From Acidobacteriota bacterium (GTDB lineage Bacteria; Acidobacteriota; Polarisedimenticolia; Gp22-AA2): a stretch of DNA of 64,000 nt. The stretch is from contig JANNTZ010000191.1 of the NCBI GenBank assembly GCA_031394595.1, positions 72-64,071 on the forward strand, in the 5' to 3' direction. A program made the position numbers and the translations under genes. The stretch's first letter is position 1. Each line of letters begins with the position of its first letter. Positions 1 through 64,000 of the stretch are shown here, piece by piece. The notes beneath the pieces are model-generated. The model was not told where the DNA came from and ran no database searches. It saw only the letters and a list, made by a program, of their open reading frames with translations.

Positions 1-1472
1 GTCGGTGTGGTCGTCATGATGACGCCGTCGCTGAAGTCGCTCTGGGTCGCCTTCTTAATCTTGTAACCCAGAATGTCGCGCAGGATGGCGTTGCCGCCGA
101 TGGTGTCCGGTTCGTTCGCCAGTGCCGCGGTGTTCGCCTGGACCTCGTCCCACTGGATCAGGACCTGGCTGTCGAGAGGAGTGATCGTCCCGTTGCCGGT
201 GGCGCGGACGTTCAACGGTGTCGCCGGCGTGGTGCTGTTCGACAGCGCCGCGCAGGGCGCGCCCGTCGTGGGGGCCCAGCCGCTGGAGTTGCCGGCGGAA
301 TCCTTGGACTGGACCTGGAAGCACCAGGTGCCGCTCGCCAGGTTGTCATAGAAGGCGTGGGCGTCATAGTCCACGGTGCCGTATTCCTGGTGCGGGTGGG
401 TGAAGCCGCGGGTCGCGAAATTGGTCGGCGACCCGTTCGGCCAGGATTTGACCGACCAGGCGGTGACCCCGGAGGTCGAACCCGGCGGGTCCCATTTCAC
501 CAGGATGCCGCCGCAGTGACCCGGGACCAGGGAGACGTTGGTCGGCGCCGGCGGCGGGGTGATGTCGATGTCCTTGACACCCGATCGGCCGAGGTTCTCG
601 GCGTTGACGTCCGACGACAGGTCGAACTTGCGGAAATGCTGCGCCGCGGCGTCGGCGGTGTCGATGTAGTCCGGGTCTTCGTCCGCCGTCATCCCGACCA
701 GGTTGACCGCGATCCGGCGGACCCGCGCGCGGGTCAGGATCGCCGCGTCGCCACCGCCGATGTCATCGGCGGAACTGGCCGGCGTGTTGGCGTTCAGCAG
801 CACGCCGCTGTCGTCGTAGTACTGGAACGTCATGCTGCGGATGTTCTCGGCCACCGGCTCGAAGACGAACGAGGTGCTGTTCGGCGGGGTCGCCGGGAAG
901 GTCGCCACGTCGGCCAGCGACACGCGGTACAAGGTGTACGGCGGGCTGTCCTGCACCAGGGCGACGTTGGAAATGGTCACGTTCTTCAGGGTCTTGGTCC
1001 GCGGCCGGTCGACATCGGCGCGTAGCGCCATAGTGGCCGGGCCGCTGACACCCGGTTTCGCCAGGACGTACGAGACGATCTCGTCGTTGCCGGTCGAAAC
1101 GATGCTGTAGGCGGTCCCGGGGAGCGACGCCTCCGGGGTGGTGCTGGCGGTCGGATCCTCGAAATCGAAGTCGCCGCGGATGGTGACCGCCGTGTCCCAG
1201 GCCCCCTCGACCTGCTCGTCGATGCGTGTCGTGTCGCCGTCCGGGTTCCAGTTGAACCCGGCCAGACGCAGGTCCGAGAGCATCCGGTCGAAGGCGACCC
1301 GGGTTGACTGCTGCTGGTCGGTGAAGTTCTCGCCCGCCTTGTAGGACTTCTGGGCGGCGGTGTAAAGGATGAACGCCACCGCGGCGGCGATCGCGAAGAT
1401 CGTCGAGGCGACCAACATCTCGATCAAGCTGAACCCACCAACTTCACGCCGGACTTCCTTGGACCTGAGCAC
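1..1472 (-). CDS. Large type IV pilin-like (prepilin N-terminal cleavage/methylation motif) protein, C-terminus runs off window; periplasmic part with Fn3/Ig-like repeats (partial, >490 aa)
   Basis: Manual minus-strand translation in the high-GC3 frame: GTG at 1472 preceded by GGAGGA RBS gives MLRSKEVRREVGG|FSLIEMLVASTIFAIAAAVAFILY, a canonical prepilin leader and hydrophobic helix. The downstream sequence (PPAPTNVSLVPGHCGGILVKWDPPGSTSGVTAWSV..., WCFQVQSKDSAGNSSGWAP) looks like beta-sandwich repeats. The ORF continues past coordinate 1 and is absent from the ORF track because it is truncated. Confidence 0.55.
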   Translation of the reverse strand, partial: MLRSKEVRREVGGFSLIEMLVASTIFAIAAAVAFILYTAAQKSYKAGENFTDQQQSTRVAFDRMLSDLRLAGFNWNPDGDTTRIDEQVEGAWDTAVTIRGDFDFEDPTASTTPEASLPGTAYSIVSTGNDEIVSYVLAKPGVSGPATMALRADVDRPRTKTLKNVTISNVALVQDSPPYTLYRVSLADVATFPATPPNSTSFVFEPVAENIRSMTFQYYDDSGVLLNANTPASSADDIGGGDAAILTRARVRRIAVNLVGMTADEDPDYIDTADAAAQHFRKFDLSSDVNAENLGRSGVKDIDITPPPAPTNVSLVPGHCGGILVKWDPPGSTSGVTAWSVKSWPNGSPTNFATRGFTHPHQEYGTVDYDAHAFYDNLASGTWCFQVQSKDSAGNSSGWAPTTGAPCAALSNSTTPATPLNVRATGNGTITPLDSQVLIQWDEVQANTAALANEPDTIGGNAILRDILGYKIKKATQSDFSDGVIMTTTP

Positions 1473-1516
1473 CGCCGTCCTCCATGCCGCCGCCCGTCAG
1501 GGCGACGGATTCGTTT

Positions 1517-1966
1517 TCAGAACCTGGTGGTCGACAGTCGCACCGTCTGCGGCCGTCCCAGTTCGTTCCACGTCAAGTTGACATTGATCCGGATCCCGGT
1601 CGCGCTGCCGAAGTTCGGCGTCCCGGCTCCCATCGGCGTGATCGCCACTGACGCCACGCCGCCTTCCAGCTTGCGGCTGATCTCGGTCTGCCAGGCTTCG
1701 ATGGCGCTGCCGCTGACATTGCTGAACACCGTGTGCGTGGTCGCGGTCGACGCCGCTCCGAGGTCGACGTAGAGCGCCGTGAACGAGCGGGTGTCGAACG
1801 ACTCCATGATGTCGTGACACAGGGCGGTCGCCTGGGTCATCGTCTTGCCGACCTTCACCTGCCGCCCGCCCAACAGGAACATCGAGGAGATCGACACCAG
1901 GACCCCGGACAGAACACCGATCGCGATGATGACTTCAATCAGGCTGAATCCCTTTTCCTGTTTCAT
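1517..1966 (-). CDS. Minor pilin / pseudopilin (prepilin-type N-terminal domain)
   Basis: N-terminus MKQEKG|FSLIEVIIAIGVLSGVLV is a classic prepilin peptidase motif. GAGGA RBS sits 5 nt upstream of ATG 1966. An alternative ATG at 1978 overlaps the upstream stop as ATGA. The listed ORF 1517..2551 has a spurious upstream extension. Confidence 0.65.
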   Translation of the reverse strand: MKQEKGFSLIEVIIAIGVLSGVLVSISSMFLLGGRQVKVGKTMTQATALCHDIMESFDTRSFTALYVDLGAASTATTHTVFSNVSGSAIEAWQTEISRKLEGGVASVAITPMGAGTPNFGSATGIRINVNLTWNELGRPQTVRLSTTRF

Positions 1967-1974
1967 CGGGTTCC

Positions 1975-2481
1975 TCATGGCGTGTAGGTGGCGTACGTCG
2001 ACGAGACCTGGCCGGTCGGCGTGACGCTGACCGTGTAACGGTCCCCGCGCGACCCGTTGATGTCCATGCTGAAGATGACGTTCAGCGTGGAGGTCACCGT
2101 CGTGCTCCCCCTGTTGGTGAACGCGACGCTGGTGGCGCTGGTATTCTCGATTTCCACGCCGTCGAACTGGACCGTCATCGTCCGGCCGAGCGGATTGAGA
2201 TAGGAATACTGGTTCGGCGCGGTCGAATGGTCGACCCGGTTGATCGTGAGGGTGCGGGTGGCGCGGTTGGTCACCGCCAGGTAACGCTGCGCCCGTATGT
2301 CGGTCGTCAGGTTGTTGGCCGCGGCGCGCACCTTGTACGACTTGTAGGCGTCGGCGAGGGCGGGACCGGCGAATAGGGTGAAGATCCCCAGCAGCGCGAT
2401 CACGACCAGGAGCTCGGACAGCGAGTAGCCGGCCGCCCGCCGATCCCGATCCATCTGCGCTTCCCTGCCTCGAGTTTCCAT
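1975..2481 (-). CDS. Minor pilin / pseudopilin (GspH/FimT-like prepilin-type protein)
   Basis: Contains ...MDRDRRAAG|YSLSELLVVIALLGIFTLFAGPA, a prepilin motif. ATG 2481 has a GGAGGA RBS 4 nt upstream. An alternative start at 2454 would give an 8-aa leader. Confidence 0.6.
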   Translation of the reverse strand: METRGREAQMDRDRRAAGYSLSELLVVIALLGIFTLFAGPALADAYKSYKVRAAANNLTTDIRAQRYLAVTNRATRTLTINRVDHSTAPNQYSYLNPLGRTMTVQFDGVEIENTSATSVAFTNRGSTTVTSTLNVIFSMDINGSRGDRYTVSVTPTGQVSSTYATYTP

Positions 2482-2510
2482 CGAATCCTCCATGCCGCCC
2501 TGTCCGTAGA

Positions 2511-2525
2511 GCAAGGAGGGTGCCA
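2511..2525 (-). promoter_or_regulatory. Sigma-54 (RpoN) promoter, exact TGGCAC-N5-TTGC consensus, upstream of minor-pilin operon
   Basis: Minus strand reads gTGGCACcctccTTGCt (plus 2525..2511). Spacing is exactly -24/-12. It lies ~20-30 nt upstream of the candidate starts at 2493 and 2481, in the gap between the HK stop (2660) and the pilin-like gene. Confidence 0.55.
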
Positions 2526-2659
2526 CGGGGCGCCGGGAGGACCGGACGCACGGAACTCGCGTCCGTTCAGGGAGTTCGAAGGAAGGCCCGGCGCCCCTCC
2601 CCGATCACTGAAGCGTCATCGGGGACGAGGTTGTTACGAGACGTAACACCCCTTGGACT

Positions 2660-4594
2660 TCAGAGAAGCGGGGCGCCGGCCTGATCGCCGGTCCGCCCCG
2701 GGAGGACGATCACCAGCCGTGCGCCGCCACCCGGACGGTTGGCGGCCTCGGCCATGCCGTCGTGCAGGACGGCGATCTTCTGGACGATCGCCAACCCGAG
2801 CCCGGTGCCGCGGTCCTTGGTGGTGAAGAAGGGGGTGAAGACGCGGGGCAGGTCCTCGGGCGGGATCCCGGGGCCGTCATCCTCCACGACGAGACGGAAC
2901 AACCCATCGCCCGGTCCCACCTCCCCGCGAATGACGATGTGGCCGGCACTGGTGGCCGCCCCGTCACGATCGCGGATCGCCTCCGCGGCGTTGCGGACCA
3001 GGTTGTGAATCGCCTGGCGGAGGAGTCGCGGGTCGGCCCACAGACGTGGAAAGGTCCCCTCGACCGTGATCGCGATCCCCCCGACCTGGGGATCGTCGCG
3101 GAGGTCGCGCGCCAGGTCGCGGACGATGGTTGCCGATTCCACCGGCGCGACGTCGAGACGCTCGGGACGGGCGAACTGCAGGAAGTCCTGGACTACCTTC
3201 TCGACGTCGTGGATCTCCCGCAGGATAGTCTCGGCGTTTTCCCGCACCGCCGTGTGCCCGTTGCCGTCCGCCGGCAGACCGCGGACGATCAGCCGGGCCA
3301 GACCCTGGATGGTGGCCAGGGAATTGCGGAATTCGTGCGCGATCCCGGCCGACATCTCCCCCAGCGCCGCGAGGTTGTCCCGGATTCCGACCCGCTCGCG
3401 CAGCGTCTTGATCTCGGTCAGGTCGGCCAGCAGACACAGGACCCCCTCGATCGCCTCCCCGGGGCCGCCGGCCCCGCTCCGGATCGGCGAGACCATGGCG
3501 CCGAGATGGGCGGCGCGCCCACCCGGCCCGGAAAGCGGCACCATCTCCCGTGAAAACGCTTCGCCGTTCCGCAGCGACCTCCCCACCAGGTCGACGAGTC
3601 GATCGGCGCCGCCGATCAAGTCGCCGTATTTCCGGCCGATTGCCGAGGAGCGCTGCAGCCCGAGCAGCGCCTCGGCGGCCGGATTGAGGACGGTGAGCCG
3701 GCCGTCACCATCGAACACCAGCACGGCGCTGCTCATCCCTCCGACCAGGTGGTCGCCCGGCAGGATCCGGGGGTCGGGCGTTCCGCCGGCCGGACGCTTC
3801 AAGCGCTGCAGTTCCCCCTCCTGATCGCGCAGCTTGTCGAGCACCCCCTGGAACGCTCCGACCAGCCAGTCGGGCTCGTCCCGCGGTGCCGCCCCGCCGA
3901 TCCCGGCCAGCGCGCCGGGCGCCTGCCCCGCGGCGCGCATCAGGCGCCGGTAGGGCTGCATCAGCCAGCGGGCAAAACCGACCACCAGCCCCACCAGGAA
4001 CAGCAGACTGACCGCCTGGACCCCCGCGATCAACAGGAGATTGAAATGCACCGCCGCCAGGACCGGCACCTCCGACTGCACCCGGACGATCGCGAGGGTG
4101 GCACGACTGCGGTCCTGGATCGGGCGGTAGGCGGCGAGTCGGGCCCGACGGGACTGTGGTCCCCTCTCCACTTCGGACAGCACGCCGGCGCCGGACAGCA
4201 ACCGGCGACGGTCACCGTCCCGGGACGCCAGGAACGGATCGTCGTGACCGACGCGGGTCGCATCGGACGACGACAGGACATGACCGTCGAGGTTCAGGAT
4301 CTCGACGGCGGTCATTCCCTTGAGACGTGCCAGGCGATCGAGGAAGGTCGGCGGGATGTAGGGAACGGCGCCCGCCGGTTCGCGCAGACCGCGCAGCATC
4401 TGGTCGCGCTCCAGTTCGACCCTGATCAAGTCGGCCTCCAGGAGCAGCCGCCGTCCGGTCTCGTCCTCGATGGCGTCGCGCGCCGTCATCAGGAGCTGCA
4501 CGTTGAGCAGGATGGCGGCCGCCAGGAACAGGACCAGGAGTCCCAGGACGATCTTGATCTGCCCTTCGTACGACCCGAGCGGCGAGATCTTCAC
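2660..4594 (-). CDS. Sensor histidine kinase (2 TM, PAS, HisKA, HATPase_c), PilS2-like orphan kinase
   Basis: HisKA H-box EMSAGIAHEFRNSLATIQGL and HATPase motifs VEDDGPGIPPEDLPRVFTPFFTTKDRGTGLGLAIV. N-terminal TM helix IVLGLLVLFLAAAILL. GTG start at 4594 overlaps the pilD stop as GTGA. The ORF-track N-terminal 107 aa is a spurious extension into pilD. Confidence 0.75.
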   Translation of the reverse strand: MKISPLGSYEGQIKIVLGLLVLFLAAAILLNVQLLMTARDAIEDETGRRLLLEADLIRVELERDQMLRGLREPAGAVPYIPPTFLDRLARLKGMTAVEILNLDGHVLSSSDATRVGHDDPFLASRDGDRRRLLSGAGVLSEVERGPQSRRARLAAYRPIQDRSRATLAIVRVQSEVPVLAAVHFNLLLIAGVQAVSLLFLVGLVVGFARWLMQPYRRLMRAAGQAPGALAGIGGAAPRDEPDWLVGAFQGVLDKLRDQEGELQRLKRPAGGTPDPRILPGDHLVGGMSSAVLVFDGDGRLTVLNPAAEALLGLQRSSAIGRKYGDLIGGADRLVDLVGRSLRNGEAFSREMVPLSGPGGRAAHLGAMVSPIRSGAGGPGEAIEGVLCLLADLTEIKTLRERVGIRDNLAALGEMSAGIAHEFRNSLATIQGLARLIVRGLPADGNGHTAVRENAETILREIHDVEKVVQDFLQFARPERLDVAPVESATIVRDLARDLRDDPQVGGIAITVEGTFPRLWADPRLLRQAIHNLVRNAAEAIRDRDGAATSAGHIVIRGEVGPGDGLFRLVVEDDGPGIPPEDLPRVFTPFFTTKDRGTGLGLAIVQKIAVLHDGMAEAANRPGGGARLVIVLPGRTGDQAGAPLL

Positions 4595-5430
4595 GGCCCG
4601 AACCCGGCGAGACCGAGGTACCAGTCGACCCACGGGCGTCCGACGAGGATGGCCACGATCCCGGCGGCGCCGAGAAAGACCCCGAGCGGCAGGCGCGACT
4701 TCCAGCCGTAACCCCGCAGCCGCATCAGGGCCAGCCCGACGACGGCTCCTGCAATATTGCCGAGGAACAGGACGAACAGCAGGACCGCGGGGCCGAGGAA
4801 GGCGCCGATCATCGCCAGGAGCTTGAAGTCCCCCTGGCCGATCCCGTCCTCGCGTGCGGCCCGCGGCACCCGCCGGATCGCCTGCCAGGCGTGGTACAGG
4901 GCGTTGATCGCCCACGGGATGGCGTAACCGAGAAGGGCGCCGGCGAACGCCTCCCGCACCGGGCCCTCCGGTCCGATCAGGCTCCCGGCGCCGGGGCGCA
5001 GGAGACTGAAGGCCAGACCGACGGCGATCCCGGGGAGCGTCAGGGCGTCGGGCAGGATCTGGTGCCGGTAGTCGATGATCATCAGCGCGATGAGCGATGC
5101 GCCAAGCCAGGCCTGGTCAAGAAACGCCGGGGTCGGGCCGCGCAGCAGGAACAGCACGAGAAACAGCAGCGCCGTCGCCGCCTCCACCGCCGGGTAAGTC
5201 CAGGCGATCGGCGCCCGGCACCGGCGGCAGCGGGCGCCGAGGAGGATCCACGAGAGGACCGGCAGGTTGTCGTACCAGGCGATCGGTGCGGCACAGGCCG
5301 GGCAGGAGGACCGCGGATGGACGATCGACCGCCGTTCCGGCATCCGGTGGATGCAGACGTTCAAGAACGATCCGACACAGGCGCCGAGCGCGGCGGCGAA
5401 GGCGGCGAGCGCGGCTGGTGGCAGGATCAC
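4591..5430 (-). CDS. pilD: Prepilin peptidase (A24 family, PilD/GspO)
   Basis: CPACAAPIAW...CRRCRAPI zinc-binding tetra-Cys region and DGIGQGDFKLLAMIGAFLG catalytic-region motif. Multiple TM segments; 279 aa. Confidence 0.85.
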   Translation of the reverse strand: MILPPAALAAFAAALGACVGSFLNVCIHRMPERRSIVHPRSSCPACAAPIAWYDNLPVLSWILLGARCRRCRAPIAWTYPAVEAATALLFLVLFLLRGPTPAFLDQAWLGASLIALMIIDYRHQILPDALTLPGIAVGLAFSLLRPGAGSLIGPEGPVREAFAGALLGYAIPWAINALYHAWQAIRRVPRAAREDGIGQGDFKLLAMIGAFLGPAVLLFVLFLGNIAGAVVGLALMRLRGYGWKSRLPLGVFLGAAGIVAILVGRPWVDWYLGLAGFGP

Positions 5431-5440
5431 GGCAGCCCCC

Positions 5441-6298
5441 TCAACGTCCCACGACCGGGACGCCGGTATAGTCGACCGCTCCGCGCGCCGGATCGTAACG
5501 GTACGGGCGGTCCTCCGGGTCGGCCGGCATCCGGCCCAGGAAGCCTCCGGCCACCAGCGCCGCGAGACGCCTGGGCGGCGCGCCGTGCCGGGCGCGCCAG
5601 GCCTCGATCGCCAGGCGTAATTCAGCGAGGTCCACCGCGACCTTCAGATCGTGGATGTGGTTCCACGCCACCTGGCGGGTGTACGCGTCGTCGCTCGTGT
5701 CGTGAATCTCGATCCACAGGCGGAGCGCGGCGCGCGGGTCGCCGGATTTATCCACCATCGCCGCACGCAGACGCCGGACCAGCGGATGGACGTCCGGCGC
5801 CGCCAGCGCCTTTTCGAAGTAGACCGCGGCCCGATCGTAGTCGCGCAGGTCCTGGTAGCAGATGAAGCCGGCCTCGAAGGCGAGGACCCAGCGCCCGGGG
5901 TTGTTGGCGATGCCGGTGTCGAGCAGACGCAACGCCATCTCCGGGTCTTTGGCCTCGACGTTCATGATCAGGGCGCCGATCAGATAGGGATCGATGAAAT
6001 GGGGGTCGAGCTCGGCGATGACCCGCCGGTAGATGTGATCGAGGTGGGCGTAGCGGTCCGCGATGTCATAGTGCCCGTAGTACTGGATCGACCAGATATA
6101 GATCAGGTCGGCGAGCAATCCATCGAAACCGATCGCCGCCACGTCGAGATAACGGCCCGACGGCAGATAGAGGAGCGGGCTGGTTTCGGGCCGGGCGGCG
6201 GCCCGCGTCTCGATCGCCCCCTGCACCAGGACCGCCAGCAGCAGCGCCCCTCCGCCCGCGAGCAGGAGAAGACGGCGCGGTCCCTTCCCGCCGCTCAC
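5441..6298 (-). CDS. Membrane-anchored TPR-like protein, ABC-transporter accessory (PilG-like position)
   Basis: GTG 6298 overlaps the permease stop as GTGA. N-terminal TM (RRLLLLAGGGALLLAVLV) followed by a helical repeat-rich domain. Function unknown; placement between the ABC permease and pilD mirrors M. xanthus pilG/H/I. Confidence 0.45.
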   Translation of the reverse strand: MSGGKGPRRLLLLAGGGALLLAVLVQGAIETRAAARPETSPLLYLPSGRYLDVAAIGFDGLLADLIYIWSIQYYGHYDIADRYAHLDHIYRRVIAELDPHFIDPYLIGALIMNVEAKDPEMALRLLDTGIANNPGRWVLAFEAGFICYQDLRDYDRAAVYFEKALAAPDVHPLVRRLRAAMVDKSGDPRAALRLWIEIHDTSDDAYTRQVAWNHIHDLKVAVDLAELRLAIEAWRARHGAPPRRLAALVAGGFLGRMPADPEDRPYRYDPARGAVDYTGVPVVGR

Positions 6299-7062
6299 TG
6301 CAGCTCCTTGCGCTGGAAGGCGGCACAGGCGGCCGCCAGGACCGCCGATCCGTAGAAGATGAGATAGATCGCCGCCCAGACCGGCAGCCAGGGGTCGATC
6401 GGCAGCCCATGGACCACCTCCCCCTTGATATCGAAGTTCCCCAGATTCGGCAGGAGGTAATAGACGACCCGACAGGCGGTCTTTGCGAGGGGCGACGCCA
6501 GCCGCGCCTGGAGCAGATCCAGGCTCCAGAGCAGGTGGCCGACGACGTACAGCGCCAGCGTCATGACACTCGACAGGATCGGCGTGGACAGGCAGGAGAA
6601 CAGCACCGCGAGGGTGGTGACCAGCAGGCACTGGAACAGCAGCAGGAGGACCGCCAGGCCGAGACGCGGGTCGAACATCCCCCTGACCGCCAGCACCACG
6701 GCGAACCACGCGGCCATCACCGCCGTGTTGACCACGATCGTCAGGGCCAGCCCGGCGAACTTCCCGAGAACGAACTCGAAGCGGTGGATCGGCTTGGCGA
6801 GCAGCGTGAACACCGTCCGCCGCTCGATCTCGCGGCTGACCAGCCCGACACCGATGAACACGCCGGTCAGCACCCCGAAGACTTCGATCGCCGCCAGCCC
6901 GAAGTCCTTGATGATCTTCTCCTCGCTGCCGACCGTCAGCAGCGACAGGACCTGCGACACCGAGATCATTCCGACCGCGAACACCAGCAGGAGGTAAAGG
7001 ATGCGATGGCGGATCGCCTCCCGGAACGTGTTCAGGGCGATGGCGGCGATCCGGGCCGTCAT
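6295..7062 (-). CDS. ABC-2 type transporter permease (PilI-like)
   Basis: Six hydrophobic segments. ATG 7062 (MTARIAAIALNTFREAIRHRILYLLL) overlaps the ATPase stop as ATGA. The ORF-track 37-aa N-terminal extension is rejected. Confidence 0.75.
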   Translation of the reverse strand: MTARIAAIALNTFREAIRHRILYLLLVFAVGMISVSQVLSLLTVGSEEKIIKDFGLAAIEVFGVLTGVFIGVGLVSREIERRTVFTLLAKPIHRFEFVLGKFAGLALTIVVNTAVMAAWFAVVLAVRGMFDPRLGLAVLLLLFQCLLVTTLAVLFSCLSTPILSSVMTLALYVVGHLLWSLDLLQARLASPLAKTACRVVYYLLPNLGNFDIKGEVVHGLPIDPWLPVWAAIYLIFYGSAVLAAACAAFQRKELQ

Positions 7063-7997
7063 GGCTTGTTCTCCTGGGGTGCGCCGGCCCGCCGGGTCTC
7101 GCGCAGGAACAGGTCCTCGAGCGACCGGCGGGCGGGGGTCACCGCCACCAGCCCCGGCCCGCGGCCATTGCACAGAGCCAAAAGACGCTTCAGATCGTTT
7201 TCCGATTCGACCCGCACCAGCACCTCGTCACGCCGGCGGGAGACGATCTCCCCGCAGGGCAGGCCGTCGCCCTCGAGCCCCCGCAGGGTGACCTCCCAGA
7301 ACGGGACCTCGCGCCCCACGAGATCGTCGATCGTCCCGAGCGCGGCGAGCGAGCCGCGCACCAGCATGCCGACCCGGTCGCAGATCATCTCGGTGTCCGA
7401 CAGGATGTGCGTCGAGAAGAAGACCGTCCGGCCGCGCGCCTTCAGGTCCAGGATGATGTCCCGCACCTCGCGCCGGCCGATCGGGTCGAGACCGGACATC
7501 GGCTCGTCCAGGATCACCAGCTCCGGGTCGTTGATCAACGCCTGGGCCAGGCCGATGCGCTGCAGCATTCCCTTGGAGTAATGGCGCAGCTGCCGGTCGC
7601 CCCGGTTGCCGAGACCGACCCGCTCCAGCATCGCCGCGACCCGCCGGTGCCTGTCGGCGGCCGGCATGCCGAACAACCGGGCGTGGAAGTCGAGGAACTC
7701 CGAACCCGTCAGGTAGTCGTAGAAGTACGGATTTTCGGGCAGGAAACCGATGCGCCGGCGCAGCGCCGGTTGGCGTGCATCCTCGCCGAACAGACGCACC
7801 CGACCCGCATCGGGAAAGGTCAGCCCGAGCGCGACCTTGATCGTCGTTGTCTTGCCGGCGCCGTTGGTGCCGATGAAGCCGAAGACCTCCCCCTGGTTCA
7901 CCGCCAGGCTGAGGTCGCGCAGGATCCAGTACTTGCGCAGCGACAGGTGGGTCCGGTAGTTCTTGGCGATCCCTTCGAATTCGAGGACGGGCGTCAT
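7059..7997 (-). CDS. ABC transporter ATP-binding protein (PilH-like)
   Basis: Walker A GTNGAGKTTT, ABC signature YSKGMLQRIGLAQAL, Walker B LVILDEPMSGLD. Confidence 0.85.
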   Translation of the reverse strand: MTPVLEFEGIAKNYRTHLSLRKYWILRDLSLAVNQGEVFGFIGTNGAGKTTTIKVALGLTFPDAGRVRLFGEDARQPALRRRIGFLPENPYFYDYLTGSEFLDFHARLFGMPAADRHRRVAAMLERVGLGNRGDRQLRHYSKGMLQRIGLAQALINDPELVILDEPMSGLDPIGRREVRDIILDLKARGRTVFFSTHILSDTEMICDRVGMLVRGSLAALGTIDDLVGREVPFWEVTLRGLEGDGLPCGEIVSRRRDEVLVRVESENDLKRLLALCNGRGPGLVAVTPARRSLEDLFLRETRRAGAPQENKP

Positions 7998-9166
7998 GGT
8001 GTCCCGGGCTCCCGTGCCAGCAACTCAAGATAGAGCCTCTCCTGGGCGCGGACCATCGCGTCGATGTCGAACTCGTCGAGCCGGGCGCGCGCCCGCCGGG
8101 TCATGGCACGACCCGCATCCGGCGCGTTGAGGGTCGCCACGATCCCCCGGGCCATCCCTTCGATGTCGTGCGGCGGCCGCACCACGCCCGTGTCGCCATC
8201 GCGCAGGATGTCGGTGGTGCCGTCCACCCCGGTGGCGACGACCGGCACGCCGGCCGCGATCGCCTCGGGGACGACGCGCGGCAGCCCCTCCCAGAGCGAG
8301 GTCAGAACCATCACGTCGAGGGAGGCGAGGACCCGCGGGATGTCGCGGCGCCAGCCGAGCAGGTGCAGGCGTCCCTCCAGTCCGAGCGCCCGGACCCGGC
8401 CCTCGACGGCCGGCCGGAGTTCGCCGTCCCCCGCCAGGACGAAGTGCGCCTCCGGGACTTGCGCCGCGACCCGGGCCGCGATCTCCACGAACTCGAGCGG
8501 CGCTTTTTGCGGCTTCAGGCAGGCGATCATGCCGACCATCGGTGCTCCGGACGGGATCCCGAGCTCGCCCCGCAGACCGGCACCGTTGCGCAGCGTCGGG
8601 TCGGACGCCGCCGCCTCGAAGTCGCGCCGGTGGATGCCGCTGCGGATCAGGGCCGCCCGATCGCCCCGGACGATCCCGAGCCGGACACCCAGGTCCAGGT
8701 TGGCCTGGGACACCAGCACGAGCCGGGTGGTCAACGGGGTCATGGCGCGCTCCAGCCCGACGAGCAGACCGCGAAGCCAGGCGGGCTGGGTCGGGTTGAA
8801 CCCGAACCCGTGCACCGTGTGGATGACGATCGGGACGCCGGCGATCCGGGCCGCGATCCGTCCGACGATCCCCGCCTTGGAGGAATGCGTGTGGACGATG
8901 GCGGGGCGGTCCCGCCGGAAGATCCGGGCCAGGGCGGCGATCGCCGCCAGGTCCCGGAACGGCCGAATCTCCCGGACCAGCGACGGCACGAAGGTGACCG
9001 GCACACCCGAACGGCGGGCATCGTCGTCGCGCAGGCCACCCGGACCGCAGACCAGGCTGGGTGCGAACGGCGGGCCGAGATGGGTGACGGTGTGCAGGGT
9101 ATTGTCCTGCGCGCCGCCCAGCTCCAGACGGGTGATGACGTGGCAGACGCGGACAGTGCGATCCAT
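7994..9166 (-). CDS. Glycosyltransferase family 4
   Basis: MDRTVRVCHVITRLELGGAQ N-terminus and a C-terminal LWEGLPRVVPEAIAAGVPVV (E-x7-E region). ATG 9166. Upstream ORF-track extension rejected. Confidence 0.75.
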   Translation of the reverse strand: MDRTVRVCHVITRLELGGAQDNTLHTVTHLGPPFAPSLVCGPGGLRDDDARRSGVPVTFVPSLVREIRPFRDLAAIAALARIFRRDRPAIVHTHSSKAGIVGRIAARIAGVPIVIHTVHGFGFNPTQPAWLRGLLVGLERAMTPLTTRLVLVSQANLDLGVRLGIVRGDRAALIRSGIHRRDFEAAASDPTLRNGAGLRGELGIPSGAPMVGMIACLKPQKAPLEFVEIAARVAAQVPEAHFVLAGDGELRPAVEGRVRALGLEGRLHLLGWRRDIPRVLASLDVMVLTSLWEGLPRVVPEAIAAGVPVVATGVDGTTDILRDGDTGVVRPPHDIEGMARGIVATLNAPDAGRAMTRRARARLDEFDIDAMVRAQERLYLELLAREPGTP

Positions 9167-9171
9167 CGGCG

Positions 9172-11082
9172 TCAAGCCGCCGCCCGCGCGCCCGGCGCGC
9201 CGCGCCGGCGGAGCCAGAGCTCGAGCACCAGGAGGGTCCAGATCATCTCGTCGTAGTTGCGCTGGCCCGATCGGTGGATCTTGAGGACCGCCGCCACCGC
9301 ATCGCGATTCAGGTAGTCGCGCGATCGGGCGGCGGGCCCGAGCAGCAGATCGGCAGCCGCGCCATACAGATCGCCACGGAACCAATGGTCCAACGGCAGA
9401 CCGAACCCGGCCTTGCGGCGCCGCAGCACCGCTTCCGGGAGCCGCCCACGATACAGACGGCGCAGGAACAGCTTGCCGGTCCGCAGACCGACCTTGCGGC
9501 GCACCGGCAGTCGCGCCGCGAACTCCACGATCCGGTGATCGAGAAACGGCGACCGCAGTTCGAGACCGGACGCCATCGAGGTGATGTCCGCCTTGAACAG
9601 CAGATCGTCGGGCAGGTAGTGCTCCTGGTCGGCGCGCAGGACGTGCTCCAGGGTTGCGTCGCCGCCGAAATCGTTCGGGATCCGCCCCAGCGCCTGCGTC
9701 GGGTCGATCGCCACGACCCGGGCGGCGAATTCCGGCCGGTAGAGACGCGCGATCCGCCGGGCCCCCGGGTTGGCCATCCACAGGGCGTTGCGCTCGCGGG
9801 CCGGCATCTCCCAGCCCTCCAGGAAGCGTCGCAGCCGCCCCGGCAGATTGCGGCGGTTACGCTCGCTCGACATCGCCTCCAGCAGGGCGTAGAACGGGGT
9901 GCGCGACACGACCCCCGGCAGCCACCCGAATCGATCCGCCAGACGGTGGGCGCGATAGCGATCGTACCCGCCGAACGCCTCGTCGCCGCCGTCGCCGGTC
10001 AGGGCCACCTTGACGTGACGGGCCACGGCGCGCGCCAGGATCCAGCACGACAGCGCCGACGGATCGGCGAACGGGATTCCCATGTGACCGATCAGCGTCT
10101 CGAGATCGTCGAGGCGGCAGGCCGGCAGGACGATCTCCTCCAGGGCAATCCCGAAGCGTCGCGCCACCGCACGGGCCGCCGGCCGCTCGTCGTAGTCGGC
10201 CTCCGCGAACCCGGCGGTGAAGGCGCGGAACCCGGCTGCGTGACCGCGGCGGATGTGCCAGGCGACCGCCGCCGAGTCGAGCCCTCCGGAGAGCAGCAGC
10301 GCCACCGGGACATCGCTGCGCAGCCGAATGCGGACGGCATCGTCCATCAGCGCCACGAACTTGTCGGCGGTCCCGCGGGTCCGTTCGCGGTCCTCGACGT
10401 GGGGGGCCGCGATCGACCAATAGCGATCGAGGCGTGCCCGCCCCTGCTCCCAGATTAACAAGTGCGCCGGTGGCAACTGGCGGATCCCCTCGTACGCGGT
10501 GCCAGGACAGGGCACGTAGCGCAGGGCCAGGAGGTGGTGGATCGCCTCCGGATCGGGCGCCGGCGCGAACCCGGGCTCCGCGAGCAGCGCCGGCACTTCC
10601 GAGGCGAACCGCAGGCCATCCGGCGCGACCCGGTACACCAGCGGCTTGACCCCGAGACGGTCGCGTACCAGGACCATCCGGCCGAAGCGGGCGTCCCACA
10701 AGGCGAAGGCGAACATCCCGATGATCCGACGCACCGCCCCCAGCCCTTCCGCCAGGTACAGCTGCAGCAGGACCTCGGTGTCGGAGCTCGATCGGAAGCG
10801 GATGCCGTGCCGCTTCAGCTCCTCCCGCAGTTCGACGTGGTTGTAGATCTCGCCGTTGAAGACCAGCGCCACCTGCCCGTCCGCGGCCGTCATCGGCATG
10901 CGACCCTGCGGCGACAGGTCGACGATCGCCAGGCGTCGGCTGGCAAGACCGAAGCCGGGGCCGGCGTGCTCGCCGGCGTCGTCCGGCCCACGGTGGGCGA
11001 CGGCATCCCCCATGAGTTTCAGGAGATTCGGATCGGGGACCCGGCCCGGATCGTTGAAGGCGATGCCCGCCAGACCGCACAT
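9172..11082 (-). CDS. asnB: Asparagine synthetase (glutamine-hydrolysing) family amidotransferase, WbpS-like
   Basis: N-terminal MCGLAGIA (Cys2 nucleophile). Class-II glutamine amidotransferase motifs RGPDD and GEIYNH. Synthetase PP-loop SGGLDS. ATG 11082 verified. Confidence 0.85.
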   Translation of the reverse strand: MCGLAGIAFNDPGRVPDPNLLKLMGDAVAHRGPDDAGEHAGPGFGLASRRLAIVDLSPQGRMPMTAADGQVALVFNGEIYNHVELREELKRHGIRFRSSSDTEVLLQLYLAEGLGAVRRIIGMFAFALWDARFGRMVLVRDRLGVKPLVYRVAPDGLRFASEVPALLAEPGFAPAPDPEAIHHLLALRYVPCPGTAYEGIRQLPPAHLLIWEQGRARLDRYWSIAAPHVEDRERTRGTADKFVALMDDAVRIRLRSDVPVALLLSGGLDSAAVAWHIRRGHAAGFRAFTAGFAEADYDERPAARAVARRFGIALEEIVLPACRLDDLETLIGHMGIPFADPSALSCWILARAVARHVKVALTGDGGDEAFGGYDRYRAHRLADRFGWLPGVVSRTPFYALLEAMSSERNRRNLPGRLRRFLEGWEMPARERNALWMANPGARRIARLYRPEFAARVVAIDPTQALGRIPNDFGGDATLEHVLRADQEHYLPDDLLFKADITSMASGLELRSPFLDHRIVEFAARLPVRRKVGLRTGKLFLRRLYRGRLPEAVLRRRKAGFGLPLDHWFRGDLYGAAADLLLGPAARSRDYLNRDAVAAVLKIHRSGQRNYDEMIWTLLVLELWLRRRGAPGARAAA

Positions 11083-11092
11083 GCCCGCCCCC

Positions 11093-12439
11093 TCAGCCGG
11101 CCCGGCGCGCCGCTGGAAGCGGCAGGAACAGGGGCCGGATCCGCTCCGCGACCTGCATCCCGGCCTGGATGGCGGTCTCCATCGACGAGTACTCCCACGA
11201 TCCGAAGCGCCCGGTCGAGTGGATGCCGTGATCGCCAAGCGCCGCGAGGATGCGCGGCACGTGCGCGGCACGGTGACGGTCGTAGATGACGTAGGCGGGG
11301 TCGAGGACCTGGACCCGCCGGTACACGATCCGGTCGCCGCGCCTCAGGATCCCGGCCCGGCGGAGATCTTCCACCGCCCGGTCCACCACCTCCGCCTCGT
11401 CGAACGGCTCGTCGCGCAGGAACGATCGCTCGGCGTAGATCGGCGAGCAGCCGCGGGGCGCCAGGGTGTCGGAGAGGTTCCCGGGAAAGCCGGCGCGGTA
11501 GATCGAGTACCCGGGTTCGGGGAAGTAGATCCAGTGGGCGTCGGACACCGGCGTGCGGTCGACGCCGAGGCTGATGTTGAGCACCCGCACCGCGCGGAGT
11601 CCCCGCCCCGCGGCCGGCAGATCTTCAGGAAGACCCCGGGCGATCGCCAGGAGCCGGTCGAGCGGGATCGTCGAGACCAACGATTCCCACTGCAGGACGC
11701 TGCCGTCGTCGAGCGTGACGGTCCGGGCCCGGACATCGAGACTGATCGCCGACCGGCCGGTCCGGATCTCCGGGCAGTCGGCCGCCAGGGCGTCCGGCAG
11801 GGCGCGGATCCCGCCACGTTTCGGATACAGGAAGGTCGGGTTGTAGCCGAGCCCGCGCACCGTCTTTCCGAAGGCCCCCTCCAGCACCTCGCGGATCTGC
11901 GGCCGTGGCACCGACCAGGAGACCCACCCGCATTCCACCTGGTCCAGGTCCACGCGCCAGAGTTTGGCGTTGTAGGGGAGCATGAAGTGCCGGGCGATCC
12001 CGGATCCGAACGTCAGCCCGGCCCACTCCCGGAAGCTGGTGCGCGACAGATCGGGCTCCCCCTCGGCCGCGCGTCGCACCTGCGACTCGACAAAGCCGGT
12101 GAGACATTCAAGAACCACTTCCTGCGGCAGACCGTGGAGGTTGGCCTGGAAGGGATAGGCGGTGAACACCCCGTGGGAGAAAATCTGCGCCCGCCGTTCG
12201 TGACGCGCCAGGGCGCCGGGCAGCAGGCGTTCCACGAGCGCCTGCACCCGGGCATCCCGCAGGTGGAGCAGGTGGCCGGTGCAGTCGAAGGCGAAGCCGT
12301 TCTCCGCGTGGGTGCGGGTGAGACCGCCAATTTCGTTCTCCCGCTCGACCACCAGGCTCGGCACCGGGCGGAGATGGGACGCCGCCGACAGGCCTGCCAG
12401 GCCGCCGCCGAGGACCACCACCGGATACGTCGCGCTCAT
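11093..12439 (-). CDS. FAD/NAD(P)-binding oxidoreductase (amine-oxidase / UDP-galactopyranose-mutase-like fold)
   Basis: Rossmann motif VVVLGGGLAGLSAA. FMLPYNAKLW resembles the Glf family. Confidence 0.55.
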   Translation of the reverse strand: MSATYPVVVLGGGLAGLSAASHLRPVPSLVVERENEIGGLTRTHAENGFAFDCTGHLLHLRDARVQALVERLLPGALARHERRAQIFSHGVFTAYPFQANLHGLPQEVVLECLTGFVESQVRRAAEGEPDLSRTSFREWAGLTFGSGIARHFMLPYNAKLWRVDLDQVECGWVSWSVPRPQIREVLEGAFGKTVRGLGYNPTFLYPKRGGIRALPDALAADCPEIRTGRSAISLDVRARTVTLDDGSVLQWESLVSTIPLDRLLAIARGLPEDLPAAGRGLRAVRVLNISLGVDRTPVSDAHWIYFPEPGYSIYRAGFPGNLSDTLAPRGCSPIYAERSFLRDEPFDEAEVVDRAVEDLRRAGILRRGDRIVYRRVQVLDPAYVIYDRHRAAHVPRILAALGDHGIHSTGRFGSWEYSSMETAIQAGMQVAERIRPLFLPLPAARRAG

Positions 12440-12452
12440 CGTCCGGTCATCC

Positions 12453-13496
12453 TCATAACGACATGTCGATGCGTTTCAGGAACGCCGCTAGGCCGATCGA
12501 TCCGGCGACGATGCCGGCCAGGATCGCCGCCGCGCCCCGGGTGCCCGACATCATCATGGCGATCGCCAGGAGCCCCAGCAGCAGCGTCGCGCCCCAGGAC
12601 GCCAGGACCGTCTGCCGCGTGGTCAGTCGCCATTTCCGGACCCGCAGCGCGACGTGGTCGGGGCTGCCGAGCATCACCGGCAGCCCGCGCCGGTGGCGGA
12701 TGTACATGACGAACAGCATGTCGAAGACCGGCACCCCGAGGATCACCACCGGCGCCACCGAGGCGACCAGGTTCTCCCGGGTGTAGGAGTTGTTCATCCC
12801 GAGCGCCCCGAGCATCAACCCGATGAACATGCTGCCGGTGTCGCCCATGTAGATCCGGGCCGGCTGGACGTTGAAGCGCAGGAACCCGACCAGCGATCCG
12901 CAAAGGGCGGCAAGCACCAGCGCGTGGGTTTCGCGGCCGTTCATGACCGCCACCACGAACAGCACCAGCGCGGCGCAGGCCGCCACTCCCGCCGCCAGCC
13001 CGTCCATGATGTCGATCAGGTTGAAGGCGTTGGTGATCGCCAGGAGCCACACGAACGACAGGACGATCGCCACCGGCTCGGGCAGGAAGGCCAGCTTGAT
13101 GTAGATGGAGGCGTTCATCAGGGTCAGGACCGCGATCACCTGGCCCGCCAGCTTGACGCCGGGCGCCAGGACACCGAAGTCGTCCACCAGACCGAGGATT
13201 ACGACGATGGCGCCGGCGAGCAGAAGACCGAGGATCTCGGTCGAGTCGAAGCGCAGCGTCGCGGTCAACGCGAGAAGGAACGACAGGTAGATGGCGATCC
13301 CGCCGAGATAGGGCACCGGCTCGGCCTGGGTCTTCAGGCGGCCGTCCGGATGGTCGACGATTCCGAAGCGGATCGCCGCGGCGCGCAGGATCGGCGTGGT
13401 GTACAGGGCGAGGACCAGCGCCACACCGAACGCCAGCAGACAGAGCAGCATCCGGGGCTGGAGAAACGCCGCCATCGACCAGGCGCCGGCCGTCAT
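12453..13496 (-). CDS. Polyprenyl-phosphate N-acetylhexosamine-1-phosphate transferase (WecA/WbpL/MraY family), initiating glycosyltransferase
   Basis: 10-11 TM helices and DDxxD-like VDDFGVL. NAFNLIDIMDGLAAG and YMGDTGSMFIG motifs. ATG 13496 overlaps the upstream stop as ATGA. The alternative frame 12436..13794 is rejected. Confidence 0.8.
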   Translation of the reverse strand: MTAGAWSMAAFLQPRMLLCLLAFGVALVLALYTTPILRAAAIRFGIVDHPDGRLKTQAEPVPYLGGIAIYLSFLLALTATLRFDSTEILGLLLAGAIVVILGLVDDFGVLAPGVKLAGQVIAVLTLMNASIYIKLAFLPEPVAIVLSFVWLLAITNAFNLIDIMDGLAAGVAACAALVLFVVAVMNGRETHALVLAALCGSLVGFLRFNVQPARIYMGDTGSMFIGLMLGALGMNNSYTRENLVASVAPVVILGVPVFDMLFVMYIRHRRGLPVMLGSPDHVALRVRKWRLTTRQTVLASWGATLLLGLLAIAMMMSGTRGAAAILAGIVAGSIGLAAFLKRIDMSL

Positions 13497-14746
13497 CTCC
13501 CCTCCCGCGCCGCCGACAACCGGTCCTGGAGGATCGATCGGTACAGGGCCGCCGTCTCCCCGACCAGCCGATCGATCCCGAATTCCGCCACCACCCGATC
13601 CCGCCCGGCGCATCCCAGACGCGCGGCCCGGTCGCGATCGCGCAGCAGTGCAGCGCAGGCGGATGCGAGGGCCACCGGGTCGCCCGGCGGCACCAGCAGA
13701 CCGGTCTCTCCGTCGCGCACCACCTCGGGCATGCCGCCGACACGGCTGGCGACCACCGGCCGGCCGGCCGCCATCGCCTCGAGCAGGGTGACACCGAACC
13801 CCTCCCACAGCGACGGCTGCACGAACAGATCCAGGGCGGTCATCACCTCGCCGATGTCCCGCCGCGTTCCCGCGAACACCGTGCGGTGGCTGACCCCCTC
13901 ACGCGTGGCGCACGCTTCGATCGCGGCCCGCGCCGGCCCGTCCCCGACCACCGCGAAACGCACCCGCGGCAGATCGCGCGCCAGGATCCGGGCCGCCGCG
14001 AAGAACACCGGCAAACCCTTCTTCGGCTCGTCCAGCCGGCCGACCGTGCCGATCAGCAGATCGGCCGGGCCGGCCCCGAGCTCGTGCCGCACCCGTTCGC
14101 GCGCCGCCGCCCCGCCCGGTTCGGCCGCCAGATCGGTGGCATTCATCAGGGTGCGGACCCGCCCCGGCGACAGGCCGTAAGTGCGCATCGCATAACGCCG
14201 CACCGCCTCCGAACAGGTCAGGACGAGGTCCGACAACGGCGCGGTGGCGCGTTCCGCCAGACGATGATGCGGGCCCATCCAGACGTCGGTGTCGTGATGG
14301 CTCGTCAGGATCACCGGCACCCCCGCGATCCTTCCGATCACCCGCGCCGCGAGGTTGGCGTGGAACAGGTGGGAGTGCAGGATCTGCACCCGCTCGCGGC
14401 GCAGCAGCGCCAGCAGCCGGCCGACGGCCCGCAGGTCGGTGGCGCCGCGCGATCCGAGGGCCACCGCCCGGACGCCGCGCGCCTCCAACTCGTCTCCCAC
14501 CAGGTCCCACCCCTTGAGGCAGGCGACCGTCACCTCGAACCCGAGCTTTTGCAGGCGGGGGGCGGTCATCAGGACCAGTTGCTCGGCTCCGCCGATCGTG
14601 AAGCCCACGGTCAGCACCAGGACGCGCGGCCTGCCGATCCCCGGGACCGGGAGGATCGCCTCCTGCGGCGCGCCGAACGCAACCGCGGATCGGACCGGCG
14701 GCCCGGTCTCCGGGGTGATGTGGCGGATGGCCGGGACGGCGCTCAT
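13493..14746 (-). CDS. Glycosyltransferase family 4
   Basis: C-terminal SLWEGFGVTLLEAMAAGRPVVASRVGGMPEVV. ATGA coupling at both ends. Confidence 0.8.
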   Translation of the reverse strand: MSAVPAIRHITPETGPPVRSAVAFGAPQEAILPVPGIGRPRVLVLTVGFTIGGAEQLVLMTAPRLQKLGFEVTVACLKGWDLVGDELEARGVRAVALGSRGATDLRAVGRLLALLRRERVQILHSHLFHANLAARVIGRIAGVPVILTSHHDTDVWMGPHHRLAERATAPLSDLVLTCSEAVRRYAMRTYGLSPGRVRTLMNATDLAAEPGGAAARERVRHELGAGPADLLIGTVGRLDEPKKGLPVFFAAARILARDLPRVRFAVVGDGPARAAIEACATREGVSHRTVFAGTRRDIGEVMTALDLFVQPSLWEGFGVTLLEAMAAGRPVVASRVGGMPEVVRDGETGLLVPPGDPVALASACAALLRDRDRAARLGCAGRDRVVAEFGIDRLVGETAALYRSILQDRLSAAREGR

Positions 14747-15948
14747 GCCCGCCCTCCGCCCATGCCGGCGGCGGCCTCGCCTGCCGCAAACCTCTCCGGC
14801 GCCGAACCTGTCTCTCCGAGCACCCGTCGATAAACCGCGTCCACCCGCGCCGCGCCGGCGGCAAGCGAGAAGTTTTCGACCACCGACCGCCGGGCGGCCG
14901 CGCCGAGTTGCGCCGCCAGACCGGGGGTGCCGATCAGCCGCTGCATGGCAGCCGCGAGCGCCACCGGGTCGGCGGGTGGAACGATCAGCCCGGTGGCGCC
15001 GTCGGTGACCACGTCCTCGACCCCCACGGCCCGGGCCGCGACCACCGGGATCGACATCGCCATCGCCTCCAGCAGGGCCTGCGGCAGTCCTTCCCAGAGC
15101 GACGGGAGAACGAACAGATCGAGGGACGCGAGGATCGCGGGGACATCGCGGCGGTGGCCGAGGAAGATCACCCGCCCGTCGATCCCGGCCCGCCGCGCTT
15201 CATCCTCGAGGCGCGCGCGCTCCGGACCCTCGCCGGCAATCACCAGGAGGGCGCCGGGATGATCGACGAGCAGCCTCCCGAAGGCGCGCAGGAGATGCAC
15301 TTGCCCTTTCTGCGGCGCCAGGCGCCCGACTGTACCGATCACCGGCGCCTGTCCGTCCGCACCGATCGCGGCCCGCGCCTCGGCGCGGCCCGGGGCCCGA
15401 CCCCCGATGTCGGGGTCGACGCCGTTGCCGACGACCACCATGCGGCGCCGCGGCAGGTGCTCGACGTTCTCCAGGAACCGGGCGAGTCCCTCCGACACCA
15501 CGATGGTCGCGTCGGCTGCCTCGTAGGCCAGCCTTTCGAGGACCAGGAAGGGATAGCGCTTCCAGGTCCGCTGCTGCCGGAAGTCGTCGGCGTTCTGCTT
15601 GGTGGTCACGACCGCCCGCGCCCCTCCCAGCCGCGCCGCACAGGTCCCGTAGTAGTCGGCGAGGTCCATCTGCGTGTGCACCAGATCGATTCGGTCCCGG
15701 CGCACCAGCCGCACCAGGCGCCAGAGCGCCGCGGGGTCGACGGTCCCGCGCGTCCCGATCGCGACCACCGGGAAGCCGGCTGCCTCGAATTCCGGCGCCA
15801 GGACCGGCTCGCCCCTCAGGCAGGCGACGCGCAGGTCGTAGCGCCGCGGATCAAGATGCTGCAGGAGTCGCAGCAGCGCCATCTCCGTGCCACCCGGGAG
15901 CAGGGTCGCAATCACGTGCAGGACACGCACCCGGTCCGGAACGTTCAT
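14743..15948 (-). CDS. Glycosyltransferase family 4
   Basis: SLWEGLPQALLEAMAMSIPVVAARAVGVEDVV. N-terminal VLHVIATLLPGGTE. Confidence 0.8.
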   Translation of the reverse strand: MNVPDRVRVLHVIATLLPGGTEMALLRLLQHLDPRRYDLRVACLRGEPVLAPEFEAAGFPVVAIGTRGTVDPAALWRLVRLVRRDRIDLVHTQMDLADYYGTCAARLGGARAVVTTKQNADDFRQQRTWKRYPFLVLERLAYEAADATIVVSEGLARFLENVEHLPRRRMVVVGNGVDPDIGGRAPGRAEARAAIGADGQAPVIGTVGRLAPQKGQVHLLRAFGRLLVDHPGALLVIAGEGPERARLEDEARRAGIDGRVIFLGHRRDVPAILASLDLFVLPSLWEGLPQALLEAMAMSIPVVAARAVGVEDVVTDGATGLIVPPADPVALAAAMQRLIGTPGLAAQLGAAARRSVVENFSLAAGAARVDAVYRRVLGETGSAPERFAAGEAAAGMGGGRA

Positions 15949-17186
15949 CGACCGGCCCTCGCCTGCAGGGCCACGCCGCCGGGTTCCGGCGCCACCGCGC
16001 GATCCTTCTCCCCGGAGTCGATTCGCGGAAACGTCAGCCCGAGATCGCCGATCGCCCGTCGCACCTGGGCGAACCGATCGTCCCAGGTGTTTCGTCGCGC
16101 GTACTCCTGTCGCCGCGCCCGATTTTCAGGAGCCTCCAGCCGGCTGGCCTCCAGGGCGTCGGCGAACTCCGCCGGCGTACCCGCAGACCGGATCGGAGCC
16201 CGCATCGCGAGGGTTTCCTGGAGCGGCGCCGACACCACCGGGATCCCGGCGGCGCAGTATTCGTAGACCTTGATCGGGTGGATGGCATGCGTCATCGGTC
16301 CGGGGGCGAACGGCATGATCCCGGCGTCGGCATGGGCGGTGTAAGCGGGCAGATCGTCGTACCGCCGTGGCCCCAGCAGGCCGACGTTCGGCAGCGGGGC
16401 CAGGGCGCGGAGATCGGTCCGCACCGGCCCGATCAGGACGAACGACCAGCGCGGCAGCCGCCGCGCCACGGCCGCGATCAAGGCGGCATCGAACCACCAG
16501 TCGAGGCTGCCGATGTAAAGCGCCCGCGGCCGCGGCCAGCGGGCCAGATCGGCCGGCTCCGGCCGACCGCCCTGGAGGAACGGTTCCGGATCGCAGCCGT
16601 TCGGCACGTGCAGGACCCGGGTCGCCCCCAGGGCTCGGGCCCGCTCCGCGAGCGCGCCGGCGGTGACGATCACCAGGTCGGCGCGGCGGCAGGTCTCCGC
16701 CTCGATCGCCGCGAACTTCGAAGGCGTGTCGGGAAAGGACGCGGTATCGTCGCTCATCCGGTAGACGGCGGCACGGCGCGGCAGGTCGTCCATCAATCCC
16801 AGGAGCGGCGCCCCCGGCGACATCCAGAGCAGGTCGAGGTCTGCGAACCCGGCACGCGCCAGCACCCGCGTCAATCGTGGGGTCGTGGCGCGCAGCGTGC
16901 GGCGCTGCACCCACGGCCGGTCCAGGAGCGGATAGGGCCGGTGCGGCAGCCAGGTCATCGGAGCGTAGGCGAACTGACTCGCGCCCTCGCGCCATTCCCC
17001 GCCGCGCCGCCACAGCCGGAGACGGGCATCGGTCTCCGCGTTGCGCCGCAGCAGATTGACCGGCGAGAGCGGTCCGGCGCACCACGCCACGCGGGCCCCG
17101 TGGCGCAGGAAGCGCGCCGCGAAATGATGACCGCCGACCCGGATCGGGCCCCCGGGGGCGAAATGTTCCCACATCAGGATATTCAC
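15945..17186 (-). CDS. Glycosyltransferase (GT1/GT4-like, retaining GT-B)
   Basis: IKVYEYCAAGIPVVSAPL E-x7-E-like motif. GTG 17186 overlaps the upstream stop as GTGA. An alternative ATG is at 17174. Confidence 0.6.
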   Translation of the reverse strand: MNILMWEHFAPGGPIRVGGHHFAARFLRHGARVAWCAGPLSPVNLLRRNAETDARLRLWRRGGEWREGASQFAYAPMTWLPHRPYPLLDRPWVQRRTLRATTPRLTRVLARAGFADLDLLWMSPGAPLLGLMDDLPRRAAVYRMSDDTASFPDTPSKFAAIEAETCRRADLVIVTAGALAERARALGATRVLHVPNGCDPEPFLQGGRPEPADLARWPRPRALYIGSLDWWFDAALIAAVARRLPRWSFVLIGPVRTDLRALAPLPNVGLLGPRRYDDLPAYTAHADAGIMPFAPGPMTHAIHPIKVYEYCAAGIPVVSAPLQETLAMRAPIRSAGTPAEFADALEASRLEAPENRARRQEYARRNTWDDRFAQVRRAIGDLGLTFPRIDSGEKDRAVAPEPGGVALQARAGR

Positions 17187-19372
17187 CGCACTCCCCTCAC
17201 CGCCCGATCGAGGCGGAAGGTGACCCGCATCGCCGCCTCGATTTCCTCGAGGCCGATGAGGGGCGAAGACCCGCCGCGCAACGCCCGGGCCACCGCATCC
17301 CACTGGGCCGCGAACCCCTTGTCCTGGACCGGGAGTTCGATCGAACCGCCGGCGGCGCCGAACACCTCCAGGCACCGGAAATCGTCGATCACCAGCGCCC
17401 TCCCCCGGCGGAACAGCTCCAGACGTTCCTTCGGCAGGCCGCGGTCACCGAGCCCGGTGTAGACGAGGACGGCGCGCGAACCGGAGGCGAACCGGAAGGT
17501 CGCCGCGAACGAGTCGGACGCCACGACACCGACGCCATCGGTCGGCAGCGCCGCCGCTTCCACGCTCTCGACCGGCTCGCCCGCCAGGTGGATCAACAGA
17601 TCGACGAAGTGGCAGCACTCGCCGAGGACCCGGCCGCCGCCTTCCCGTGGATCCTGCAGCCAGTGGTCCGGTGGCAGCGGGCCGGCGTTGACCCGGTAGA
17701 CCGCCAGGAGCGGCCCTTCGACTCCGGCCAGGATCTCGCGGGCCCGCACCACCAGCGGGCTGTAGCGGCGGTTGAAGCCGACCGCGATCAGCCGGCGGGC
17801 CCGGCGGGCCTCGGAAAGCAGGGGCGAGATCTCCGTCTCCTCGAGGCAGAGCGGCTTTTCCACGAACACGTGGCGGCCGGCACGCAGGGCGGTGCGGGCC
17901 TGTTCGGCGTGCAGGTGATGGCGCGTGCCGATCAGCACCAGCGGCGCCTCGGTGCCGGCGATCAGGTCCGCCAGGCCGGCCGCGGCGCGCGGCACGCCGA
18001 AGGAGCGCGCGACTTCCCGGGCGTGGACCGGTGACGACGTCGCCACCGACTGAAGGCTGAACCCGGGCGCGCGGCGCAGGTGCGGCAGGTGGACGGCCCG
18101 CACGAACGCGCCGGCGCCGCAGACCGCGACCCCGATCGGGTCGCCCGCCGGGAGCGTGTCGTACCATCGAAGCCCGGCCTCGGATCCGCCCCGATCCGGC
18201 GCCCGGGTGAGGGAGGAAGGAACCGGGACGGGAGCACGGCCGGGATCCCCGGGGGCGTACCCGAGGACCACGCCGAGCGGTGGGTCACCCGCATCATTAT
18301 TAATGGCCTCGTAGGCCGAGGCGGCCTCCTCCAGGGGGAAGGTCCGGTCGATCAGGGGGCGCACCGCCACCCGCCCGGACCGCACCAGGTCGAGGAAAGC
18401 CGCCATGTTGCGGTTCTCGGTCCAGCGGACATAGGCGATCGGGTAGTCGATCCCCTTCTCCTCGTACTGCGGATCGTAACGACCCGGCCCGTACGAAGTG
18501 CTCATCCTGAGATCGAGCTCCTTCTCGTACATCAGGCCCCGATCCAGGTCCATGCCGACGACGCCGACCGCCACGACGATCCCTTTCTTGCGGCACAGAC
18601 GCATCGCCAGGTTGATCGCCTCGGACGAGGAGGTCGCGGCGCAAACCAGCACCGCGTCGGCGAGGACCCCGCCGGTGGCACGCCCGACTTCCTCGATCGG
18701 ATCGTGCGCTCCCAGCGACTGCGCCTCGATCCCGATGCCCCTCAACCGCGCGGCCCGCGCCGGTTCCAGGTCGTACCCCAGGACCCGCGCCCCTCCCGCC
18801 CTGAGGATCTGCGCCGTCAGGTTGCCGATCAGGCCCAGCCCGAGCACCACCGCGCACTCGCCGATCTGCAGGCCGGCGCGCCGCACACCATGCAGGGCGA
18901 TGGCGCCGAGGGTGGCGAACGCCGCCTCGTCCAACGGCAGACCGGCCGGGACCGGCACCACCAAGTTGCGCGGCACGGCGATCCACTCGGCGTGCGAGGC
19001 ATACCCGACACCGGCACAGGCGACCGACGTCCCCGGGGCCAGATCGAGGACCCCCTGCCCCGCCGCCTCCACGCGGCCCGACGCGGCGTAACCGGGGAAG
19101 GCCTCGGGGACGGCGGCGGCATGCTGACGGACCTTTTCGATCAGCGCGCCCGGACCTTCCGAGCGCAGGATTTCGAAGGCGCGCTGCAACCGCGACGGAT
19201 CGGCGGCGGATTGCAGCAGCCCGGGCCGTTCGCCGGCGCGCAGCACCGCCCGCTCCGTGCCGGCGCTCAGCACCGAACACGAGACGCGCACCAGCACCCG
19301 GCCCGGTCCGGCCTCGGGAACCGGGACTTCGACCAGGAGCGCCTTCCCGTCCTTCAGGGCCACCTGTCTCAT
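17183..19372 (-). CDS. Bi-domain oxidoreductase: N-terminal MDR zinc-type alcohol dehydrogenase fused to C-terminal Gfo/Idh/MocA NAD(P)-dependent oxidoreductase
   Basis: N-terminal half shows the GroES-like plus Rossmann MDR pattern (GLGLIGNLTAQIL). C-terminal half has the Gfo/Idh/MocA N-terminal motif (AVCGAGAFVRAVHLPHL). ATG 19372 verified. Confidence 0.7.
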   Translation of the reverse strand: MRQVALKDGKALLVEVPVPEAGPGRVLVRVSCSVLSAGTERAVLRAGERPGLLQSAADPSRLQRAFEILRSEGPGALIEKVRQHAAAVPEAFPGYAASGRVEAAGQGVLDLAPGTSVACAGVGYASHAEWIAVPRNLVVPVPAGLPLDEAAFATLGAIALHGVRRAGLQIGECAVVLGLGLIGNLTAQILRAGGARVLGYDLEPARAARLRGIGIEAQSLGAHDPIEEVGRATGGVLADAVLVCAATSSSEAINLAMRLCRKKGIVVAVGVVGMDLDRGLMYEKELDLRMSTSYGPGRYDPQYEEKGIDYPIAYVRWTENRNMAAFLDLVRSGRVAVRPLIDRTFPLEEAASAYEAINNDAGDPPLGVVLGYAPGDPGRAPVPVPSSLTRAPDRGGSEAGLRWYDTLPAGDPIGVAVCGAGAFVRAVHLPHLRRAPGFSLQSVATSSPVHAREVARSFGVPRAAAGLADLIAGTEAPLVLIGTRHHLHAEQARTALRAGRHVFVEKPLCLEETEISPLLSEARRARRLIAVGFNRRYSPLVVRAREILAGVEGPLLAVYRVNAGPLPPDHWLQDPREGGGRVLGECCHFVDLLIHLAGEPVESVEAAALPTDGVGVVASDSFAATFRFASGSRAVLVYTGLGDRGLPKERLELFRRGRALVIDDFRCLEVFGAAGGSIELPVQDKGFAAQWDAVARALRGGSSPLIGLEEIEAAMRVTFRLDRAVRGVR

Positions 19373-19376
19373 CGAC

Positions 19377-21434
19377 TCACCCGACGGCCTCCGGCGGCGC
19401 CGCCCCGACACCGACGTCCACCGCGAAACGGAACAGCGTCGGCAGCCGGCCGGACCAGTCGCAGCGCAGGGTGAGCGCCGGTTCCAGCCGGCCATACCCG
19501 GCGGAATAGAGATCCTGCTCGCGCAGCATCAGGGCGCCGTCCGGGCCCGCCAGCCGGCGGATCGCGAAGCGGACCTTCCCGGCGCGGCACAGGGCCGTGA
19601 GGCCGTCCTCCGTCAGGAACGCCTCGGCGCGCGGCGCCAGGTGGAAGAAAATCTCGATCCGGTGCTCACCCCGCCCGTCGAAGAGATCCTCGATCACGAA
19701 CCGGCGGGTGCGCTTGTTCAGGAGCACGATGCGGCGGTGGGTCACCGGATCCGCCAGGCGTCGATAGCCGTGGTGCTCGGCTTCCACCAGATCGAACCCG
19801 GCCCGGGAGACAAAACGGCGCACCACCGGGGCCTCGGTCCCCGGCAGGGCGAACGGCCAGTCGGGCAGGGGGTTGATCTCCTGCCCGTCGACCCGCGCCG
19901 TGCTGTGGGCGGCGGTCGAACGGAACCGCTGTCGCAGCGCCAGGTCGCGGGTGTAGATTCCGGTCCCGGGATCCACCACCAGGTCCTGTCCCTCCGCCTG
20001 GATCTCGAGGCCGAGGGTGTCGTTGTGGCCGTGGGCCCCCTGGCCCCGGAGCCCGGTCGTCCCGGCGTCGAGGAGTGCGTAGAGATCGTCATGGCGGAGG
20101 ACGGCGACCCCGGCCTCCGGGAACAGCCGCCCCGTCACCACGATCCGCCGGGGCGTCCCCTCGGCGCGCAGGCGCTCCGCGAGTTTCGGGCCGAAGAACC
20201 ACCAGGCCTCCTCCCAGCGCGGCCCCGCCAGCCGGAACAGCGCCGGGTCGTCGAAGGCGCAGCCGGCGACCGCCAGCAGATGTCGGTGGTCACGGCGATC
20301 GGCGTCGTAGTCGCCGAGGATCTGCAGACGACCGTCGTCGTTGTCGCCGATCTGGGGCGCCAGGCCGTCCGGCTTGGTGTAGTGGGCCACGTAATCGATC
20401 ATTCCCCGCACCCGCGCCCGCAGTTCCGGCAGACGGTACCCCGACCTCTCGATCAGGAGCAGCGCGGTCAGCGCCATCTCGGTCATCAGGCGGTGGTAGG
20501 AGGTCGAGGCTTCGTAGTCGGCTCCGTCGGCGTGCGTCTGCGCCGCGTTTTCGCGGACGATCTCGGCGATCGCCGTCCCCTTCCACGCATCGGCCTCAGG
20601 AGCGCCGCGGAACAGCACGCCCAGGAACAGCAGCCCCAGCAGGTCGGCGAAGTAGTGGTTGCTGTTGGCATCGCCCGCGCGCTCCAGGTTGGCGGCGATG
20701 AAACGGCCGTGGGCGAAGAGCGCCCGCAGCAGCAGCGAGGCGAAGGGTCGATCCGCCAGCACCTCGGCGCGGAAGAAGGCCCAGCCCCAGGTCCAGTTGA
20801 CGGCGCGGATGGCGACATCCATGGTGCAGACCCAGTTGATCCCGAATCCCGGGCGGTTCGTCTCGATCCAGTCGGTCACCTGGGCGCGGAACTCCTCGTA
20901 ACAGCGCCGATCGCCGGTGATCCAGAAGGCCTGGCCGAGCACCGGCAGGTGCTGGAAGCGCGACAGCTCCCAGGGGACCTTCACGTCCGCCCCCTGCCCG
21001 TAGCCCCGTTCGATCTGCGACCGCAGATCGAGGTAATGCGCCCGGCGGTCCCAGGTCCTTCCCGACACGAAGTCGGCGTGCCACGGCAGGCGGGGCCCGA
21101 GTTCGCAGGGACCCGAACCGAGGAACTCGACGCGATGGGCGCGCACCTGCTCGGCCCGATCCAGGATGCGGGCGCGGCGATCCGGGTGACGGGCAAAAAA
21201 CTCCGCCGTCGCGGTTCGCGACAGGTCGGTGACGAACAGACGCGCGTCGTCCGACAACGCCGCCAGCGCCTCGTCCAGGGTGCCGTAGCGGCCACCCAGG
21301 TCGCGGAGCAGGCCGTGCTCGGAGGGGAGCGCCAGCCGGGTCCGATCCTGTATCCTGCGGACGGCGCGCCCGAAGCGGGTCTTCAGCCCGCGCGCCGCCG
21401 CGATCGGGTCCCGGAGAACCGCGCTCAGTTCCAT
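19377..21434 (-). CDS. Heparinase II/III-like protein (alginate-lyase-like alpha/alpha toroid plus beta-sandwich)
   Basis: 685 aa with the W/H/Y-rich pattern typical of the family (INWVCTMDVAIRAVNW, NHYFADL). Commonly paired with Gfo/Idh/MocA enzymes in surface-glycan loci. Confidence 0.65.
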   Translation of the reverse strand: MELSAVLRDPIAAARGLKTRFGRAVRRIQDRTRLALPSEHGLLRDLGGRYGTLDEALAALSDDARLFVTDLSRTATAEFFARHPDRRARILDRAEQVRAHRVEFLGSGPCELGPRLPWHADFVSGRTWDRRAHYLDLRSQIERGYGQGADVKVPWELSRFQHLPVLGQAFWITGDRRCYEEFRAQVTDWIETNRPGFGINWVCTMDVAIRAVNWTWGWAFFRAEVLADRPFASLLLRALFAHGRFIAANLERAGDANSNHYFADLLGLLFLGVLFRGAPEADAWKGTAIAEIVRENAAQTHADGADYEASTSYHRLMTEMALTALLLIERSGYRLPELRARVRGMIDYVAHYTKPDGLAPQIGDNDDGRLQILGDYDADRRDHRHLLAVAGCAFDDPALFRLAGPRWEEAWWFFGPKLAERLRAEGTPRRIVVTGRLFPEAGVAVLRHDDLYALLDAGTTGLRGQGAHGHNDTLGLEIQAEGQDLVVDPGTGIYTRDLALRQRFRSTAAHSTARVDGQEINPLPDWPFALPGTEAPVVRRFVSRAGFDLVEAEHHGYRRLADPVTHRRIVLLNKRTRRFVIEDLFDGRGEHRIEIFFHLAPRAEAFLTEDGLTALCRAGKVRFAIRRLAGPDGALMLREQDLYSAGYGRLEPALTLRCDWSGRLPTLFRFAVDVGVGAAPPEAVG

Positions 21435-23044
21435 CGCACCAGCCCCCGATCCCGCAATTCCCCGATCAGCCGGATCACCTGCGCATCCCAGGTGTGCCGC
21501 TCGACGGCCCGGCGACGGGCCGCCTCGCCGAGGCGGTGACGCAGCGCCGGATCGTCGATCAGTCGCAGGATCCCGGCCGCCAGGGCAGCCTCGTCCCCCG
21601 GCGGCACGAGGATTGCCGTTCGATCATCCTCCAGGACCTCGCCGATCTGTTCCAGCCGGCTGGCCACGATACCGCGCCCCATCGCCATGTACTCGAACAG
21701 CTTGGTCGGCGATCCGAAGAACCGGCTGCCATCGGTGTTGGGAACGTGGGGCGAGGCCAGGATGTCCATCGCCGCGAGGTGGGCCGGACCGTCGGCCTGC
21801 GGCACCATGCCGGTGAACACGGCGCGCCCGCCGCACGGCGCCAGGATCGTCTCGCAGGCGGCCCGCTGCGGCCCATCCCCGACCAGCAGCGCGTGGGCCT
21901 CCGGCCGCGCCTCGAGGACACGCCGGAGGGCGCGGGCCAGGTTCGGCGCTCCGTGCCAGGCCCCGAAGGTGCCGATGAAACCGATCACCGTCCGCCCTTC
22001 CAGGCGGTGCCGGCGACGCACGACCCGCGCGTCCAGGTCCGGGCGGTAGCGCGCCGCGTCGACACCATTCGGCAGGACGACGATCCGCTCGTCATCGACG
22101 CCGCGCGCCCGCAGGTCGTCGCGCAGCGGCTCCGAGACCGTGACGATCAAATCGGCGTGGCGCAGGTTGACCGCCTCGATCCCGGCAAACAGGCCCCGCC
22201 AGCGGAAGGGGTGGCCCCAGTGATCGGCGACCCAGACCTCCGAACCGTTGTACTCCAGGACGAACGGCACTCCCAGCCGTCGCGACAGCATGACGCCGGC
22301 ATGGTTGCCGGTGTCGAATCGCTGGTAGATCAGGTCGGCGGGACGATCGGCGAGAACCCGTCGCGCCGCCCGCTCGAAGCGGAAGGAGTGCGCGAAGTAC
22401 GGGACTTCCAGGGCCACGTTGTACAGGCGCTTCGGCGGCACCAGGAATAGCGGGTGACGGCGGGTATCGATGAGCCCCGGGGCCACCGTGGCCAGGAAGA
22501 ACAGGTCGGCGCCGGCGGCCGCGAAGCCGCCCGCCACGCCGGCGGTGTGGGCGACCGATCCTCCGGCCTGGACACCGCTCCACAGGTCGGTGCGCAAATA
22601 GGCAACCCGCCGACCGGCGGCGGGGCGGGGGATCCGGCGGGCGGCCCGCCGGAGCCAGGCGACGCGCTGCGCGGTGCGGGCCAGCGCCCCGCCACAGGCC
22701 AACAGTCCGATCCCCCAGGCCGGCAGATCGCGCAGCAGAAAGTGCGGCAGCGACAGGACCTGCCGCCGCCCGTGCAAGTCGAGGAGCAGGCGCCGCGGCG
22801 CCAGCGGCAGGGCGCCCAGCGCCTGCAGCCGGTACAGTTTCGGGTGGACGTCCAGGTCGTCGCTCAGCAGCACCAGTTCGTCGGCGCCCAGGGCCCGCAG
22901 CCACGCCGGGACGCGCCACAGCGGCACCCGATCGAGATCGGCCCGCCGCAGCAACCGCAGTCCGCGATCCGGGAGAAGTTCCGCGAGCAACCCGTCGGCG
23001 CGGCCCAGATCGCGCGCCAGCATCAGCACCGCGGCGTTCGTCAC
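21425..23044 (-). CDS. Glycosyltransferase family 4 with ~150-aa N-terminal extension
   Basis: C-terminal KLFEYMAMGRGIVAS...PPGD motif. GTG 23044 overlaps the upstream stop as GTGA. The N-terminal 189 aa of the ORF track are rejected. Confidence 0.6.
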   Translation of the reverse strand: MTNAAVLMLARDLGRADGLLAELLPDRGLRLLRRADLDRVPLWRVPAWLRALGADELVLLSDDLDVHPKLYRLQALGALPLAPRRLLLDLHGRRQVLSLPHFLLRDLPAWGIGLLACGGALARTAQRVAWLRRAARRIPRPAAGRRVAYLRTDLWSGVQAGGSVAHTAGVAGGFAAAGADLFFLATVAPGLIDTRRHPLFLVPPKRLYNVALEVPYFAHSFRFERAARRVLADRPADLIYQRFDTGNHAGVMLSRRLGVPFVLEYNGSEVWVADHWGHPFRWRGLFAGIEAVNLRHADLIVTVSEPLRDDLRARGVDDERIVVLPNGVDAARYRPDLDARVVRRRHRLEGRTVIGFIGTFGAWHGAPNLARALRRVLEARPEAHALLVGDGPQRAACETILAPCGGRAVFTGMVPQADGPAHLAAMDILASPHVPNTDGSRFFGSPTKLFEYMAMGRGIVASRLEQIGEVLEDDRTAILVPPGDEAALAAGILRLIDDPALRHRLGEAARRRAVERHTWDAQVIRLIGELRDRGLVRWN

Positions 23045-23799
23045 CGCCCCTCCTTGCGCGCCACGCACCCGATCCGCTCCCCGAGGTAAACCAGGGGGAA
23101 GAGCAGGTCCTTGCAGACGCGCGGGATCCAGGACGGCATCACCAGCAGACCATGGTACTCGGAGGAGAACCGGAGGATCTTCAGGCCGCACGCCTCCAGG
23201 TCGCGGCGCAGCTCGCGCGGGCTGTAGAGGTAGGCGTAGCCGTACCCTGGCTGGGTTTTCAGGTTGCGCGCGTGTGCGAAGCGGAAGGTGCTGTAGCGGT
23301 TCGGGACCGTGATCACCACGTGCCCCCCCGGCTTGACGGCCCGGGTCATCTCCCGCATCGCGGTGCGGCGCGCCTCCTGGCCGGGGATGTGCTCGAGGGC
23401 CGAGAACGACACCGCCAGATCGAAGGTCCCGTCGGCGAACGACAGACGGGTGGCATCCTCGACCCGGAAATCGAGACGCGCCCGCAGCGCCGGTGGCAGC
23501 TCGAGGTCCGCGAGACGCGAGGCCATGGCGATGGCGTCCGGGTTGACGTCGACGGCGGTCCAGCGGCCGACACGGTGCGCGAAGTGCATCTCGTCGATCG
23601 GCTCGAAGCACCCGACGTTCAGGATGCTCCGCCCGTCGAGTGGCACGTCCTCCATCAGGTCCCAGTCGACCAGCGCCTTGGTCGCGACGTAGGTCGGGTT
23701 GTCGCGCTGCCCGCGCGCCAGCACCTGCGCCGCCAGCGCGCTGTAGGCCTCGCGGACGTCGCGCGCCGCGGCGGCGGTGTCACGGGCCTCCCAGCTCAT
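23041..23799 (-). CDS. Class I SAM-dependent methyltransferase
   Basis: Motif I ILNVGCFEP and an FDLAVSFSALEHIP region. ATG 23799 overlaps the wzx stop as ATGA. Confidence 0.75.
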   Translation of the reverse strand: MSWEARDTAAAARDVREAYSALAAQVLARGQRDNPTYVATKALVDWDLMEDVPLDGRSILNVGCFEPIDEMHFAHRVGRWTAVDVNPDAIAMASRLADLELPPALRARLDFRVEDATRLSFADGTFDLAVSFSALEHIPGQEARRTAMREMTRAVKPGGHVVITVPNRYSTFRFAHARNLKTQPGYGYAYLYSPRELRRDLEACGLKILRFSSEYHGLLVMPSWIPRVCKDLLFPLVYLGERIGCVARKEGR

Positions 23800-25073
23800 G
23801 GGCGGATCTCCAGGAGGGCCGCCACTTCGCCGGCCACCGGCACCAGCGCCTGGCGCAACGGCAGGCCACCGCGGCGCAGGAACGAGGCCATGGTCAGGGC
23901 GAGCATGAAGAGGGCGGAGGCCGAGGCGGCGAGGGCGGCGCCCGTCAGTCCAAGACCGGGGAGGAGCCATGCGTTCAGGGCCAGGTTGACCGCCAGCGCC
24001 CCGAGCGGCGCGCCGATGACGATCGACGGCAGACCATCCCCGGCGAAATGATTCATCAGGATGCCGCTCAACCCCGTCGCCCAGACCCCCGGCAGGAGCC
24101 ACAGGAACGGGGCGACCGCGCCGGCGAACTCCGGCCCGTACAGAATGTGCATGGCCGGCGCGGCGACCGCGGCAGCCGCCCCGCAGAGGATCGTCATCAC
24201 CAGGACGGCAAGCCGGCTGACGCGGGCGGTGATCGCGGCCCGATCGCCCTGCGATGCCGCCGCGATCCGCGGCATGAGGATCATCCCGATGGTGCCGGGC
24301 ACCAGCAGCATGGTGTCGGCGATCTGCAGGGCGATCGAGTAGACGCCGGTGGCGGCGACCCAGTCGTGGGCATTGATCAGGAACACCTGGACCCGGGCGA
24401 TCAGGAATGTCAGCAGGCAGGCGACCCAGGCCCGCCCTCCGTAACCGAGCATCGATCCCAATAGGGCCCGGTCGGGGCGTCCGATCCCGACGAGCCGCGC
24501 GGTGTAGGCGACCGACGCCAGACCGAATACCGCCGCACCGACGGCGAACAGCACGACGGCGCCCGCGGCCCCCCCGGAAGCCCCGATCAGGTAGACCGCC
24601 AGGAACACGAAGACCCCGCCCCGGTGGACGAGTTCGAAGACATTGAAGGCCCGCACCCGCCCCAGACCGAGCAGGGCATTCTGAAAGAACAGGATCAGGA
24701 ACTGGAATGGCAACGCGACACAGGTGACCAGGAGGAGGGCCAGGGGGACGGCGCCAAGGATCTCCGGCCAACCGTGGAACACCCCCAGGCAGACGACCGC
24801 CCCTGCGATCCCCATCGCCACGCTGGTCCACAGGGCGTTCGCCAGGATGACGCGGGCCCGGCCGGGTTCGCGCGCCATGAAATAGACATTGCTGCTGTGC
24901 AGCCCGAGATTGCCGATCTGGAGGACCAGGCCGGTCAGGGCGGCGAGCGTGGCGAGGATCCCCCGGCCCTCGGCGCCGAGCCAGCGGGCGGTGACGATGC
25001 TGCTGGTCACACCCACCGCCAGCCCCAGACCGCGGGCCACCAGGGTCCCACCCACGCGAGTCGCGAAGCCCAT
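23796..25073 (-). CDS. wzx: Polysaccharide biosynthesis protein / O-unit flippase (Wzx, MOP superfamily)
   Basis: 425 aa, ~12 predicted TM helices, no soluble domains. Confidence 0.7.
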   Translation of the reverse strand: MGFATRVGGTLVARGLGLAVGVTSSIVTARWLGAEGRGILATLAALTGLVLQIGNLGLHSSNVYFMAREPGRARVILANALWTSVAMGIAGAVVCLGVFHGWPEILGAVPLALLLVTCVALPFQFLILFFQNALLGLGRVRAFNVFELVHRGGVFVFLAVYLIGASGGAAGAVVLFAVGAAVFGLASVAYTARLVGIGRPDRALLGSMLGYGGRAWVACLLTFLIARVQVFLINAHDWVAATGVYSIALQIADTMLLVPGTIGMILMPRIAAASQGDRAAITARVSRLAVLVMTILCGAAAAVAAPAMHILYGPEFAGAVAPFLWLLPGVWATGLSGILMNHFAGDGLPSIVIGAPLGALAVNLALNAWLLPGLGLTGAALAASASALFMLALTMASFLRRGGLPLRQALVPVAGEVAALLEIRP

Positions 25074-25080
25074 CCCGACC

Positions 25081-27024
25081 TCAGGCCGCCTGGCCGTCGA
25101 TCCAGTAGTCGTACCACCGACTCAGGTTATAAAGGGTCCACAAGTGCCAGGAGTGATCACGCCGCCCGTCACGGTGCGTTTCGAACATCCTGCCGATCAG
25201 GTCGTAATCGAACAGCGATTCGTCCCGCAGACGCGACTGCAGCACGCCATCGCGGGCCGGCCCGTACAGCTCCCCCATCAGCCACTCGCGCACCGGCGCT
25301 CCGAACCCCTGCTTGGGCCGGTCGATGATGGAGTCGGGGAGGATCCCGCGCATGGCGAGACGCAGCAGGTACTTCCCCCGGCCGTCCTGGATCTTGAGGG
25401 GCGTCGGGATCCGCATGGAGAACTCGACCAGTTTGTGATCGAGGAACGGGACCCGGGCCTCGATGGAGGAGGCCATGGTGATCTTGTCGACCCGCATCAG
25501 GAGCAGCTCGGCGAGGCGGTTCTTCAGTTCGAGGTAGATCATCCGCTGCCCGTAGTCGGCGCCGTTGCGCAGCGCCTGCGCCCGCTTGTCGATCTCGACG
25601 ATCGCGTCGTGCGATGACAGCCCGCCGATCGGCACCAGCGCCTCCGGCAGCAGGAGGCGGCGCTTTTCCTGCTCGCTCCAGGCGATGATCCCGCCCCAGA
25701 AGAACAGCTCGTCGCGCGCCGCCCGGCGCAGCATCTCGAGGCGATCGCCGCCGCGGCCCAGCAGACCGGCCAGCCCCAGGGCGGTGCGATACGCCGCCAC
25801 GCGGATCGGCCGCGGCAGGCGGCGGATGCGCTCGAAGGCCGCGCCGTGCTGGCGGAAGGCGCGCAGGTAATGCTCGTAGCCGAAGAACTGCTCGTCGCTC
25901 CCTTCCCCGACCTGGATGACCGTCGTCCCGGAATCGCGCGCCAGTTTGGAAACGAAGTGCAGCGGCACACAGACCCAGTCGGCGATCGGCTCGTCCTGGT
26001 GGAAGATGAGCCGCGGCATGAAATCGAGGAGGTCCTTCGAGTCGATGACGACTTCGTGGTGGTCGGTACGGAAGCGCCGCGCCACCTCGCGGGCCCAGCC
26101 GAATTCGTTGTAGGACGCCTGGTCCTTGAAACCGACCGAGAACGTGCGGACCGGGCGGTCCATGAGACGCGCCATCAGGGCGACGTTGGCCGACGAGTCG
26201 AGGCCACCCGAGAGGAACACCCCGACCGGGACGTCCGACATCATCCGCTTCGCCACCGCCTCCTCGAGGAGCGTGCGGATGCGGGTGGCGCAGAACCCGG
26301 CGTCGTCGTATCGCGCCTCCGGTTCGGGCGGGACCTCGAACGGGTCCCAGTAGGTCTCGCTGCGCATGTTGCCGTGACGATCCACGATCACCCGGGTGGC
26401 CGGTGGCAGCTTGTGAATCCCCTGGAACAGCGTGCGCGGCGCCGGCGAGGCGACGAAGCTCAGGTAGTGATAGAGGGCCGCCCGATCGATCCCCCGCGTC
26501 ATCCGCGGGTGCTCGAGGATCGCCTTGATCTCGGACCCGAACAGGAGGGTCCCGGGCAGAACGGCGTAATACAGCGGTTTGACCCCGATCCGGTCGCGTG
26601 CCAGGATCAACTCCCGGCGGCGGGAGTCCCAGATCGCGAGGGCGAACATCCCCTCGAGGCGGTTCAGGAAGTCCGGGCCCTCCTCTTCGTAGAGATACAG
26701 CAGGGTCTCGGTGTCGGTGCGGGAGCGGTAGACATGCCCCTTCGCCTCGAGCTCCTTCCGTAGACGCGCATGGTTGTAGACCTCGCCGTTGTAGGTGATC
26801 CAGATCGATCCGTCCTTGTTGCACATCGGCTGGTGGCCGGCGGGCGACAGATCGATGATCGACAGACGGCGGTGGCCAAAGCCGACGCGGCGGTCCTCCG
26901 AAATCCAGAGCCCGCCATCGTCGGGACCGCGGTGGACGAGCGTGTCCCGCATCCGTTCCAGGACTTTCTCGTCCACCGGGCGGTTGGAACCCTCGAATTC
27001 AACCACACCGGTGATGCCGCACAC
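25081..27024 (-). CDS. asnB: Asparagine synthetase (glutamine-hydrolysing) family amidotransferase, second copy
   Basis: GTG start followed by Cys2 (MCGITGVV). RGPDDGG, YNGEVYNH and SGGLDSS motifs. 647 aa. Confidence 0.85.
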   Translation of the reverse strand: MCGITGVVEFEGSNRPVDEKVLERMRDTLVHRGPDDGGLWISEDRRVGFGHRRLSIIDLSPAGHQPMCNKDGSIWITYNGEVYNHARLRKELEAKGHVYRSRTDTETLLYLYEEEGPDFLNRLEGMFALAIWDSRRRELILARDRIGVKPLYYAVLPGTLLFGSEIKAILEHPRMTRGIDRAALYHYLSFVASPAPRTLFQGIHKLPPATRVIVDRHGNMRSETYWDPFEVPPEPEARYDDAGFCATRIRTLLEEAVAKRMMSDVPVGVFLSGGLDSSANVALMARLMDRPVRTFSVGFKDQASYNEFGWAREVARRFRTDHHEVVIDSKDLLDFMPRLIFHQDEPIADWVCVPLHFVSKLARDSGTTVIQVGEGSDEQFFGYEHYLRAFRQHGAAFERIRRLPRPIRVAAYRTALGLAGLLGRGGDRLEMLRRAARDELFFWGGIIAWSEQEKRRLLLPEALVPIGGLSSHDAIVEIDKRAQALRNGADYGQRMIYLELKNRLAELLLMRVDKITMASSIEARVPFLDHKLVEFSMRIPTPLKIQDGRGKYLLRLAMRGILPDSIIDRPKQGFGAPVREWLMGELYGPARDGVLQSRLRDESLFDYDLIGRMFETHRDGRRDHSWHLWTLYNLSRWYDYWIDGQAA

Positions 27025-27067
27025 GTCAGGACTCCATCTGAAGGCCCATCAAAGACTTGCGAACGGC

Positions 27068-27096
27068 AATATAGTCTCCGGGCTGCCCCTTGTCCA
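27068..27096 (-). promoter_or_regulatory. Candidate sigma-70 promoter (TGGACA-17-TATATT) internal to glycan operon, upstream of asnB-2
   Basis: Read on the minus strand within the 111-nt gap between the Wzy-like gene stop (27136) and asnB-2 GTG (27024). A GGAGT RBS sits 6 nt before the GTG. Confidence 0.25.
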
Positions 27097-27135
27097 CATT
27101 TTGACAGGCTGCCCAAGTTCCATGACTTCAGCGAC

Positions 27136-29097
27136 TTAGCCCTTGGATCGCGAGGGCTCCCGGGGCAATTCGGCATCGATCCGGGCCCGCGTCTCCGGCG
27201 CGTCCCGAACGATTTCATCCGCGTAACCGCTTTGCGGCACGAACCCGCGCAGGACGACGAGGGTGGCGTCGAGGAGATCGCGGGCTCCGGCCGCCTCGGA
27301 GTTCCGGTGAAGGCTTAGCAAAGTCGAGGCCTCGACGATGCGGGCCCGTACGAAATGTGGCTCGACCACCAGGGCGGCACGCGCCTGATCGAGCGCCCCG
27401 GCGGGGTCACCATGATCGGCAAGGTGGCGGGCGAGTTCCAGCCGCGGGCGCGGGTCGCAGGGGGAGAGTTCGATCGCTTCGAGATAGAGGGCCGTGGCGC
27501 GTCCGGCGGCGCCCGGGTCAACGAACAGACGGTCGCCCGCGAGCGCCTCCAATCGTCCAAGCAGCAGTGGGAACCGCGGGTCGATCGGCTTGAGCCGCCG
27601 CGCCTCCGCGATCAACCGGTAGGCTTCGGCGTACCGCTCCGGGGAGGGCGGCCCCGAGTTCAGGACCGCCATCGCGAGATCGTGCCGGTATTCGGGATGC
27701 AGGCGATTGAGCCACGCGGCCCGTCGCATCCGTTCGATCCCGGCCGGCCCGGCGCGCCGGGCCGCCTCGGCCTCGTGGTGCGCGATCCAGGGCTGGACGA
27801 TCCCGAGCCCCACACCGTAGACGATCGCCACCCCCGCCAGGGCCCGCGCCGACACCGGCCAGCGGCCCGCACCGGGGACTGCCGTCACCGCGTTCGGCCG
27901 GCGGAGCCGCGATCCGAGCGCCGTGCCGGCCACCAGCGCCGGGATCAGGACGAGTGCCGGCCGTCGTTGGAGGTCCTCGACACACCCATGCAGGACCAGG
28001 GCCACCAGAGCGAGGCCCGCACCGAGTTCGACCGGACCCGGAGGCATGCCGTCGCGACGGCGTACCAGCGCCGTCACGACGCAGGCAACCGCCGCAAATG
28101 CGAGCAGCGCTGCCGGCAGACCGATCTCGGCCGCCAGGGTCAGGGGTGCGGCATGGGCCCCGTCGAAACCCCTCTCGAAGCGGAGTGGACCTTCCTCAAA
28201 CGGGAAGTTCCGCGCCGGTGCGAGGTGCGGGAACATCCCGGGCCCGTGTCCCAACACCGGACGATCGAGGATCATCCCGATGGCGGCGCGCCAGATGGCG
28301 AGTCGGTGGTAGCGGAACGGGTCCTCCGTCGTGGAAAAGCGCTGCGCGATCCGCGCCGCTCCCGCCACCACCACCATGGCCAGCAGCCCCAGCGCAACCA
28401 CCCGGACCGCCCGCGGCCAGCTCCCGAGGCGCAGAACCAGGAACAGCGCGATCATCGCCAGCAGACCGAGGGCGGCCCCGCGCGACCCGATCAGCAGGGA
28501 GGCGGCCAGCAGCGTGACCGCCGCCGCCCCCCAGACGATCGCGACGCGTCGCGACCCGGGCGGGCCGGAACCCGGAGTCCCGTGCCGGCCCCGGACCGCA
28601 TTCTCTGCCGCCGTGACCGCCAGGGCGATGCCGATGTTCAGGAACGCCGCCAGGTGGTTCGGGTTGAGGAACGAAGCGCCGGCGGCCATGACCCCGCCCG
28701 ACCGGTAGCGCGCAAAGACCAGGACCGCCTGGAGAAGCGCCGCGATCACCACGGCGGTCCGCACTCGCTCCGCCCGCAACGGGTGGCCCCCCGACACGAT
28801 CGCCCCGACCAGCACCAGCGCCGCCACGACGAGATCGACGAACCCGAGCCAGGCGGCCAGGGCGTAGTCGGCGCGCAGCGCCGAGATGGACGCCAGCCCG
28901 AGGGCCCCGATCGCCAGCGCGATCGGCGCGCGCGGCAGGTCGCAGAGGGCAGGAAAGCCCGCGCGCCGGCAGGCGGTCACCGCGAATGCGACCGCGAACA
29001 GGTGCAGGAACAGGAGCGCCAGCGGTTCGCGGCCCCCCTCCCGGAACGGCGCGATCAGCACCAGGGCAAGAGCGCAGAGATCCGGCAGCAGGGTCAT
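27136..29097 (-). CDS. O-antigen ligase/polymerase family (Wzy_C) membrane protein with C-terminal TPR domain
   Basis: ~11 TM helices with a large periplasmic loop, then soluble C-terminal TPR-like repeats (AEAYRLIAEARRLKP..., ALYLEAIELSP...). 653 aa. Confidence 0.65.
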   Translation of the reverse strand: MTLLPDLCALALVLIAPFREGGREPLALLFLHLFAVAFAVTACRRAGFPALCDLPRAPIALAIGALGLASISALRADYALAAWLGFVDLVVAALVLVGAIVSGGHPLRAERVRTAVVIAALLQAVLVFARYRSGGVMAAGASFLNPNHLAAFLNIGIALAVTAAENAVRGRHGTPGSGPPGSRRVAIVWGAAAVTLLAASLLIGSRGAALGLLAMIALFLVLRLGSWPRAVRVVALGLLAMVVVAGAARIAQRFSTTEDPFRYHRLAIWRAAIGMILDRPVLGHGPGMFPHLAPARNFPFEEGPLRFERGFDGAHAAPLTLAAEIGLPAALLAFAAVACVVTALVRRRDGMPPGPVELGAGLALVALVLHGCVEDLQRRPALVLIPALVAGTALGSRLRRPNAVTAVPGAGRWPVSARALAGVAIVYGVGLGIVQPWIAHHEAEAARRAGPAGIERMRRAAWLNRLHPEYRHDLAMAVLNSGPPSPERYAEAYRLIAEARRLKPIDPRFPLLLGRLEALAGDRLFVDPGAAGRATALYLEAIELSPCDPRPRLELARHLADHGDPAGALDQARAALVVEPHFVRARIVEASTLLSLHRNSEAAGARDLLDATLVVLRGFVPQSGYADEIVRDAPETRARIDAELPREPSRSKG

Positions 29098-30851
29098 TCC
29101 CCGGGCCCTCCCGGGGGCGGCGGGCCCGCGGACGGTGGATCGTCTTCCGCGGCGCGGTACAGCGCCTTGGTCGGGTTCAGCCGCCTGGCCTCGGACAACT
29201 CGCGGTACGCCGCCGCCGACTCTTCCGCGGCACGGTGGTAGAGCGCCCGGGTGTAGTGCAGGATGGCCGAATCCGGATCGCGCGCCACGGCTTCCGCGGC
29301 AGCCACCGCGCCGGCGGCGGCCGACGCCTTCCCCGGCTTTTCGGCGAGCACCATCTGCGCCAGGAAGGCCCGGGGCGCCGGATCCTCCGGACGCAGTTTC
29401 GCGGCTGCCCCGGCCGCCTGATCCGCAGCAGCCAGATCACCCCGGCGCGCCACGTCGACGGCCCGGTCGAGAAGATGACGCGACCGGGCCGCCGTCACTC
29501 CGTGGAGCGCCAGTGCCACCGCCACGACGATGCCGCCGGCCCGCAGTAGGGAACCCGGCAGAATTCCGGGATGCCCCGCCCGCCGCTCCGGCGCCGGGTC
29601 GGTCGCACCGAAGGCGGCGCCGAGGATCAACGCCGCCGGGATCGCGACCCCCGGGAGAAACATCGTGAAATCGACCAGATTGTGAGTCAGGAACGCGGTG
29701 CCGGCTCCCAGGAATACCGACGCCGTCCCATCCCCGGGATCGAGCCAGGCGGATCGCATCCTCGCGACCCAGGCCGCGATCAGGAGCGCGATCGGCAATA
29801 GGATCCAGGATCCCCACCCGGCCGCCAGCTCCAGGTACGAGTTGTGGGCATGCCGTGACTCGTTCAGTCCCGGGCGCAGGTGACGGGGATAGAAGGAACC
29901 GAACGACCCGGGCCCGCTCCCGAACCAGGGGGCGTCACGCATCATGGCGGCGGCAACACGCCAGTTGCCGGCGCGCAGCCCGAACGGGTCGCCCGCCGGA
30001 TCACGGATCTCGTCGATCCGCGTGGCCGCAAAAACGGCGATGATCGCGATCGCCACGCCACCGGCGACCCACGCGGCCCGCGCCCGTCGCCGGGGTGCCA
30101 ACAGCGGGAGCAGCGGCAGGAGGCCGGCGGCGGCGGCGACAATCGCGCCCATCGACCGTCCCAGGACGAAACCGCAACCGATCAGGATCGTGGCCACGCC
30201 CGCCGCGGCGCGCCAGACACCGCGCCATGCCCGAAGACCTCGGAGCGCGGCGGGAAGCGCAAGGGCGAGGAAACCGCCCAGCGCCGCCGGGAGAAGGAAC
30301 GGGCCGGCCGCGCGACCCGACTCCAGGCGGACCAGGATGCCGCTCGGGTCGGCCGGATCGATCCCCCGGACGGCGGCCGCCATCCGGGGATAGGAAATCA
30401 GCGACTGCCAGAGCGCCTGGATCGCCACCACCGATCCCAGCACGACGAGCAGACGGAGGAGCGACTCGCGGTGGCCGGCCTGGCGCCCCGCCGCCCGCCC
30501 GCATCCGGCGGCGATCAGCAGGGTGATCAGCAGGGCCGTCTCGTCAAGCGCGGTGGCGCGGTTCGCGGCGCCGAGGAAGGCGACGAGGGCGAACGGCGTG
30601 AAGCCGGCGATCCAGGCCGGCAGGCGGGAGACGGCCGGGGACATCGTCGTGAACCAGAGACTGGCCGCCGCGATGAGCCCACAGGCAGCGGCCGCCCCGG
30701 GATGGAGTTCCGGCGGCCGGAGGACGGCGACGACCACCAGCCCCGCTGCCAGGATCAGGGAGGCCCGGCTTGCCGGTAGACGGACCGCTCCCCGGTCCCG
30801 GCCTGATTCAAGCGGCAGCGTCACGGCCCGCTCCCGGGCACGCCGGCACAT
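29094..30851 (-). CDS. O-antigen ligase/polymerase family (Wzy_C) membrane protein with C-terminal TPR domain, second copy
   Basis: Wzy_C loop motif HAHNSYLELAAGWG and a C-terminal TPR-like tail (ALYHRAAEESAAAYRELSEARRLNPTKALY). The true start may be internal (e.g. the M at ~aa 70). Confidence 0.65.
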   Translation of the reverse strand: MCRRARERAVTLPLESGRDRGAVRLPASRASLILAAGLVVVAVLRPPELHPGAAAACGLIAAASLWFTTMSPAVSRLPAWIAGFTPFALVAFLGAANRATALDETALLITLLIAAGCGRAAGRQAGHRESLLRLLVVLGSVVAIQALWQSLISYPRMAAAVRGIDPADPSGILVRLESGRAAGPFLLPAALGGFLALALPAALRGLRAWRGVWRAAAGVATILIGCGFVLGRSMGAIVAAAAGLLPLLPLLAPRRRARAAWVAGGVAIAIIAVFAATRIDEIRDPAGDPFGLRAGNWRVAAAMMRDAPWFGSGPGSFGSFYPRHLRPGLNESRHAHNSYLELAAGWGSWILLPIALLIAAWVARMRSAWLDPGDGTASVFLGAGTAFLTHNLVDFTMFLPGVAIPAALILGAAFGATDPAPERRAGHPGILPGSLLRAGGIVVAVALALHGVTAARSRHLLDRAVDVARRGDLAAADQAAGAAAKLRPEDPAPRAFLAQMVLAEKPGKASAAAGAVAAAEAVARDPDSAILHYTRALYHRAAEESAAAYRELSEARRLNPTKALYRAAEDDPPSAGPPPPGGPGE

Positions 30852-30891
30852 CCCGGTCGCGCCAACGCCTGGTCACGCTCATGCTGGGCAC

Positions 30892-30925
30892 AAAAAAAAG
30901 AGGCGGTGCCCGAAGGCACCGCCTC
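30892..30925 (-). terminator. Rho-independent terminator immediately downstream of pilA
   Basis: Minus strand: GAGGCGGTGCC-uucg-GGCACCGCCUC (11-bp perfect stem, 4-nt loop) followed by an 8-U tract (plus A8 at 30892-30899). It lies 24 nt after the pilin stop. Confidence 0.75.
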
Positions 30926-30948
30926 GTCGTGCAGCCGTGTCAGACGGT

Positions 30949-31440
30949 TTAGGTCTGGGTACCCTGCGGCCACTGGTAGAACTGGCCGTTCACGAACACG
31001 ATGTCGCAGTTGAAATTGCCCGTCTGCACCGCCGCGTCCGCGTTGTCGGTCGCATCCTTCGCCCAGCTCTCGATCGTGTACATAGTGCCGTTCGCGTCCG
31101 AGGCAAACTCCCAAACGGTGTTCCAGCCGTCGTTGGCCGGGACCGTCCGGATGTAGATCGGCGCGATGTTGGCCGTCGGCACCGTGGCCTGGTTCTTCGG
31201 ATAGAAGTTGTTGTCCACGGCGTAGGACTCGACGGCCGTTCCGATGGAGCGCATATCGGCCATCGACCTCTTCTGCTTGCCTCTGTCGATGGCGTTCAGC
31301 AGGTTGGGAATCGCGATGGCCGCGATAATCCCGATGATCGCCACGACGATCAGCAGCTCGATCAACGTGAAGCCCTTCTCTCTCTTCAACAGTCGTGTGG
31401 TCTCCTCTCGGCAGGGTGTGAAGAGCAAGTCCGATGCCAC
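30949..31440 (-). CDS. pilA: Type IV major pilin (PilA-like; GspG-like N-terminal domain)
   Basis: ...KREKG|FTLIELLIVVAIIGIIAAIAIPNLL is a perfect class III signal and N-terminal helix. The product is small (mature ~139 aa), Ser/Thr-rich, and ends PQGTQT. Start is uncertain: GTG 31440 (ORF track), or TTG 31389 giving MKREKG|FTLIE with an AGGAG 13 nt upstream. Confidence 0.8.
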   Translation of the reverse strand: MASDLLFTPCREETTRLLKREKGFTLIELLIVVAIIGIIAAIAIPNLLNAIDRGKQKRSMADMRSIGTAVESYAVDNNFYPKNQATVPTANIAPIYIRTVPANDGWNTVWEFASDANGTMYTIESWAKDATDNADAAVQTGNFNCDIVFVNGQFYQWPQGTQT

Positions 31441-31588
31441 CCTCCCCTGCTGTCCGATGGAGCCCGCAGGCTGTTGGATTCACAGGGTTTGCCGCAGCGA
31501 TTTCATTTCCGCCCCACCGCTCCCCGCCGGATCGAGCCCTGAACTAACAACGCGTGTCAAGCACGGCATCCGCGGCTGACAGTCAGTG

Positions 31589-33406
31589 TCACCCGCCGGC
31601 AGCGGCGCCGCTTGCCGCCGGCCGGGTCCCGGAAGGGTCGGTCAGCGGTCGGAAACGGGCCGCGAGGATCCTGGCGCGTTCGCAGCCTGGATCCTCGCGA
31701 AGCTTCCGCCGCAGTTCCTCCAGGATCGGATGGACATCGACCCGGCCGACGAGGGCCCCGCCGTACAGGTAGAGCCAGTCGTCCGGGTGGATGGCGCGAT
31801 ACTCGCAGCGCTCGATGGTCGCGGCGTGCCCGGCGGTGCGTCTCAGGAAAACCATGGCATCGTCGTCCCAGTAGACCAGCGCCCAGTCGTGGCGCGGAAA
31901 ATAGGCCGCCGAGAAGGCGCGCTCCGCCGCGATCGGCGGCCCGCCCGGCCGGCCCGGGTAGTGGACCCTCTGCAGCGTCGGCGGGTAGCGCAGCAGGGCC
32001 GCGTCGATCCCGTGCCGGTCGAGCATCGTCTTCCAGGAGGAGGCGTCGCGCAGGCCTCCGAAGACCTCCCGCAGCAGATCCGGGTAGACCTCGTTGCGCC
32101 CGTCCATGAACACCGCCCGTTCGGGGAAACGTCGCCAGATCAGGTAGCCGCCGAACTTGACGTCGTTGAAGAGTCGGGCCCCCACCCCTTCGTGCTCCAG
32201 GAAATCGACCGCGGAACGCGGTTCATTGCCCGCCGCGATTCCCCAACCCCAGTTGATTCCCGGCGGCAGCAGGACCAGCGCCGGGATCGATGCGACGATC
32301 AGGACGGCGGCCGCGACGAACCCCGGCCGGACCTTTCCCCCCGCGGTGGCGACCCGCCAGACTCCGGTCGCCTGCGCGGCGTTCACCAGCGCCCTGGCCG
32401 GGCGCGCCAGCCCGAAGGGAAGGAGGACGAAGAACAGGCCGATGTTCCGCAGGTGCAGCACGGCGATGGCCCCCGAGAGAATCAGGGCGGGCGTCGCCAC
32501 CGGATCGATGTGACGCCAACCGAGCGCCACGACCAGCGCGACGACCGGGATGACGATCCAGAAAAGCGGGAACTCCGCAAACCCGGGGCGTGCCCATTCG
32601 AGGTTGGGCGCGGGGAGATCCGCCAGGATCCGATCGATGGTCGGCGGCAACGAATAGATCCGGAATCCGTACGGGTTCACGCCGACGGCGAGGGCCGCCA
32701 AAGCCGCCGCGAGCGCCAGCCGCGCCACCGGCCAGGACCGCGACGCCGGACCGGACGCGGCCGGCGCGATCCACCGATCCCACACCAGGGTCGCAGCCGC
32801 TGCGAGGAGAAGAAAGGCCGGGGCGAGGACGACACCGGGATGGAGATTGGCCCAGAGGCCGACGAGCACCGGCGTCCACAGGAGGGGCGCCGCCCGCCGC
32901 GTGTCACGGACCCGCTGAGCCAGGATCAGGAGGCAGGGCGCCGCCACGAGCGTCGCCAGTTCGGGGCGGACATCGAACCGGAACGCGGCGCCGATCAATG
33001 CCGGCGCCAGCAGGAACGCGGTCCCGGCCGGTCCGTGCCCCTCGCGGCGCACCGCCCCCGCCGCCAGGAACCCGACCCCGGCCACCAGCGCGACCTTGAC
33101 CAGGACCAGGAACTCCGGGCCCCAGGCGGTGTGCGCCAGGTACGCGAGGACCTGGAACAGCCAGGATCCGTCGACCCAGGGAACTCCCGCCGCCGTGAAC
33201 GAGAAGGGATCGTGGCGCGGGATCGCCCCGTGCTCGAGGATCAGTCGCCCGGTGGCGAGATGCCACCAGTAATCGAAATTCCGGATCGGGCTCAGCGCGG
33301 CCGCCACGGCCAGGACCATGAGCAGGCCGTGGATCAGGAACCGATCTCCCTGCGGCTCGGGGCGCGCGTCGGTCTTCCCGGCGGGCCCGGTCGTGGTCCC
33401 GATCAC
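31589..33406 (-). CDS. Large polytopic membrane protein, GT-C-fold glycosyltransferase-like (N-terminal TM bundle plus C-terminal periplasmic domain)
   Basis: 605 aa with >=10 hydrophobic helices in the first ~400 aa. Conserved-looking first loop IRNFDYWWHLATGRLILEHGAIPRHDPFSF. The C-terminal ~180 aa is soluble. Family not recognised with certainty. Confidence 0.45.
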   Translation of the reverse strand: MIGTTTGPAGKTDARPEPQGDRFLIHGLLMVLAVAAALSPIRNFDYWWHLATGRLILEHGAIPRHDPFSFTAAGVPWVDGSWLFQVLAYLAHTAWGPEFLVLVKVALVAGVGFLAAGAVRREGHGPAGTAFLLAPALIGAAFRFDVRPELATLVAAPCLLILAQRVRDTRRAAPLLWTPVLVGLWANLHPGVVLAPAFLLLAAAATLVWDRWIAPAASGPASRSWPVARLALAAALAALAVGVNPYGFRIYSLPPTIDRILADLPAPNLEWARPGFAEFPLFWIVIPVVALVVALGWRHIDPVATPALILSGAIAVLHLRNIGLFFVLLPFGLARPARALVNAAQATGVWRVATAGGKVRPGFVAAAVLIVASIPALVLLPPGINWGWGIAAGNEPRSAVDFLEHEGVGARLFNDVKFGGYLIWRRFPERAVFMDGRNEVYPDLLREVFGGLRDASSWKTMLDRHGIDAALLRYPPTLQRVHYPGRPGGPPIAAERAFSAAYFPRHDWALVYWDDDAMVFLRRTAGHAATIERCEYRAIHPDDWLYLYGGALVGRVDVHPILEELRRKLREDPGCERARILAARFRPLTDPSGTRPAASGAAAGG

Positions 33407-35880
33407 GCGGCTCCCCGGCGCGCCGGGGCGGCCGCCCAGACCGCCGCGATCAGCAGACCGGCGAGACCCGCGCCAAGTCCGGCGCCCGCCGCCGGCGGCC
33501 GGTAGGTCATGACCACCTCGTGGTCGCCGGCCAGGACCGGAACGGCTCGAAACAGACCGTCAGCCTTCAGGATGCGTGCCGGCGCTCCGTCCACGACGGC
33601 GGACCAGCCGGGCGCGTAAGCGTCGGACAGGACGACCCACCCGGCCGTGCCGGCGCGCACCCGCAGGCCGATCGTCTCCGGGCGATCTTCGACGAGGATT
33701 ACTTCCCCGGCCGCTGCCACCACCGGCGACGACGGGCGCGGGGCATCGTCAAGCAGGACCATGCGCCGCGGATCGTACCCCGGATCGATGAGGCTCGCTA
33801 TGAGGTCCCCCGGGACGGCCGGCGGCACGGCATGGGCGCGGAAACGCGCCCGCGGCAGGACGTCACGCAGCCGGTAGAGGCGGAGCGGGGGACGGCTGAA
33901 TCCCTCGAGCACCGGTCCGGCGATGAGCGCCGGGTGATCGATACGGTCGTAGGTCAGCAGCGTGCCGACGCCGCACAGCGACAGGATCTTGATCTGATCC
34001 TCGATCGGGAGGCCGGGAATTGCCCGCCCGAGCCTCGCCTGGATGGCCAGGTCCATACGGTCGGTCGCCGGGTCGAGGACGGTCGGAACGCCGTCGGGAT
34101 GGCCGGTCGCCAGGCTGTAGGAGAAACGATCGAACCGGAACCCCCAGATCAGCTCGTCGCTCTGCCCCCAGACACTCAATCCTGCGGGGCGCGGCGCGTG
34201 GTACACCCGGGGCGCGCCCGGCCCGCGATCGAGGATCGTGGCCAGTGGGGAGGGAGCCGCCAGCCATCCGGAGTCGGCGCTCGACAGGGCGGGGGCGCTC
34301 GCCGTGATCAAGGACAGCCCGACGACCGCCACAAGACCCCAGGATCCCGCCCTCACCTGCGCCGGTCGGGCCGAAAACCATCGCGCGCCCACGACCAACG
34401 CCGCCAGCGCCGCCATCTCGAGGAACACCCACAGCGCCGCGCCGAGGGCGGCGCCGCGCAGGGCAGGCGCCACGGCCACCAGGACAGACCCCGGCACCCC
34501 GGCCGCCGACATCAGGAATCGGTCCACGATGGACGGCGACGCGACGATCAGTGTGGCGCCGGCGAATCCGGCCGCGGCTGCGCCCACGAGCCAGCGGGCC
34601 GGACCAACCCGGGCTCTTTCGAGGACCCGACCCAGCCCGTGGGCCGCCAGAAGCGCCACGGCGAACAGGGTAATCAGGATGAAACGCTCCGGATAGCGGA
34701 TCTGCCCGACGATCGGCAGCGCCTGGTACAGACCGCGGTACACCGCCGCGTGCTGACCGAGCGCCAGGAGCGCACCGACGGCCCCCACGACACCGATGCC
34801 GCGGATCCAGGCGGGCCGTGGTTGCGACACCAGGGCGACGATAGCCAGGATGCATGGGGCGATTCCCAGGTAGAGGACCGGGAGGAAGGGATACCCTCCC
34901 TCGAAGACCCATCGTCCCCACCACGAGCCAGGCGCCAGACGGGTCGGATCGCCGAACAGACCCGGGACAATCAGTTCCAGGAGACGGACCGGCTCCAGCG
35001 ACCACTTCATCGCCTCGGCGGGATCGAACCCTGCCCCGCGGGTGGAGATTCCGAGAAGCGCGCGTGTCGGCAGGATCTGCACCATCGCGATCAGGGCGCC
35101 GAGTCCCGCGACCGCCGCCGTCTTCCACGTCCGCGTCGATCGTGACCCTCGCGGCCCGTCGACCGGGACAGGACCGGGTCTCGCGACGGCCTCCGGTCTT
35201 TCCGGAGTGGCGATCGCGAAGACCGTGGCGAACAGGAGAAACGTCAGCGCCGACGCCGGCTCCCCTGCCATCAGGACAATCGCCAGCACCAGGGCCGCCC
35301 CCGGCAGAAACCGCCGGCCGCCCGGCTCCAGTCCGCGCAGCAGGGCCCAGATTCCGATCGGAACCCAGGCGGCCGCCGACAGCACGTTCTGCAGGCTCGC
35401 CAGGGATGCCGCCGGACCGGAGAACATCAGGATGGCGCTGGCCAGGCCTGCCCCGGCCTGCGAGGCACCCGTGCGGCGGGCCAGAAGCCAGCCGCCGATC
35501 CCGAGAAGGGCGAACTGCAGCAGGATGGAAGCGGTGAACGCCGTCTCGAACGGCAGCCCCAGAAACAGGAGGCTGATCGGGTGGATCACCAGGTGGTTGG
35601 GATCCGCCAGCAACGGGGTCCCCGCGCCGTGATACGGATTCCAGAGAGGCAGGTCCCCCTGCAGCAATCGCCCGGTCACCAGCTGGCGCATCGGACGGTG
35701 GTTCTGGGTGATGTCGCGGAGATAGAAGACGCGCCCGGCGATCGGGCCGCGGAACGCCCATCCGGCCAGGGCCAGCAGGAGCACGGCGGGGACCAGGCGC
35801 GCCGCACTGCCGCGGATCCGTGCCCACGGCGGCGTCGCGGCGGACGGGAGGTCAGCGGTTCCGATCGCGGGCGCGCGCAC
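33403..35880 (-). CDS. YfhO-family-like GT-C membrane glycosyltransferase
   Basis: 825 aa. The N-terminal region YLRDITQNHRPMRQLVTGRLLQGDLPLWNPYHGAGTPLLADPNHLVIHPISLL resembles the YfhO signature (D..Q.yP......G.lPlWnp...G.P..an.q....P). 12+ TM helices plus periplasmic domains. A 9-nt gap separates it from the pilR stop. Confidence 0.5.
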   Translation of the reverse strand: MRAPAIGTADLPSAATPPWARIRGSAARLVPAVLLLALAGWAFRGPIAGRVFYLRDITQNHRPMRQLVTGRLLQGDLPLWNPYHGAGTPLLADPNHLVIHPISLLFLGLPFETAFTASILLQFALLGIGGWLLARRTGASQAGAGLASAILMFSGPAASLASLQNVLSAAAWVPIGIWALLRGLEPGGRRFLPGAALVLAIVLMAGEPASALTFLLFATVFAIATPERPEAVARPGPVPVDGPRGSRSTRTWKTAAVAGLGALIAMVQILPTRALLGISTRGAGFDPAEAMKWSLEPVRLLELIVPGLFGDPTRLAPGSWWGRWVFEGGYPFLPVLYLGIAPCILAIVALVSQPRPAWIRGIGVVGAVGALLALGQHAAVYRGLYQALPIVGQIRYPERFILITLFAVALLAAHGLGRVLERARVGPARWLVGAAAAGFAGATLIVASPSIVDRFLMSAAGVPGSVLVAVAPALRGAALGAALWVFLEMAALAALVVGARWFSARPAQVRAGSWGLVAVVGLSLITASAPALSSADSGWLAAPSPLATILDRGPGAPRVYHAPRPAGLSVWGQSDELIWGFRFDRFSYSLATGHPDGVPTVLDPATDRMDLAIQARLGRAIPGLPIEDQIKILSLCGVGTLLTYDRIDHPALIAGPVLEGFSRPPLRLYRLRDVLPRARFRAHAVPPAVPGDLIASLIDPGYDPRRMVLLDDAPRPSSPVVAAAGEVILVEDRPETIGLRVRAGTAGWVVLSDAYAPGWSAVVDGAPARILKADGLFRAVPVLAGDHEVVMTYRPPAAGAGLGAGLAGLLIAAVWAAAPARRGAA

Positions 35881-35889
35881 AGGTCCCCC

Positions 35890-37274
<1,385 letters not shown>

Positions 37275-37290
<16 letters not shown>

Positions 37291-38948
37291 ACGGCCTCCT
37301 CGACGATTCCGCCGGCACGGCGCGGCAGGTGCAGGGAGATCTCGGTTCCTTCGCCGGGGCGGCTCTTGACCCGGATCCGTCCACCATGCTCCTCGATGAT
37401 GCGGTAGACGATCGACAGACCGAGCCCGGTCCCCTGGGGGAACGACCCGTGGAACGGCTGGAAGTTGGAGGCGACGTCACGGTCGGGCATGCCGATCCCC
37501 GTGTCCACGAAGCTGACGACGGCCTCCCCCTCCGCCCCGCGCAGGCGCACCGACAGGGTCCCGCCCCCGGGCATCGCTTTCAGGGCGTTGCGCGCGAGAT
37601 TCCAGAACACCTGTTTCATCCTGTTGATGTCCACGTCGGCCACCAGTCGATCCGGGCCGGGCGCCACCTCGACCCGGTGATGGGGGCGGCGCTCCTCGCT
37701 GTTTTCCAGCAGGCTGAGGGTCTCCCGCAGCAGGCCCACGAGGTCCGTCGTCTCCGCATGGAACCGGCCGGGCTTCGCAAACATCAGGAAGTCCCTGATG
37801 ATCTGGTCCAGCCGTCTTGATTCCTTGACCACGATGTCCATCAACGTCCCCGCATCCCCCGGCGGGTCCAGGTCGCGCTTGAGGACCTGCACGGAGCCGC
37901 TGATCGACGCCAGCGGATTACGCAGTTCGTGCGCGACCCCGGCCGCCATCTCGCCGAGCGCGGCCATTCGTTTCTTGAGTGCCACTTCCTCTTCCAGGGC
38001 CCGGATCTCGGTGAGGTCCTGGAAGATGAAGATCAACCCCAGCGCTTCGCCGGCGCGACTGAGCAGCGGCGAGACCGTGAACCCGAGGAACAGCGACCGG
38101 CCCCGCCCGTCCTCGTAGTCGATCTCGAAGCGGCAGCGGCTGTCCTTCTCCAGAGCGGCGCGGATCCGACCGATCAACCCCCGCTCCTGGCGCAGGACCG
38201 CCTCGAAGTCGCGTCCCAGCAGGTCCGCCAGCGTACGCCCGGTGATCTCCAGGGCGGCGCGGTTGGCGAAGGTCAACCGCCCTTCCGCGTCGGTGGTGAC
38301 CAGCCCGGTGTTCAGGCTGTCGATGATGTTGGCGTGGTACTCGCGCAGGTCGGCCAGGTCGTCCCGTCGCAGCTGCAGCTCGTGGCCCGCGCGCCGGAGA
38401 TTGTCCGCCAGCGATGACGACAGGTACGCCACGGCGAGGAACGACACCAGGTGCGCCACCAGGCTGTAGAGGACCCGCACCGTCGCGACGTCGCGGTCCC
38501 GGAAGACCTCCTCCGGGTACGACGGCAGCGTGCCCCGGTGCATGAGGATCACCATGACCGCGTACATCGCCCAGGACCCGATCGCCACCGCGAACCCGCC
38601 GTAGCGCGCCGGCAGGATGCTGCCGATGATGATCGACAGGAGATAGAGGAAGGAGAACGGGCTTTCCGTGCCCCCCGTCAGGTAGACGAACCCCGTGACC
38701 ACGGCCAGATCGCCCACCATCTGGACGACGACCTGGGCCCCGGGCCGGGCGGTCCGGGTCAGGACCGCGTAGCCGATGGTCAGAAGATAAGTGACCGCCG
38801 CCAGCATGTAGAACGGTTTGAGGGACAGGAGCGGCCGGTAGAGCAGCTCGATGACGAAGGTGCAGGCCAGCAGGGTCGTGATGATCACGACCCGGAATGT
38901 CATGAGCCAATCGAGCTGGCGCCTGAGCTCGCGCTGCGGCCGGTCCAT
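37275..38948 (-). CDS. pilS: Sensor histidine kinase PilS (multi-TM N-terminus, PAS, HisKA, HATPase_c)
   Basis: Six N-terminal TM helices. H-box ALGEMAAGVAHELRNPLASI. N/G boxes NLARNALKAM..., GTGLGLSIVYRIIEEHGG. Confidence 0.8.
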
Positions 38949-38956
38949 TCATGCGC

Positions 38957-40159
38957 CTAGTTGATCTTGCCGATCAGCGTGAACATCGGCATGTACATGG
39001 AGATGACGATGCCGCCGATCATGAAGCCCAGGAACAGGATCATGACCGGTTCGAGGAGAGCCATCAGGTTTTCGACGGCCTCGTCCACCTCGTCCTCGTA
39101 GAAGTCCGCGATTTTCGAGAGCATCGTGTCGAGGGCCCCGGTCTGCTCGCCGACGCTGATCATCTGGACCACCATCGACGGGAAGACCCTGGTCTCCTCG
39201 AGGGGGCCGGCGATGGTCTTGCCCTGCTCGATGCTCTTGCGGGTCGCCATGATGGCGTCCTCGACGATCGCGTTGCCGGCCGTGCGGGCGGTGATCTCGA
39301 GGCCCTCGAGGATCGGCACACCGGACGTGATCAGCGTCCCGAGCGTGCGGCAGAATCGGGCAACGGCGATCTTCCTCATCAGGTCACCGAACACCGGCAC
39401 CTTGAGGATGATGGCGTCGATCTGCCGCTTCCCCTTGTGGGTCTTGTGATAACGGTTGAGCGCGAAGCCGGACGCGACCCCGAGGATCACGAGGACCGGC
39501 ATGTAGCGGCCGAGGAAATTGCTGGCCGCGATGGTGATCCGGGTCGGCAGCGGGAGGGTCGCGCCGAGCCCTTGGAACAGCATGGCGAACGTCGGGATGA
39601 CCTTCCACAGGATGACGACGACGACGCCGATGGCGATCGTGATGACCGCGACCGGGTAGATCATCGCGGACCGGACGGCGGCGACCAGCTTGACGTTCTT
39701 CTCGATGTAGGCTGCCAGCCGCTGCAGGATGGTGTCGAGAATACCGCCGGACTCGCCGGCGGCGATCATGTTGGCGTAAAGCGAGCTGAAAACCTTCGGA
39801 TGCTTGCGCATCGAGACCGCGAGGGTGGACCCGGACTCGACGTCCTGCCGCACCTGGAACAGGACCCTCTGGAACAGCCGGTTCTTCTGCTGCGACCCGA
39901 GGATCTCGAGGCACTGCACCAGCGGCAGCCCGGCGTCGATCATGACCGAGAACTGACGGGTGAAGATGGCGATCTCCTTCTGCTTGACGCTCCCGCCCAT
40001 CTTCGGGACCGCCAGCTCCTTCCCCTTTTCGGTGACCGCCGACACCATGATCTGCTGACGGCGCAGGAGGGCGATGACCGCGTCCTTGTTCTCGGCGGAG
40101 ACGGACCCCTCCTGCATCTTCCCCATCTTGTTCTTGCCCTTCCAGCTGTAGGTCGGCAT
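38957..40159 (-). CDS. pilC: Type IV pilus inner-membrane platform protein PilC (GspF family)
   Basis: 400 aa with two GspF repeats (IFTRQFSVMIDAGLPLVQCLEIL and RFCRTLGTLITSGVPILEGLEIT) and three TM helices. Confidence 0.9.
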   Translation of the reverse strand: MPTYSWKGKNKMGKMQEGSVSAENKDAVIALLRRQQIMVSAVTEKGKELAVPKMGGSVKQKEIAIFTRQFSVMIDAGLPLVQCLEILGSQQKNRLFQRVLFQVRQDVESGSTLAVSMRKHPKVFSSLYANMIAAGESGGILDTILQRLAAYIEKNVKLVAAVRSAMIYPVAVITIAIGVVVVILWKVIPTFAMLFQGLGATLPLPTRITIAASNFLGRYMPVLVILGVASGFALNRYHKTHKGKRQIDAIILKVPVFGDLMRKIAVARFCRTLGTLITSGVPILEGLEITARTAGNAIVEDAIMATRKSIEQGKTIAGPLEETRVFPSMVVQMISVGEQTGALDTMLSKIADFYEDEVDEAVENLMALLEPVMILFLGFMIGGIVISMYMPMFTLIGKIN

Positions 40160-40177
40160 GTCCGCTCCCTCCCCCGC

Positions 40178-41311
40178 CTACTTGCGCCCGGCGCCGGCGC
40201 GCGCCGCCTGCGTCGCCTGGGCCGTCGGCTGGTTGATGAGCCCGGATCCGCGGTTGATCATCTCCTGCAGCTCGTCGGGGTTGCTGCTGTAGGAGAGAGC
40301 AGTCGCCAGGCTGAGATGTTTCTTGAAGTACTGCGTCGCCAGGGACTGGTTGAAGGTCTGCATGCCGTACTGTGTCTGGCCGGTCTGCATCATCGAGTAA
40401 ATCTGGTGGATCTTGTCCTCGCGGATGAGGTTCCGGATGGCCGAGTTTGGCACCAGGATCTCCATGGTCAGGCAGCGACCCTTGCCCGTCGCCTTGGGCA
40501 GCAGCGCCTGGCAGAGGATCCCCTCGAGCACGAAGGACAGCTGGGCACGGATTTGCGGCTGCTGATGGGCCGGGAACACGTCGATGATCCGGTTGATGGT
40601 CTGGGCCGCCGAGTTGGTGTGCAGGGTCCCGAAGGTCAGGTGGCCCGTTTCGGCGATCCGCAGGGCGGCCTCGATCGTCTCCAGATCGCGCATCTCGCCG
40701 ATCAGGACGAAGTCGGGGTCCTGGCGGAGCACCGACTTCAGGGCGTTGGCGAACGTGTGGGTATCGGCGTGCAGCTCGCGCTGGTTGACGATGCAGCCTT
40801 TGTGGCCGTGAAGGTACTCGACCGGATCCTCGATGGTGACGATGTGGCCGCGTTCCTCGTTGTTGACCTTGTCGAGCATGGCTGCCAAGGTGGTGGATTT
40901 CCCGGACCCCGTCGGCCCGGTGACCAGGATCAGACCGCGCGGCTTCTCGCACAGCTTGGCGACGACCTCGGGCAGCCCGAGGTCCTGGAAGGTCTTGATC
41001 TCCCAGGGGATGGTCCGGAAGGCGGCCGCCACCGCGCCACGCTGGCTGAAGATGTTGGCGCGGAACCGGGCCAGACCCCGGACACCGAACGAGAAGTCCA
41101 GCTCCAGGTTCTCCTCGAAGCGATGCTTCTGGGTATCGGTGAGGACGCTGTAGACCAGCGCCTTGGTCTCCGGCGCCGTCAGTGGCGGCAGCTGCAGGGG
41201 GACCAGCTTGCCGTCGACGCGGATCTGCGGCGGCGAGTTGGTCGTGATATGCAGGTCGGTCCCCCCCTGCTCGACGAGGGTCTTCAACAGCTGGTGCAGC
41301 GTCACCGACAT
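40178..41311 (-). CDS. pilT: Twitching-motility retraction ATPase PilT
   Basis: MSVTLHQLLKTLVEQGGTDLHI. Walker A GPTGSGKSTT. Asp box, Walker B and His box (TLHTNSAAQTINRIID). The AIRNLIRE motif is characteristic of PilT. ATG 41311 has a GAGGAGG RBS. Confidence 0.9.
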   Translation of the reverse strand: MSVTLHQLLKTLVEQGGTDLHITTNSPPQIRVDGKLVPLQLPPLTAPETKALVYSVLTDTQKHRFEENLELDFSFGVRGLARFRANIFSQRGAVAAAFRTIPWEIKTFQDLGLPEVVAKLCEKPRGLILVTGPTGSGKSTTLAAMLDKVNNEERGHIVTIEDPVEYLHGHKGCIVNQRELHADTHTFANALKSVLRQDPDFVLIGEMRDLETIEAALRIAETGHLTFGTLHTNSAAQTINRIIDVFPAHQQPQIRAQLSFVLEGILCQALLPKATGKGRCLTMEILVPNSAIRNLIREDKIHQIYSMMQTGQTQYGMQTFNQSLATQYFKKHLSLATALSYSSNPDELQEMINRGSGLINQPTAQATQAARAGAGRK

Positions 41312-41321
41312 CCAGGCCTCC

Positions 41322-43043
<1,722 letters not shown>

Positions 43044-43112
43044 CCGGACCTCACTGGAAACGCGCCCGGTCTGTCCCGGGCGGTTGGAGAGCCCTATACG
43101 ATCACCCGTGTC

Positions 43113-43141
43113 AAATTATGTACGCCAACAATTTGTGTCAA
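43113..43141 (-). promoter_or_regulatory. Candidate sigma-70 promoter for pilB operon (TTGACA-17-TAATTT) in AT-rich leader
   Basis: Minus strand: cacTTGACAcaaattgttggcgtacaTAATTTgac, ~70 nt upstream of the pilB ATG. It lies in the unusually AT-rich region 43100-43260. Confidence 0.3.
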
Positions 43142-43357
43142 GTGAAATGCGTAAAAATACCTACGGAATTTTGACGCTGTGACAACACGCGTCTAACGGC
43201 AAACGACTAGAACTCACAAGCTATTGAATATAAATAACTTATTTTCTTTCAGCTGCGGGGATGTTGGAACGAGTCTTGCTGGAGAATTCCCAATAATGGC
43301 AGGCCGGAGGCCCGGCTGACTGGCCGGTACCGCCGGAATCGCGGGCAATCAGGACGG

Positions 43358-43594
43358 TCAGTCGGGCTCGAAACGGATGTCGACCGAGGATTTCTGCCCA
43401 AGGGCACGCTTGAGGACGGCCAGCACGCCGGGGTCGACGCCGCGGCCTTCGAGGCTGGCGATGGCGGCCGCGTCGATGCTGTAAGTGAAATCGTCGAGTG
43501 ACTCCTCGACCAGTTCCTCCTGGAGGATCTCCAGGTGAGCGTCGTCGATGGCGCCGACTTCCGCGTCCGTGTCGTTGTCGAGAAGCTTGATCAT
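43358..43594 (-). CDS. Small acidic protein (78 aa), unknown function
   Basis: MIKLLDNDTDAEVGAIDDAHLEILQEELVEESLDDFTYSIDAAAIASLEGRGVDPGVLAVLKRALGQKSSVDIRFEPD. High GC3. GGAGAGG RBS 7 nt upstream. ATGA overlap with the upstream micro-protein. Confidence 0.5.
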   Translation of the reverse strand: MIKLLDNDTDAEVGAIDDAHLEILQEELVEESLDDFTYSIDAAAIASLEGRGVDPGVLAVLKRALGQKSSVDIRFEPD

Positions 43595-43794
43595 GGTGTT
43601 CCTCTCCCGCCCGGCGCGTACAGCCGCCCGATGAACGCGAAGTAGACCGCAAAAGCCACGGCACCGGCCAGCGCCAGCGCCCCGCGCCACGCCGCCCCCG
43701 GCCCGTCGGTCCGCGCAAACTCCCAGCCGCCGTAGTACAGCAGGAGCAGAACGGCGGCAGCGATCAGGACCCGGTGTGCCTGGAACAGGTTCAT
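43591..43794 (-). CDS. Small two-TM membrane protein (67 aa), unknown function
   Basis: MNLFQAHRVLIAAAVLLLLYYGGWEF...ALALAGAVAFAVYFAFIGRLY. High GC3. Lies 4 nt after the phosphoesterase stop. Confidence 0.4.
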   Translation of the reverse strand: MNLFQAHRVLIAAAVLLLLYYGGWEFARTDGPGAAWRGALALAGAVAFAVYFAFIGRLYAPGGRGTP

Positions 43795-43797
43795 GAC

Positions 43798-44538
43798 TCA
43801 CACTCCAAGAAGGAGTCGGTCGCCCAGCCATGGAGGCAACCCCGACTTCTGGATCTTACTCCGGGCCGCCTCGATCGCGTACGGCACACGCAGCACGGTG
43901 ACCGTCCTCGCCGTGTCGTCATAGAGGGCGAACGCCGCCCGCGGATCGCGGTCGCGTGGCTGGCCGACCGACCCGGGGTTGACCAGGAATCGCCGGCCGG
44001 GATCCAGGGTCACCTGCACGCGGTCGCCACGGGCCGCCGACCAGTGGACACGGTCGCCGTGGTGGACGAAGGCACCCGGAAGGTGCGTGTGGCCGAAGAA
44101 ACAGACATCGAAGGAGGCGAACTCGAAGGCGCGCCGCGCCTCGCCCGCGTGGAGCAGGTAGGCATCCTCGTCGGAGGGGCTGCCGTGGCTGAGCATCAAG
44201 CCGGGCGCCACCTCGACCGGGCCCCGCGGAAGGTCCCGGAGCCAGTCGAGGACTTCCGGCTCGAGGGCCCGGCGCGTCCATTCCACGGCGGCACGGGCCT
44301 GATCGTTGAACGCCTCCATCGGTTCGAGATCGGCGACAACCTTGTCGTGGTTGCCACGCACGACGCAGAGCCCGGGGAGCTCACGCACGGCCGCAACCAC
44401 CGGTCCGGGGTCCGCGCCGTAGCCGACCAGGTCGCCGAGGATGATCGCCCGGTCGTATCCGAGACCGCGGGCCGCGGTCAGGACCGCCCCCGTCGATTCG
44501 ATATTGCCATGCAGGTCCGACAGGATCAGGTAGCGCAT
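43798..44538 (-). CDS. Metallophosphoesterase (calcineurin-like, YfcE/MJ0936-type)
   Basis: Motifs LSDLHGN, ILGDLVGYG, GNHD, and GHTH near the C-terminus. 246 aa. Confidence 0.75.
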   Translation of the reverse strand: MRYLILSDLHGNIESTGAVLTAARGLGYDRAIILGDLVGYGADPGPVVAAVRELPGLCVVRGNHDKVVADLEPMEAFNDQARAAVEWTRRALEPEVLDWLRDLPRGPVEVAPGLMLSHGSPSDEDAYLLHAGEARRAFEFASFDVCFFGHTHLPGAFVHHGDRVHWSAARGDRVQVTLDPGRRFLVNPGSVGQPRDRDPRAAFALYDDTARTVTVLRVPYAIEAARSKIQKSGLPPWLGDRLLLGV

Positions 44539-45038
44539 CAGATCAGAGTCGCGATCCGCTCCGCGACCTCCTCAGGTGCCAGACCTGCAGCATCCACCCG
44601 GATCGGGGCCAACCGGTAGGCGGCCAGGCGGGACCGATACAGAGCCTCCGCCTGCGCGCGGTCCTTCAGGAGCGGCCGCGCCGGCGAACCATCGCACCGG
44701 GCCAGCGCCTGTTCGACCGGCACATGGATCCAGACGGCGCGTCCGATCTGGTCGATGAGCACGCGGTTCGACTCCTGGACATAGGTCCCGCCGCCACAGG
44801 CGACGACGATTCGACTGCGGTCACGCAGTTCCGCGATCAGGCGGCCCTCCAGCCGGCGGAAGAACGCCTCACCGTCCGCCTCGAAGATCCGGGGGATGGT
44901 CCGTCCGTCTGCGGCCACCGCCAGTTCGTCGAGGTCCACGAAGTCCCAACCGATCAGACGGGCCAAGGCGCGGCCGACTGTCGTCTTGCCGGCCCCCATG
45001 AAGCCGACCAGGAAGACCGGCTTGCGCGGGTCCCGCAT
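44538..45038 (-). CDS. aroK: Shikimate kinase
   Basis: P-loop VGFMGAGKTTVGRALA. DLD substrate motif. ~166 aa. Confidence 0.85.
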   Translation of the reverse strand: MRDPRKPVFLVGFMGAGKTTVGRALARLIGWDFVDLDELAVAADGRTIPRIFEADGEAFFRRLEGRLIAELRDRSRIVVACGGGTYVQESNRVLIDQIGRAVWIHVPVEQALARCDGSPARPLLKDRAQAEALYRSRLAAYRLAPIRVDAAGLAPEEVAERIATLI

Positions 45039-45055
45039 GCTGGCGTTCGTCGTCG

Positions 45056-46420
<1,365 letters not shown>

Positions 46421-46439
46421 CGCGTCAGGCCAGGGCCCG

Positions 46440-46928
46440 TCAGGCCGGGGCCGCGAGGCGGACCCGGAATAGGGGCTCGCCATACTCGACGGGCTGACCA
46501 TTGGCGACGAGGGCCTCGAGGACCTCCCCGTCGCACTCGGATTCGATCTCGTTCATCAACTTCATCGCCTCGACGACGCACAGGACCTGCCCCTTCTTGA
46601 TCCGGTCCCCCACTTCGACGAACGGGCGCGACGATGGCGAGCTGGAGCGGTAGAACGTGCCGACGATCGGGGACTTGATGGTGTGCGCGTCGGGCGGCCC
46701 CGCTGCGGCCTGGCGGGCATCCGGACCGGCGGCCGCGACAGGCCCGGCCGGTGCGGCGGCCTGGGCCGGCACCAGGGCAGGGGCCATCAGACCGTCCGTC
46801 GGCACCGCGGTCTTCTTGACCAGCTTGATCTTGAACCCCTCGCGCTCGAGCTCGAATTCGACGAAGCTGCTGCTCTCGATGTAGTCCATCAGTTCCTTGA
46901 TGTCGCTGTCCAGGTATCCACCGCCCAT
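46440..46928 (-). CDS. accB: Acetyl-CoA carboxylase biotin carboxyl carrier protein
   Basis: Biotinylation motif [10 protein letters not shown] and an Ala/Pro-rich linker. ATG 46928 has a GGAGGG RBS 5 nt upstream. Confidence 0.85.
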
Positions 46929-47048
46929 GCGGCCCTCCGGATGCACCAAGCCCCCCCGGCCGGCTGTTCCCGACCGGAGCCCCGCCCGGCGGCGTAGTGT
47001 ACTCCAAACGGTCGGAAGGACGGGGGTGCCGGGTGTGGGCCACGGCCT

Positions 47049-47396
47049 TCAGGCGATCGCCTGTCTCAGCGCCAGGCCGGCCCGCCAGGCCTCGTAACGG
47101 GCGCGCCCCGGCAGACAGTCGCGGCCAACGAGAAGACAGAGATAGTAGTCCTGGCCGAGAGCGCGCAGGATCATCAGCCCGGACGCCGTCGTGATGGAGA
47201 TTTCCTCAGGGGTTTCCCGCCCGCCGGCCGGCCCGGTCGTCCGCTTCACCAGGGTGATCCCTTCCGCCGACACGAGATCGATGTTGACCTCGCTGCCGAG
47301 GGTGATCTTCTCGACCGGGATGCCGTCGAGCCCCACGACCGAAACCGCCAGCGCCCCCGGCGTCCTGTCGAGCGTGTCCTGGAGTATGACCTTCAT
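47049..47396 (-). CDS. Roadblock/LC7 domain protein (MglB/MglC-like), 115 aa
   Basis: alpha-beta-beta-alpha-beta pattern (ALAVSVVGLDGIPVEK...DLVSAEGITLVKRT...ISITTASGLMILRALGQDYYLCLLVG). ATG 47396 overlaps the TPR gene stop as ATGA. No mglA-like GTPase follows. Confidence 0.6.
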   Translation of the reverse strand: MKVILQDTLDRTPGALAVSVVGLDGIPVEKITLGSEVNIDLVSAEGITLVKRTTGPAGGRETPEEISITTASGLMILRALGQDYYLCLLVGRDCLPGRARYEAWRAGLALRQAIA

Positions 47397-48574
47397 GGCG
47401 TGCGGGCCTCCCTGTGGGCCGTCTGGATCCGGCCGAGCCACTCTGCAAGGCGGTCGATCCGGGCCTGCGTGCCCGGATGGGCAATCGGCGCCGGCGGGGA
47501 TTCCGATCGCTCGGGATCCCGGGAGGCGGCCATCGCGGTCTCCCGCGCGCCGCCTGTCGCGGTGTCCAACGCGGCGGCCGGCGTGGCAACCGGCCCGGCG
47601 ACCGGCATGGCGCCCGCCGTGCCGGCCGCGACAAGTTCCTGAAGCCGCTGCCGGGCGCGCGTGTTCCCCGGATCGACCCGCAGCATCGCCCTGTAGACCT
47701 CGAGGGCCCGATCGACCAGCCCCTGCCGGAGGTAGAGCTCGGCCAGGGTGTTGGTCTGGAGCGCGTCGGTGGAATCTCCCACATCGCTGCCGATCTCCGG
47801 CCCCTGATCGAAGCCCGGTGCCTTCACCCCGACTCCCGACCCCGATGTGGGGGCTGCCGGTCCCGCCACGGACGGCGGGCCGGCGATCGCCGTCATCACG
47901 CCGGCGGCGGGAACCGCCGGAGGTCGATCCGGAACCACCCATGGCCGCGGGGATCCGCCCGGAGGTTTCCCGAGACCAGCGGCCGCCAGATCGTCGCTGT
48001 GATAGTCGAGCACCGGGTCCACGGGGCGCGGGGCCGACGGCGCGGGCGGCGCCGACGGGCGCGTCACCACGGGGCGCGCCCCCGGGCGCGTTACCGCGGG
48101 TGGCGCCACCGGGGGCCTCACGGCAGGCGCCCCGTCGATCAAATCCTGCAGCAGGGCCTTCACCTCGATGTCCCCGGGATAGTGAGCGAGGATCGCCCGG
48201 TAGGTTTCGGCGGCGGCCGGCGTGTCACCCAGCTTGCGGTGCACTTCGGCGAGCAGCTTGGCCGCCAGATGGTTCTCCGGGGCGATTGCCACCACCTCGC
48301 CCAGGGTGCGTCGCGCCTCCTCGAGGTTGCCGCATTCGAGATAAGTGCGTCCCAGGGCGATGCGGGCGGTGTGGTAGGTGGGATGGCGCTGCAGTCCCTC
48401 GAGGCAGACCTTGACGGCCTCTTCGTACTCCCCCGCGCGGCGGTATTCCTCGGCCAGCTGCAGGAAGGCGCGCGAGAAGGGATCGCGCGCGAACTTCTGC
48501 TTCAGGGCCTCGACGACCGGGTTGCGCTGTGCTGGACGTTTGGCCATGCGTTCGACGGGATCCGCCGCGGGCAT
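47393..48574 (-). CDS. TPR-repeat protein with central Pro-rich linker
   Basis: N-terminal TPRs (AEEYRRAGEYEEAVKVCLEGLQRHP..., LGRTYLECGNLEEARRTL...), a ~150-aa P/A/V-rich linker, and a C-terminal TPR (LAELYLRQGLVDRALEVYRAMLRVDP). Confidence 0.65.
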   Translation of the reverse strand: MPAADPVERMAKRPAQRNPVVEALKQKFARDPFSRAFLQLAEEYRRAGEYEEAVKVCLEGLQRHPTYHTARIALGRTYLECGNLEEARRTLGEVVAIAPENHLAAKLLAEVHRKLGDTPAAAETYRAILAHYPGDIEVKALLQDLIDGAPAVRPPVAPPAVTRPGARPVVTRPSAPPAPSAPRPVDPVLDYHSDDLAAAGLGKPPGGSPRPWVVPDRPPAVPAAGVMTAIAGPPSVAGPAAPTSGSGVGVKAPGFDQGPEIGSDVGDSTDALQTNTLAELYLRQGLVDRALEVYRAMLRVDPGNTRARQRLQELVAAGTAGAMPVAGPVATPAAALDTATGGARETAMAASRDPERSESPPAPIAHPGTQARIDRLAEWLGRIQTAHREARTP

Positions 48575-48604
48575 CGGACCTCACGGGCCGTCCGCCCGGC
48601 CCGG

Positions 48605-48633
48605 ATTATAGGGAGCGCACGGGACCTTGTCAA
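48605..48633 (-). promoter_or_regulatory. Sigma-70 promoter, perfect consensus TTGACA-17-TATAAT, driving TPR-Roadblock operon
   Basis: Minus strand: TTGACAaggtcccgtgcgctcccTATAAT (plus 48633..48605). ~25-nt 5' UTR with a GAGGT RBS before ATG 48574. Confidence 0.55.
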
Positions 48634-48640
48634 AATCGAA

Positions 48641-48664
48641 GGCCCCCGGATGACTCCGGGGGCC
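48641..48664 (-). terminator. Terminator-like hairpin after pilQ-lipoprotein operon
   Basis: GGCCCCCGGA-ugac-UCCGGGGGCC, a 10-bp GC stem followed on the minus strand by uucgauuuug. It sits 20 nt after the lipoprotein stop and abuts the -35 of the next promoter. Confidence 0.4.
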
Positions 48665-48683
48665 AGTTCGGTCCGGCCGGACT

Positions 48684-49160
48684 TCAGGGGATGAAAGTGA
48701 CGCCGACCGGGTGACTGAAGTTGACCGGCCGGCCGTTCACGTCGCGCCCCTCGACATTGACCGTCCCCACGACCGTGGACCCGGCGGCCTCGGAACCCGA
48801 CGCCACGATGTCGAGCGTCAACGTGGCGGTGCCGCCGATCGAGACGTAGCCGCTGTTGACCATGCCGGACACGTCCGGAACGATGGCGGTCGGTGAGAAG
48901 ACCACGGAGTAGGTCAGGAACACGACATCATTGAAGAACGAACCCGCGCTTCCCGTCCGGTCCTCCACCGTCAGGCTGAGCGTGACGCTGGTGTTGAGCC
49001 CGTCCCCGACCCCCTCGCCCGCGACGCCCACGGCGGTCACCAGCACGACCGCTTCGGCGCGGTCGCCCTCGTTGCCGATATCGTTGCACGCCACCCCGGC
49101 CGCCACGAGGACGAGCCCCAAAGCGACGGCGCGCAGCGCCCTGCCCGTCACGCTCTTCAT
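48684..49160 (-). CDS. Small beta-rich lipoprotein (158 aa) translationally coupled to pilQ
   Basis: Signal peptide with a lipobox-like LVAAGVAC. Mature part is rich in V/G/T/S (beta-sandwich-like). ATG 49160 overlaps the pilQ stop as ATGA. Confidence 0.6.
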   Translation of the reverse strand: MKSVTGRALRAVALGLVLVAAGVACNDIGNEGDRAEAVVLVTAVGVAGEGVGDGLNTSVTLSLTVEDRTGSAGSFFNDVVFLTYSVVFSPTAIVPDVSGMVNSGYVSIGGTATLTLDIVASGSEAAGSTVVGTVNVEGRDVNGRPVNFSHPVGVTFIP

Positions 49161-51820
49161 GACCGTCCCTCCTGCGTCTCAGCCTTCTTCGAAATCCGCG
49201 GCGTGATGAAGATCAGCAGCTCGGTGTTCTTCCGGTTGATCGACTTGCTCTTGAACAGCCAGCCAATCCCGGGGATCTTCGACAGACCCGGCACTCCGGC
49301 CGTGCTCACCGACTCGTTCAGCTTGAAGATGCCGCCGATGACGGCGGTCCCGCCGTCCGCCACCAGGATCTGGGTCTGGGCGCGCTCCGTGATGATGGGC
49401 GGAACGTCGCCGACGCGGTTGACGAAATCCGGGGACGAGTTGTCGACCCGGATGTCCATGATCACCGTCCCTTCGTTGGTGATCTGGGGCGTCACCTCGA
49501 GTTTCAGCGAGGCGGAGATGAACTCGACGTTGATCTGGGTCGCCGTCGTGCTGACGACCGGGATCTGCGTGCCCTGCTCGATCGTCGCCTTGATGTTGTT
49601 CTGCGTGGCGATGCGCGGCGAGGAGAGGACCTTGACATCGCCGTTGAGTTCGAACGCCTGCAGCGTCATGTCGAGCGTGACCGAGTCGAGGACGTTGCCG
49701 AAACTCAACCCGAGCATCCCGGCAGTCGCCGGCGCCGGCAGCGAGACGTCGTAGTCCAGGCTCGCCCGGTGCGGGAACGTCAGGTTGGTCTGGGTCCCCC
49801 GGGCGGGCGAGGCCTCGCCGTGGACACCCCAGATGATGCCGAGGTCACGCTCGAACTCGCGGTCGGTTTCGACGATGCGCGCCTCGATGACGACCTGGGG
49901 CGTCTGCTCGTCGAGGGTGTCGATGAGCCGGTTGATCGAGTCCTGGCGATCCACGATATCGGTGATGATCAGGGTGTTGGTCCGGTCGTCCATGACCACG
50001 TCGCCGCGCTTGGACATCATCTTCTTGAGGATCGGAGTCACGTCCTTCGCCTTGGCGTAGGAGAGTGCCCGCGTGAAGGTGATCGGCTCCTGCTCCAATA
50101 CCTGGGCTTCGAGCAGGGCCTTCCGGGCGGCCGACTCGGAGGCCAGTTTCTGCGTCGTCGCGATCCGGATGACGTTGTTCTCGAAGACCTTGTCCAGACC
50201 GTTGTTCTTGAGAATGATGTCGAGCGCCTGATCCTCGGGGACGTTCTCGAGGACGATCGTCAGCGACCCCGCGACCGCCGGATCGAGGACGATGTTGTAG
50301 CCGGTGATCTCGTGGAACAGGCGGAACACGTCCTTGAGATCGGCGTCCTTGAAGTTCAGGGAGATCCGCTTGCCGGTGTACTTTGGCCCGGTGTCCGAGA
50401 TCGCCCGGGATCGGAACCGGCCCCCGGAGATCAGCCGGCCGGTCTCCTGGCTCGCGGGGCGGGGCCGCGGGCGGGGCGCGCCGGAGGCCTCGACTCGGGC
50501 GTCCCCCGATGCGAGGAGCGGGTTCTGGGCCGGCTCGACGACCGGCACCGCCATGGCATCGCTCCCGGAGGCACCGTCGGCTCCCTCTGCCTGCGGGGCC
50601 GCCTCGGTCGGCGGGACCTCTATGATCGATGCGACCGGCACGACATCGCCGGAATCGGCCGGTGGCACCTCGGCCGTGAGCGGCTCCGGGGCCGTTGCCG
50701 CATCCGGAGCCGGTGCGCTCCTGGCCAGCCGCACCGCCTCCTCGGAGAAGTCAACGACCAATCCATTTTCGGTCGCGACCACCGCGTAAGGCCGCGGGGC
50801 GCTCAGATCCAGCACCACACGGACAATGGGTCGGGGCCGGGTCGCGAACTGGGCCACGCGCACACGGGTCAGGATCTGCGAGTCCACCGGCACGAGCTTG
50901 GTTCCGGTCCGATCGAGAACACCGGGGAGATCGAGGACCAGCCGCGGCGGGTTCTGAAGCTCGAAATGCTCGTGGGGCAGGCTCCCGTCGGCCGTCAGGA
51001 CAACCGCCCGCTCGGGATCCGTGCCACGCGACTGCACGGACAGCAACGTCCGGGCCACCGCGCCGGCGGGGACGGCTCCGCGCGTCACATGGACCGGTCC
51101 GGTCGCCGGCGGAGGCGTGGCGGTATCAGTGGCCGTGGATCCGGCGGCCGGTGCCGCTTCTGGCTCCACTGAAGGCAGCGTTTCGGGCGCGGGTTCTGGT
51201 GCGGCCGCCGTCTGTGTGGCCTGTCGTTCGGCCGACTGCGCTGCCGGGTCCATCGGCATCTCGAGCGGCTCGAGGGCGGCGTCTTCCTCCGGTCCGGCCG
51301 AGGCCGCGGCGGTGTCCGCCGGTGTTTCGCCCGGCATGCCGGTCCCCTGGTCCGCCATCACGGACGGGGTGGGGGCGTTGGTGCCGTCGCCAAGCGACGG
51401 GAAATCGATGACCAGGTCGTTGCCATCCAGACGAATGGCGTGCTGCGATGCCAGGATGTTGTGGAATTCGAACTTGGCGATCCGTCCGCCATCCACGCTC
51501 TCGACACTCGAGACCTGCACCCTTTCGACCTGCGGCGTGCCGATGGCGACATCGGGTGCGAGGCTCTCCACCTGGACGTCCAGGGCTTCGAGCACGAGTG
51601 TGTTGGGATCGGGCTGGTAGGAGGTGTAGCTGAACGGGTAATTCCCGTGCAGGACCACTTCCGTTCCCGCCGGTGTCGACGCATGGTCGATCCCGTTGAT
51701 GACCACCGCGGACGGCGCGGACAACGCCGTCTGACCCGGCTCGCTGACGGGCGGATTCCCCGAGCAGCGCAGGGCGGCCGCGGCGATCGTGAGCAGAAGC
51801 GCGACCTTCCCGAACCTCAT
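49157..51820 (-). CDS. pilQ: Type IV pilus secretin PilQ (AMIN domains, N0/N1, secretin C-domain)
   Basis: 887 aa with a signal peptide. The C-terminal secretin domain carries motifs ...VLSSPRIATQNNIKATIEQGTQIPV... and GGTAVIGGIF...VPGLSKIPGIGWLFKSKS...LLIFITPRI. A long acidic P/A/T/E low-complexity linker spans aa ~140-330. Confidence 0.9.
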   Translation of the reverse strand: MRFGKVALLLTIAAAALRCSGNPPVSEPGQTALSAPSAVVINGIDHASTPAGTEVVLHGNYPFSYTSYQPDPNTLVLEALDVQVESLAPDVAIGTPQVERVQVSSVESVDGGRIAKFEFHNILASQHAIRLDGNDLVIDFPSLGDGTNAPTPSVMADQGTGMPGETPADTAAASAGPEEDAALEPLEMPMDPAAQSAERQATQTAAAPEPAPETLPSVEPEAAPAAGSTATDTATPPPATGPVHVTRGAVPAGAVARTLLSVQSRGTDPERAVVLTADGSLPHEHFELQNPPRLVLDLPGVLDRTGTKLVPVDSQILTRVRVAQFATRPRPIVRVVLDLSAPRPYAVVATENGLVVDFSEEAVRLARSAPAPDAATAPEPLTAEVPPADSGDVVPVASIIEVPPTEAAPQAEGADGASGSDAMAVPVVEPAQNPLLASGDARVEASGAPRPRPRPASQETGRLISGGRFRSRAISDTGPKYTGKRISLNFKDADLKDVFRLFHEITGYNIVLDPAVAGSLTIVLENVPEDQALDIILKNNGLDKVFENNVIRIATTQKLASESAARKALLEAQVLEQEPITFTRALSYAKAKDVTPILKKMMSKRGDVVMDDRTNTLIITDIVDRQDSINRLIDTLDEQTPQVVIEARIVETDREFERDLGIIWGVHGEASPARGTQTNLTFPHRASLDYDVSLPAPATAGMLGLSFGNVLDSVTLDMTLQAFELNGDVKVLSSPRIATQNNIKATIEQGTQIPVVSTTATQINVEFISASLKLEVTPQITNEGTVIMDIRVDNSSPDFVNRVGDVPPIITERAQTQILVADGGTAVIGGIFKLNESVSTAGVPGLSKIPGIGWLFKSKSINRKNTELLIFITPRISKKAETQEGRS

Positions 51821-52398
51821 AAGCGACCCTCCTCCGCTGTCGTCAGCCTCTTGGTCACGTCCCTGTACGGCTTGATGCTGCGGGGATCGTTGACGTCCTG
51901 GCGGAACGCCACCGTCCCCGTATTCCGTTCGATGCGGACGATTTTGCCGTCGTACAGGGTATCCCCCACCCGCATGAAGTACCCCTTGTTGTCGCTCCCG
52001 TTGAAGAAGGCGATCGCTTCACGCCCCTTCTGGACGATACCCACGAGATCGACTTCCGAGATCAGCATGCCCGCAATACCGCGGGGGCGCGGGCCCTTGC
52101 CGATGGCGTTCAGGGTGTCGACGAGCGAACGGAAGGGATCGCGTCGTCCGGCCGGGTCGTAGGTAAACCCGCGGCCGGAAAGCATCGCCTCGTTGTCCTG
52201 CATGATCTGGTTGATCGTCGCGGCGTCCGCAGGGGACACCGCCGATCCACCTGCAGCCGGGGCTTCCGTCTCGCCCTGGGTTGGGGGAACCTCGGCCGGG
52301 GCGGCCTCCTCGGCAGTCACGAAGGACGGGGCGGCCAGGACCAGAAGGACCGCCAGCCCGAGAAGGCCGGCGATGCCGATCCACGCGATGCGCGTCAT
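51817..52398 (-). CDS. pilP: Type IV pilus assembly protein PilP
   Basis: N-terminal TM/signal anchor, an Ala/Pro/Glu linker, and a C-terminal beta domain (GIVQKGREAIAFFNGSDNKGYFMRVGDTLYDGKIVRIERNTGTVAF). ATGA coupling with pilO and pilQ. Confidence 0.75.
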   Translation of the reverse strand: MTRIAWIGIAGLLGLAVLLVLAAPSFVTAEEAAPAEVPPTQGETEAPAAGGSAVSPADAATINQIMQDNEAMLSGRGFTYDPAGRRDPFRSLVDTLNAIGKGPRPRGIAGMLISEVDLVGIVQKGREAIAFFNGSDNKGYFMRVGDTLYDGKIVRIERNTGTVAFRQDVNDPRSIKPYRDVTKRLTTAEEGRL

Positions 52399-52973
52399 TG
52401 CGTCGCCTCCTGTGCCGGTGTCGAGTCGTCGTAGACGAATGTGGTCGCGGTAAAGGTGGAACCGATCGACCCGCGCCCCGTCTGGGCGTTGCTGATATTG
52501 ACCCCGCTGACATTGATGATGCGGGAGTACTTGCTGATCCGGTCAAAGAACACGCCGAGGTCGTGGTAGTCCCCGTTCACCTCCATGGTGATGGGGAATT
52601 CCTTGTAGAACTCGACGGCACGCAGGCTGCCGGGGCTGAAGCGCTTCAGATCCAGGTTCGACTGATCGGCGAGGTTCTTGACCCATTTCAGGAGCTCGCC
52701 GGTTTCCGGCTCCGTCGGCAGGATGGCCAGCAGGTCGCTCAACTTGGCTTGAAGGTTTTCGATCTCGCGCTCGAATTCCGGCAGCTTGGCCTCGATCGCC
52801 TGGCCCTTGCGGATCTCCTCCTGGAGCCCGCGGAGCTGGGTGGTCAGGGAGGCGTTCCGATCCTTCATCTGCCCGAAGTTTGGATAGGCCATCCAGGCCA
52901 CCGCGACGAGCGCGACGGCCATGGCGGCCACGACCGCGAATTGTCCCCAGAACGGCAGCTTCTTGAAGTCCAT
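52395..52973 (-). CDS. pilO: Type IV pilus assembly protein PilO
   Basis: N-terminal TM, a coiled-coil, and a C-terminal ferredoxin-like domain. 192 aa. Confidence 0.8.
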   Translation of the reverse strand: MDFKKLPFWGQFAVVAAMAVALVAVAWMAYPNFGQMKDRNASLTTQLRGLQEEIRKGQAIEAKLPEFEREIENLQAKLSDLLAILPTEPETGELLKWVKNLADQSNLDLKRFSPGSLRAVEFYKEFPITMEVNGDYHDLGVFFDRISKYSRIINVSGVNISNAQTGRGSIGSTFTATTFVYDDSTPAQEATQ

Positions 52974-52988
52974 CGCGATGCCCCCCGG

Positions 52989-53594
52989 CTATCCGCCCGA
53001 CGCGGGGCGGTTCTCCACACTTTCCTGTCCCTGCGGGTTTGGCAGGAACTGGCAGGTGAGTGAGAACTGCACGCCGACCGGAATCGAGGAAATGGAACCC
53101 ATGACGACGTTTTCGAAGTAGCGTGAACCCGTCAGGTTGTTGTAGAAATTCGAAACCGCGTTGTAGGTGGTCGCCTTGCCGTTGATCTGGACGTTGAACC
53201 CCGCCTCGGTCAGAGAATCGAGCCACAGGAAATCCGGCAGCTGGCGGCTCACCTCGTCGAGCAGGTGGACCGGGCCGCTCTGGTTGTGCTTGAGCTGTGT
53301 GATGAGCGTGATCTTCCGCTGCAGCAGCTCCTTCTTGGCCTTGTACTCCTCGCCCTTCTTGATGATGGCCTGCAGGCGTTCCTTCTCCTTCTCGGCCTTG
53401 GCGATCTCGGCGACCAGCGTGTGCTGTTCTACGGCCAGGTCATACCATTGCCAGCCCACGTAGGCGACGGCCAAGAGCACCACCCCGGCCATCAGGACGT
53501 TCTGACCCAGGGTGCCGACGCCGTTGAACCTCGGCTCCCGGATGGTGCGGGCCTTGCCCTGCTGCGCGGTCGTGAGAAGGTTGATCTTGATCAT
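52989..53594 (-). CDS. pilN: Type IV pilus assembly protein PilN
   Basis: MIKINLL start and a TM helix AGVVLLAVAYVGWQWY. ATG 53594 overlaps the pilM stop as ATGA. The ORF-track N-terminal extension is rejected. Confidence 0.8.
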   Translation of the reverse strand: MIKINLLTTAQQGKARTIREPRFNGVGTLGQNVLMAGVVLLAVAYVGWQWYDLAVEQHTLVAEIAKAEKEKERLQAIIKKGEEYKAKKELLQRKITLITQLKHNQSGPVHLLDEVSRQLPDFLWLDSLTEAGFNVQINGKATTYNAVSNFYNNLTGSRYFENVVMGSISSIPVGVQFSLTCQFLPNPQGQESVENRPASGG

Positions 53595-54658
53595 CGGTTG
53601 GTGTCCCCCGCCCGGCGGGCTGCCAGGCCGACGGCGATCGACACGCTGGCGCTCATCTCCTCGATCGTCTCGGGTGAGAAACCCTTCCCGATCTGCACGC
53701 GCTGGAAGGGGTTCAGCGGCTCCACGGTGATCCCGAAGCGCTCGGCGAGCGCCTCGCGCAGGTGCGGTACGCGCGAGGATCCGCCGGCGATCACCATCTT
53801 CTCGATGTTCTCGCCCGGCGTCGTGTTCTTGAAGAAGTCCACGGTCTTCTGGATCTCGCCCCCGACGAAATCGTTCACCGAGGCCAGGATCGGGGTCACG
53901 TTCTCCACCGGGATCCCCTCGACCTCCTCGCCACGCTTCAGGCTTTCCGCCTGCTCGAAGCTGAGGTTCAGCTCCTTGCGGATGGCGTCGTTGTATTGGT
54001 TGCCGCCGACCGAGATGTCGCGCCAGAAGATCGACTGCGTGCCCTTGAGGATGGCGACGTTGGTGGTGGAGGCGCCGATATTGATCAGCGCCTGGCACAC
54101 GGTGCCGTCGGTCTCGTAGTTCATCTCAAAGCAGTTCTGCAGCGCGAACACGTCCACATCGACGAGCATCGGGTTGCGTCCCGCCTGGCTCACGACCGAG
54201 GTGTAGTCGTTGATCTTGTCCTTCTTGGCGGCAACCAGGAGGACATCCATGTTCGCCTCGCCACCGCCCGCACCCTTCAGGACCTGGTAGGCCAGGTTCA
54301 CGTCCTGGACGTCGAACGGGATGTACTGCTCCGCCTCCCAGGGGATGACCTCGGCCAGTTCCTCCTCGGACGTGGCCGGAAGCGAGATCTTCTTGATGAT
54401 GACGCTGTGACCCGAGAGCGCGATGGCGACTTCGCCACCCTTGATCTTGCGGGCCGCGAAGGCCCGCTGGATCGAATCGATCACCGAGCCGGCATCCATG
54501 ATGGCCCCGTCGACGATCGCTTCGGGCGCCAGGCGCTCCAGCGCCATATTCAGCAGCTGGTAGCCCTTCCCCTTGCCCAGTTCCTTGAGTTCGACGATCT
54601 TCACCGCGCTCGATCCGATGTCAAGACCGATGAAGTTTCTGCCTTTCGAGAAGAACAC
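53591..54658 (-). CDS. pilM: Type IV pilus assembly ATPase-like protein PilM (actin/FtsA fold)
   Basis: GLDIGSSAVKIVEL N-terminus. Actin-like motifs and a C-terminal MVIAGGSSRVPHL. 355 aa. GTG start with a GGGGGA RBS 7 nt upstream. Confidence 0.9.
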   Translation of the reverse strand: MFFSKGRNFIGLDIGSSAVKIVELKELGKGKGYQLLNMALERLAPEAIVDGAIMDAGSVIDSIQRAFAARKIKGGEVAIALSGHSVIIKKISLPATSEEELAEVIPWEAEQYIPFDVQDVNLAYQVLKGAGGGEANMDVLLVAAKKDKINDYTSVVSQAGRNPMLVDVDVFALQNCFEMNYETDGTVCQALINIGASTTNVAILKGTQSIFWRDISVGGNQYNDAIRKELNLSFEQAESLKRGEEVEGIPVENVTPILASVNDFVGGEIQKTVDFFKNTTPGENIEKMVIAGGSSRVPHLREALAERFGITVEPLNPFQRVQIGKGFSPETIEEMSASVSIAVGLAARRAGDTNR

Positions 54659-54734
54659 CGTCGGATCCCCCTTAAGTCCCGGGCGTCACGGCAGTTGCAA
54701 CCCACATCAGCGTGATCCCCTTTTCACGGAATTC

Positions 54735-54763
54735 CAATATATTCCGCGACCTCACTTTTGCAA
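54735..54763 (-). promoter_or_regulatory. Candidate sigma-70 promoter for pilMNOPQ (TTGCAA-17-TATATT)
   Basis: Minus strand, inside the AT-rich divergent region and overlapping the 9-bp inverted repeat TCACTTTTG...CAAAAGTGA. ~95 nt upstream of the pilM GTG. Confidence 0.25.
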
Positions 54764-54990
54764 GGCGTCATGTCAAAAGTGAGCTTGTGACTCATGCTTT
54801 TCATAACTTCGTTATATTCACCATGCATATACATACATAAACGATATACATCACTACACTTATCAGCTTCAATAAGGATCAAGTATCGGTCTCGGATGGC
54901 AGTTCCGGCCAGGGGGACCCGACGGTGGCCCCGAGCCATGGGAATCCGGGCCCTGTCCCGGACAGGATCCCAGGCAAGGGCGCCGGACTC

Positions 54991-55019
54991 TTGATCGTCC
55001 GTCGCCGATGTGCTAGAGT
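54991..55019 (+). promoter_or_regulatory. Candidate sigma-70 promoter for rpmB (TTGATC-17-TAGAGT)
   Basis: Plus strand, ~27 nt upstream of the rpmB GTG. The 15-bp palindrome CCTGTCCCGGACAGG (54952-54966) lies just upstream. Confidence 0.3.
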
Positions 55020-55045
55020 TCGCGCCTCTTTCTGGAGAAATCCCG

Positions 55046-55240
55046 GTGGCGCGTTCGTGCCAGGTGTGCGGTAAGCGTCCGGTCTACGGCAACCAGATCA
55101 GCCACGCTCACAACGTGTCATCGCGGATCTGGTACCCGAACGTGCAGAGTCTGCGCGTCGTTGTCGGCAAGACTGTCAAGCGGATGAAGGTCTGCACGCG
55201 CTGTCTGCGTTCCGGGTCGGTCGCCCGGGCAGTGTCCTGA
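55046..55240 (+). CDS. rpmB: 50S ribosomal protein L28
   Basis: [34 protein letters not shown]...VCTRCLRSG matches the L28 signature (CxxxGK...GN.VSH). GTG 55046 with a GGAGA RBS; 64 aa. Confidence 0.85.
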
Positions 55241-55277
55241 TCACCGGTCCGACGGCCGGATTCCCCCCAGCCCCGAC

Positions 55278-55661
55278 TCAGCGCAGCCGTGCGATGGCGT
55301 CGATCTCGACCCGGGCGCCGCGCGGTAGCCCCGAGACCTGCACGGTCGATCGCGCCGGCCGGTTCGTCCCGAAACAGCGCGCGTAGACCTCGTTCATCGC
55401 CTCGAAGTCTTTCAGGTCGGTGAGGTACACCGTCGTCCGGACGACGCGGTCGAACCCCGCCCCGGCCGCCTCCAGGACCGCCTTGAGATTATCGAGGACG
55501 CGGGCCACTTCCTCCTGGACGGTGCCGCGGACCATGGTCCCGGTCCCGGGGTCGAGGGGGACCTGGCCGGACAGGAACAGCAGATCGCCGCAGGCGATTG
55601 CCTGGGAGTAAGGGCCGATGGCCTTCGGGGCGAGATCGGTAGCGATGGGGCGCGGTTCCAT
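55278..55661 (-). CDS. ridA: RidA/YjgF family reactive-enamine deaminase
   Basis: PKAIGPYSQAI...GDLLFLSGQVPLDP...ARSTVQV...ARVEIDAIA. 127 aa. ATG 55661 with a GGAGGACC RBS. The ORF-track upstream extension is rejected. Confidence 0.8.
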   Translation of the reverse strand: MEPRPIATDLAPKAIGPYSQAIACGDLLFLSGQVPLDPGTGTMVRGTVQEEVARVLDNLKAVLEAAGAGFDRVVRTTVYLTDLKDFEAMNEVYARCFGTNRPARSTVQVSGLPRGARVEIDAIARLR

Positions 55662-55669
55662 GGGTCCTC

Positions 55670-57814
55670 CTAGGCGACCTGACGCTCGACACGGTACACG
55701 CCTTCGATGGCCTTGACCTTGTCGAGGATGACCTGGAGGTGCGCGAGGTCCTGGATGTCCAGGCTCAGGGTGATCTCGCCCCGATGGTCCTCGAAGGTGC
55801 GCGCCTCCACATTTTTGATGTTGGACTTCGCGTCGGCGATGACCGAAGTGATCTTCGCGAGCATCCCCGGCCGGTCCTCTGACATGACGGTGATCCGCAC
55901 TTCGAAACGGGATCGGTCGGCGCCTTCCCAGTCGACCTCGATGCGTCGCTCGGGGTCGTAGAGAAGTTTCTCGAGATTGGGACAGCGCTCCGAGTGGACG
56001 GTGACGCCCCGACCGCGGGTGATGTACCCGATGATCGGCTCGCCCCGGATCGGGTTGCAGCAGCGCGCCAGTGCGATGAGGGCATCGTCGAGACCGCGTA
56101 CCGTGACCTTCTTCTCGCCCATCCCCAGCGCCTTCTTGACCGCCTGGGTGATCGCCCCGGCGGCGTCGTGCGGACGGGCCTGGGGATCGAGCTTCTCGAC
56201 GAGGGCTCGTGGGGCCACCTTGCCGTAACCGACCGACGCGTAGAAGTCCTCGAGACTCGGGCAACCGATCCCCTGGAGCGCCGCGCCCAGCCCCCCGCTC
56301 TCCCCGTGATGCTTCTTCAGGCTGAACTTGAAGCGCTTGAACTCGCGGTCCGCGACGGTTTTCCCAAGCTCGATGGCCCGGTTGCGCCGGTCCACGTTGA
56401 GCCACTGCCGGATTTTGGCGCGGGCGCGGGGGGTGCGGACGACCGTCAGCCAGTCCTGGCTGGGCTGATGGTTGGGAGAGGTCAGGATCTCGACGATATC
56501 GCCGCTCTTCAGCTCGGTGCGCAGCGGCTGGAGCTTGCCGTTGATCCGCGAACCGACGCAGCGGTGGCCGACCTCGGTATGCACGGCGTAGGCGAAATCG
56601 ATCGACGTGGCGCCACGGGGGAACGACTTGACCTGCCCCTGGGGCGTGAAGCAGTAGACCTCCTCGGGATACAGGTCGACCTTGACCATGGTCAGGAACT
56701 CGCGCGGGTCCTTGAGCTCTTGCTGCCACTCCATGATCTGCCGCAGCCACTCGACGTTCTGGTCCTTCTCGCCGCCCCCCTTCCCCTCCTTGTACCTCCA
56801 GTGGGCCGCGATCCCGTCCTCTGCGATCCGATGCATCTCCTGCGTCCGGATCTGGATCTCGAACGCCTGCCCGCGGTCGCTCATGACCGAGGTGTGGAGC
56901 GACTGGTACATGTTCGGCTTCGGCATGGCGATGAAGTCCTTGATCCGTCCCGGCACCGGTCGCCACAATCCGTGCACGACCCCGAGGGCACCGTAGCAGT
57001 CCTTGACGCTGGCGGTGAGAATCCGGAACGCGATGTAGTCGTAAACCTCCGCCACGTCGATCTGCTGCCGCCGGATTTTCCGGTAGATGCTGTAGAGGTG
57101 CTTGCGGCGTCCGTGGATGACGCAGCTGACCCCGGCCCGCGTCAGCTCGTCACGCAGGATCTGCTCGATCTCGAGCACAAACCCCTCGTTGATCTTGCGC
57201 TTGTCCTCCATGGCGCGAAGCAGCGACTGGTACCCCTGGGGGTCGAGGTAGCACAGCGACAGGTCCTCGAGCTCGTTCTTGACCTTGGCCATCCCCAGCC
57301 GGTGCGCGATCGGGGCGTAGATCTCCAGGGTTTCACGGGCGATCCTCTCCTGCTGCCGCGACGACAGGTGTTCGAGCGTCCGCATGTTGTGGAGCCGATC
57401 GGCGAGCTTGACCAGGATGACGCGGATGTCGTCCACCATCGCCAGCATCATCTTGCGGAAGCTTTCCGCCTGCTGCTGCTCGCGCGAGTTGAACGTGATC
57501 CGGGAGATCTTGGTCAGCCCCTCGACAACGTGGGCGATGTCCTTGCCGAAATGGGCCTCGACGTTTTCGCGGGTCGTGAGGGTGTCCTCGAGCACGTCGT
57601 GGAGGAGGCCCGCCACGATGCAGGTCAGGTCGAGCTTCAGGTCTGCCAGGATCCCGGCGACCGCAAGCGGGTGCGTCAGGTACGGCTCTCCCGACGACCG
57701 GGTCTGCCCTTTGTGCTCCTTGGCCGAGAAGATGTAGGCACGCCGCAGGAGGTCAAGGTCCGCCCCCGGCATGTACGACTCGACCTTGTCCTGGATGTCC
57801 TCGAACCGAACCAT
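55670..57814 (-). CDS. rel: Bifunctional (p)ppGpp synthetase/hydrolase RelA/SpoT (Rel)
   Basis: HD hydrolase domain (HPLAVAGILADLKLD...HDVLEDT), synthetase domain (RxKxxxSIxxK-like RRKHLYSIYRKI), and TGS and ACT regions. ATG 57814. Confidence 0.9.
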   Translation of the reverse strand: MVRFEDIQDKVESYMPGADLDLLRRAYIFSAKEHKGQTRSSGEPYLTHPLAVAGILADLKLDLTCIVAGLLHDVLEDTLTTRENVEAHFGKDIAHVVEGLTKISRITFNSREQQQAESFRKMMLAMVDDIRVILVKLADRLHNMRTLEHLSSRQQERIARETLEIYAPIAHRLGMAKVKNELEDLSLCYLDPQGYQSLLRAMEDKRKINEGFVLEIEQILRDELTRAGVSCVIHGRRKHLYSIYRKIRRQQIDVAEVYDYIAFRILTASVKDCYGALGVVHGLWRPVPGRIKDFIAMPKPNMYQSLHTSVMSDRGQAFEIQIRTQEMHRIAEDGIAAHWRYKEGKGGGEKDQNVEWLRQIMEWQQELKDPREFLTMVKVDLYPEEVYCFTPQGQVKSFPRGATSIDFAYAVHTEVGHRCVGSRINGKLQPLRTELKSGDIVEILTSPNHQPSQDWLTVVRTPRARAKIRQWLNVDRRNRAIELGKTVADREFKRFKFSLKKHHGESGGLGAALQGIGCPSLEDFYASVGYGKVAPRALVEKLDPQARPHDAAGAITQAVKKALGMGEKKVTVRGLDDALIALARCCNPIRGEPIIGYITRGRGVTVHSERCPNLEKLLYDPERRIEVDWEGADRSRFEVRITVMSEDRPGMLAKITSVIADAKSNIKNVEARTFEDHRGEITLSLDIQDLAHLQVILDKVKAIEGVYRVERQVA

Positions 57815-57954
57815 GGCCGCCGACGCGTGCAATGCCTCTTCGGCCCGGGTGGCAGTCAGAACTTCAGGACCAGCGGGGATTCCCGGGGATGAGGCGCGCG
57901 GCACGAGCGCGACCGCAGTCTAACACAGGCCTTTCGACCCGCGCCAACGTGCCT

Positions 57955-59118
57955 TCAGGCCTTGACATAACGGGCGCCGAACCGGCGGTAGACCAGGACC
58001 AGGAGGGCGGCGGCCACGAAGATGGTCGAGTAGCTGCCGGCGACGACACCGACCAGGAGGCAGAACGACAGCGGGTTGAGTTTTTCGCCGCCATACATGA
58101 GCAGGGCGGTGACCGCGATCCAGACCGTGAACGAGGTGAGGACACTCCGGCTGAGGGTCTGGTTCACGGAGGCGTTGACGATCTCCTCGAATTCACGGTC
58201 CCGGTAAAGGCGGAGGTTTTCCCGGATGCGGTCGAAGATCACGATGGTGTCATTGATCGAGTAGCCGAGGATGGTCAGGAGCGCCGCCACCACCGGCAGC
58301 GACATCTCCTTGCCGGTGAGCGCCATGGCGCCGGCGGAGATCATCACATCGTGCACCACGGCCAGGACGGCCGCCACGCCCCACACCCACTTGTGGAACC
58401 GGAAGTAGACATAGATCAGGATGCCGATCACCGAGCCGAAGATGGCGAAACCGGTGTTGCGGAGCAATTCCCGCCCGGCCGTCGGCCCCACGAATTCCAC
58501 GCTCTGTAGCGCGAAGCGGCCCAGGAAGCCCTGGGTGAAAAGGATCGTCGCCGCTTCCGGGTCGATCCCGGCGATCCCGGTGACTTCGTTCATCTCCCGG
58601 AACAGCCCGCCCTGACGCGTGCGGGTGCTGACCACCAGCCCCGCCGCCGTGCCCGCGGCCGCGGTGGAGGACGCCGGCAGACGGCCCGCCAGCCACGCCG
58701 CCAGCGCCGCCTCCGACTCCATGTTGAGGTCCGCCTTGCCGGTCTGCTTGGCCGACTTCTCCTCGGGTGTCCGCAGGGCCTCCAGGATCACGGTGCTGAC
58801 CCCGCCCCCCTCCCCCTCGCCACCCGTCTGTTGCTCGACGCGGATCAGGAACTCCTGGTCCTCTGCCGCGCCGATGCTCTGGATGCTGAGATCGCCGAGG
58901 TCGCGGGCCTCGAGCGCCGACCGCAGCGCCTGGGCGGTCGTCGATTCCCGGAACTTCACCTGGACCGAAGTACCCCCCGCGAAGTCGATCCCGTAGTTGA
59001 ATCCGCGGATCCCGATCACCCCGGCGGCAACGGCGAGGGCCAGGCAGGAGACGAACATGAAGACATACTTGGTCCGTCCCATCAGCTGGAAGTTGGCGTC
59101 GGCAAAGACCTGCACCAT
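57955..59118 (-). CDS. secF: Protein-export membrane protein SecF (with ~70-aa Gly/Glu/Ala-rich periplasmic insertion)
   Basis: MVQVFADANFQLMGRTKYVF..., a C-terminal 6-TM core, and the YSINDTIVIFDRIRE motif. 387 aa. Confidence 0.85.
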   Translation of the reverse strand: MVQVFADANFQLMGRTKYVFMFVSCLALAVAAGVIGIRGFNYGIDFAGGTSVQVKFRESTTAQALRSALEARDLGDLSIQSIGAAEDQEFLIRVEQQTGGEGEGGGVSTVILEALRTPEEKSAKQTGKADLNMESEAALAAWLAGRLPASSTAAAGTAAGLVVSTRTRQGGLFREMNEVTGIAGIDPEAATILFTQGFLGRFALQSVEFVGPTAGRELLRNTGFAIFGSVIGILIYVYFRFHKWVWGVAAVLAVVHDVMISAGAMALTGKEMSLPVVAALLTILGYSINDTIVIFDRIRENLRLYRDREFEEIVNASVNQTLSRSVLTSFTVWIAVTALLMYGGEKLNPLSFCLLVGVVAGSYSTIFVAAALLVLVYRRFGARYVKA

Positions 59119-59126
59119 GGCGGGTC

Positions 59127-60725
59127 CTAGATGCTCAGCCGCGCGAGCCGCGGCCGGATCGACAGTAGCGCATCGAAAATTGTCCGTGACATGAAGACGG
59201 CGGTGAACAGGTTCGCGAGGATCCCGACGTTCAGCGTCACGGCAAAACCGCGCACGGGCCCCGTGCCGTAGGCGTACAGGAAGAGGCCGGCGATGAGTGT
59301 CGTCAGGTTGCTGTCGACGATGGTGGTAATCGCCTTGTCGAAGCCGGCGTGGATCGCCGCTTTTGCCGTCCGGCCGACCCGCAGCTCCTCCCGGATGCGT
59401 TCGAAAACGAGGACATTGGCGTCGACACCCATCCCGACCGTCAGCGCGATCCCGGCGATGCCCGGAAGGGTCAGCGTCGAACCCAGGTAGGCCATGGCCC
59501 CGAGCAGTATCAGGACGTTGGTCAGCAGCGCGATGACGGCGTTCACCCCCGACATCCGGTAGTAGAAGAGCATGAAGAGGATGACGATGACCGAGCCGAT
59601 CCCCGACGCCACGAGCCCCTTGCGGATCGAATCGGCGCCAAGCGACGGCCCGACCGTGCGTTCCTCGAGGATATCCATGCCGGCCGGGAGGGCGCCGGAA
59701 CGGAGCTTGAGGGCCAGATCCTCGGCGGTCTCCAGGGTGAAGTTCCCCCCCTCGATGATGCCCGAGTCGGCGATGATCGCGTTGATCCGGGGCGCGGAGA
59801 TGACTTTGCGATCGAGGACGATTGCCAAGAGCTGCCCCTGGCTCCGGCGCGTCAGGTCCTGGAAGCGGCGCCCGGCCTCGCCGGTGAGCTGGAAATGCAC
59901 CGCCGCACCCCCGAACCGGTCCTGGTCGCGGCGGGCGTTCTTCAGGTCGTTGCCGGTGATCGGCGACGACCGGGTGACCGGCCAATAGAGACGCACGATC
60001 CGGCCTTCGGCGGCGGCCATTTCCTGCGGCAGCACTTCGACGTCCTCCGGCAGCCGACCGCCGAAGAGCTGGGCGAGCATGTCCTGGTTATCGGGCGGTC
60101 GGAACGCCTCGGCGGTGACTCCGGGCGGAATCTTCACCAGCTTCCACTCGAGGAAGGCGGGCGATCCGATCAGGTCCTTCACACGCGCGGGGTCCGCGAC
60201 CCCCGGCAGCTGGATCAGGATCCGGTCGGCGCGCGGTCCGACCCCCTGCCGCTGGATGGTCGGCTCGGCCACGCCAAAACGATCGACCCGCGTGCGGATC
60301 GTCTCCAGCGCCTGGCGGACCGCGGAATCCCGGATCGCCGACTCCTGGTCGGCGTGCAGATGAAGGACCAGCCGGCCGGGACCGTCCGTCCGGACCGCGA
60401 ACTGGGGGAACTGGGCCCGGATCAGATCCTGCGTTTCCTTGACGCGCGCCTCGTCAAGCCCGGAGAGCGTCATCGCGGCGTGGCCCGCGGCAATCTCCTT
60501 CGGAGCCAGCCCTTTTTCCCCGAGGGCCGCGCGAACGCGGTCCTGGGTCAGGTCGATCTCGGCCCGGATGGCGTCGTCGGTCCTGACCCGCATGACGAGG
60601 TGCATGCCGCCGCGGAGATCGAGCCCCAGCCGCATCGTCTGGTCGAGCGGGTACACGAGGACGAGGCAGATCGCGACCACTGCCAGAACGATGCCGACCC
60701 GCCACTTGATGTCGAGCCAGTCCAT
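59127..60725 (-). CDS. secD: Protein-export membrane protein SecD
   Basis: N-terminal TM, a large periplasmic domain, and a C-terminal RND-like 6-TM (GIALTVGMGVDANVLVFERIREE). 532 aa. Confidence 0.9.
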   Translation of the reverse strand: MDWLDIKWRVGIVLAVVAICLVLVYPLDQTMRLGLDLRGGMHLVMRVRTDDAIRAEIDLTQDRVRAALGEKGLAPKEIAAGHAAMTLSGLDEARVKETQDLIRAQFPQFAVRTDGPGRLVLHLHADQESAIRDSAVRQALETIRTRVDRFGVAEPTIQRQGVGPRADRILIQLPGVADPARVKDLIGSPAFLEWKLVKIPPGVTAEAFRPPDNQDMLAQLFGGRLPEDVEVLPQEMAAAEGRIVRLYWPVTRSSPITGNDLKNARRDQDRFGGAAVHFQLTGEAGRRFQDLTRRSQGQLLAIVLDRKVISAPRINAIIADSGIIEGGNFTLETAEDLALKLRSGALPAGMDILEERTVGPSLGADSIRKGLVASGIGSVIVILFMLFYYRMSGVNAVIALLTNVLILLGAMAYLGSTLTLPGIAGIALTVGMGVDANVLVFERIREELRVGRTAKAAIHAGFDKAITTIVDSNLTTLIAGLFLYAYGTGPVRGFAVTLNVGILANLFTAVFMSRTIFDALLSIRPRLARLSI

Positions 60726-60737
60726 GAGAGGGTTGGG

Positions 60738-61070
60738 TCAGGATTCCGTAGTGGAGGGAGCGCCGGCTTCCTGGAGGCCGACCACCGCGCTCTTGGTGAT
60801 CTTGACCTTGACGTTGTCGGCGATCCGCACCTGGACCGTGGCACGGTCCACATCGACCACCGTGCCGAGCAAACCGCCCGAAGTCACGACCCGGTCGCCC
60901 GACTTCAGATCGTCCAGCATCCGCTGGACCTGCTTCTGTCGCTTCCGTGCCGGCCGGATCAATAGAAAATAGAAAATTCCGAAGATCAGGACGAGCGGCA
61001 GGAACTGCATCCATGCATTCGCCTGCCCCTGCCCCGGCGGCGGCGCCATGAGGCCGATCGGGATCACCAT
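60738..61070 (-). CDS. yajC: Preprotein translocase subunit YajC
   Basis: QFLPLVLIFGIFYFLLIRPARKRQKQ. ~103-110 aa. The start is ambiguous (61070, or 61049 MAPPPG). Confidence 0.75.
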   Translation of the reverse strand: MVIPIGLMAPPPGQGQANAWMQFLPLVLIFGIFYFLLIRPARKRQKQVQRMLDDLKSGDRVVTSGGLLGTVVDVDRATVQVRIADNVKVKITKSAVVGLQEAGAPSTTES

Positions 61071-61175
61071 TCCTCCAATGAGACGCGCAAGATTGCCCGA
61101 AGCGCCCTCCCTTGTCAAGGCAGCACTCGACGGATAGACTGCCGCGGAGCCCGTCGAGGCAGGAGCGCTGCACCG

Positions 61176-61886
61176 ATGACCGAGATGAAGGGATCGGGAT
61201 CCGAGCGCCGTTTGGAGATGCCGATCCTGTCGGCCGTGCCCGAACTGGCGCACGGCTTCACTGTCCGGGGAAGCGACGCCCGCGCGGCAGTCCGGGCCGC
61301 GAGCGGGGAGGCGCCACTGGTCAGCCTGCGCCAGGTCCACGGCTCGATCGTCCATGTCGTCCCCCCCGCCCCCCGCGACGGAGATCGGCCGGAGGGAGAC
61401 GCGCTGGCGACCTCTTCCGCGGGAATGGCCCTGGGCGTCTGGGTCGCCGACTGCGTGCCAATCCTGTTGTGCGACCCACGAACGCGGGCGGTGGCGGCGG
61501 TGCATGCCGGCTGGCGCGGGACGGTGGCCGGGATCCTCGGGGAAGCGATCGCCACACTGCGTGATCGGTTCGGGTCCCGTCCGGCCGATCTGCGGGTGGC
61601 CCTTGGGCCTGCCATCGGGGCCTGCTGCTTCGAAGTGGGCGACGAAGTTGTCGAAGCGCTGCTGCGGACCGACGCCGGAGCGGCGGCCTGCGTCCGCCGG
61701 GGGCCGCGCCCGCACCTCGATCTCCACGACGCCAATCGGAGACAGGCCCTCGCAGCCGGGGTCCCCGCCGGCCAGATCCAGGCCGCCGACCTGTGCACCG
61801 CCTGCCGCGCCGATCTGCTGGAATCCTATCGCCGCGACCGGGAATCGGCCGGGCGCATGGCCGCCTTCATCGGGTGGCGATCGTGA
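61176..61886 (+). CDS. pgeF: YfiH/PgeF family (DUF152) purine-nucleoside phosphorylase / peptidoglycan editing factor
   Basis: HGFTVRG...LRQVHG...ADCVPILLCD...HAGWRGT...CCFEVG. 236 aa. Confidence 0.8.
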   Translation: MTEMKGSGSERRLEMPILSAVPELAHGFTVRGSDARAAVRAASGEAPLVSLRQVHGSIVHVVPPAPRDGDRPEGDALATSSAGMALGVWVADCVPILLCDPRTRAVAAVHAGWRGTVAGILGEAIATLRDRFGSRPADLRVALGPAIGACCFEVGDEVVEALLRTDAGAAACVRRGPRPHLDLHDANRRQALAAGVPAGQIQAADLCTACRADLLESYRRDRESAGRMAAFIGWRS

Positions 61887-61987
61887 CGTCCCGCGGCCGT
61901 GGCGGCCGGCCCATTCGCCGGCGGGCCGACCATCGTCAGGGGGGGGGCGACACCCGCATCCGCGGGCTGCACCGTGATCATGCGGAG

Positions 61988-62527
61988 GTGGCGGAAGCCT
62001 TCTTCGCCCGGTCGACGCCTGACGTCGAGGCGGTGGCCGACGCCTTCATCTCCGCGCTGCGTGCGGGTCGGGTCCTCTACTTTTTCGGAAATGGCGGCAG
62101 CGCCGCCGACGCCCAGCACCTCGCTGCCGAGTTCGTCAACCGCTTCGCCATCGATCGCCGGGCCTTCCCGTCGCTGGCCCTGACCACCGACAGCTCGGTG
62201 CTGACGAGCATCGCCAATGACGCCCACTTCGATCGGATCTTCTCCCGTCAGATCGAGGCTCTGGGCCGCCCGGGCGACGTGGCGGTCGGCCTGTCGACCT
62301 CGGGACGATCGCCCAACGTGCTGGAGGGTCTCCGGGCGGCGCGCGCACGGCGCATGGTCACGGTGGGATGGACCGGGGAGGACGGTGGGCCGATGCGACG
62401 ATTGTGCCGGCTCCTGATCCGGGTTCCATCACGGACGACGGCGCGGATCCAGGAGATTCACATCCTCGTCGGCCACATCCTCTGTCAGCTGGTGGACGAC
62501 GCCTTCACCCGGCGCCGCGGGCGCTGA
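61988..62527 (+). CDS. gmhA: D-sedoheptulose-7-phosphate isomerase (SIS domain, GmhA/DiaA family)
   Basis: VLYFFGNGGSAADAQHLAAEF...GLSTSGRSPNV...VTVGWTG...RIQEIHILVGHILCQL is close to E. coli GmhA. Start is uncertain: GTG 61988 chosen, and the ORF-track start at 61793 overlaps pgeF. Confidence 0.7.
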   Translation: MAEAFFARSTPDVEAVADAFISALRAGRVLYFFGNGGSAADAQHLAAEFVNRFAIDRRAFPSLALTTDSSVLTSIANDAHFDRIFSRQIEALGRPGDVAVGLSTSGRSPNVLEGLRAARARRMVTVGWTGEDGGPMRRLCRLLIRVPSRTTARIQEIHILVGHILCQLVDDAFTRRRGR

Positions 62528-62538
62528 CGGGGCCGTCC

Positions 62539-63897
62539 TCACTTCTTCAGCAGTGCGATGTTGTCCTGAATCTCCCTGGCATCGGGGGCCTTGGGGCTGA
62601 TCCTCAGGTACTCCTGGAAGTGCTTCAGGGCACCCGCGAAGTCTTGGCCGCTCATCAAGGCACGGGCCAGCTCCCGGTGGGCCACGGCGTACTGGGGATC
62701 GAGTTCGACAGCCTTGCGGTAGTACTGGACCGCATCCTTGGCGCGGTTCTCATTCCAGGCGATCACGCCGATGTTGTACAAGGAGACCGCCGCGTTCGCC
62801 GGATCGGCGGCGCTGAATTTCTGGTACATCTCCTGCGCCCTCGCGTGGTCCTTCCGCTTCTCGTAGATCGTGGCCATCTTGAGGTACGCCTCGCCCTTCG
62901 TGGGGTTGAGGGTCGCCGCCCGCTCGAGCGCCGTGAGGGCCTGGTCGTCCTGTCCCGCCTTGATGCAGGCGAGCCCCAGGTTGTAGGCCACCGAATCATT
63001 GTCGGGCGACAACTTGACTTCCTGCTCGTACTCGGCGACCGCCCGGGTGGCCGCCGCTTCTGCCTCGATCGGATCCTCGGCCTGCCGTAGATAGAGGTTG
63101 CCCAGGAAGAAGTGCGCTCCCTTCATGTCGGGTTTGATCTCGAGGCCCTTCCGGAAGGCGGCCTCGGCGCCGGAGTCGTCGCGCATCTCGTAAAGGCTCT
63201 TCCCGAGGTAGTAGTAAACGGCCGGGTTCCCGGTCGGATCCTTGGCGAGGAAGGCCCGATAGGTCCCGACCGCTTCGGGGTGGCGCCCGGCATCGGCGAG
63301 CTGCTTCGCCTGGCGGAGCGATTCCGCCCCGGCACTCCCCGCCGGCGCAGCCGGCGTCGCGGCCGCCACAGGCTGTGCCGGCTGCTGGCCCGCCGCGGCA
63401 GTCCCGCCGTCGCGTTTCTGGCGCTCGGCCTGGACCGCGGCGAGAAAGTCCGCCTCCTTGGCGACCACAAAATCGATCTGGTTCCGTCCCACGTCACCGA
63501 CGAGGACCAGCTGGAAATCCCGGAACTCCTGCTTCGATCCGGGGATGTGGTCTCCCTTTTCGACTTCGAGCCCTTTCGAGTCGAAGATCTCGAACACCAG
63601 CTTGACGACCTTGTATCCCGGGATGTCCGGGTACACCTTCCACTTCTTCGCGATGGACTTGTCCAGGGTGGCGATGACGTACCGGCCGTCCTTGTTGGTC
63701 TTGACCGGGCCGACCTTCTTCTTGATGTCCGAAGCCTCGAAGTAGACCGAGACCTTGGGCATCGGCTTCCCCTGGTTGTCGGTCACGGTGCCCCGGACCT
63801 TGGTGATAGCCTCGAAAGCGACCGAGGGTGGCGTTAACAGTCCCGCACCGGCTGCCAGCATGACCCCCACGACGAACCCGCGTGTCGATGTCTTCAT
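62539..63897 (-). CDS. Secreted protein with N-terminal beta-sandwich (CarboxypepD_reg-like) domain and C-terminal TPR repeats
   Basis: Signal peptide MKTSTRGFVVGVMLAAGAGLL. VRGTVTDNQGKPMPKVSVYF is Ig/CarboxypepD_reg-like. Several TPRs (YYYLGKSLYEM..., AYNLGLACIKAGQ..., LYNIGVIAW...). ATG 63897 with a GGAGG RBS. Confidence 0.6.
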   Translation of the reverse strand: MKTSTRGFVVGVMLAAGAGLLTPPSVAFEAITKVRGTVTDNQGKPMPKVSVYFEASDIKKKVGPVKTNKDGRYVIATLDKSIAKKWKVYPDIPGYKVVKLVFEIFDSKGLEVEKGDHIPGSKQEFRDFQLVLVGDVGRNQIDFVVAKEADFLAAVQAERQKRDGGTAAAGQQPAQPVAAATPAAPAGSAGAESLRQAKQLADAGRHPEAVGTYRAFLAKDPTGNPAVYYYLGKSLYEMRDDSGAEAAFRKGLEIKPDMKGAHFFLGNLYLRQAEDPIEAEAAATRAVAEYEQEVKLSPDNDSVAYNLGLACIKAGQDDQALTALERAATLNPTKGEAYLKMATIYEKRKDHARAQEMYQKFSAADPANAAVSLYNIGVIAWNENRAKDAVQYYRKAVELDPQYAVAHRELARALMSGQDFAGALKHFQEYLRISPKAPDAREIQDNIALLKK

Positions 63898-64000
63898 CTC
63901 GGCCTCCACTCCCAGGCGACCGCCCGATCTCGGGACAGCCGGCGCAGATTCCATAGTATACCCACGCGCCCCGGCCAACGACCCCCGGAACGGATCAAGG

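Follow-up and report, generated by a model that had tools for sequence, protein, structure and literature searches.

A giant PilW-type modular minor pilin in an Acidobacteriota type IVa pilus locus is a putative pilus-tip adhesin

The stretch of DNA analyzed here (the window; 64,000 nucleotides of contig JANNTZ010000191.1 from an Acidobacteriota bacterium) carries what is, judging from the sequences of its products, a type IVa pilus gene set. Besides the features collected in Table 1, the window encodes a PilQ with an AMIN domain, PilB, PilC, PilS, PilR, a PilT-like ATPase, and PilN. Next to the pilin genes lie a large cluster for glycan synthesis and an ABC exporter, and relatives keep this arrangement.

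Table 1. Features of the giant pilin gene and of the surrounding pilus genes, with positions in the window. A slash in a sequence, here and in the text, marks the predicted leader/mature junction.
Feature	Position	Strand	Evidence
Giant PilW-type modular minor pilin gene, 5' part	1..1472	-	GTG start at 1472; still open at base 1, the window edge
Shine-Dalgarno-like GGAGGA	1478..1483	-	5 nt upstream of the GTG start; read from the sequence
Class III (prepilin) leader, residues 1-13 (VLRSKEVRREVGG), with Gly-1 at its end	1434..1472	-	Translation; N_methyl match
Mature alpha-1 helix, residues 14-69 (FSLIEMLVASTIF...), with Phe+1 and Glu+5	1266..1433	-	Translation, profile matches, AlphaFold
Globular beta-sheet pilin module, residues 70-295	588..1265	-	Alignment A2, model strands 88-289, hhalign
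Flexible linker, residues 296-304, leading into Pro-rich TPPPAP	561..587	-	pLDDT below 50 at 296-303; short relatives end here
First FN3-like domain, residues ~305-405	258..560	-	
Second FN3-like domain, residues ~412-490, cut by the window edge	1..239	-	Model strands 420-487; complete in the model of relative P0008
149-aa minor pilin (MKQEKG/FSLIEV...), PilV/GspI-like by position and weak match	1517..1966	-	N_methyl 24.6 bits
168-aa FimU/GspH-like pilin (G/YSLSE), first of the minor-pilin set	1975..2481	-	N_methyl 25 bits; GspH 17.2, below cut-off
Sensor kinase with PAS, HisKA, and HATPase domains, flanked by pilD and the minor-pilin genes	2660..4594	-	
Prepilin peptidase PilD, the expected leader processor	4591..5430	-	A24_N_bact 116 bits, Peptidase_A24 73.4 bits
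Candidate major pilin PilA (...KREKG/FTLIELLIVVAIIG...)	30949..31479 (ORF bounds)	-	Motif scan; N_methyl 37.9, T2SSG 29 bits

The minus-strand translation of positions 1 to 1472 yields 490 stop-free codons beginning VLRSKEVRREVGG/FSLIEMLV, which make up 54% of a gene of about 910-920 codons. The original prediction had described a prepilin-like protein of more than 490 residues, cut by the window edge and invisible to the ORF track, and this proved to be a real gene whose product is far above the usual pilin size. Its omission from the ORF list was confirmed and is due to the frame running off the end of the window, and the three motifs that had been quoted for it (PPAPTNVSLVPGHCGGILVKWDPP, WSVKSWPNG, and WCFQVQSKDSAGNSSGW) are all present in the translation. 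An independent contig (L001), identical to the window at 6919 of 6928 positions, has the same GTG start call and extends the frame by 31 nt, or 11 codons. The window protein has 84 homologues (best E 4e-214), and a scan of species-representative genomes produced a best relative at 69% identity. Efforts to recover the missing C-terminus located the locus in two Logan assemblies by way of the exact 149-aa pilin protein (contigs L001 and L002), which added only the 31 nt already mentioned, and two metagenome scans, one for an exact match to the window-edge 40-mer and one for a degenerate pattern of GYKIKKATQSDF, returned nothing, leaving the C-terminal 46% and the pilX neighbor unrecovered.

With little more than half of the expected length visible and the remainder not recovered, the gene might be taken for a decaying or truncated one, or for an assembly artefact, without function. 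We regard this as very improbable. The frame stays open through 490 codons here and through 501 on the independent contig, with a GC3 of 0.91; a 920-aa relative (P0087) aligns to the window protein nearly without gaps (70% identity over 488 residues, 3 gaps); the invariant residues of the family are retained and the ribosome-binding site is intact; and full-length close relatives (~70% identical, 905-922 aa) occur intact in many MAGs. The intact conserved frame and the high GC3 led us to reject a pseudogene, and by its sequence the window edge cuts through a genuine gene for an oversized (~900-residue) type IV pilus minor subunit.

The N-terminus carries the textbook class III leader with Glu5 that had been claimed for it. 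The junction VLRSKEVRREVGG/FSLIEMLVASTIFAIAAAVAF presents the charged leader, Gly-1, Phe+1, hydrophobic stretch, and Glu+5 by which class III signal peptides are recognized, and both Pfam N_methyl (28.5 bits, cut-off 21.2, residues 12-34) and NCBIfam TIGR02532 (23.3, cut-off 16.3) match above cut-off. Weak N-terminal NCBIfam matches to GspH, GspI, and GspJ were also retrieved. Glu5, together with a prepilin peptidase gene three genes upstream, supports a genuine prepilin-like gene, and AlphaFold predicts a pilin fold, with a helix at residues 16-69 followed by strands at 88-289, at a pLDDT mostly of 70-94.

The pilin module corresponds to stand-alone 300-aa relatives and, at ~290 residues, is presumably similar in size to PilW. 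Unlike members of the PilW/GspJ families, the window sequence is too diverged for a direct Pfam PilW or T2SSJ match; neither the window protein, nor its 34 close relatives, nor their consensus gave one, N_methyl being the sole Pfam match. Its PilW membership is for this reason transitive. The profile of the pilin module (alignment A2) aligns to the sister clade in hhalign with a probability of 100% (E 1.3e-93), the sister-clade consensus matches Pfam PilW (PF16074) at 32.1 bits (cut-off 26), and 12 of that clade's 46 distant members match Pfam PilW individually. The assignment of the module to the PilW (GspJ-class) family is thus shown only indirectly, by transitive homology between sequences with the support of gene order. 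Run as a profile against PDB sequences, the pilin module gave matches to PilA and geopilin only, restricted to the N-terminal helix. In whole-model fold searches FN3 matches fill the lists, masking any comparison of the pilin module with GspJ or PilW. The original prediction had proposed a comparison with GspK, PilX, and PilY1. The sister-clade profile evidence points, transitively, to a PilW (GspJ-class) pilin as the carrier, and a GspK/PilX-type carrier is contradicted by Glu5, by the lack of a PilX_N or T2SSK match, and by the encoding of PilX_N in a separate downstream gene.

That downstream gene is known from syntenic loci. In the L013 locus, the order is a GspH-like pilin, a small pilin, a 913-aa orthologue of the giant pilin, and a PilX_N protein (32.7 bits), and the same order is found in L004, L005, and L006. 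The GspH-like pilin of L013, orthologous in position to the 168-aa pilin of the window, reaches 27.4 bits for GspH (cut-off 21). The 149-aa pilin of the window matches TIGR02523 (PilV) at an E of 3.9e-5, below cut-off. A gene for a PilX_N-like protein of 620-880 aa comes next after the giant pilin gene in at least 42 of 64 evaluable loci. The giant pilin gene had been taken for the last of the minor-pilin operon; the operon's end is not visible in the window, and a position as last gene is contradicted by the syntenic loci, in which a PilX_N gene follows immediately. In relatives, a likely sigma-54 response-regulator partner of the sensor kinase is encoded after pilX, which would be off-window here.

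The class III leader with Glu5 is shared with the PilW/GspJ-class core minor pilin of the H-I-J-K set (P. aeruginosa FimU-PilVWX, M. xanthus cluster_1-3, and T2SS GspHIJK), as is the third place in the order GspH-like, PilV-like, X, PilX_N (PMC7541494, PMC9934059). The giant pilin differs from the usual PilW or GspJ in its ~620 extra C-terminal residues, which in this family form five beta-sandwich domains, and the PilX partner, for which no relative was found among PDB sequences, is three to four times the usual size. Unlike in usual PilX operons, no PilY1 gene was found after PilX in the operons of the relatives examined (L004 and L013). A PilY1 gene could lie elsewhere in the genome.

Parts of this locus would also suit a periplasmic pseudopilin of a type II secretion-like or polysaccharide-export filament, that is, a GspJ whose extension contacts cargo or the secretin. 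The candidate major pilin matches Pfam T2SSG, the weak N-terminal matches of the window protein are to GspH, GspI, and GspJ, and the glycan-synthesis cluster and ABC exporter are conserved neighbors of the pilin genes. We nevertheless consider such a pseudopilin improbable, given that the window encodes, beside PilB, a second ATPase that is PilT-like, and in addition PilN, an AMIN-domain secretin of the PilQ type, and a kinase resembling PilS together with a sigma-54 activator. The T2SS-specific GspC, GspL, and GspM were not found among the ORFs scanned, the next gene in relatives matches PilX_N, and the ABC transporter beside pilD may resemble the pilGHI arrangement of M. xanthus.

The fibronectin-III-like beta-sandwich repeats that had been suggested from the motifs were borne out, with models and fold searches assigning the extra mass to FN3- or Ig-like beta-sandwiches. 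For the 490 aa encoded in the window, AlphaFold gives a model (pLDDT 80.2) made up of the helix, the beta-sheet module, a disordered linker (residues 296-303), and beta-sandwiches, and the model of an 848-aa homologue (pLDDT 83.5) contains five beta-sandwich domains after the pilin module. In full-length relatives, three FN3-like domains are followed by two more beta-sandwich domains; of these, the window includes only the first FN3-like domain and three-quarters of the second. A predicted seven-stranded beta-sandwich superposes on solved FN3 domains, as expected of the FN3 fold. The window protein itself reaches 13 bits (E 0.12) for Pfam fn3 (PF00041), below the 25-bit cut-off, which the aligned stretch of its homologues exceeds (29.3 bits in P0087, 30.4 in P0002, and 41.6 in P0027), and 33 of the 46 distant members match fn3. 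Cys320, in the first FN3-like domain, is invariant across the family alignment, and Cys384 and Cys407 also lie in or near that domain.

For the two distal beta-sandwich domains, no recognizable relatives were retrieved from PDB sequences (by single-sequence or profile search) or from Pfam, which gave sub-threshold HYR, Big_3_3, and Big_13 matches only. Within the close clade, identity over the six domains from N- to C-terminus runs 72, 70, 66, 52, 49, and 57%, the last domain is missing in a clade of ~720-aa proteins, and 5 of the 46 distant members contain CBM_5_12 carbohydrate-binding modules. The declining C-terminal conservation, the variable last domain, and the CBM_5_12 modules of distant members are sequence hints of distal binding.

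Members of the family, nearly all from Acidobacteriota MAGs, fall into length classes of 300 aa (the pilin module alone) and of 700-1574 aa. The complete pilin-only relatives, P0061 and P0082 among them, end exactly at the linker, and on this sequence comparison the extension would be an add-on to the pilin module. The protein combines the N-terminal pilin motif (IPR012902), a linker, and a domain not specific to pilus biology, which are the features that define modular pilins per Raynaud et al. (2021). The suggested functional module on a pilin-like stem, probably tip-located, agrees with this published concept (PMC8179133, PMC9934059). Modular pilins, including pilin-plus-FN3 architectures, have already been catalogued (Raynaud 2021), and a literature search on minor pilins with FN3 domains turned up no account of the present family; the gene is an uncharacterized addition to a catalogued class. 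Its value is incremental, because the concept is not new and the pilin-plus-FN3 class already appears in a published survey.

The further suggestion of a PilY1 function fused onto the stem did not hold in terms of homology. Pfam scans gave no PilY1/PilC match in the window fragment, in the full-length relatives P0008, P0002, P0035, P0046, P0027, P0086, and P0087, or in the L013 orthologue, and PilY1/PilC is absent from the top 25 families of the 46 distant members. With no PilY1 domain found by these scans anywhere in the family, we dismissed a PilY1 fusion, and "PilY1 function" is an analogy only, there being no PilY1 homologue fused. The analogy is one of proposed role: PilY1/PilC tip adhesins are large, tip-exposed, and modular and sit on the minor-pilin complex, a parallel already drawn by Raynaud et al. 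PilY1 is a non-pilin with a C-terminal beta-propeller that docks on the K-class pilin by beta-strand complementation (PMC12918778), whereas the protein here is itself a pilin.

We propose, with moderate confidence, that the giant pilin is a core minor pilin in the complex that primes and caps the pilus, and that its beta-sandwich stalk projects outward and carries a binding module at its far end; on this analysis it is probably best described as a putative pilus-tip adhesin. The prepilin would enter the inner membrane through its hydrophobic alpha-1 helix, as family knowledge suggests, and PilD, which is encoded in the window as is the motif that it recognizes, would cut after Gly13 and methylate Phe1. 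The gene order, read in the light of work on Myxococcus, Pseudomonas, and T2SS (PMC7541494, PMC9934059), suggests that the giant pilin would join the FimU/GspH-like pilin, the PilV-like pilin, and the giant PilX_N protein in an H-I-J-K priming complex. Polymerization of PilA beneath it, driven by PilB, would push the complex through PilQ to become the pilus cap. One copy per pilus would then project a stalk of an estimated 15-20 nm, an estimate based on the typical FN3 length of ~3.5-4 nm. The least conserved distal domains might, speculatively, bind a ligand, with a polysaccharide or the surface of a particle the most plausible candidates. There is precedent in the modular pilins PilB and PilC of Streptococcus sanguinis, tip-complex components with an adhesin role (PMC8179133, PMC9934059). 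No PilY1 gene occurs in the operons of the relatives examined, and therefore the enlarged PilW and PilX may jointly supply the tip-adhesin role. We would like to note that M. xanthus PilW3 carrying a C-terminal sfGFP is incorporated and blocks the machine, which its authors suggest reflects failure to pass PilQ (PMC7541494), and that export of a natural 620-residue extension is therefore not self-evident.

The extension may instead have a role in assembly or structure, with an FN3 rod that stays near the machine as a periplasmic stem or plug, or as a PilX_N clamp, and stabilizes and licenses a PilY1-less priming complex without any external ligand; we judge this unlikely. It would accommodate the bulky PilW3 fusion, which was incorporated and not exported (PMC7541494), the strongly conserved pairing with a giant PilX_N gene, the operon without PilY1, and the need of tip complexes for stabilizing contacts with a K-class subunit (PMC12918778). 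FN3 domains are, in addition, often mere spacers, and a binding domain is not recognizable in this clade. However, the short 300-aa forms likewise precede a 620-aa PilX_N gene (L061 and L078), and the extension is therefore unnecessary for the pairing. The drop in C-terminal conservation and the variable last domain are more typical of an outward-facing module, and the carbohydrate-binding modules of distant members also weigh against a purely structural part.

Taken as a tip subunit with a projecting stalk, the giant pilin can be compared with other large minor pilins. TcpB of V. cholerae is a large type IVb minor pilin comparable to CofB, and in both cases a single initiating minor pilin trimerizes. 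CofB, from the CFA/III pilus of ETEC, is an oversized minor pilin with a linker, a beta-repeat, and then a beta-sandwich, and is a predicted tip adapter or adhesin (PMC8179133). CofB resembles our protein in its succession of pilin domain, flexible linker, and beta-rich domains, but CofB and TcpB are type IVb, have no H-I-J-K set and no reported FN3 repeats, and show no sequence similarity detected here. The PilB (pilin plus vWA) and PilC (pilin plus lectin) of Streptococcus sanguinis share with it a pilin module, a short flexible linker, and domains not specific to pili (PMC8179133, PMC9934059), as well as a predicted tip location in a minor-pilin complex. They differ in belonging to a monoderm and in having a small pilin module and a single functional domain of known binding activity, whereas the protein described here has a diderm host, a large PilW-class carrier, and a predicted five-domain rod whose distal end has no recognizable relatives. 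GspK, Thermus ComZ, and Caulobacter CpaL/TadG are domain-enlarged minor pilins at filament tips (PMC8179133, PMC12918778). In these the extra domain is inserted in, or is part of, the K-class subunit, while here a J-class subunit bears a C-terminal extension and the K-class protein is the product of the neighboring gene.

Type IV pilus tips determine what cells adhere to, and in studied diderms this falls to PilY1/PilC, a non-pilin. The family would be a widespread case, from an uncultured lineage, of a J-class pilin that bears a rod, an enlarged K-class partner, and an operon without PilY1. More tentatively, in a reading that we think less likely than not, the type IVa pilus of Polarisedimenticolia, Thermoanaerobaculia, and related Acidobacteriota may lack PilY1 altogether, its tip being formed by a hypertrophied PilW (with an FN3/Ig rod of 400-1300 residues) and a PilX of 620-880 residues. 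If so, a diderm would carry its adhesin covalently in the filament, and a natural PilW cargo of at least 60 kDa would thread PilQ, unlike the PilW-sfGFP of Myxococcus. The family would thus provide a natural test of the cargo size that a core minor pilin can carry through the secretin, and of whether modular pilins, a strategy with experimental backing from the monoderm S. sanguinis, replace PilY1 in diderms. It may also hint at the means by which Acidobacteriota of soils and sediments attach to polymers or particles.

The frame of the giant pilin gene opens at a GTG with GGAGGA 5 nt upstream, and its product begins VLRSKEVRREVGG|FSLIEMLV, which places Gly at -1, Phe at +1 and Glu at +5. The class III prepilin leader of the original prediction is therefore present, with matches over the curated cut-offs to Pfam N_methyl (28.5 bits versus 21.2) and TIGR02532. 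All the motifs quoted in that prediction were found in the translation, and the gene was absent from the ORF listing because it runs off the window edge. GC3 in this frame is 0.91, the database search retrieved 84 homologous proteins (best E 4e-214), and the complete homologue P0087 aligns over 488 residues at 70% identity and with three gaps; on these grounds the frame is coding, and we regard it as very improbable that the gene is a pseudogene. The missing C-terminus of this exact gene was looked for and not recovered; an independent Logan contig (L001), identical at 6919 of 6928 positions and with the same start, adds only 11 further codons.

Close relatives that are complete at both ends measure 905-922 aa (loci L006, 922 aa; L008, 908; L012, 912; L013, 913; L019, 911; proteins P0086, 911, and P0087, 920). 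This bears out the reading of the gene as an oversized prepilin (>490 aa), of which the window would hold about 54%. The family takes two forms, complete proteins of ~300 aa that align with just the first 60% of the query and long proteins of ~700 to 930 aa. Run with HMMER against all 1.84 billion cluster representatives, the pilin-module profile retrieved 259 proteins at E<=1e-30; among the top 150 matches were 141 new representatives, 98 of them >650 aa (the longest 1574 aa) and 126 with the G|xxxxE motif. A scan of GTDB species representatives gave 113 loci (best identity 69%), most labelled Acidobacteriota (Candidatus Polarisedimenticolia, Thermoanaerobaculia, Terriglobia), with a few MAGs bearing other labels. 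The NCBI label of the relatives is [quoted passage not shown].

For the 490 residues encoded in the window, AlphaFold (mean pLDDT 80.2) predicts a pilin module followed by a linker, leading into TPPPAP, and two beta-sandwiches. The FN3-like repeats originally proposed are thus supported by the model and by the aligned region of orthologues, which scores 29.3-41.6 bits, over the Pfam fn3 cut-off, although the window sequence itself reaches only 13 bits. The model of P0008 (848 aa; ~62 N-terminal residues absent, true stop present; mean pLDDT 83.5) has three FN3-like domains and two more beta-sandwiches beyond the pilin module, and these last two retrieved no informative match in Pfam or PDB sequence searches. 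Members of the close clade match P0008 at 72, 70, 66, 52, 49 and 57% identity in the six successive domains from N- to C-terminus, and the terminal domain is absent from a clade of ~720-aa proteins. Short-form relatives stop exactly at the linker, which marks the extension as an apparent add-on to a self-sufficient pilin. Among 46 distant long-form members (alignment A4, e.g. P0144-P0225), five match CBM_5_12 (best E 3.4e-4) and one matches ChitinaseA_N, a hint that the rods of some lineages terminate in a module binding chitin or cellulose.

No pilin family other than N_methyl matched the window protein, its close relatives or their consensus. The pilin-module profile nevertheless aligned to the more distant long-form clade over 296 columns (hhalign probability 100%, E 1.3e-93), in which Pfam detected N_methyl in 46/46, fn3 in 33/46 and PilW in 12/46, and whose consensus pilin module matches PilW at 32.1 bits (cut-off 26; E 1.3e-7). 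Gene order agrees: in L013 the 913-aa orthologue comes after a sensor kinase, a GspH-type pilin (27.4 bits, above cut-off) and a small pilin, in that order, and is followed by a 632-aa PilX_N protein (32.7 bits) and then a sigma-54 response regulator. From the distant clade's PilW match and this gene order, the gene is assigned to the J class (PilW) of an H-I-J-K set of minor pilins. Contrary to the original proposal, the operon does not end with this gene, since a PilX_N gene comes next in relatives, likewise in L004, L005 and L006, and a crude motif test places one there in at least 42 of the 64 loci that could be evaluated. This neighbour is itself large, at 620-880 aa against a usual PilX size of ~200 aa, with the N-terminus ...ERGSALxxxLxxxxILxLLGxSYL, and no PDB sequence relative of it was found; one possibility is a K-class tip subunit that bears a large additional domain, as in ComZ or CpaL. 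The suggested PilY1 function on a pilin-like stem has no counterpart in sequence homology, as Pfam scans across the gene family gave no PilY1/PilC match; the operons of relatives inspected likewise held no PilY1-type gene.

A PAS-HisKA sensor kinase lies between pilD and the minor-pilin genes, and with the sigma-54 response regulator found after pilX in relatives it probably forms a two-component pair that brackets the operon, distinct from the PilS/PilR-like pair. Past the response regulator of L006, the closest MAG, is a further small prepilin-like ORF (G|YSVVELLVSLALLG..., ~195 aa) with a borderline N_methyl match only in Pfam, which could be part of another set of minor pilins. A second long PilW-FN3 paralogue occurs in some MAGs, followed in L018 and L020 by a Ser/Thr-kinase-like gene (MS.VGRT.GHY.IEGKLGSGGMGDVYLARD...), not by a PilX_N gene.

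Features of the window, the window protein and relatives' loci
Feature	Position	Strand	Remark
Giant minor pilin ORF	1472 (GTG) to base 1, open	minus	translation, 490 codons
149-aa pilin			between 168-aa pilin and giant pilin; PilV match sub-threshold
168-aa pilin			precedes giant pilin; GspH match sub-threshold
PAS-HisKA sensor kinase	2660-4594
PilD	4591-5430	minus
285-aa protein	5441-6298	minus
ABC transporter		minus	adjoins pilD side of glycan cluster
pilA-to-ABC-transporter region	7994-31479	minus	with glycan cluster
Putative ORF	12436-13794	minus	452 aa
Heparinase II/III-like protein	19377-21434
Putative ORF	23796-25073	minus	425 aa
Wzy_C/O-antigen-ligase-like genes	27136-29097; 29094-30851	minus
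Candidate major pilin (pilA)	30949-31479	minus
Putative ORF	31589-33406	minus	605 aa
PilS-like kinase and sigma-54 activator	35890-38948	minus	PilS/PilR-like pair
PilC	38957-40159	minus
PilT-like ATPase	40178-41395	minus
PilB	41322-43043	minus
PilN		minus
Putative ORF	47049-47942	minus	297 aa
PilQ-type secretin	49157-51820	minus	AMIN domain
N-terminal helix, 54 residues	residues 16-69		AlphaFold model
Beta-sheet module	to about residue 290		AlphaFold model
Disordered linker	residues 296-303		AlphaFold model
Two beta-sandwiches	after linker		AlphaFold model
Giant PilX_N protein	L004 12142-14007; L013 10753-12651; L005 2570-4003; L006 about 10750-12640		directly downstream
Response regulator	L013 12689-14716; L006 about 13900-14859
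Small prepilin-like ORF	L006 15456-16484
PilW-FN3 paralogue	L018 10722-12908; L020 5785-6892

A type IVa pilus gene set lies on the same strand as the gene. Its PilT-like ATPase, AMIN-PilQ and PilN argue against a type II secretion-like pseudopilus, a weak and rather improbable reading to which the T2SSG match of the candidate major pilin and the adjoining glycan cluster lend something. Two Wzy_C/O-antigen-ligase-like genes follow the candidate major pilin. Next comes the glycan-synthesis cluster (~20 kb), with several GT4 glycosyltransferases, a pair of asparagine synthases, a GFO/IDH oxidoreductase, an amine oxidase and a heparinase II/III-like protein, and beyond it the ABC transporter and pilD. 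The whole may represent an island for pilin glycosylation or exopolysaccharide set within the pil locus. Part of the arrangement is kept in L003 and L004, namely glycosyltransferases, amine oxidase, ABC transporter and pilD, as is asparagine synthase in L004. A conserved 285-aa protein between the ABC-2 permease and pilD also occurs in L001, L003 and L004; it has only a sub-threshold TPR match, and its position presumably resembles that of pilG in the Myxococcus pilGHI genes. Four long putative ORFs in the pil/glycan region had no Pfam match at the thresholds used.

In M. xanthus, a complex of H-I-J-K minor pilins and PilY1 has been shown to occupy both the machine and the tip of the pilus (PMC7541494; summary PMC9934059). 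By analogy with this priming complex, and starting from the motif, predicted fold, gene order, machinery and modularity documented here, we propose that PilD would process the giant pilin, which would then join the three other minor pilins and be pushed out with them atop the PilA polymer. The C-terminal rod of five beta-sandwiches, an estimated 15-20 nm long from typical FN3 dimensions, would extend from the tip, displaying its distal domains. Speculatively, these face outward and bind ligands, a role favoured by the drop in conservation from N- to C-terminus, the gain or loss of the last domain between clades and the CBM_5_12 modules of distant members. A less likely alternative, if one to be taken seriously, is that the extension works inside the envelope or merely stabilises a complex that has the giant PilX but no PilY1, since M. 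xanthus PilW3-sfGFP enters the machine and blocks its function, which the authors suggest is because it cannot pass PilQ (PMC7541494).

An InterPro survey recorded >1,200 modular pilins, which fall into 264 architectures, with IPR003961 (FN3) in the 15 most frequent add-ons, among those without clear function (Raynaud et al. 2021, PMC8179133). Our literature search found no description of a PilW-class carrier or five-domain rod, of a giant PilX_N protein as recurrent partner, of operons without PilY1, or of the family's near-confinement to Acidobacteriota. Given these features and the pilin-FN3 combinations already surveyed, the gene is an uncharacterised addition to the known modular-pilin type, not a categorically new one, and its product may follow the modular strategy for which PilB and PilC of S. 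sanguinis are the experimental precedent (PMC8179133, PMC9934059).

Follow-up and report, generated by a model that had tools for sequence, protein, structure and literature searches.

The DNA analyzed here (the window, 64 kb in all) is one large and complete type IVa pilus locus, with nearly all of its genes on the minus strand. It derives from a metagenome assembly, and the names given to homologues assign the organism to Acidobacteriota, for the most part to 'Ca. Polarisedimenticolia'. It includes pilM, pilO and the secretin gene pilQ, together with pilB, pilT, pilC, pilS and pilR; a YfhO-like gene, an unknown gene, pilA, two Wzy_C genes and a glycosyltransferase block; and ABC transporter genes, pilD, a gene for a PAS-HisKA-HATPase kinase, a promoter site, and three genes whose products carry N-methylation motifs. 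PilR (35890..37290, minus strand), recognized by its Pfam domains (receiver, AAA+ and HTH_8) and by a motif scan that returned GSFTGA, adjoins PilS (37275..38948). The initial annotation listed PilR as the only sigma-54 activator in the window, and we find no other sigma-54 interaction domain or GAFTGA-type motif in it, nor any other response regulator. The rpoN gene is absent from the 64 kb, and its presence in the genome is implied by the presence of both PilR and the pilA promoter described below.

The prepilin peptidase gene pilD (4591..5430, minus strand; A24_N_bact and Peptidase_A24 domains) is followed by a gene for an orphan sensor histidine kinase (2660..4594, minus strand), whose start overlaps the pilD stop and in whose product Pfam identifies a sensor region followed by PAS, HisKA and HATPase domains. 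Its closest NCBIfam models are AtoS and ZraS, both with matches below the cut-off, and these best matches and the H-box (AHEFRNSLA) are alike typical of AtoS/ZraS-like kinases, a family that pairs with sigma-54 activators. The kinase lacks the 6TM membrane domain of PilS and differs from it at several positions of the helix following the phospho-accepting histidine; the two are 30% identical. We did not adopt the idea that the kinase shares its specificity with PilS, for which this identity and the differing phosphotransfer helices are not decisive either way. The initial annotation was right that no cognate regulator lies around the kinase gene (2660..4594), and its description of the kinase as PilS2-like holds with respect to gene order alone, the gene following pilD as it does in Myxococcus.

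The three genes beyond the kinase all encode prepilin-type proteins with significant N_methyl matches. The first, pil1 (1975..2481, minus strand), is defined by a gene call and encodes a GspH/FimT/FimU-like protein of 168 aa, for which the weak GspH/XpsH-like match is below the curated cut-off and whose homologues are labelled FimT/FimU by JGI. The second, pil2 (1517..1966, minus strand; also a gene call), encodes 149 aa with weak similarity to PilV, again below the curated cut-off, and the third, pil3 (1..1472, minus strand), encodes a large protein and is cut by the window edge. In a related locus, L092, the pil3 orthologue is about 920 aa long and contains an fn3 domain, and the next gene is PilX_N-like (below cut-off). 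The three-gene prepilin-like operon first described here thus stands as regards the N-methylation motifs of all three products, but the operon extends beyond three genes. No regulator gene is within reach downstream of pil3, the PilX_N-like gene being what comes next. Because there is no terminator after the kinase gene, read-through from pilD and the kinase gene may also contribute to expression of the pilins.

The order pilD-kinase-pil1-pil2-pil3 is kept in more than 40 loci. Within the clade to which the window belongs the longer order ABC2-TPR-pilD-kinase-pil1-pil2-pil3 is conserved, and the shorter pilD-kinase-pilins order is seen at loci of the Thermoanaerobaculia and Holophagales types. 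In every related genome examined the kinase gene lies immediately upstream of the promoter, and in more than 40 loci of the window's clade there is no gene for an enhancer-binding protein within ~6 kb of it.

A sigma-54-type promoter element ahead of pil1

On the minus strand, positions 2525..2510 (TGGCACcctccTTGCT) are an exact match to TGGCAC-N5-TTGC and the sole copy of it when both strands of the 64 kb are scanned, so that the exact-consensus core reported in the initial annotation is indeed present; read out over 2525..2510 the sequence is gTGGCACcctccTTGCt. Within this predicted -24/-12 promoter element, TGGCACCCTCCTTGCT (2510..2525, minus strand), the GG is at 2524-2523 and the GC at 2512-2511, the spacing from GG to GC is exactly 10 nt, and the whole conforms to the sigma-54 promoter pattern TGGCAC-N5-TTGCW. 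A longer form of the sigma-54 consensus is YTGGCACGrNNNTTGCW, with which the core TGGCAC, the TTGC and the W agree and the flanking Y, G and r disagree. The window has a base composition of 68.6% G+C, and 0.09 exact occurrences of TGGCAC-N5-TTGC are expected in it, with at least one match seen in 9 of 100 dinucleotide-preserving shuffles; when up to two mismatches are allowed there is no enrichment in the window (46 seen versus 50 expected). As the relaxed pattern is no commoner than chance, the lone exact motif is suggestive and falls short of proof.

The geometry downstream of the element is that of a promoter close to its first gene. The -12 GC has its C at 2511, and the first in-frame ATG is at 2493..2491, so that the distance of ~20 nt originally given between the element and the first candidate start codon is correct. 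A ribosome-binding site, GGAGGA, can be read on the minus strand at 2491..2486, 4 nt ahead of the ATG at 2481..2479, which gene calling on the source contigs independently chose as the start. From the T of the -24 element to this called start of pil1 is 44 nt, and the same distance is 42-50 nt at the pilA promoters. Standard sigma-54 geometry places the predicted transcription start at 2498..2502 (minus strand), ~12 nt downstream of the -12 G, and a start near 2500 would yield a leader of ~19 nt that carries the ribosome-binding site. Between 2300 and 2800 there is neither a sigma-70-like promoter nor an intrinsic terminator, nor a member of any Rfam family; the only Rfam hit in this interval, SNORD23 (E = 0.62), was dismissed as chance.

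The strongest evidence for the element comes from its conservation. From GTDB species genomes and JGI metagenomes we collected 160 loci with an alignment to the kinase and mapped them by tblastn with the window proteins; among them are 52 distinct orthologous kinase-to-pil1 intergenic regions from Acidobacteriota; these form the conservation set, and sites scoring at least 13.2 (of a possible 14.4) were counted as strong -24/-12 sites. The element is present on the correct strand in 42 of the 52 regions, compared to a mean of 0.07 regions with a strong site (maximum, 1) in dinucleotide shuffles of the same 52, although many of the loci are mutually related and these counts overstate the number of independent observations. 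No strong sites were found on the opposite strand of the 52 regions, and none in control segments of the same length taken from within the kinase gene. Kinase identity across the conserved loci ranges from 86% down to 29%, and column counts show that the T, GG, C, A and TGC of the element are near-invariant, with variation confined to the 5-nt spacer and the flanks; an invariant core set within a variable spacer and flanks is the pattern expected of a -24/-12 element under selection. On this comparative basis we regard 2525..2510 as very probably a genuine sigma-54 promoter. The proposal made at the outset, that the minor-pilin operon has a sigma-54, enhancer-dependent promoter, is thus backed both by conservation of the element and by the conserved dyads upstream of it.

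Upstream dyads at the minor-pilin and pilA promoters

A search for enhancers at 2530-2700 was suggested in the initial annotation, and that interval holds two conserved dyads, at 2648..2632 and 2619..2604. The first of these, M1 (TGTTACGTCTCGTAACA; 2632..2648, minus strand, centre 2640), surfaced on aligning the intergenic regions with the promoter as anchor, and is a candidate enhancer of the form TGTTAC-N5-GTAACA. Its centre lies 115 nt upstream of the -24 T, at about -140 from the predicted start, and it is a single copy in the 64 kb window even with up to two mismatches. When no more than one mismatch is allowed, GTTAC-N5-GTAAC is present in 41 of the 52 intergenic regions (0.07 in shuffles), and 40 of the 41 perfect M1 copies in 1.69 Mb of collected sequence are situated at the 3' end of a kinase orthologue.

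The spacing of M1 relative to the promoter is constrained. Among 46 distinct promoters the distance from the M1 centre to the T of TGGCAC is 114-116 nt in 27, the window among them, 93-96 nt in 14 and 125-127 nt in three, with outliers at 103 and 118 nt, and the M1 spacer is 5 nt in all 46. The distance classes are separated by ~10.5 and ~21 nt, or roughly one helical turn and two. Simple inheritance is argued against by these three classes of spacing and by the variable spacers. At Thermoanaerobaculia-type loci M1 is within the kinase coding sequence, and in the 93-96 nt class it often is. We also considered M1 as a terminator of the kinase gene and rejected this, since some copies are inside the coding sequence and there is no T-run; moreover, it is the half-sites themselves that are conserved and not their pairing.

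The second dyad, M2 (ATGACGCTTCAGTGAT; 2604..2619, minus strand), is a conserved block in the anchored alignment and is more degenerate, of the TNAC-N6-GTNA type. Its centre is 28.5 nt downstream of that of M1, at about -112, and it is the only recurrent second dyad: there are 13 perfect copies at an offset of 28.5 and no more than one at any other. Positions of about -140 and -112 are classical for NtrC-type activators, and both putative sites are within the ~80-150 nt upstream at which a sigma-54 enhancer is expected. Between these dyads and the promoter the alignment consensus includes a moderately conserved AAC...CAGnT patch (2550..2577, minus strand), which is possibly a DNA-bending site of the IHF type; matching to the IHF consensus is weakly above that in shuffles (mean best mismatch, 2.63 versus 3.41).

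The window offers a second promoter for comparison. Ahead of pilA (30949..31389) is a sigma-54-type element, TGGCATCGGACTTGCT (31424..31439, minus strand), which as read at 31439..31424 is TGGCATcggacTTGCT. We compared the window with eight pilR-to-pilA loci of relatives whose PilR proteins are 70-83% identical to that of the window and across which pilR-to-pilA synteny is conserved. TGGCAT-N5-TTGCT is found 42-50 nt ahead of the pilA start in eight of the nine loci; at the exception, L166, the pilA start is apparently mis-called. Upstream of the pilA element is an enhancer site A1 (TGACACTGACTGTCA; 31591..31577, minus strand), with the form TGAC-N7-GTCA in nine of nine loci and at a distance of either 145-147 or 136-137 nt from the -24 T, and then a site A2 (TGACACGCGTTGTTA; 31559..31545, minus strand) of the form TGAC-N7-GTTA, which in six of the nine is a perfect dyad exactly 32 bp past A1. 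The N7 spacer is present in every dyad at the A1 and A2 positions in these nine loci.

The enhancer regions of the two promoters therefore belong to distinct classes. The distal site is TGAC-N7-GTCA at pilA (nine loci) and TTAC-N5-GTAA, 114-116 nt from the -24 T, at the minor-pilin operon (46 promoters), and the proximal site is TGAC-N7-GTTA displaced by 32 bp at pilA versus TNAC-N6-GTNA displaced by 28.5 bp at the minor-pilin operon. The pilA-type N7 sites that would be a signature of the PilR regulon do not occur at the minor-pilin region, which has TTAC-N5-GTAA and TGAC-N6-GTGA in their place, and M1 is found neither in the eight pilR-pilA loci nor elsewhere in the window.

A candidate unlinked activator and alternative explanations

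We propose that in the host, apparently an uncultured acidobacterium related to 'Ca. Polarisedimenticolia', the promoter would drive an operon of at least four genes for minor pilins and tip proteins. Sigma-54 RNA polymerase would sit at TGGCAC-N5-TTGCT (2525..2510) as a closed complex, and an enhancer-binding protein of the NtrC family would bind TGTTAC-N5-GTAACA at about -140 and, probably, the weaker dyad near -112 as well. DNA looping followed by ATP hydrolysis would then open the promoter, with the transcript predicted to begin near 2500 and translation to start at the ATG at 2481 behind GGAGGA. The activator is predicted to be an unlinked response regulator that is the partner of the AtoS/ZraS-like orphan kinase, with PilR serving pilA by way of its own, different sites. 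Because the two classes of enhancer are distinct within the same genomes, two different activators are the simplest explanation, and the orphan kinase is the obvious candidate for the sensor because it is always beside the target promoter and is of the AtoS/ZraS type. Taking these together, we moderately favor the complete model, in which a sigma-54 promoter is served by an activator other than PilR that is paired with the orphan kinase. Of the two wirings envisaged in the initial annotation, to PilR or to an unlinked PilR2, the evidence thus leans to an unlinked activator and away from PilR, given that the pilA sites differ and M1 is lacking there.

Two sets of loci, both distant from the window's clade and the only ones to encode an NtrC-type regulator next to the kinase, were considered as possible links between the kinase and such an activator. 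At L033, in another acidobacterial lineage, a full-length kinase homologue, a GspH-like pilin gene, an activator gene, one further gene, the sequence TGGCACgcccgCTGCT and prepilin genes are found together. This locus joins kinase, enhancer-binding protein, a sigma-54-type site and pilins, but it has no M1 dyad and is only suggestive of an ancestral, linked arrangement. The Terriglobia-type loci in which pilD and a kinase are accompanied by an enhancer-binding protein (L101-L162) were rejected as a link between the dyad and a PilR2, as they have neither M1 nor a sigma-54 site; their kinases align with that of the window over residues ~185-632 only.

An alternative is that the promoter is of the sigma-54 type but that PilR activates both pilA and the minor-pilin operon, with the orphan kinase feeding into PilR as an additional input. 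The pilR gene belongs to this pilus locus and its product is very strongly conserved (70-95% identity), both promoters in the window have the -12 region TTGCTCT, and the pilA-proximal site, at 113-115 nt, matches the M1 distance. A skeleton of T-N-A-C...G-T-N-A is furthermore common to all of the dyads (with spacers of 5, 6 and 7), so that a flexible PilR dimer might bind both classes. In Xanthomonas oryzae the mRNA of the minor-pilin operon fimT-pilVWXYE falls in both rpoN2 and pilR mutants as measured by RT-qPCR, the latter effect being that of a pilR deletion, but in EMSA no binding of RpoN2 to the fimT promoter was seen, and the effect may be indirect (PMC7170775). Against a shared activator, the two classes differ within the same genome, with TGAC and N7 at nine of nine pilA loci and TTAC and N5 at 46 minor-pilin promoters, and M1 is found nowhere in the window outside 2632-2648 nor in any of the eight pilR-pilA loci. 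The kinase and PilS also differ at several positions of the phosphotransfer helix, as noted above. We consider activation by PilR unlikely, and more probable than either of the alternatives that follow.

Another alternative is that the sigma-54 promoter is real but that M1 serves as an operator for some unrelated dimeric regulator (a repressor, for instance, or one that acts on the 3' end of the kinase gene), the true activator working through other sites or free in solution. Many helix-turn-helix regulators, and not sigma-54 activators only, typically recognize short perfect dyads, and M1 always abuts or overlaps the 3' end of the kinase gene. However, within a clade M1 keeps a constant distance to the -24 element, and between clades this distance changes by about one or two helical turns; such behaviour is expected of an activator that acts by looping. 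A second dyad at a fixed offset, like those of classical NtrC-type enhancers, and a position of about -140, typical of an upstream activating sequence, point the same way, as does the recognition of the same hexamers by the sigma-54 activator CbrB (PMC6296734), and we judge the operator explanation to be distinctly improbable. It is very improbable indeed that the -24/-12 element is a chance motif in GC-rich DNA and that transcription of the operon comes only from read-through or an unrecognized promoter, for although exact matches do arise in some window shuffles (at least one in 9 of 100), one- or two-mismatch matches are unenriched and no terminator separates kinase and pilins, the invariant core recurs amid variable surroundings at the same place and on the same strand in 42 of 52 regions (compared to 0.07 in shuffles and none in either of the two internal controls).

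Relation to known pilus circuits and significance

The proposed assignment of a dedicated kinase and a non-PilR activator to the minor pilins has counterparts, in part, in several known systems. In Pseudomonas aeruginosa the FimS(AlgZ)-AlgR system provides dedicated two-component control of fimU-pilVWXY1E, separate from the control of pilA by PilSR; there the regulator, AlgR, is of the LytTR type rather than a sigma-54 activator, and the kinase, FimS, is non-canonical. The kinase here, in contrast, has the PAS-HisKA-HATPase arrangement, and its intergenic region is without a sigma-70-like promoter. The control of pilA by PilS-PilR in P. aeruginosa, Myxococcus xanthus and Geobacter is similar in having a -24/-12 pilin promoter, an NtrC-family regulator bound upstream and a PAS-HisKA kinase, and the pilA gene of the window is exactly of this type: it lies downstream of pilS-pilR and has TGGCAT-N5-TTGCT and a pair of N7 dyads separated by 32 bp. 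The minor-pilin promoter departs from it in its target, in its half-sites (TTAC-N5-GTAA rather than TGAC-N7-GTCA), and in an adjacent kinase that has neither the 6TM domain of PilS nor an adjoining regulator.

In M. xanthus pilD is followed by another such gene pair, pilS2-pilR2, and motility that depends on pili requires PilR2 independently of PilR (PMC6211767, PMC6060248). The resemblance to the window lies in a second kinase gene directly after pilD and in a locus running from pilB-T-C-S-R-A through an ABC transporter to pilD, but neither here nor in more than 40 related loci is the kinase followed by a PilR2-type activator, and the likeness is one of gene order alone. We found no description of the direct targets of PilR2 in the literature.

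CbrB, a sigma-54 activator of Pseudomonas that acts, for example, at crcZ, recognizes TGTTAC-N12-14-GTAACA-N15-19-GTAACA (PMC6296734, PMC8871633). Identical inverted hexamers upstream of a sigma-54 promoter, together with an extra downstream subsite, are thus common to both systems, and it follows that an NtrC-family DNA-binding domain is able to read TGTTAC/GTAACA. It does not follow that the M1 dyad is a CbrB site: the spacer is 5 nt in 46 of 46 promoters here as against 12-14 nt, the second element is a different dyad at 28.5 nt, and CbrAB, which controls carbon metabolism, is described as restricted to the Pseudomonadaceae; no CbrB-like protein turned up in this analysis. As for the RpoN2-PilRX control of the X. 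oryzae minor pilins, the case for a direct promoter in the window differs in resting on a strongly conserved -24/-12 element with its own candidate enhancer. Our literature search returned no paper on sigma-54 control of pili in Acidobacteria.

The mechanism proposed here is canonical and its wiring a modest novelty, and because the mechanism is a textbook one the value of these observations is in wiring and annotation and not in concept. Judged from comparison of the sequences, what these observations add is a sigma-54 promoter-enhancer module for minor pilins that is well defined and conserved widely, is distinct from the pilA module and is associated with an orphan kinase. To our knowledge, no minor-pilin operon has yet been clearly demonstrated to be under direct sigma-54 control, the closest report being that on X. 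oryzae, in which RpoN2 did not bind at the operon promoter (PMC7170775), and we know of little on how minor pilins are controlled outside the FimS-AlgR system of Pseudomonas. For a large uncultured lineage of soils and sediments, the analysis provides a regulatory map consisting of a promoter, two dyads, a candidate sensor kinase and the contrast with pilA, and the M1 dyad is a specific search key with which complete genomes may be scanned for the activator and for the other members of its regulon.

Minor pilins prime pilus assembly and form the pilus tip, and control of the minor pilins hence decides when pili are made and how many. Two parallel sigma-54 pilus circuits with separate enhancers may operate across several classes of Acidobacteriota, a generalization that we judge could fall either way. 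If it is true, PilS-PilR would set the supply of major pilin, and the orphan kinase with an unlinked NtrC-type activator that reads TGTTAC-N5-GTAACA would set the minor-pilin priming and tip complex, the second circuit thereby determining the number or the type of pili that are started. The kinase gene would in that event have stayed attached to its target promoter, with the enhancer at times inside the gene itself and the gene for the regulator elsewhere in the genome.

Kinase and activator arrangements among related loci

In the window, the orphan PAS-HisKA-HATPase kinase gene that follows pilD lies apart from PilR, and other acidobacterial loci present different arrangements of kinase and activator. 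One of them, L033 (6004-13618), comes from another acidobacterial lineage. At this single locus a full-length homologue of the kinase occurs with a GspH-like pilin and a receiver-AAA+-HTH activator; a gene of unknown function, a TGGCACgcccgCTGCT site and genes for prepilin-like proteins are also present. The locus may represent a linked version of the kinase-activator circuit; the TGTTAC dyad, the predicted enhancer of the minor-pilin sigma-54 promoter, is absent from this locus. A second arrangement is seen in many Terriglobia-type loci (L101-L162, from JGI metagenomes), in which pilD and a shorter kinase are followed, after a gap of ~0.9 kb, by a PilR-like activator with 43-46% identity to the window PilR. 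This layout resembles that of pilS2/pilR2, and these loci contain neither the TGTTAC dyad nor a sigma-54 site nearby.

Five contigs (L005, L016, L017, L021 and L026) share the acidobacterial synteny and promoter of the window clade, and their MAG titles name Binatia, Patescibacteria, Cryosericum or Verrucomicrobiia; these contigs are probably mis-binned or mislabelled.

Position of the predicted enhancer dyad and the third pilin gene

In Thermoanaerobaculia and Holophagales-type loci (L050, L057, L058, L068, L070 and L072-L074) the dyad falls within the 3'-terminal 20-90 nt of the kinase ORF, so that the same bases would serve both as codons and as a predicted protein-binding site. Among the loci compared, the sole perfect GTTAC-N5-GTAAC away from a kinase 3' end is at L066 7572-7586, inside a pil3-like gene and with no sigma-54 site near it, and is probably a chance occurrence. 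The window cuts pil3 itself, the third gene of the minor-pilin operon: positions 1-1472 and beyond are orthologous to L092 9200-13878, where the pil3 product is an unusually large prepilin-type protein (~920 aa) with an fn3 domain, and the next gene encodes a protein of 626 aa that matches PilX_N weakly.

The pilA promoter and neighboring genes

The major pilin gene, pilA (30949-31389, minus strand), has a TTG start and is preceded on the same strand (31424-31591) by its own sigma-54-type promoter, TGGCATcggacTTGCT, and two conserved dyads, TGAC-N7-GTCA and TGAC-N7-GTTA, spaced 32 bp apart; the gene before pilA ends within the former, which includes its stop codon in whole or in part. Both dyads are found in L166 (14744-14950), where the expected promoter position lies within the called pilA ORF, and the true start of the gene is probably ~48 nt downstream of the called one.

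A near-consensus sigma-54-like site, TGGAACgagtcTTGCT, is present at 43265-43280 in the gap upstream of pilB, but it is on the plus strand, opposite to pilB, with no obvious gene after it on that strand, and probably arose by chance.

Downstream of pilA, a minus-strand block (9172-30872) begins directly with two Wzy_C (O-antigen-ligase-like) genes and continues with two asparagine-synthase-like genes, several glycosyltransferases, a heparinase II/III-like gene and oxidoreductases. In all relatives examined the two Wzy_C genes adjoin pilA, and this constant adjacency suggests that the pilin is glycosylated.

Follow-up and report, generated by a model that had tools for sequence, protein, structure and literature searches.

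A type IV pilus-linked operon in an Acidobacteriota bacterium encodes a recurrent enzyme cassette that most likely modifies uronic acid sugars

The TIGR03108 family of amidotransferases includes WbpS, WbqG, and PGN_1234, and genetic evidence indicates that uronamide formation requires WbqG and PGN_1234 (PMC7468200, PMC3684757). The heparinase-type fold can serve either a lyase or an epimerase (PMC8006597). In the locus described here, homologs of both groups are encoded together with a bi-domain oxidoreductase. A literature search found no publication on this cassette or on the oxidoreductase-heparinase pair, in agreement with an earlier sequence-only reading that had called the pair functionally uncharacterized, and we found no characterized member of the bi-domain oxidoreductase family or of this heparinase-like subfamily.

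We analyzed a 64-kb stretch of DNA (here, the window), in which all of the genes considered below lie on the minus strand. A 15-gene operon (positions 7994 to 30851, minus strand; ~23 kb) is embedded in a type IV pilus cluster of this uncultured bacterium, flanked by pilA on one side and by a pilH/I-like ABC transporter and a prepilin peptidase on the other; its genes have high GC3, and their ends overlap or almost touch. The entire island is syntenic between pilA and pilH/I/D-like genes in two relatives (loci L082 and L085), whose oxidoreductases are 64% and 47% identical to that of the window. Six closely spaced genes at 17183 to 27024 encode an AsnB-like protein, Wzx, a methyltransferase, a GT4 glycosyltransferase, a heparinase-like protein, and the bi-domain oxidoreductase. 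The sequence-only reading had assigned two AsnB-like proteins and an FAD oxidoreductase to this interval; one AsnB gene lies within it, while the other (9172 to 11082) and that of the FAD protein (11093 to 12439) lie 5 to 8 kb outside. The claimed genes are nevertheless present as glycan-tailoring enzymes of one operon. Overall, that reading was partly confirmed in its observation and partly supported in its interpretation.

The initiating enzyme is a polyprenyl-phosphate HexNAc-1-phosphate transferase of the WecA/WbpL/MraY family (12453 to 13496; PF00953, 3.7e-31); its start was refined to the ATG at 13496, with the sequence GGAGGGGAG upstream, and its N-terminal region resembles by eye that of the 337-aa L082 ortholog. 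Two of the glycosyltransferases are GT4 enzymes encoded side by side (13493 to 14746, Glyco_trans_1_4, 4.4e-41; 14743 to 15948, Glycos_transf_1, 2.5e-41). A further GT4 enzyme with an N-terminal extension of ~160 aa (21425 to 23047; Glyco_trans_1_4, 4e-24; Glyco_transf_4, 2.6e-17) is TIGR04063-like (7.7e-40) and has 546- to 589-aa orthologs in L082, L084, L088, and L048. The GT-B enzyme at 15945 to 17186 (Glyco_trans_1_4, 6e-10), also called as a gene in L001, shows weak GumK_N/TuaH similarity, of the glucuronosyltransferase type, under the cutoff for GumK_N (2.2e-5) and far below it for TuaH (4e-20), and had no sequence relative in the PDB. The last gene of the island (7994 to 9166; translation MDRTVRVCHVITRLELGGAQ...) was judged GT4-like by eye, and a GT4 gene occupies its position in L082 and L085.

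The Wzx-like flippase (23796 to 25073) matched PF13440 and NF041503 weakly, and its orthologs in L085 and L088 carry PF01943/PF13440. Two membrane proteins have Wzy_C domains: one with a C-terminal TPR region (27136 to 29097; PF04932, 8.4e-17; L082 ortholog, 46 to 49% identical), which is a candidate polymerase, ligase, or O-oligosaccharyltransferase, and one whose gene adjoins pilA (29094 to 30851; PF04932, 3.2e-17; L082 ortholog, 48% identical). The type IV pilin PilA (30949 to 31440; N_methyl, 9.6e-10; T2SSG), the C terminus of which (...QWPQGTQT) is identical in L082, is a candidate acceptor of the glycan. The protein encoded at 11093 to 12439 (PF01593/PF13450), previously read as an FAD oxidoreductase, turned out to be a UDP-galactopyranose mutase (UGM)-like flavoenzyme, i.e., a pyranose-furanose mutase rather than a redox enzyme. 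It is a full-length homolog of eukaryote-type UGM (phmmer; Aspergillus fumigatus, 3e-45; Trypanosoma cruzi, 1e-41) and keeps the motifs YPFQxN, FYR, and GRFGSWxY; a neutral furanose is thus a probable further constituent of the glycan. Pfam matches verified the predicted methyltransferase (23041 to 23799; class I SAM, ~252 aa; Methyltransf_11, 4.7e-16) and heparinase II/III-like protein. Given that L087 and L089 each have the gene of a ~250-aa methyltransferase adjoining that of the heparinase-like protein, and L088 has it one gene off, we regard the methyltransferase as a member of the conserved cassette.

The two AsnB paralogs (paralog 1, 25081 to 27024, with GATase_6/7 matches [GATase_7, 3e-47] and Asn_synthase [5.5e-102]; paralog 2, 9172 to 11082, identified by Pfam) are 37% identical to each other and share an SGGLDS PP-loop. 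Their Cys2 nucleophiles, reported earlier as intact, could be read directly from the start codons (GTG-TGC, M-CGITG; ATG-TGC, MCGLAG). For both proteins the best full-length match was TIGR03108 (WbpS/WbqG type; 524 and 474 bits, both below the cutoff of 817). The housekeeping AsnB model NF006949 (cutoff, 499) was failed at 325 and 227 bits, and the generic asparagine synthase model TIGR01536 (cutoff, 267) was exceeded at 514 and 405 bits. The nearest solved structure was TsnB9 (7YLZ; 1e-76), a non-asparagine amidotransferase, which is closer to the paralogs than Escherichia coli AsnB (6e-51). Neither paralog matched the N-acetyl-sugar amidotransferase family of WbuX (TIGR03573), and no HisH/HisF-type partner was seen among the scanned window open reading frames (ORFs). 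Of the proposed WbpS/WbuX-type identity, the WbpS/WbqG-like half is therefore supported and the WbuX-like half is not, although sequence alone does not fix a substrate. Paralog 2, present in L082, is missing from the otherwise syntenic L085, so that two amidations would not be a fixed feature of such loci.

The heparinase II/III-fold (PL12-like) protein (19377 to 21434; 685 aa; PF16889, 2.7e-21; PF07940, 1.4e-38) aligned with 4MMH/4MMI such that N240, Y294, and H424 of HepIII correspond to N259, Y313, and H468, which are kept in 25 to 26 of 28 family members. H470, D488, and H510 vary little or not at all (25 to 28 of 28 members across the catalytic and putative metal sites). By residue numbering, their spacing appears similar to that of the metal-binding residues in heparinase II, Alg17c, and DS-epi1. 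No N-terminal hydrophobic signal or signal peptide was detected, and the protein is most likely cytoplasmic with the PL12 Asn/Tyr/His triad and the putative metal site retained. The 45 best Foldseek matches of its predicted structure (pLDDT, 88.5) in the PDB (E values, 9e-26 to 5e-6) were all uronate lyases or dermatan-sulfate epimerase 1, comprising PL12, PL17, PL15, PL33, PL35, PL39, PL40, PL21, PL8, and the human epimerase. Every significant fold neighbor acts at C5 of a uronic acid. The triad and these neighbors lend independent support to a uronic acid substrate, as the sequence-only reading had proposed. They do not separate an epimerase from a lyase; C5 epimerization appears most likely.

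The oxidoreductase (17183 to 19372; 729 aa) joins an MDR half (residues 1 to 372; ADH_zinc_N, 3.7e-11) to a Gfo/Idh/MocA half (residues 410 to 729; GFO_IDH_MocA, 4.9e-20). Translation probably begins with MRQVAL at 19372 rather than at the ATG at 19495, and a protein of identical sequence and length (729 aa) is called in public data. There were 7,442 homologs at E values of ≤1e-10, named "bi-domain-containing oxidoreductase" at NCBI. The MDR fold agrees with the earlier "zinc-ADH-like" label, but this half is no zinc enzyme, since each of the three catalytic ligands of the metal is lost (GHE is G-Y95-A, CGTD is S-A-G-T-E at the Cys position, and LTCSG is ATL-G). Weak matches of this half included PIG3/quinone oxidoreductase (1.5e-7), acryloyl-CoA reductase (1.9e-6), and the FAS ER domain (1.3e-7), and its Cys119 is invariant in the family. 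The Gfo half keeps Lys506 of the EKP motif and His588, from which we infer an active site like that of dehydrogenases acting on secondary alcohols of sugars; its nearest relative was KanD2 (29% identity). The Asp after β2 of KanD2 is Thr here, with no acidic residue following β2, and the MDR half has an NAD-type Asp201; the halves thus seem to differ in cofactor preference, an argument resting on single residues. In the model (pLDDT, 84.5; pTM, 0.51, leaving the interdomain geometry uncertain), Foldseek neighbors were KanD2/GenD2, scyllo-inositol dehydrogenase, AFR, GnnA, TADH, and SDH.

The genomic context was sampled from the 80 best-scoring stretches out of at least 598 that matched, so that the frequencies may differ from those of the family as a whole; neighbors were counted in 48 loci whose flanks extend 5 kb or more to either side of the oxidoreductase gene. 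Within 5 kb, a heparinase-like gene was located in 21 of the 48 loci (12 at 300 bp or less), confirming the predicted recurrence of the pair, and an AsnB-like gene in 23 (14 at 300 bp or less). In about 83% (40/48), a gene of the heparinase-like, AsnB-like, or PF06662 (glucuronyl-C5-epimerase-like) type lay no more than 6 kb away. PF06662 was found in 7 of 27 loci lacking a heparinase-like gene versus 1 of 21 with one (p = 0.064). Conversely, all three distant heparinase-like homologs checked (35 to 40% identity) had the oxidoreductase in the same locus. The oxidoreductase recurs in many phyla, as does the cassette of heparinase-like protein, oxidoreductase, methyltransferase, and GT4 enzymes, often with AsnB.

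No UDP-sugar 6-dehydrogenase, 2-epimerase, C5-epim_C, or SDR epimerase was detected by tblastn in the 64-kb window, nor was a DegT aminotransferase or acetyltransferase seen among the scanned ORFs. WbpA/E/D/I-type partners were thus absent from the window (scanned ORFs; tblastn for dehydrogenase and epimerase), leaving a Wbp-like route unsupported, and the uronic acid must originate elsewhere or by an unknown route. The cultured carrier Pseudomonas sp. RIT-PI-S (L048) favors a uronic acid substrate: there, the cassette immediately follows genes for a UDP-GlcNAc 2-epimerase and a UDP-sugar 6-dehydrogenase. WecB and WecC form the route to UDP-ManNAcA, an amino-uronic acid, and by analogy the L048 pair would make this sugar.

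We consider it somewhat probable that the flagged genes form the tailoring core of a Wzx/Wzy-type glycan-assembly operon in the pilus cluster. Homology indicates that the PF00953 enzyme places HexNAc-1-phosphate on a lipid carrier as the starting unit, that five glycosyltransferases extend it, that the UGM-like mutase supplies a furanose, and that Wzx flips the unit for polymerization and/or transfer by the two Wzy_C proteins. The glycan would carry one or more hexuronic acids, perhaps including a HexNAcA (for example, ManNAcA) with precursor genes elsewhere in the genome. The AsnB paralogs may adenylate its C6 carboxylate and form a uronamide with ammonia from glutamine (WbpS/WbqG chemistry). 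On the cytoplasmic side, the heparinase-fold protein, presumably catalytically intact, would take the C5 proton of the uronic acid in a lipid-linked oligosaccharide or nucleotide sugar, most likely epimerizing it to the L configuration, as dermatan-sulfate epimerase does, or alternatively causing beta-elimination. A sugar hydroxyl of the uronic acid residue or the same glycan unit would undergo NAD(P)-dependent oxidation/reduction by the oxidoreductase, the zinc-less MDR half being the reductase-type partner of the Gfo half; inversion by oxidation and then reduction, or a keto intermediate, would be the most likely outcome. The methyltransferase would add a methyl group.

A true lyase that trims or degrades a uronic acid glycan (for quality control, to release chains, or to recycle them, as AlgL does with alginate), or that makes a 4,5-unsaturated uronate for reduction by an ene-reductase-like MDR half to a 4-deoxy uronic acid, is a doubtful reading. 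All characterized bacterial members of the fold are beta-eliminating lyases, the triad of the protein is that of a lyase, and MDRs without zinc usually reduce C=C bonds, in line with the weak matches above. However, lacking a signal peptide, the protein cannot reach an exported polymer, a lyase acting in the cytoplasm would break down the very product that its biosynthetic operon makes, and the heparinase-like gene tends to alternate with the bona fide epimerase family PF06662. To our knowledge, no natural glycan has a 4-deoxy-uronate formed by a lyase and MDR reduction. It is also unlikely that the oxidoreductase makes the carboxylate itself, by two-step C6 oxidation (alcohol to aldehyde to acid) of a transferred, lipid-linked hexose or HexNAc on which the AsnB, heparinase-like, or C5-epimerase-like enzyme then acts. 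Of 46 loci that span 20 kb or more, 39 have such neighbors, acting on or beside a carboxylate, against a UDPG_MGDP_dh gene in only 3 of the 46 and none in the window; 6 of 8 loci with a UDP-GlcNAc 2-epimerase lack the dehydrogenase, and in 14 of 48 the AsnB gene comes straight after that of the oxidoreductase, at 300 bp or less. The invariant Cys119 would also fit, as would kinship with the semialdehyde dehydrogenase PmdC (9AZO), PmdC-like enzymes acting on the hemiacetal form. Nevertheless, alcohol oxidation normally requires the zinc site that is missing from the MDR half, the differing cofactor preferences suit an oxidize/reduce couple better than two oxidations, the nearest characterized Gfo relatives oxidize secondary alcohols, and the loci of both cultured carriers (L043 and L048) do encode a UDP-sugar 6-dehydrogenase; housekeeping dehydrogenases encoded elsewhere would explain the absence of such a gene equally well.

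That the AsnB proteins do not act on sugars at all, but are asparagine synthetases or amidate another carboxylate (peptide, pilin, or lipid) beside a neutral glycan, seems quite unlikely. Their substrate ambiguity, their scores above the generic asparagine synthase cutoff, and the peptide and small-molecule amidotransferases in the family (lasso-peptide cyclase and TsnB9 matches) would allow it, but they fail the AsnB equivalog model, are translationally coupled inside glycan operons across phyla, often right after the oxidoreductase, and share the operon with a uronate-specific fold. Finally, in a specific form of the WbpB-like chemistry that the sequence-only reading had invoked, the Gfo domain would oxidize UDP-GlcNAc(A) at C3, leading to a Wbp-type 2,3-diamino uronic acid amidated or given an acetamidino group by AsnB/WbuX. 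The Gfo half does resemble the sugar 3-dehydrogenases KanD2/GenD2 of aminoglycoside amino-sugar biosynthesis and GnnA, and the AsnBs are WbpS-like. This model is very unlikely, and its WbpB-like chemistry was not upheld: the oxidoreductase scored 37 bits against the UDP-GlcNAc 3-dehydrogenase model (cutoff, 450), the window lacks a UDP-sugar 6-dehydrogenase, the scanned ORFs lack WbpE/DegT, the acetyltransferase WbpD, WbpA, and WbpI, no DegT family was present among the annotated recurrent neighbor clusters, and the AsnBs lack a WbuX-family match. We conclude that the heparinase-like enzyme, the oxidoreductase, and the AsnB-like amidotransferases represent a widespread, unstudied trio that most likely modifies uronic acid sugars.

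The window has a G+C content of approximately 70% and contains many spurious long open reading frames (ORFs), and real genes were therefore chosen on the basis of GC3 and Pfam matches. Three antisense ORFs on the plus strand (19257-21539, 27355-29241, and 14908-16266; 452 to 760 aa) were set aside as artefacts of the high G+C content; the GC3/frame filter excluded the first, and the GC3 signals of the other two are below those of their sense partners. All of the real genes in and around the interval flagged by the sequence-only reading (17183-27024) are on the minus strand. Because neighboring gene ends either overlap by 4 to 10 bp or are separated by gaps of 4 to 13 bp, these genes were considered to form one operon. 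The first in transcription order is pilA (30949-31440), followed by genes for a Wzy_C protein (29094-30851), a Wzy_C protein with TPR (27136-29097), AsnB paralogue 1 (25081-27024), Wzx (23796-25073), a methyltransferase (23041-23799), a GT4 protein with an N-terminal extension (21425-23047), a heparinase II/III-like protein (19377-21434), an MDR-Gfo/Idh/MocA fusion (17183-19372), a GT-B transferase with weak GumK_N/TuaH similarity (15945-17186), two GT4 proteins (14743-15948 and 13493-14746), a PF00953 initiating transferase (12453-13496), a FAD protein similar to UDP-galactopyranose mutase (UGM; 11093-12439), AsnB paralogue 2 (9172-11082), and a GT4-like protein assigned by eye (7994-9166). 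Six of these genes are inside the flagged interval, but the second AsnB paralogue and the FAD protein lie outside it.

Upstream of the operon are pilR, pilS, pilC, pilT, pilB, and pilM-Q, and downstream are genes for an ABC ATPase, an ABC-2 permease, and a prepilin peptidase. The order of the pil cluster is pilB-T-C-S-R ... pilA ... ABC ... pilD, with pilM-Q upstream, and in the region 7994-31440 the whole glycan operon is set between pilA and the genes for the pilH/I-like ABC transporter and the prepilin peptidase. Two relatives (L082 and L085) have the whole island in syntenic order, likewise bounded by pilA and pilH/I/D-like genes, and the pilin C terminus (...QWPQGTQT) is the same in the window and L082. 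These results suggest an island that serves pilin O-glycosylation specifically and includes two divergent Wzy_C proteins. Comparable systems are the pilA-tfpO/pilO island of Pseudomonas aeruginosa 1244 and other pilA-linked glycosylation genes. As in strain 1244, a gene for a membrane protein with a Wzy_C/O-antigen ligase domain is directly downstream of pilA, and the pilin ends with a hydroxy amino acid (here Thr, conserved in one relative). In contrast to strain 1244, the pil cluster here contains a whole glycan synthesis operon rather than the transferase alone, and there are two Wzy_C proteins. Glycosylation of the pilin here is a prediction.

Two further regions of the window may be related to pilin or surface structures. 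Between pilR and pilA (31589-35880, minus strand) are genes for a YfhO-like membrane protein (825 aa), in which PF09586 matches only the C-terminal ~60 residues, and a 605-aa protein for which Pfam gave no match. YfhO proteins glycosylate teichoic acids in Firmicutes, and by analogy these two proteins could represent a second pilin- or surface-glycosylation activity. At 3-2604 (minus strand), downstream of a PAS histidine kinase gene (2660-4915), genes encode two further proteins that carry prepilin N-methylation motifs, a long one (at least 498 aa) and a shorter one (~183 to 209 aa); these are probably minor or atypical pilins.

The two AsnB paralogues (~630 to 650 aa; 37% identity to each other) each consist of a Cys2 glutaminase domain and a PP-loop synthetase domain, and wzx adjoins in the glycan locus. 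The intact Cys2 nucleophiles that had been proposed were confirmed in both proteins (M-CGITG at 25081-27024 and MCGLAG at 9172-11082); in paralogue 1, the sole possible start codon immediately precedes the Cys codon. Both domains were detected (GATase_6/7, E values of 1e-38 to 3e-47; PF00733 [Asn_synthase], 5.5e-102 and 2.8e-89), with an SGGLDS PP-loop in both paralogues. The top NCBIfam match was TIGR03108 over the full length (524.5 and 474.5 bits), although the curated cutoff (816.9) was not reached. Both proteins failed the asparagine synthase B model NF006949 (324.7 and 226.6 bits; cutoff, 499) and passed the broad TIGR01536 (514 and 405 bits; cutoff, 267). The closest solved structure was the hydroxyamidotransferase TsnB9 (1e-76), with Escherichia coli AsnB behind (6e-51). 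WbpS and WbqG belong to TIGR03108; PGN_1234 makes a uronamide according to genetic evidence, and WbqG is reported to be required for the same conversion (PMC7468200). The window proteins resemble WbpS (P. aeruginosa O6), WbqG (E. coli O121), and PGN_1234 (Porphyromonas gingivalis) in length, Cys2 glutaminase, PP-loop, best full-length match to TIGR03108, and wzx neighbor, with the likeness to WbpS and WbqG being judged via the family model. They differ in scoring below the TIGR03108 cutoff, in being two paralogues, and in having no UDP-HexNAcA-forming genes nearby. We consider the AsnB paralogues WbpS-like on the basis of homology and context, with a putative substrate.

Two other readings of these enzymes were dropped. 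One, a WbuX-type function, had been offered alongside the WbpS type, but the WbuX/N-acetyl-sugar amidotransferase family was missing from the NCBIfam matches (E ≤ 1e-3); among the scanned ORFs of the window there were also no HisH/HisF-like partners (WbuY/WbuZ). The other was a reductive amination scheme in which the Gfo domain oxidizes the sugar, AsnB supplies ammonia, and the MDR domain reduces the imine; it was dropped because both AsnB paralogues keep the ATP-dependent, carboxylate-activating PP-loop synthetase domain.

A UDP-sugar 6-dehydrogenase (UDPG_MGDP_dh homologue), which would be the uronate source for the AsnB paralogues, is absent from the window. A tblastn search of the window with five queries from related loci (UDP-sugar 6-dehydrogenase, UDP-GlcNAc 2-epimerase, SDR epimerase, C5-epim_C protein, and carbamoyltransferase) returned only noise (E ≥ 0.24), and neither an aminotransferase nor an acetyltransferase was present among the ORFs of the Pfam scan, which covered the window apart from nine gaps of 0.5 to 1.8 kb. 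With its partner enzymes missing from the tblastn matches and from these scanned ORFs, a Wbp-type pathway leading to a 2,3-diamino uronic acid was rejected as unsupported. The annotated recurrent neighbor clusters of related loci likewise contained no DegT protein or acetyltransferase. Regarding the WbpB-like chemistry attributed to the fusion, the EKP Lys and the catalytic His are present, but the score for the UDP-GlcNAc 3-dehydrogenase model NF040723 was 37 bits (cutoff, 450), and no WbpE or WbpD partner is among the scanned ORFs.

The fusion (17183-19372, minus strand; 729 aa) has an identical counterpart and 7,442 homologues (E ≤ 1e-10) in public data; its nearest named relatives are from metagenome-assembled genomes of Acidobacteriota/"Ca. 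Polarisedimenticolia." The N-terminal half had been described as zinc-ADH-like. Its MDR Rossmann fold holds (ADH_zinc_N, 3.7e-11; GLGLIG at 178 to 183; invariant acidic residue D201 after β2), but alignments to SDH and Sulfolobus ADH revealed the loss of all three catalytic zinc ligands (GHE to G-Y95-A, CGTD to SAGTE, and LTCSG to ATL-G), which rules out a zinc-ADH. This half has invariant residues of its own (S36, T39, E40, Y95, C119, H127, and E129), and its nearest structures are TADH, SDH, and TDH. In the C-terminal Gfo half (PF01408, 4.9e-20), E505-K506-P507 and H588 are invariant. The nearest structures to this half are KanD2/GenD2, scyllo-inositol dehydrogenase, 1,5-anhydrofructose reductase, and GnnA. 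KanD2/GenD2 act in aminoglycoside biosynthesis, and WbpB/GnnA are UDP-GlcNAc(A) 3-dehydrogenases; with these enzymes the Gfo half (29% identity to KanD2) shares a Rossmann plus α/β C-terminal domain, the EKP Lys, and the catalytic His. The window protein differs from such sugar dehydrogenases in its fused MDR domain, the lack of an aminotransferase partner, and two substitutions: the usual Asp four positions before the His is Gly, followed by the invariant Glu585, and the NAD-binding Asp after β2 of KanD2 is replaced by Thr/Ser/Gly, with Thr in the window protein.

From these residues, we consider the fusion to combine a domain of the sugar secondary-alcohol dehydrogenase type with a predicted zinc-less, reductase-like MDR domain, the two halves possibly differing in cofactor preference. 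The predicted structure has a pLDDT of 84.5 and a pTM of 0.51, the latter indicating that the domain packing is uncertain. The architecture is compatible with either an oxidize-then-reduce inversion or a keto intermediate and establishes neither.

The heparinase-like protein (19377-21434, minus strand; 685 aa) matched both domains of its family above the cutoff (Hepar_II_III_N, 2.7e-21; Hepar_II_III_C, 1.4e-38). Residues N259, Y313, and H468 align with N240, Y294, and H424 of Pedobacter HepIII (4MMH/4MMI), in which N240 is the neutralizer and Y294/H424 are the base/acid pair (PMC12088678). Across 28 family members, N259 (25/28), Y313 (25/28), and H468 (26/28) are conserved, and H470, D488, and H510, which form an H-x-H...D...H pattern, are near-invariant or invariant. 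The spacing of this putative metal site resembles that of the metal-binding residues in heparinase II, Alg17c, and DS-epi1. The AlphaFold model was confident (pLDDT, 88.5; pTM, 0.90), and the best 45 PDB matches by Foldseek (E, 9e-26 to 5e-6) comprised only uronic-acid lyases and human dermatan-sulfate epimerase 1, in the order PL12 (9e-26), PL17, PL33, PL15, PL39, PL35, PL40, PL21, and PL8, with the human epimerase (6HZN) at 4e-14. The protein shares the two-domain fold of an (α/α)-toroid plus β-sandwich, the Asn/Tyr/His catalytic residues, and a heparinase II/Alg17c-like metal-site spacing with PL12 heparinase III (Pedobacter HepC 4MMH; Bacteroides BT4657 5JMD) and the PL15, PL17, PL21, and PL35 lyases. 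It is only 17 to 18% identical to PL12 HepIII, scored 46 bits with the HepC model (cutoff, 700), has no secretion signal, and is encoded in biosynthetic operons, its activity being predicted from sequence.

Whether this enzyme is an epimerase or a lyase is a question raised by the dual use of the fold: lyases have the same fold and active site as a biosynthetic C5-epimerase, human dermatan-sulfate epimerase 1, in which a His/Tyr active site of the lyase type, with its metal site, can catalyze C5 epimerization in biosynthesis (PMC8006597). On the side of a lyase are the PF07940 papers in the full-text literature that we searched, all of which concerned degradative lyases, and the fact that an epimerase role is known for the human enzyme, whereas bacterial members of the fold have been without evidence of one so far. 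On the side of an epimerase are the setting of the gene, inside biosynthetic operons and not degradative loci, and the fold shared with the human enzyme (12% identity). The latter acts on a polymer in the Golgi lumen, whereas the window protein has no N-terminal hydrophobic signal by inspection. On balance, we tentatively put an epimerase ahead, at somewhat above one chance in three, and regard a lyase as rather unlikely. The fold neighbors together with the lyase/C5-epimerase precedent are the strongest independent support for a uronic acid residue in the product.

The FAD protein (11093-12439, minus strand), previously read as an FAD oxidoreductase, proved to be a full-length homologue of eukaryote-type UGM (Aspergillus fumigatus, 3e-45; Trypanosoma cruzi, 1e-41, residues 5 to 429), with the motifs YPFQxN, FYR, and GRFGSWxY kept and a score of 22.1 bits for the bacterial Glf model TIGR00031 (cutoff, 303.75). 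A redox role was set aside in favor of a UGM-type mutase, assigned by homology; the protein thus predicts a furanose residue and not oxidation. The position of the UDP-binding Arg182 appears, counted by eye, not to be conserved in the alignment, and the sugar substrate may therefore differ.

To place the fusion and the heparinase-like gene in a wider context, relatives of the fusion were searched in one genome per species. At least 598 stretches with such relatives were found, and the best 80 loci were examined; these were from Acidobacteriota, Chloroflexota, Pseudomonadota, Bacteroidota, Bacillota (Paenibacillus), candidate-phyla-radiation bacteria, and one archaeon. Neighbors were detected by iterated HMM searches on ORFs, since tblastn at a 50% coverage threshold detected too few heparinase-like genes, and were counted at the 48 loci in which the sequence extended 5 kb or more to either side of the fusion. 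Of these loci, 21 had a heparinase-like gene no more than 5 kb away (12 of them at 300 bp or less), 23 had an AsnB-like gene at that distance (14 of them at 300 bp or less), and 38 had one or the other; with PF06662-like genes also counted and a limit of 6 kb, the total was 40. The fusion-heparinase pair, proposed as recurring but uncharacterized, is thus recurrent across many phyla. Conversely, the fusion was present in the loci of all three heparinase-like homologues looked up (35 to 40% identity), together with a ~250-aa methyltransferase and GT4 proteins. No paper on a biosynthetic role of either protein was found in the full-text literature searched, which misses most subscription journals, so within that literature the cassette (these genes, often with AsnB) is functionally uncharacterized.

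The annotated neighbor clusters of the best 80 loci were GT4 (31), carbamoyltransferase (11), GT2 (11), methyltransferase (10), UDP-GlcNAc 2-epimerase (10), PF06662 (9), SDR epimerase (9), and UDP-sugar 6-dehydrogenase (8); the last was present in only 3 of the 46 loci of at least 20 kb. The glucuronyl-C5-epimerase-like PF06662 gene occurred in 7 of the 27 loci without a heparinase-like gene versus 1 of the 21 with one (P = 0.064), which hints that the PF06662 and heparinase folds are functional alternatives. AsnB also tended to alternate with the heparinase-like gene (18/27 loci without versus 7/21 with; P = 0.04). A carbamoyltransferase was also encoded in five of the eight PF06662-containing loci.

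Two carriers are cultured, Paenibacillus dokdonensis YH-JAE5 (L043; NZ_STGQ01000001.1, 1127341-1149488) and Pseudomonas sp. RIT-PI-S (L048; NZ_JANZKJ010000001.1, 535464-557587). In the Pseudomonas locus (L048, 4433-20875), the gene order is UDP-GlcNAc 2-epimerase, UDP-sugar 6-dehydrogenase, heparinase-like protein 1 (556 aa), GT4, fusion, AsnB, heparinase-like protein 2 (702 aa), Wzx, and GT4 with an N-terminal extension. By analogy with WecB/WecC, the first two enzymes presumably lead to UDP-ManNAcA. This cultured Pseudomonas, which has two heparinase-like paralogues in the locus, is a tractable experimental system. In loci from other phyla (L084, L087, L088, and L089), the cassette occurs alongside DUF362 (Fe-S), CapK_C (adenylate-forming, CapK-like), and B12-binding radical-SAM enzymes, which points to further unusual tailoring steps.

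Taken as a whole, the operon most likely builds a unit of up to approximately six sugars that begins with a HexNAc. One or more uronic acids would be present in the unit, along with a furanose. The uronic acid would be amidated by one or both AsnB paralogues, processed at C5 by the lyase-fold enzyme, redox-tailored by the fusion, and methylated. A uronic acid is probably present in the glycan; amidation is slightly favored, and an amino-uronic acid (HexNAcA) is conceivable, with the odds leaning a little against it. The pilin may be the target of the glycan, given that its ...GTQT C terminus is conserved in a relative and that two Wzy_C proteins are encoded next to pilA. In a bolder scheme, which we judge improbable, the heparinase-fold protein and the fusion would constitute an unrecognized route that makes and remodels uronic acids after glycosyl transfer. 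The fusion would oxidize a hexose or HexNAc of the lipid-linked unit, at C6 or via a keto intermediate; the lyase-fold enzyme would be a biosynthetic C5-epimerase, the bacterial equivalent of the animal dermatan-sulfate epimerases and possibly their evolutionary source; and surface glycans in many phyla would gain L-configured uronic acids or uronamides without a dedicated nucleotide-sugar pathway.

The locus type, a Wzx/Wzy glycan operon with WbpS-like amidotransferases, is already known. The heparinase-like/fusion cassette is widespread (>7,400 fusion homologues) and annotated only in generic terms, its proteins being labeled "bi-domain-containing oxidoreductase" (the NCBI name) and "heparinase II/III family protein" or "alginate lyase family protein." The operon itself, in a phylum that has received little study, appears to be a complete island for glycan synthesis that specifically serves a type IV pilin. 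Once assigned, the chemistry of the cassette would improve the prediction of surface-glycan structures from genomes, may account for L-configured or amidated uronic acids in bacteria, and would test whether the polysaccharide-lyase fold is used for biosynthetic epimerization in bacteria, which would bear on the origin of the animal dermatan-sulfate epimerases.
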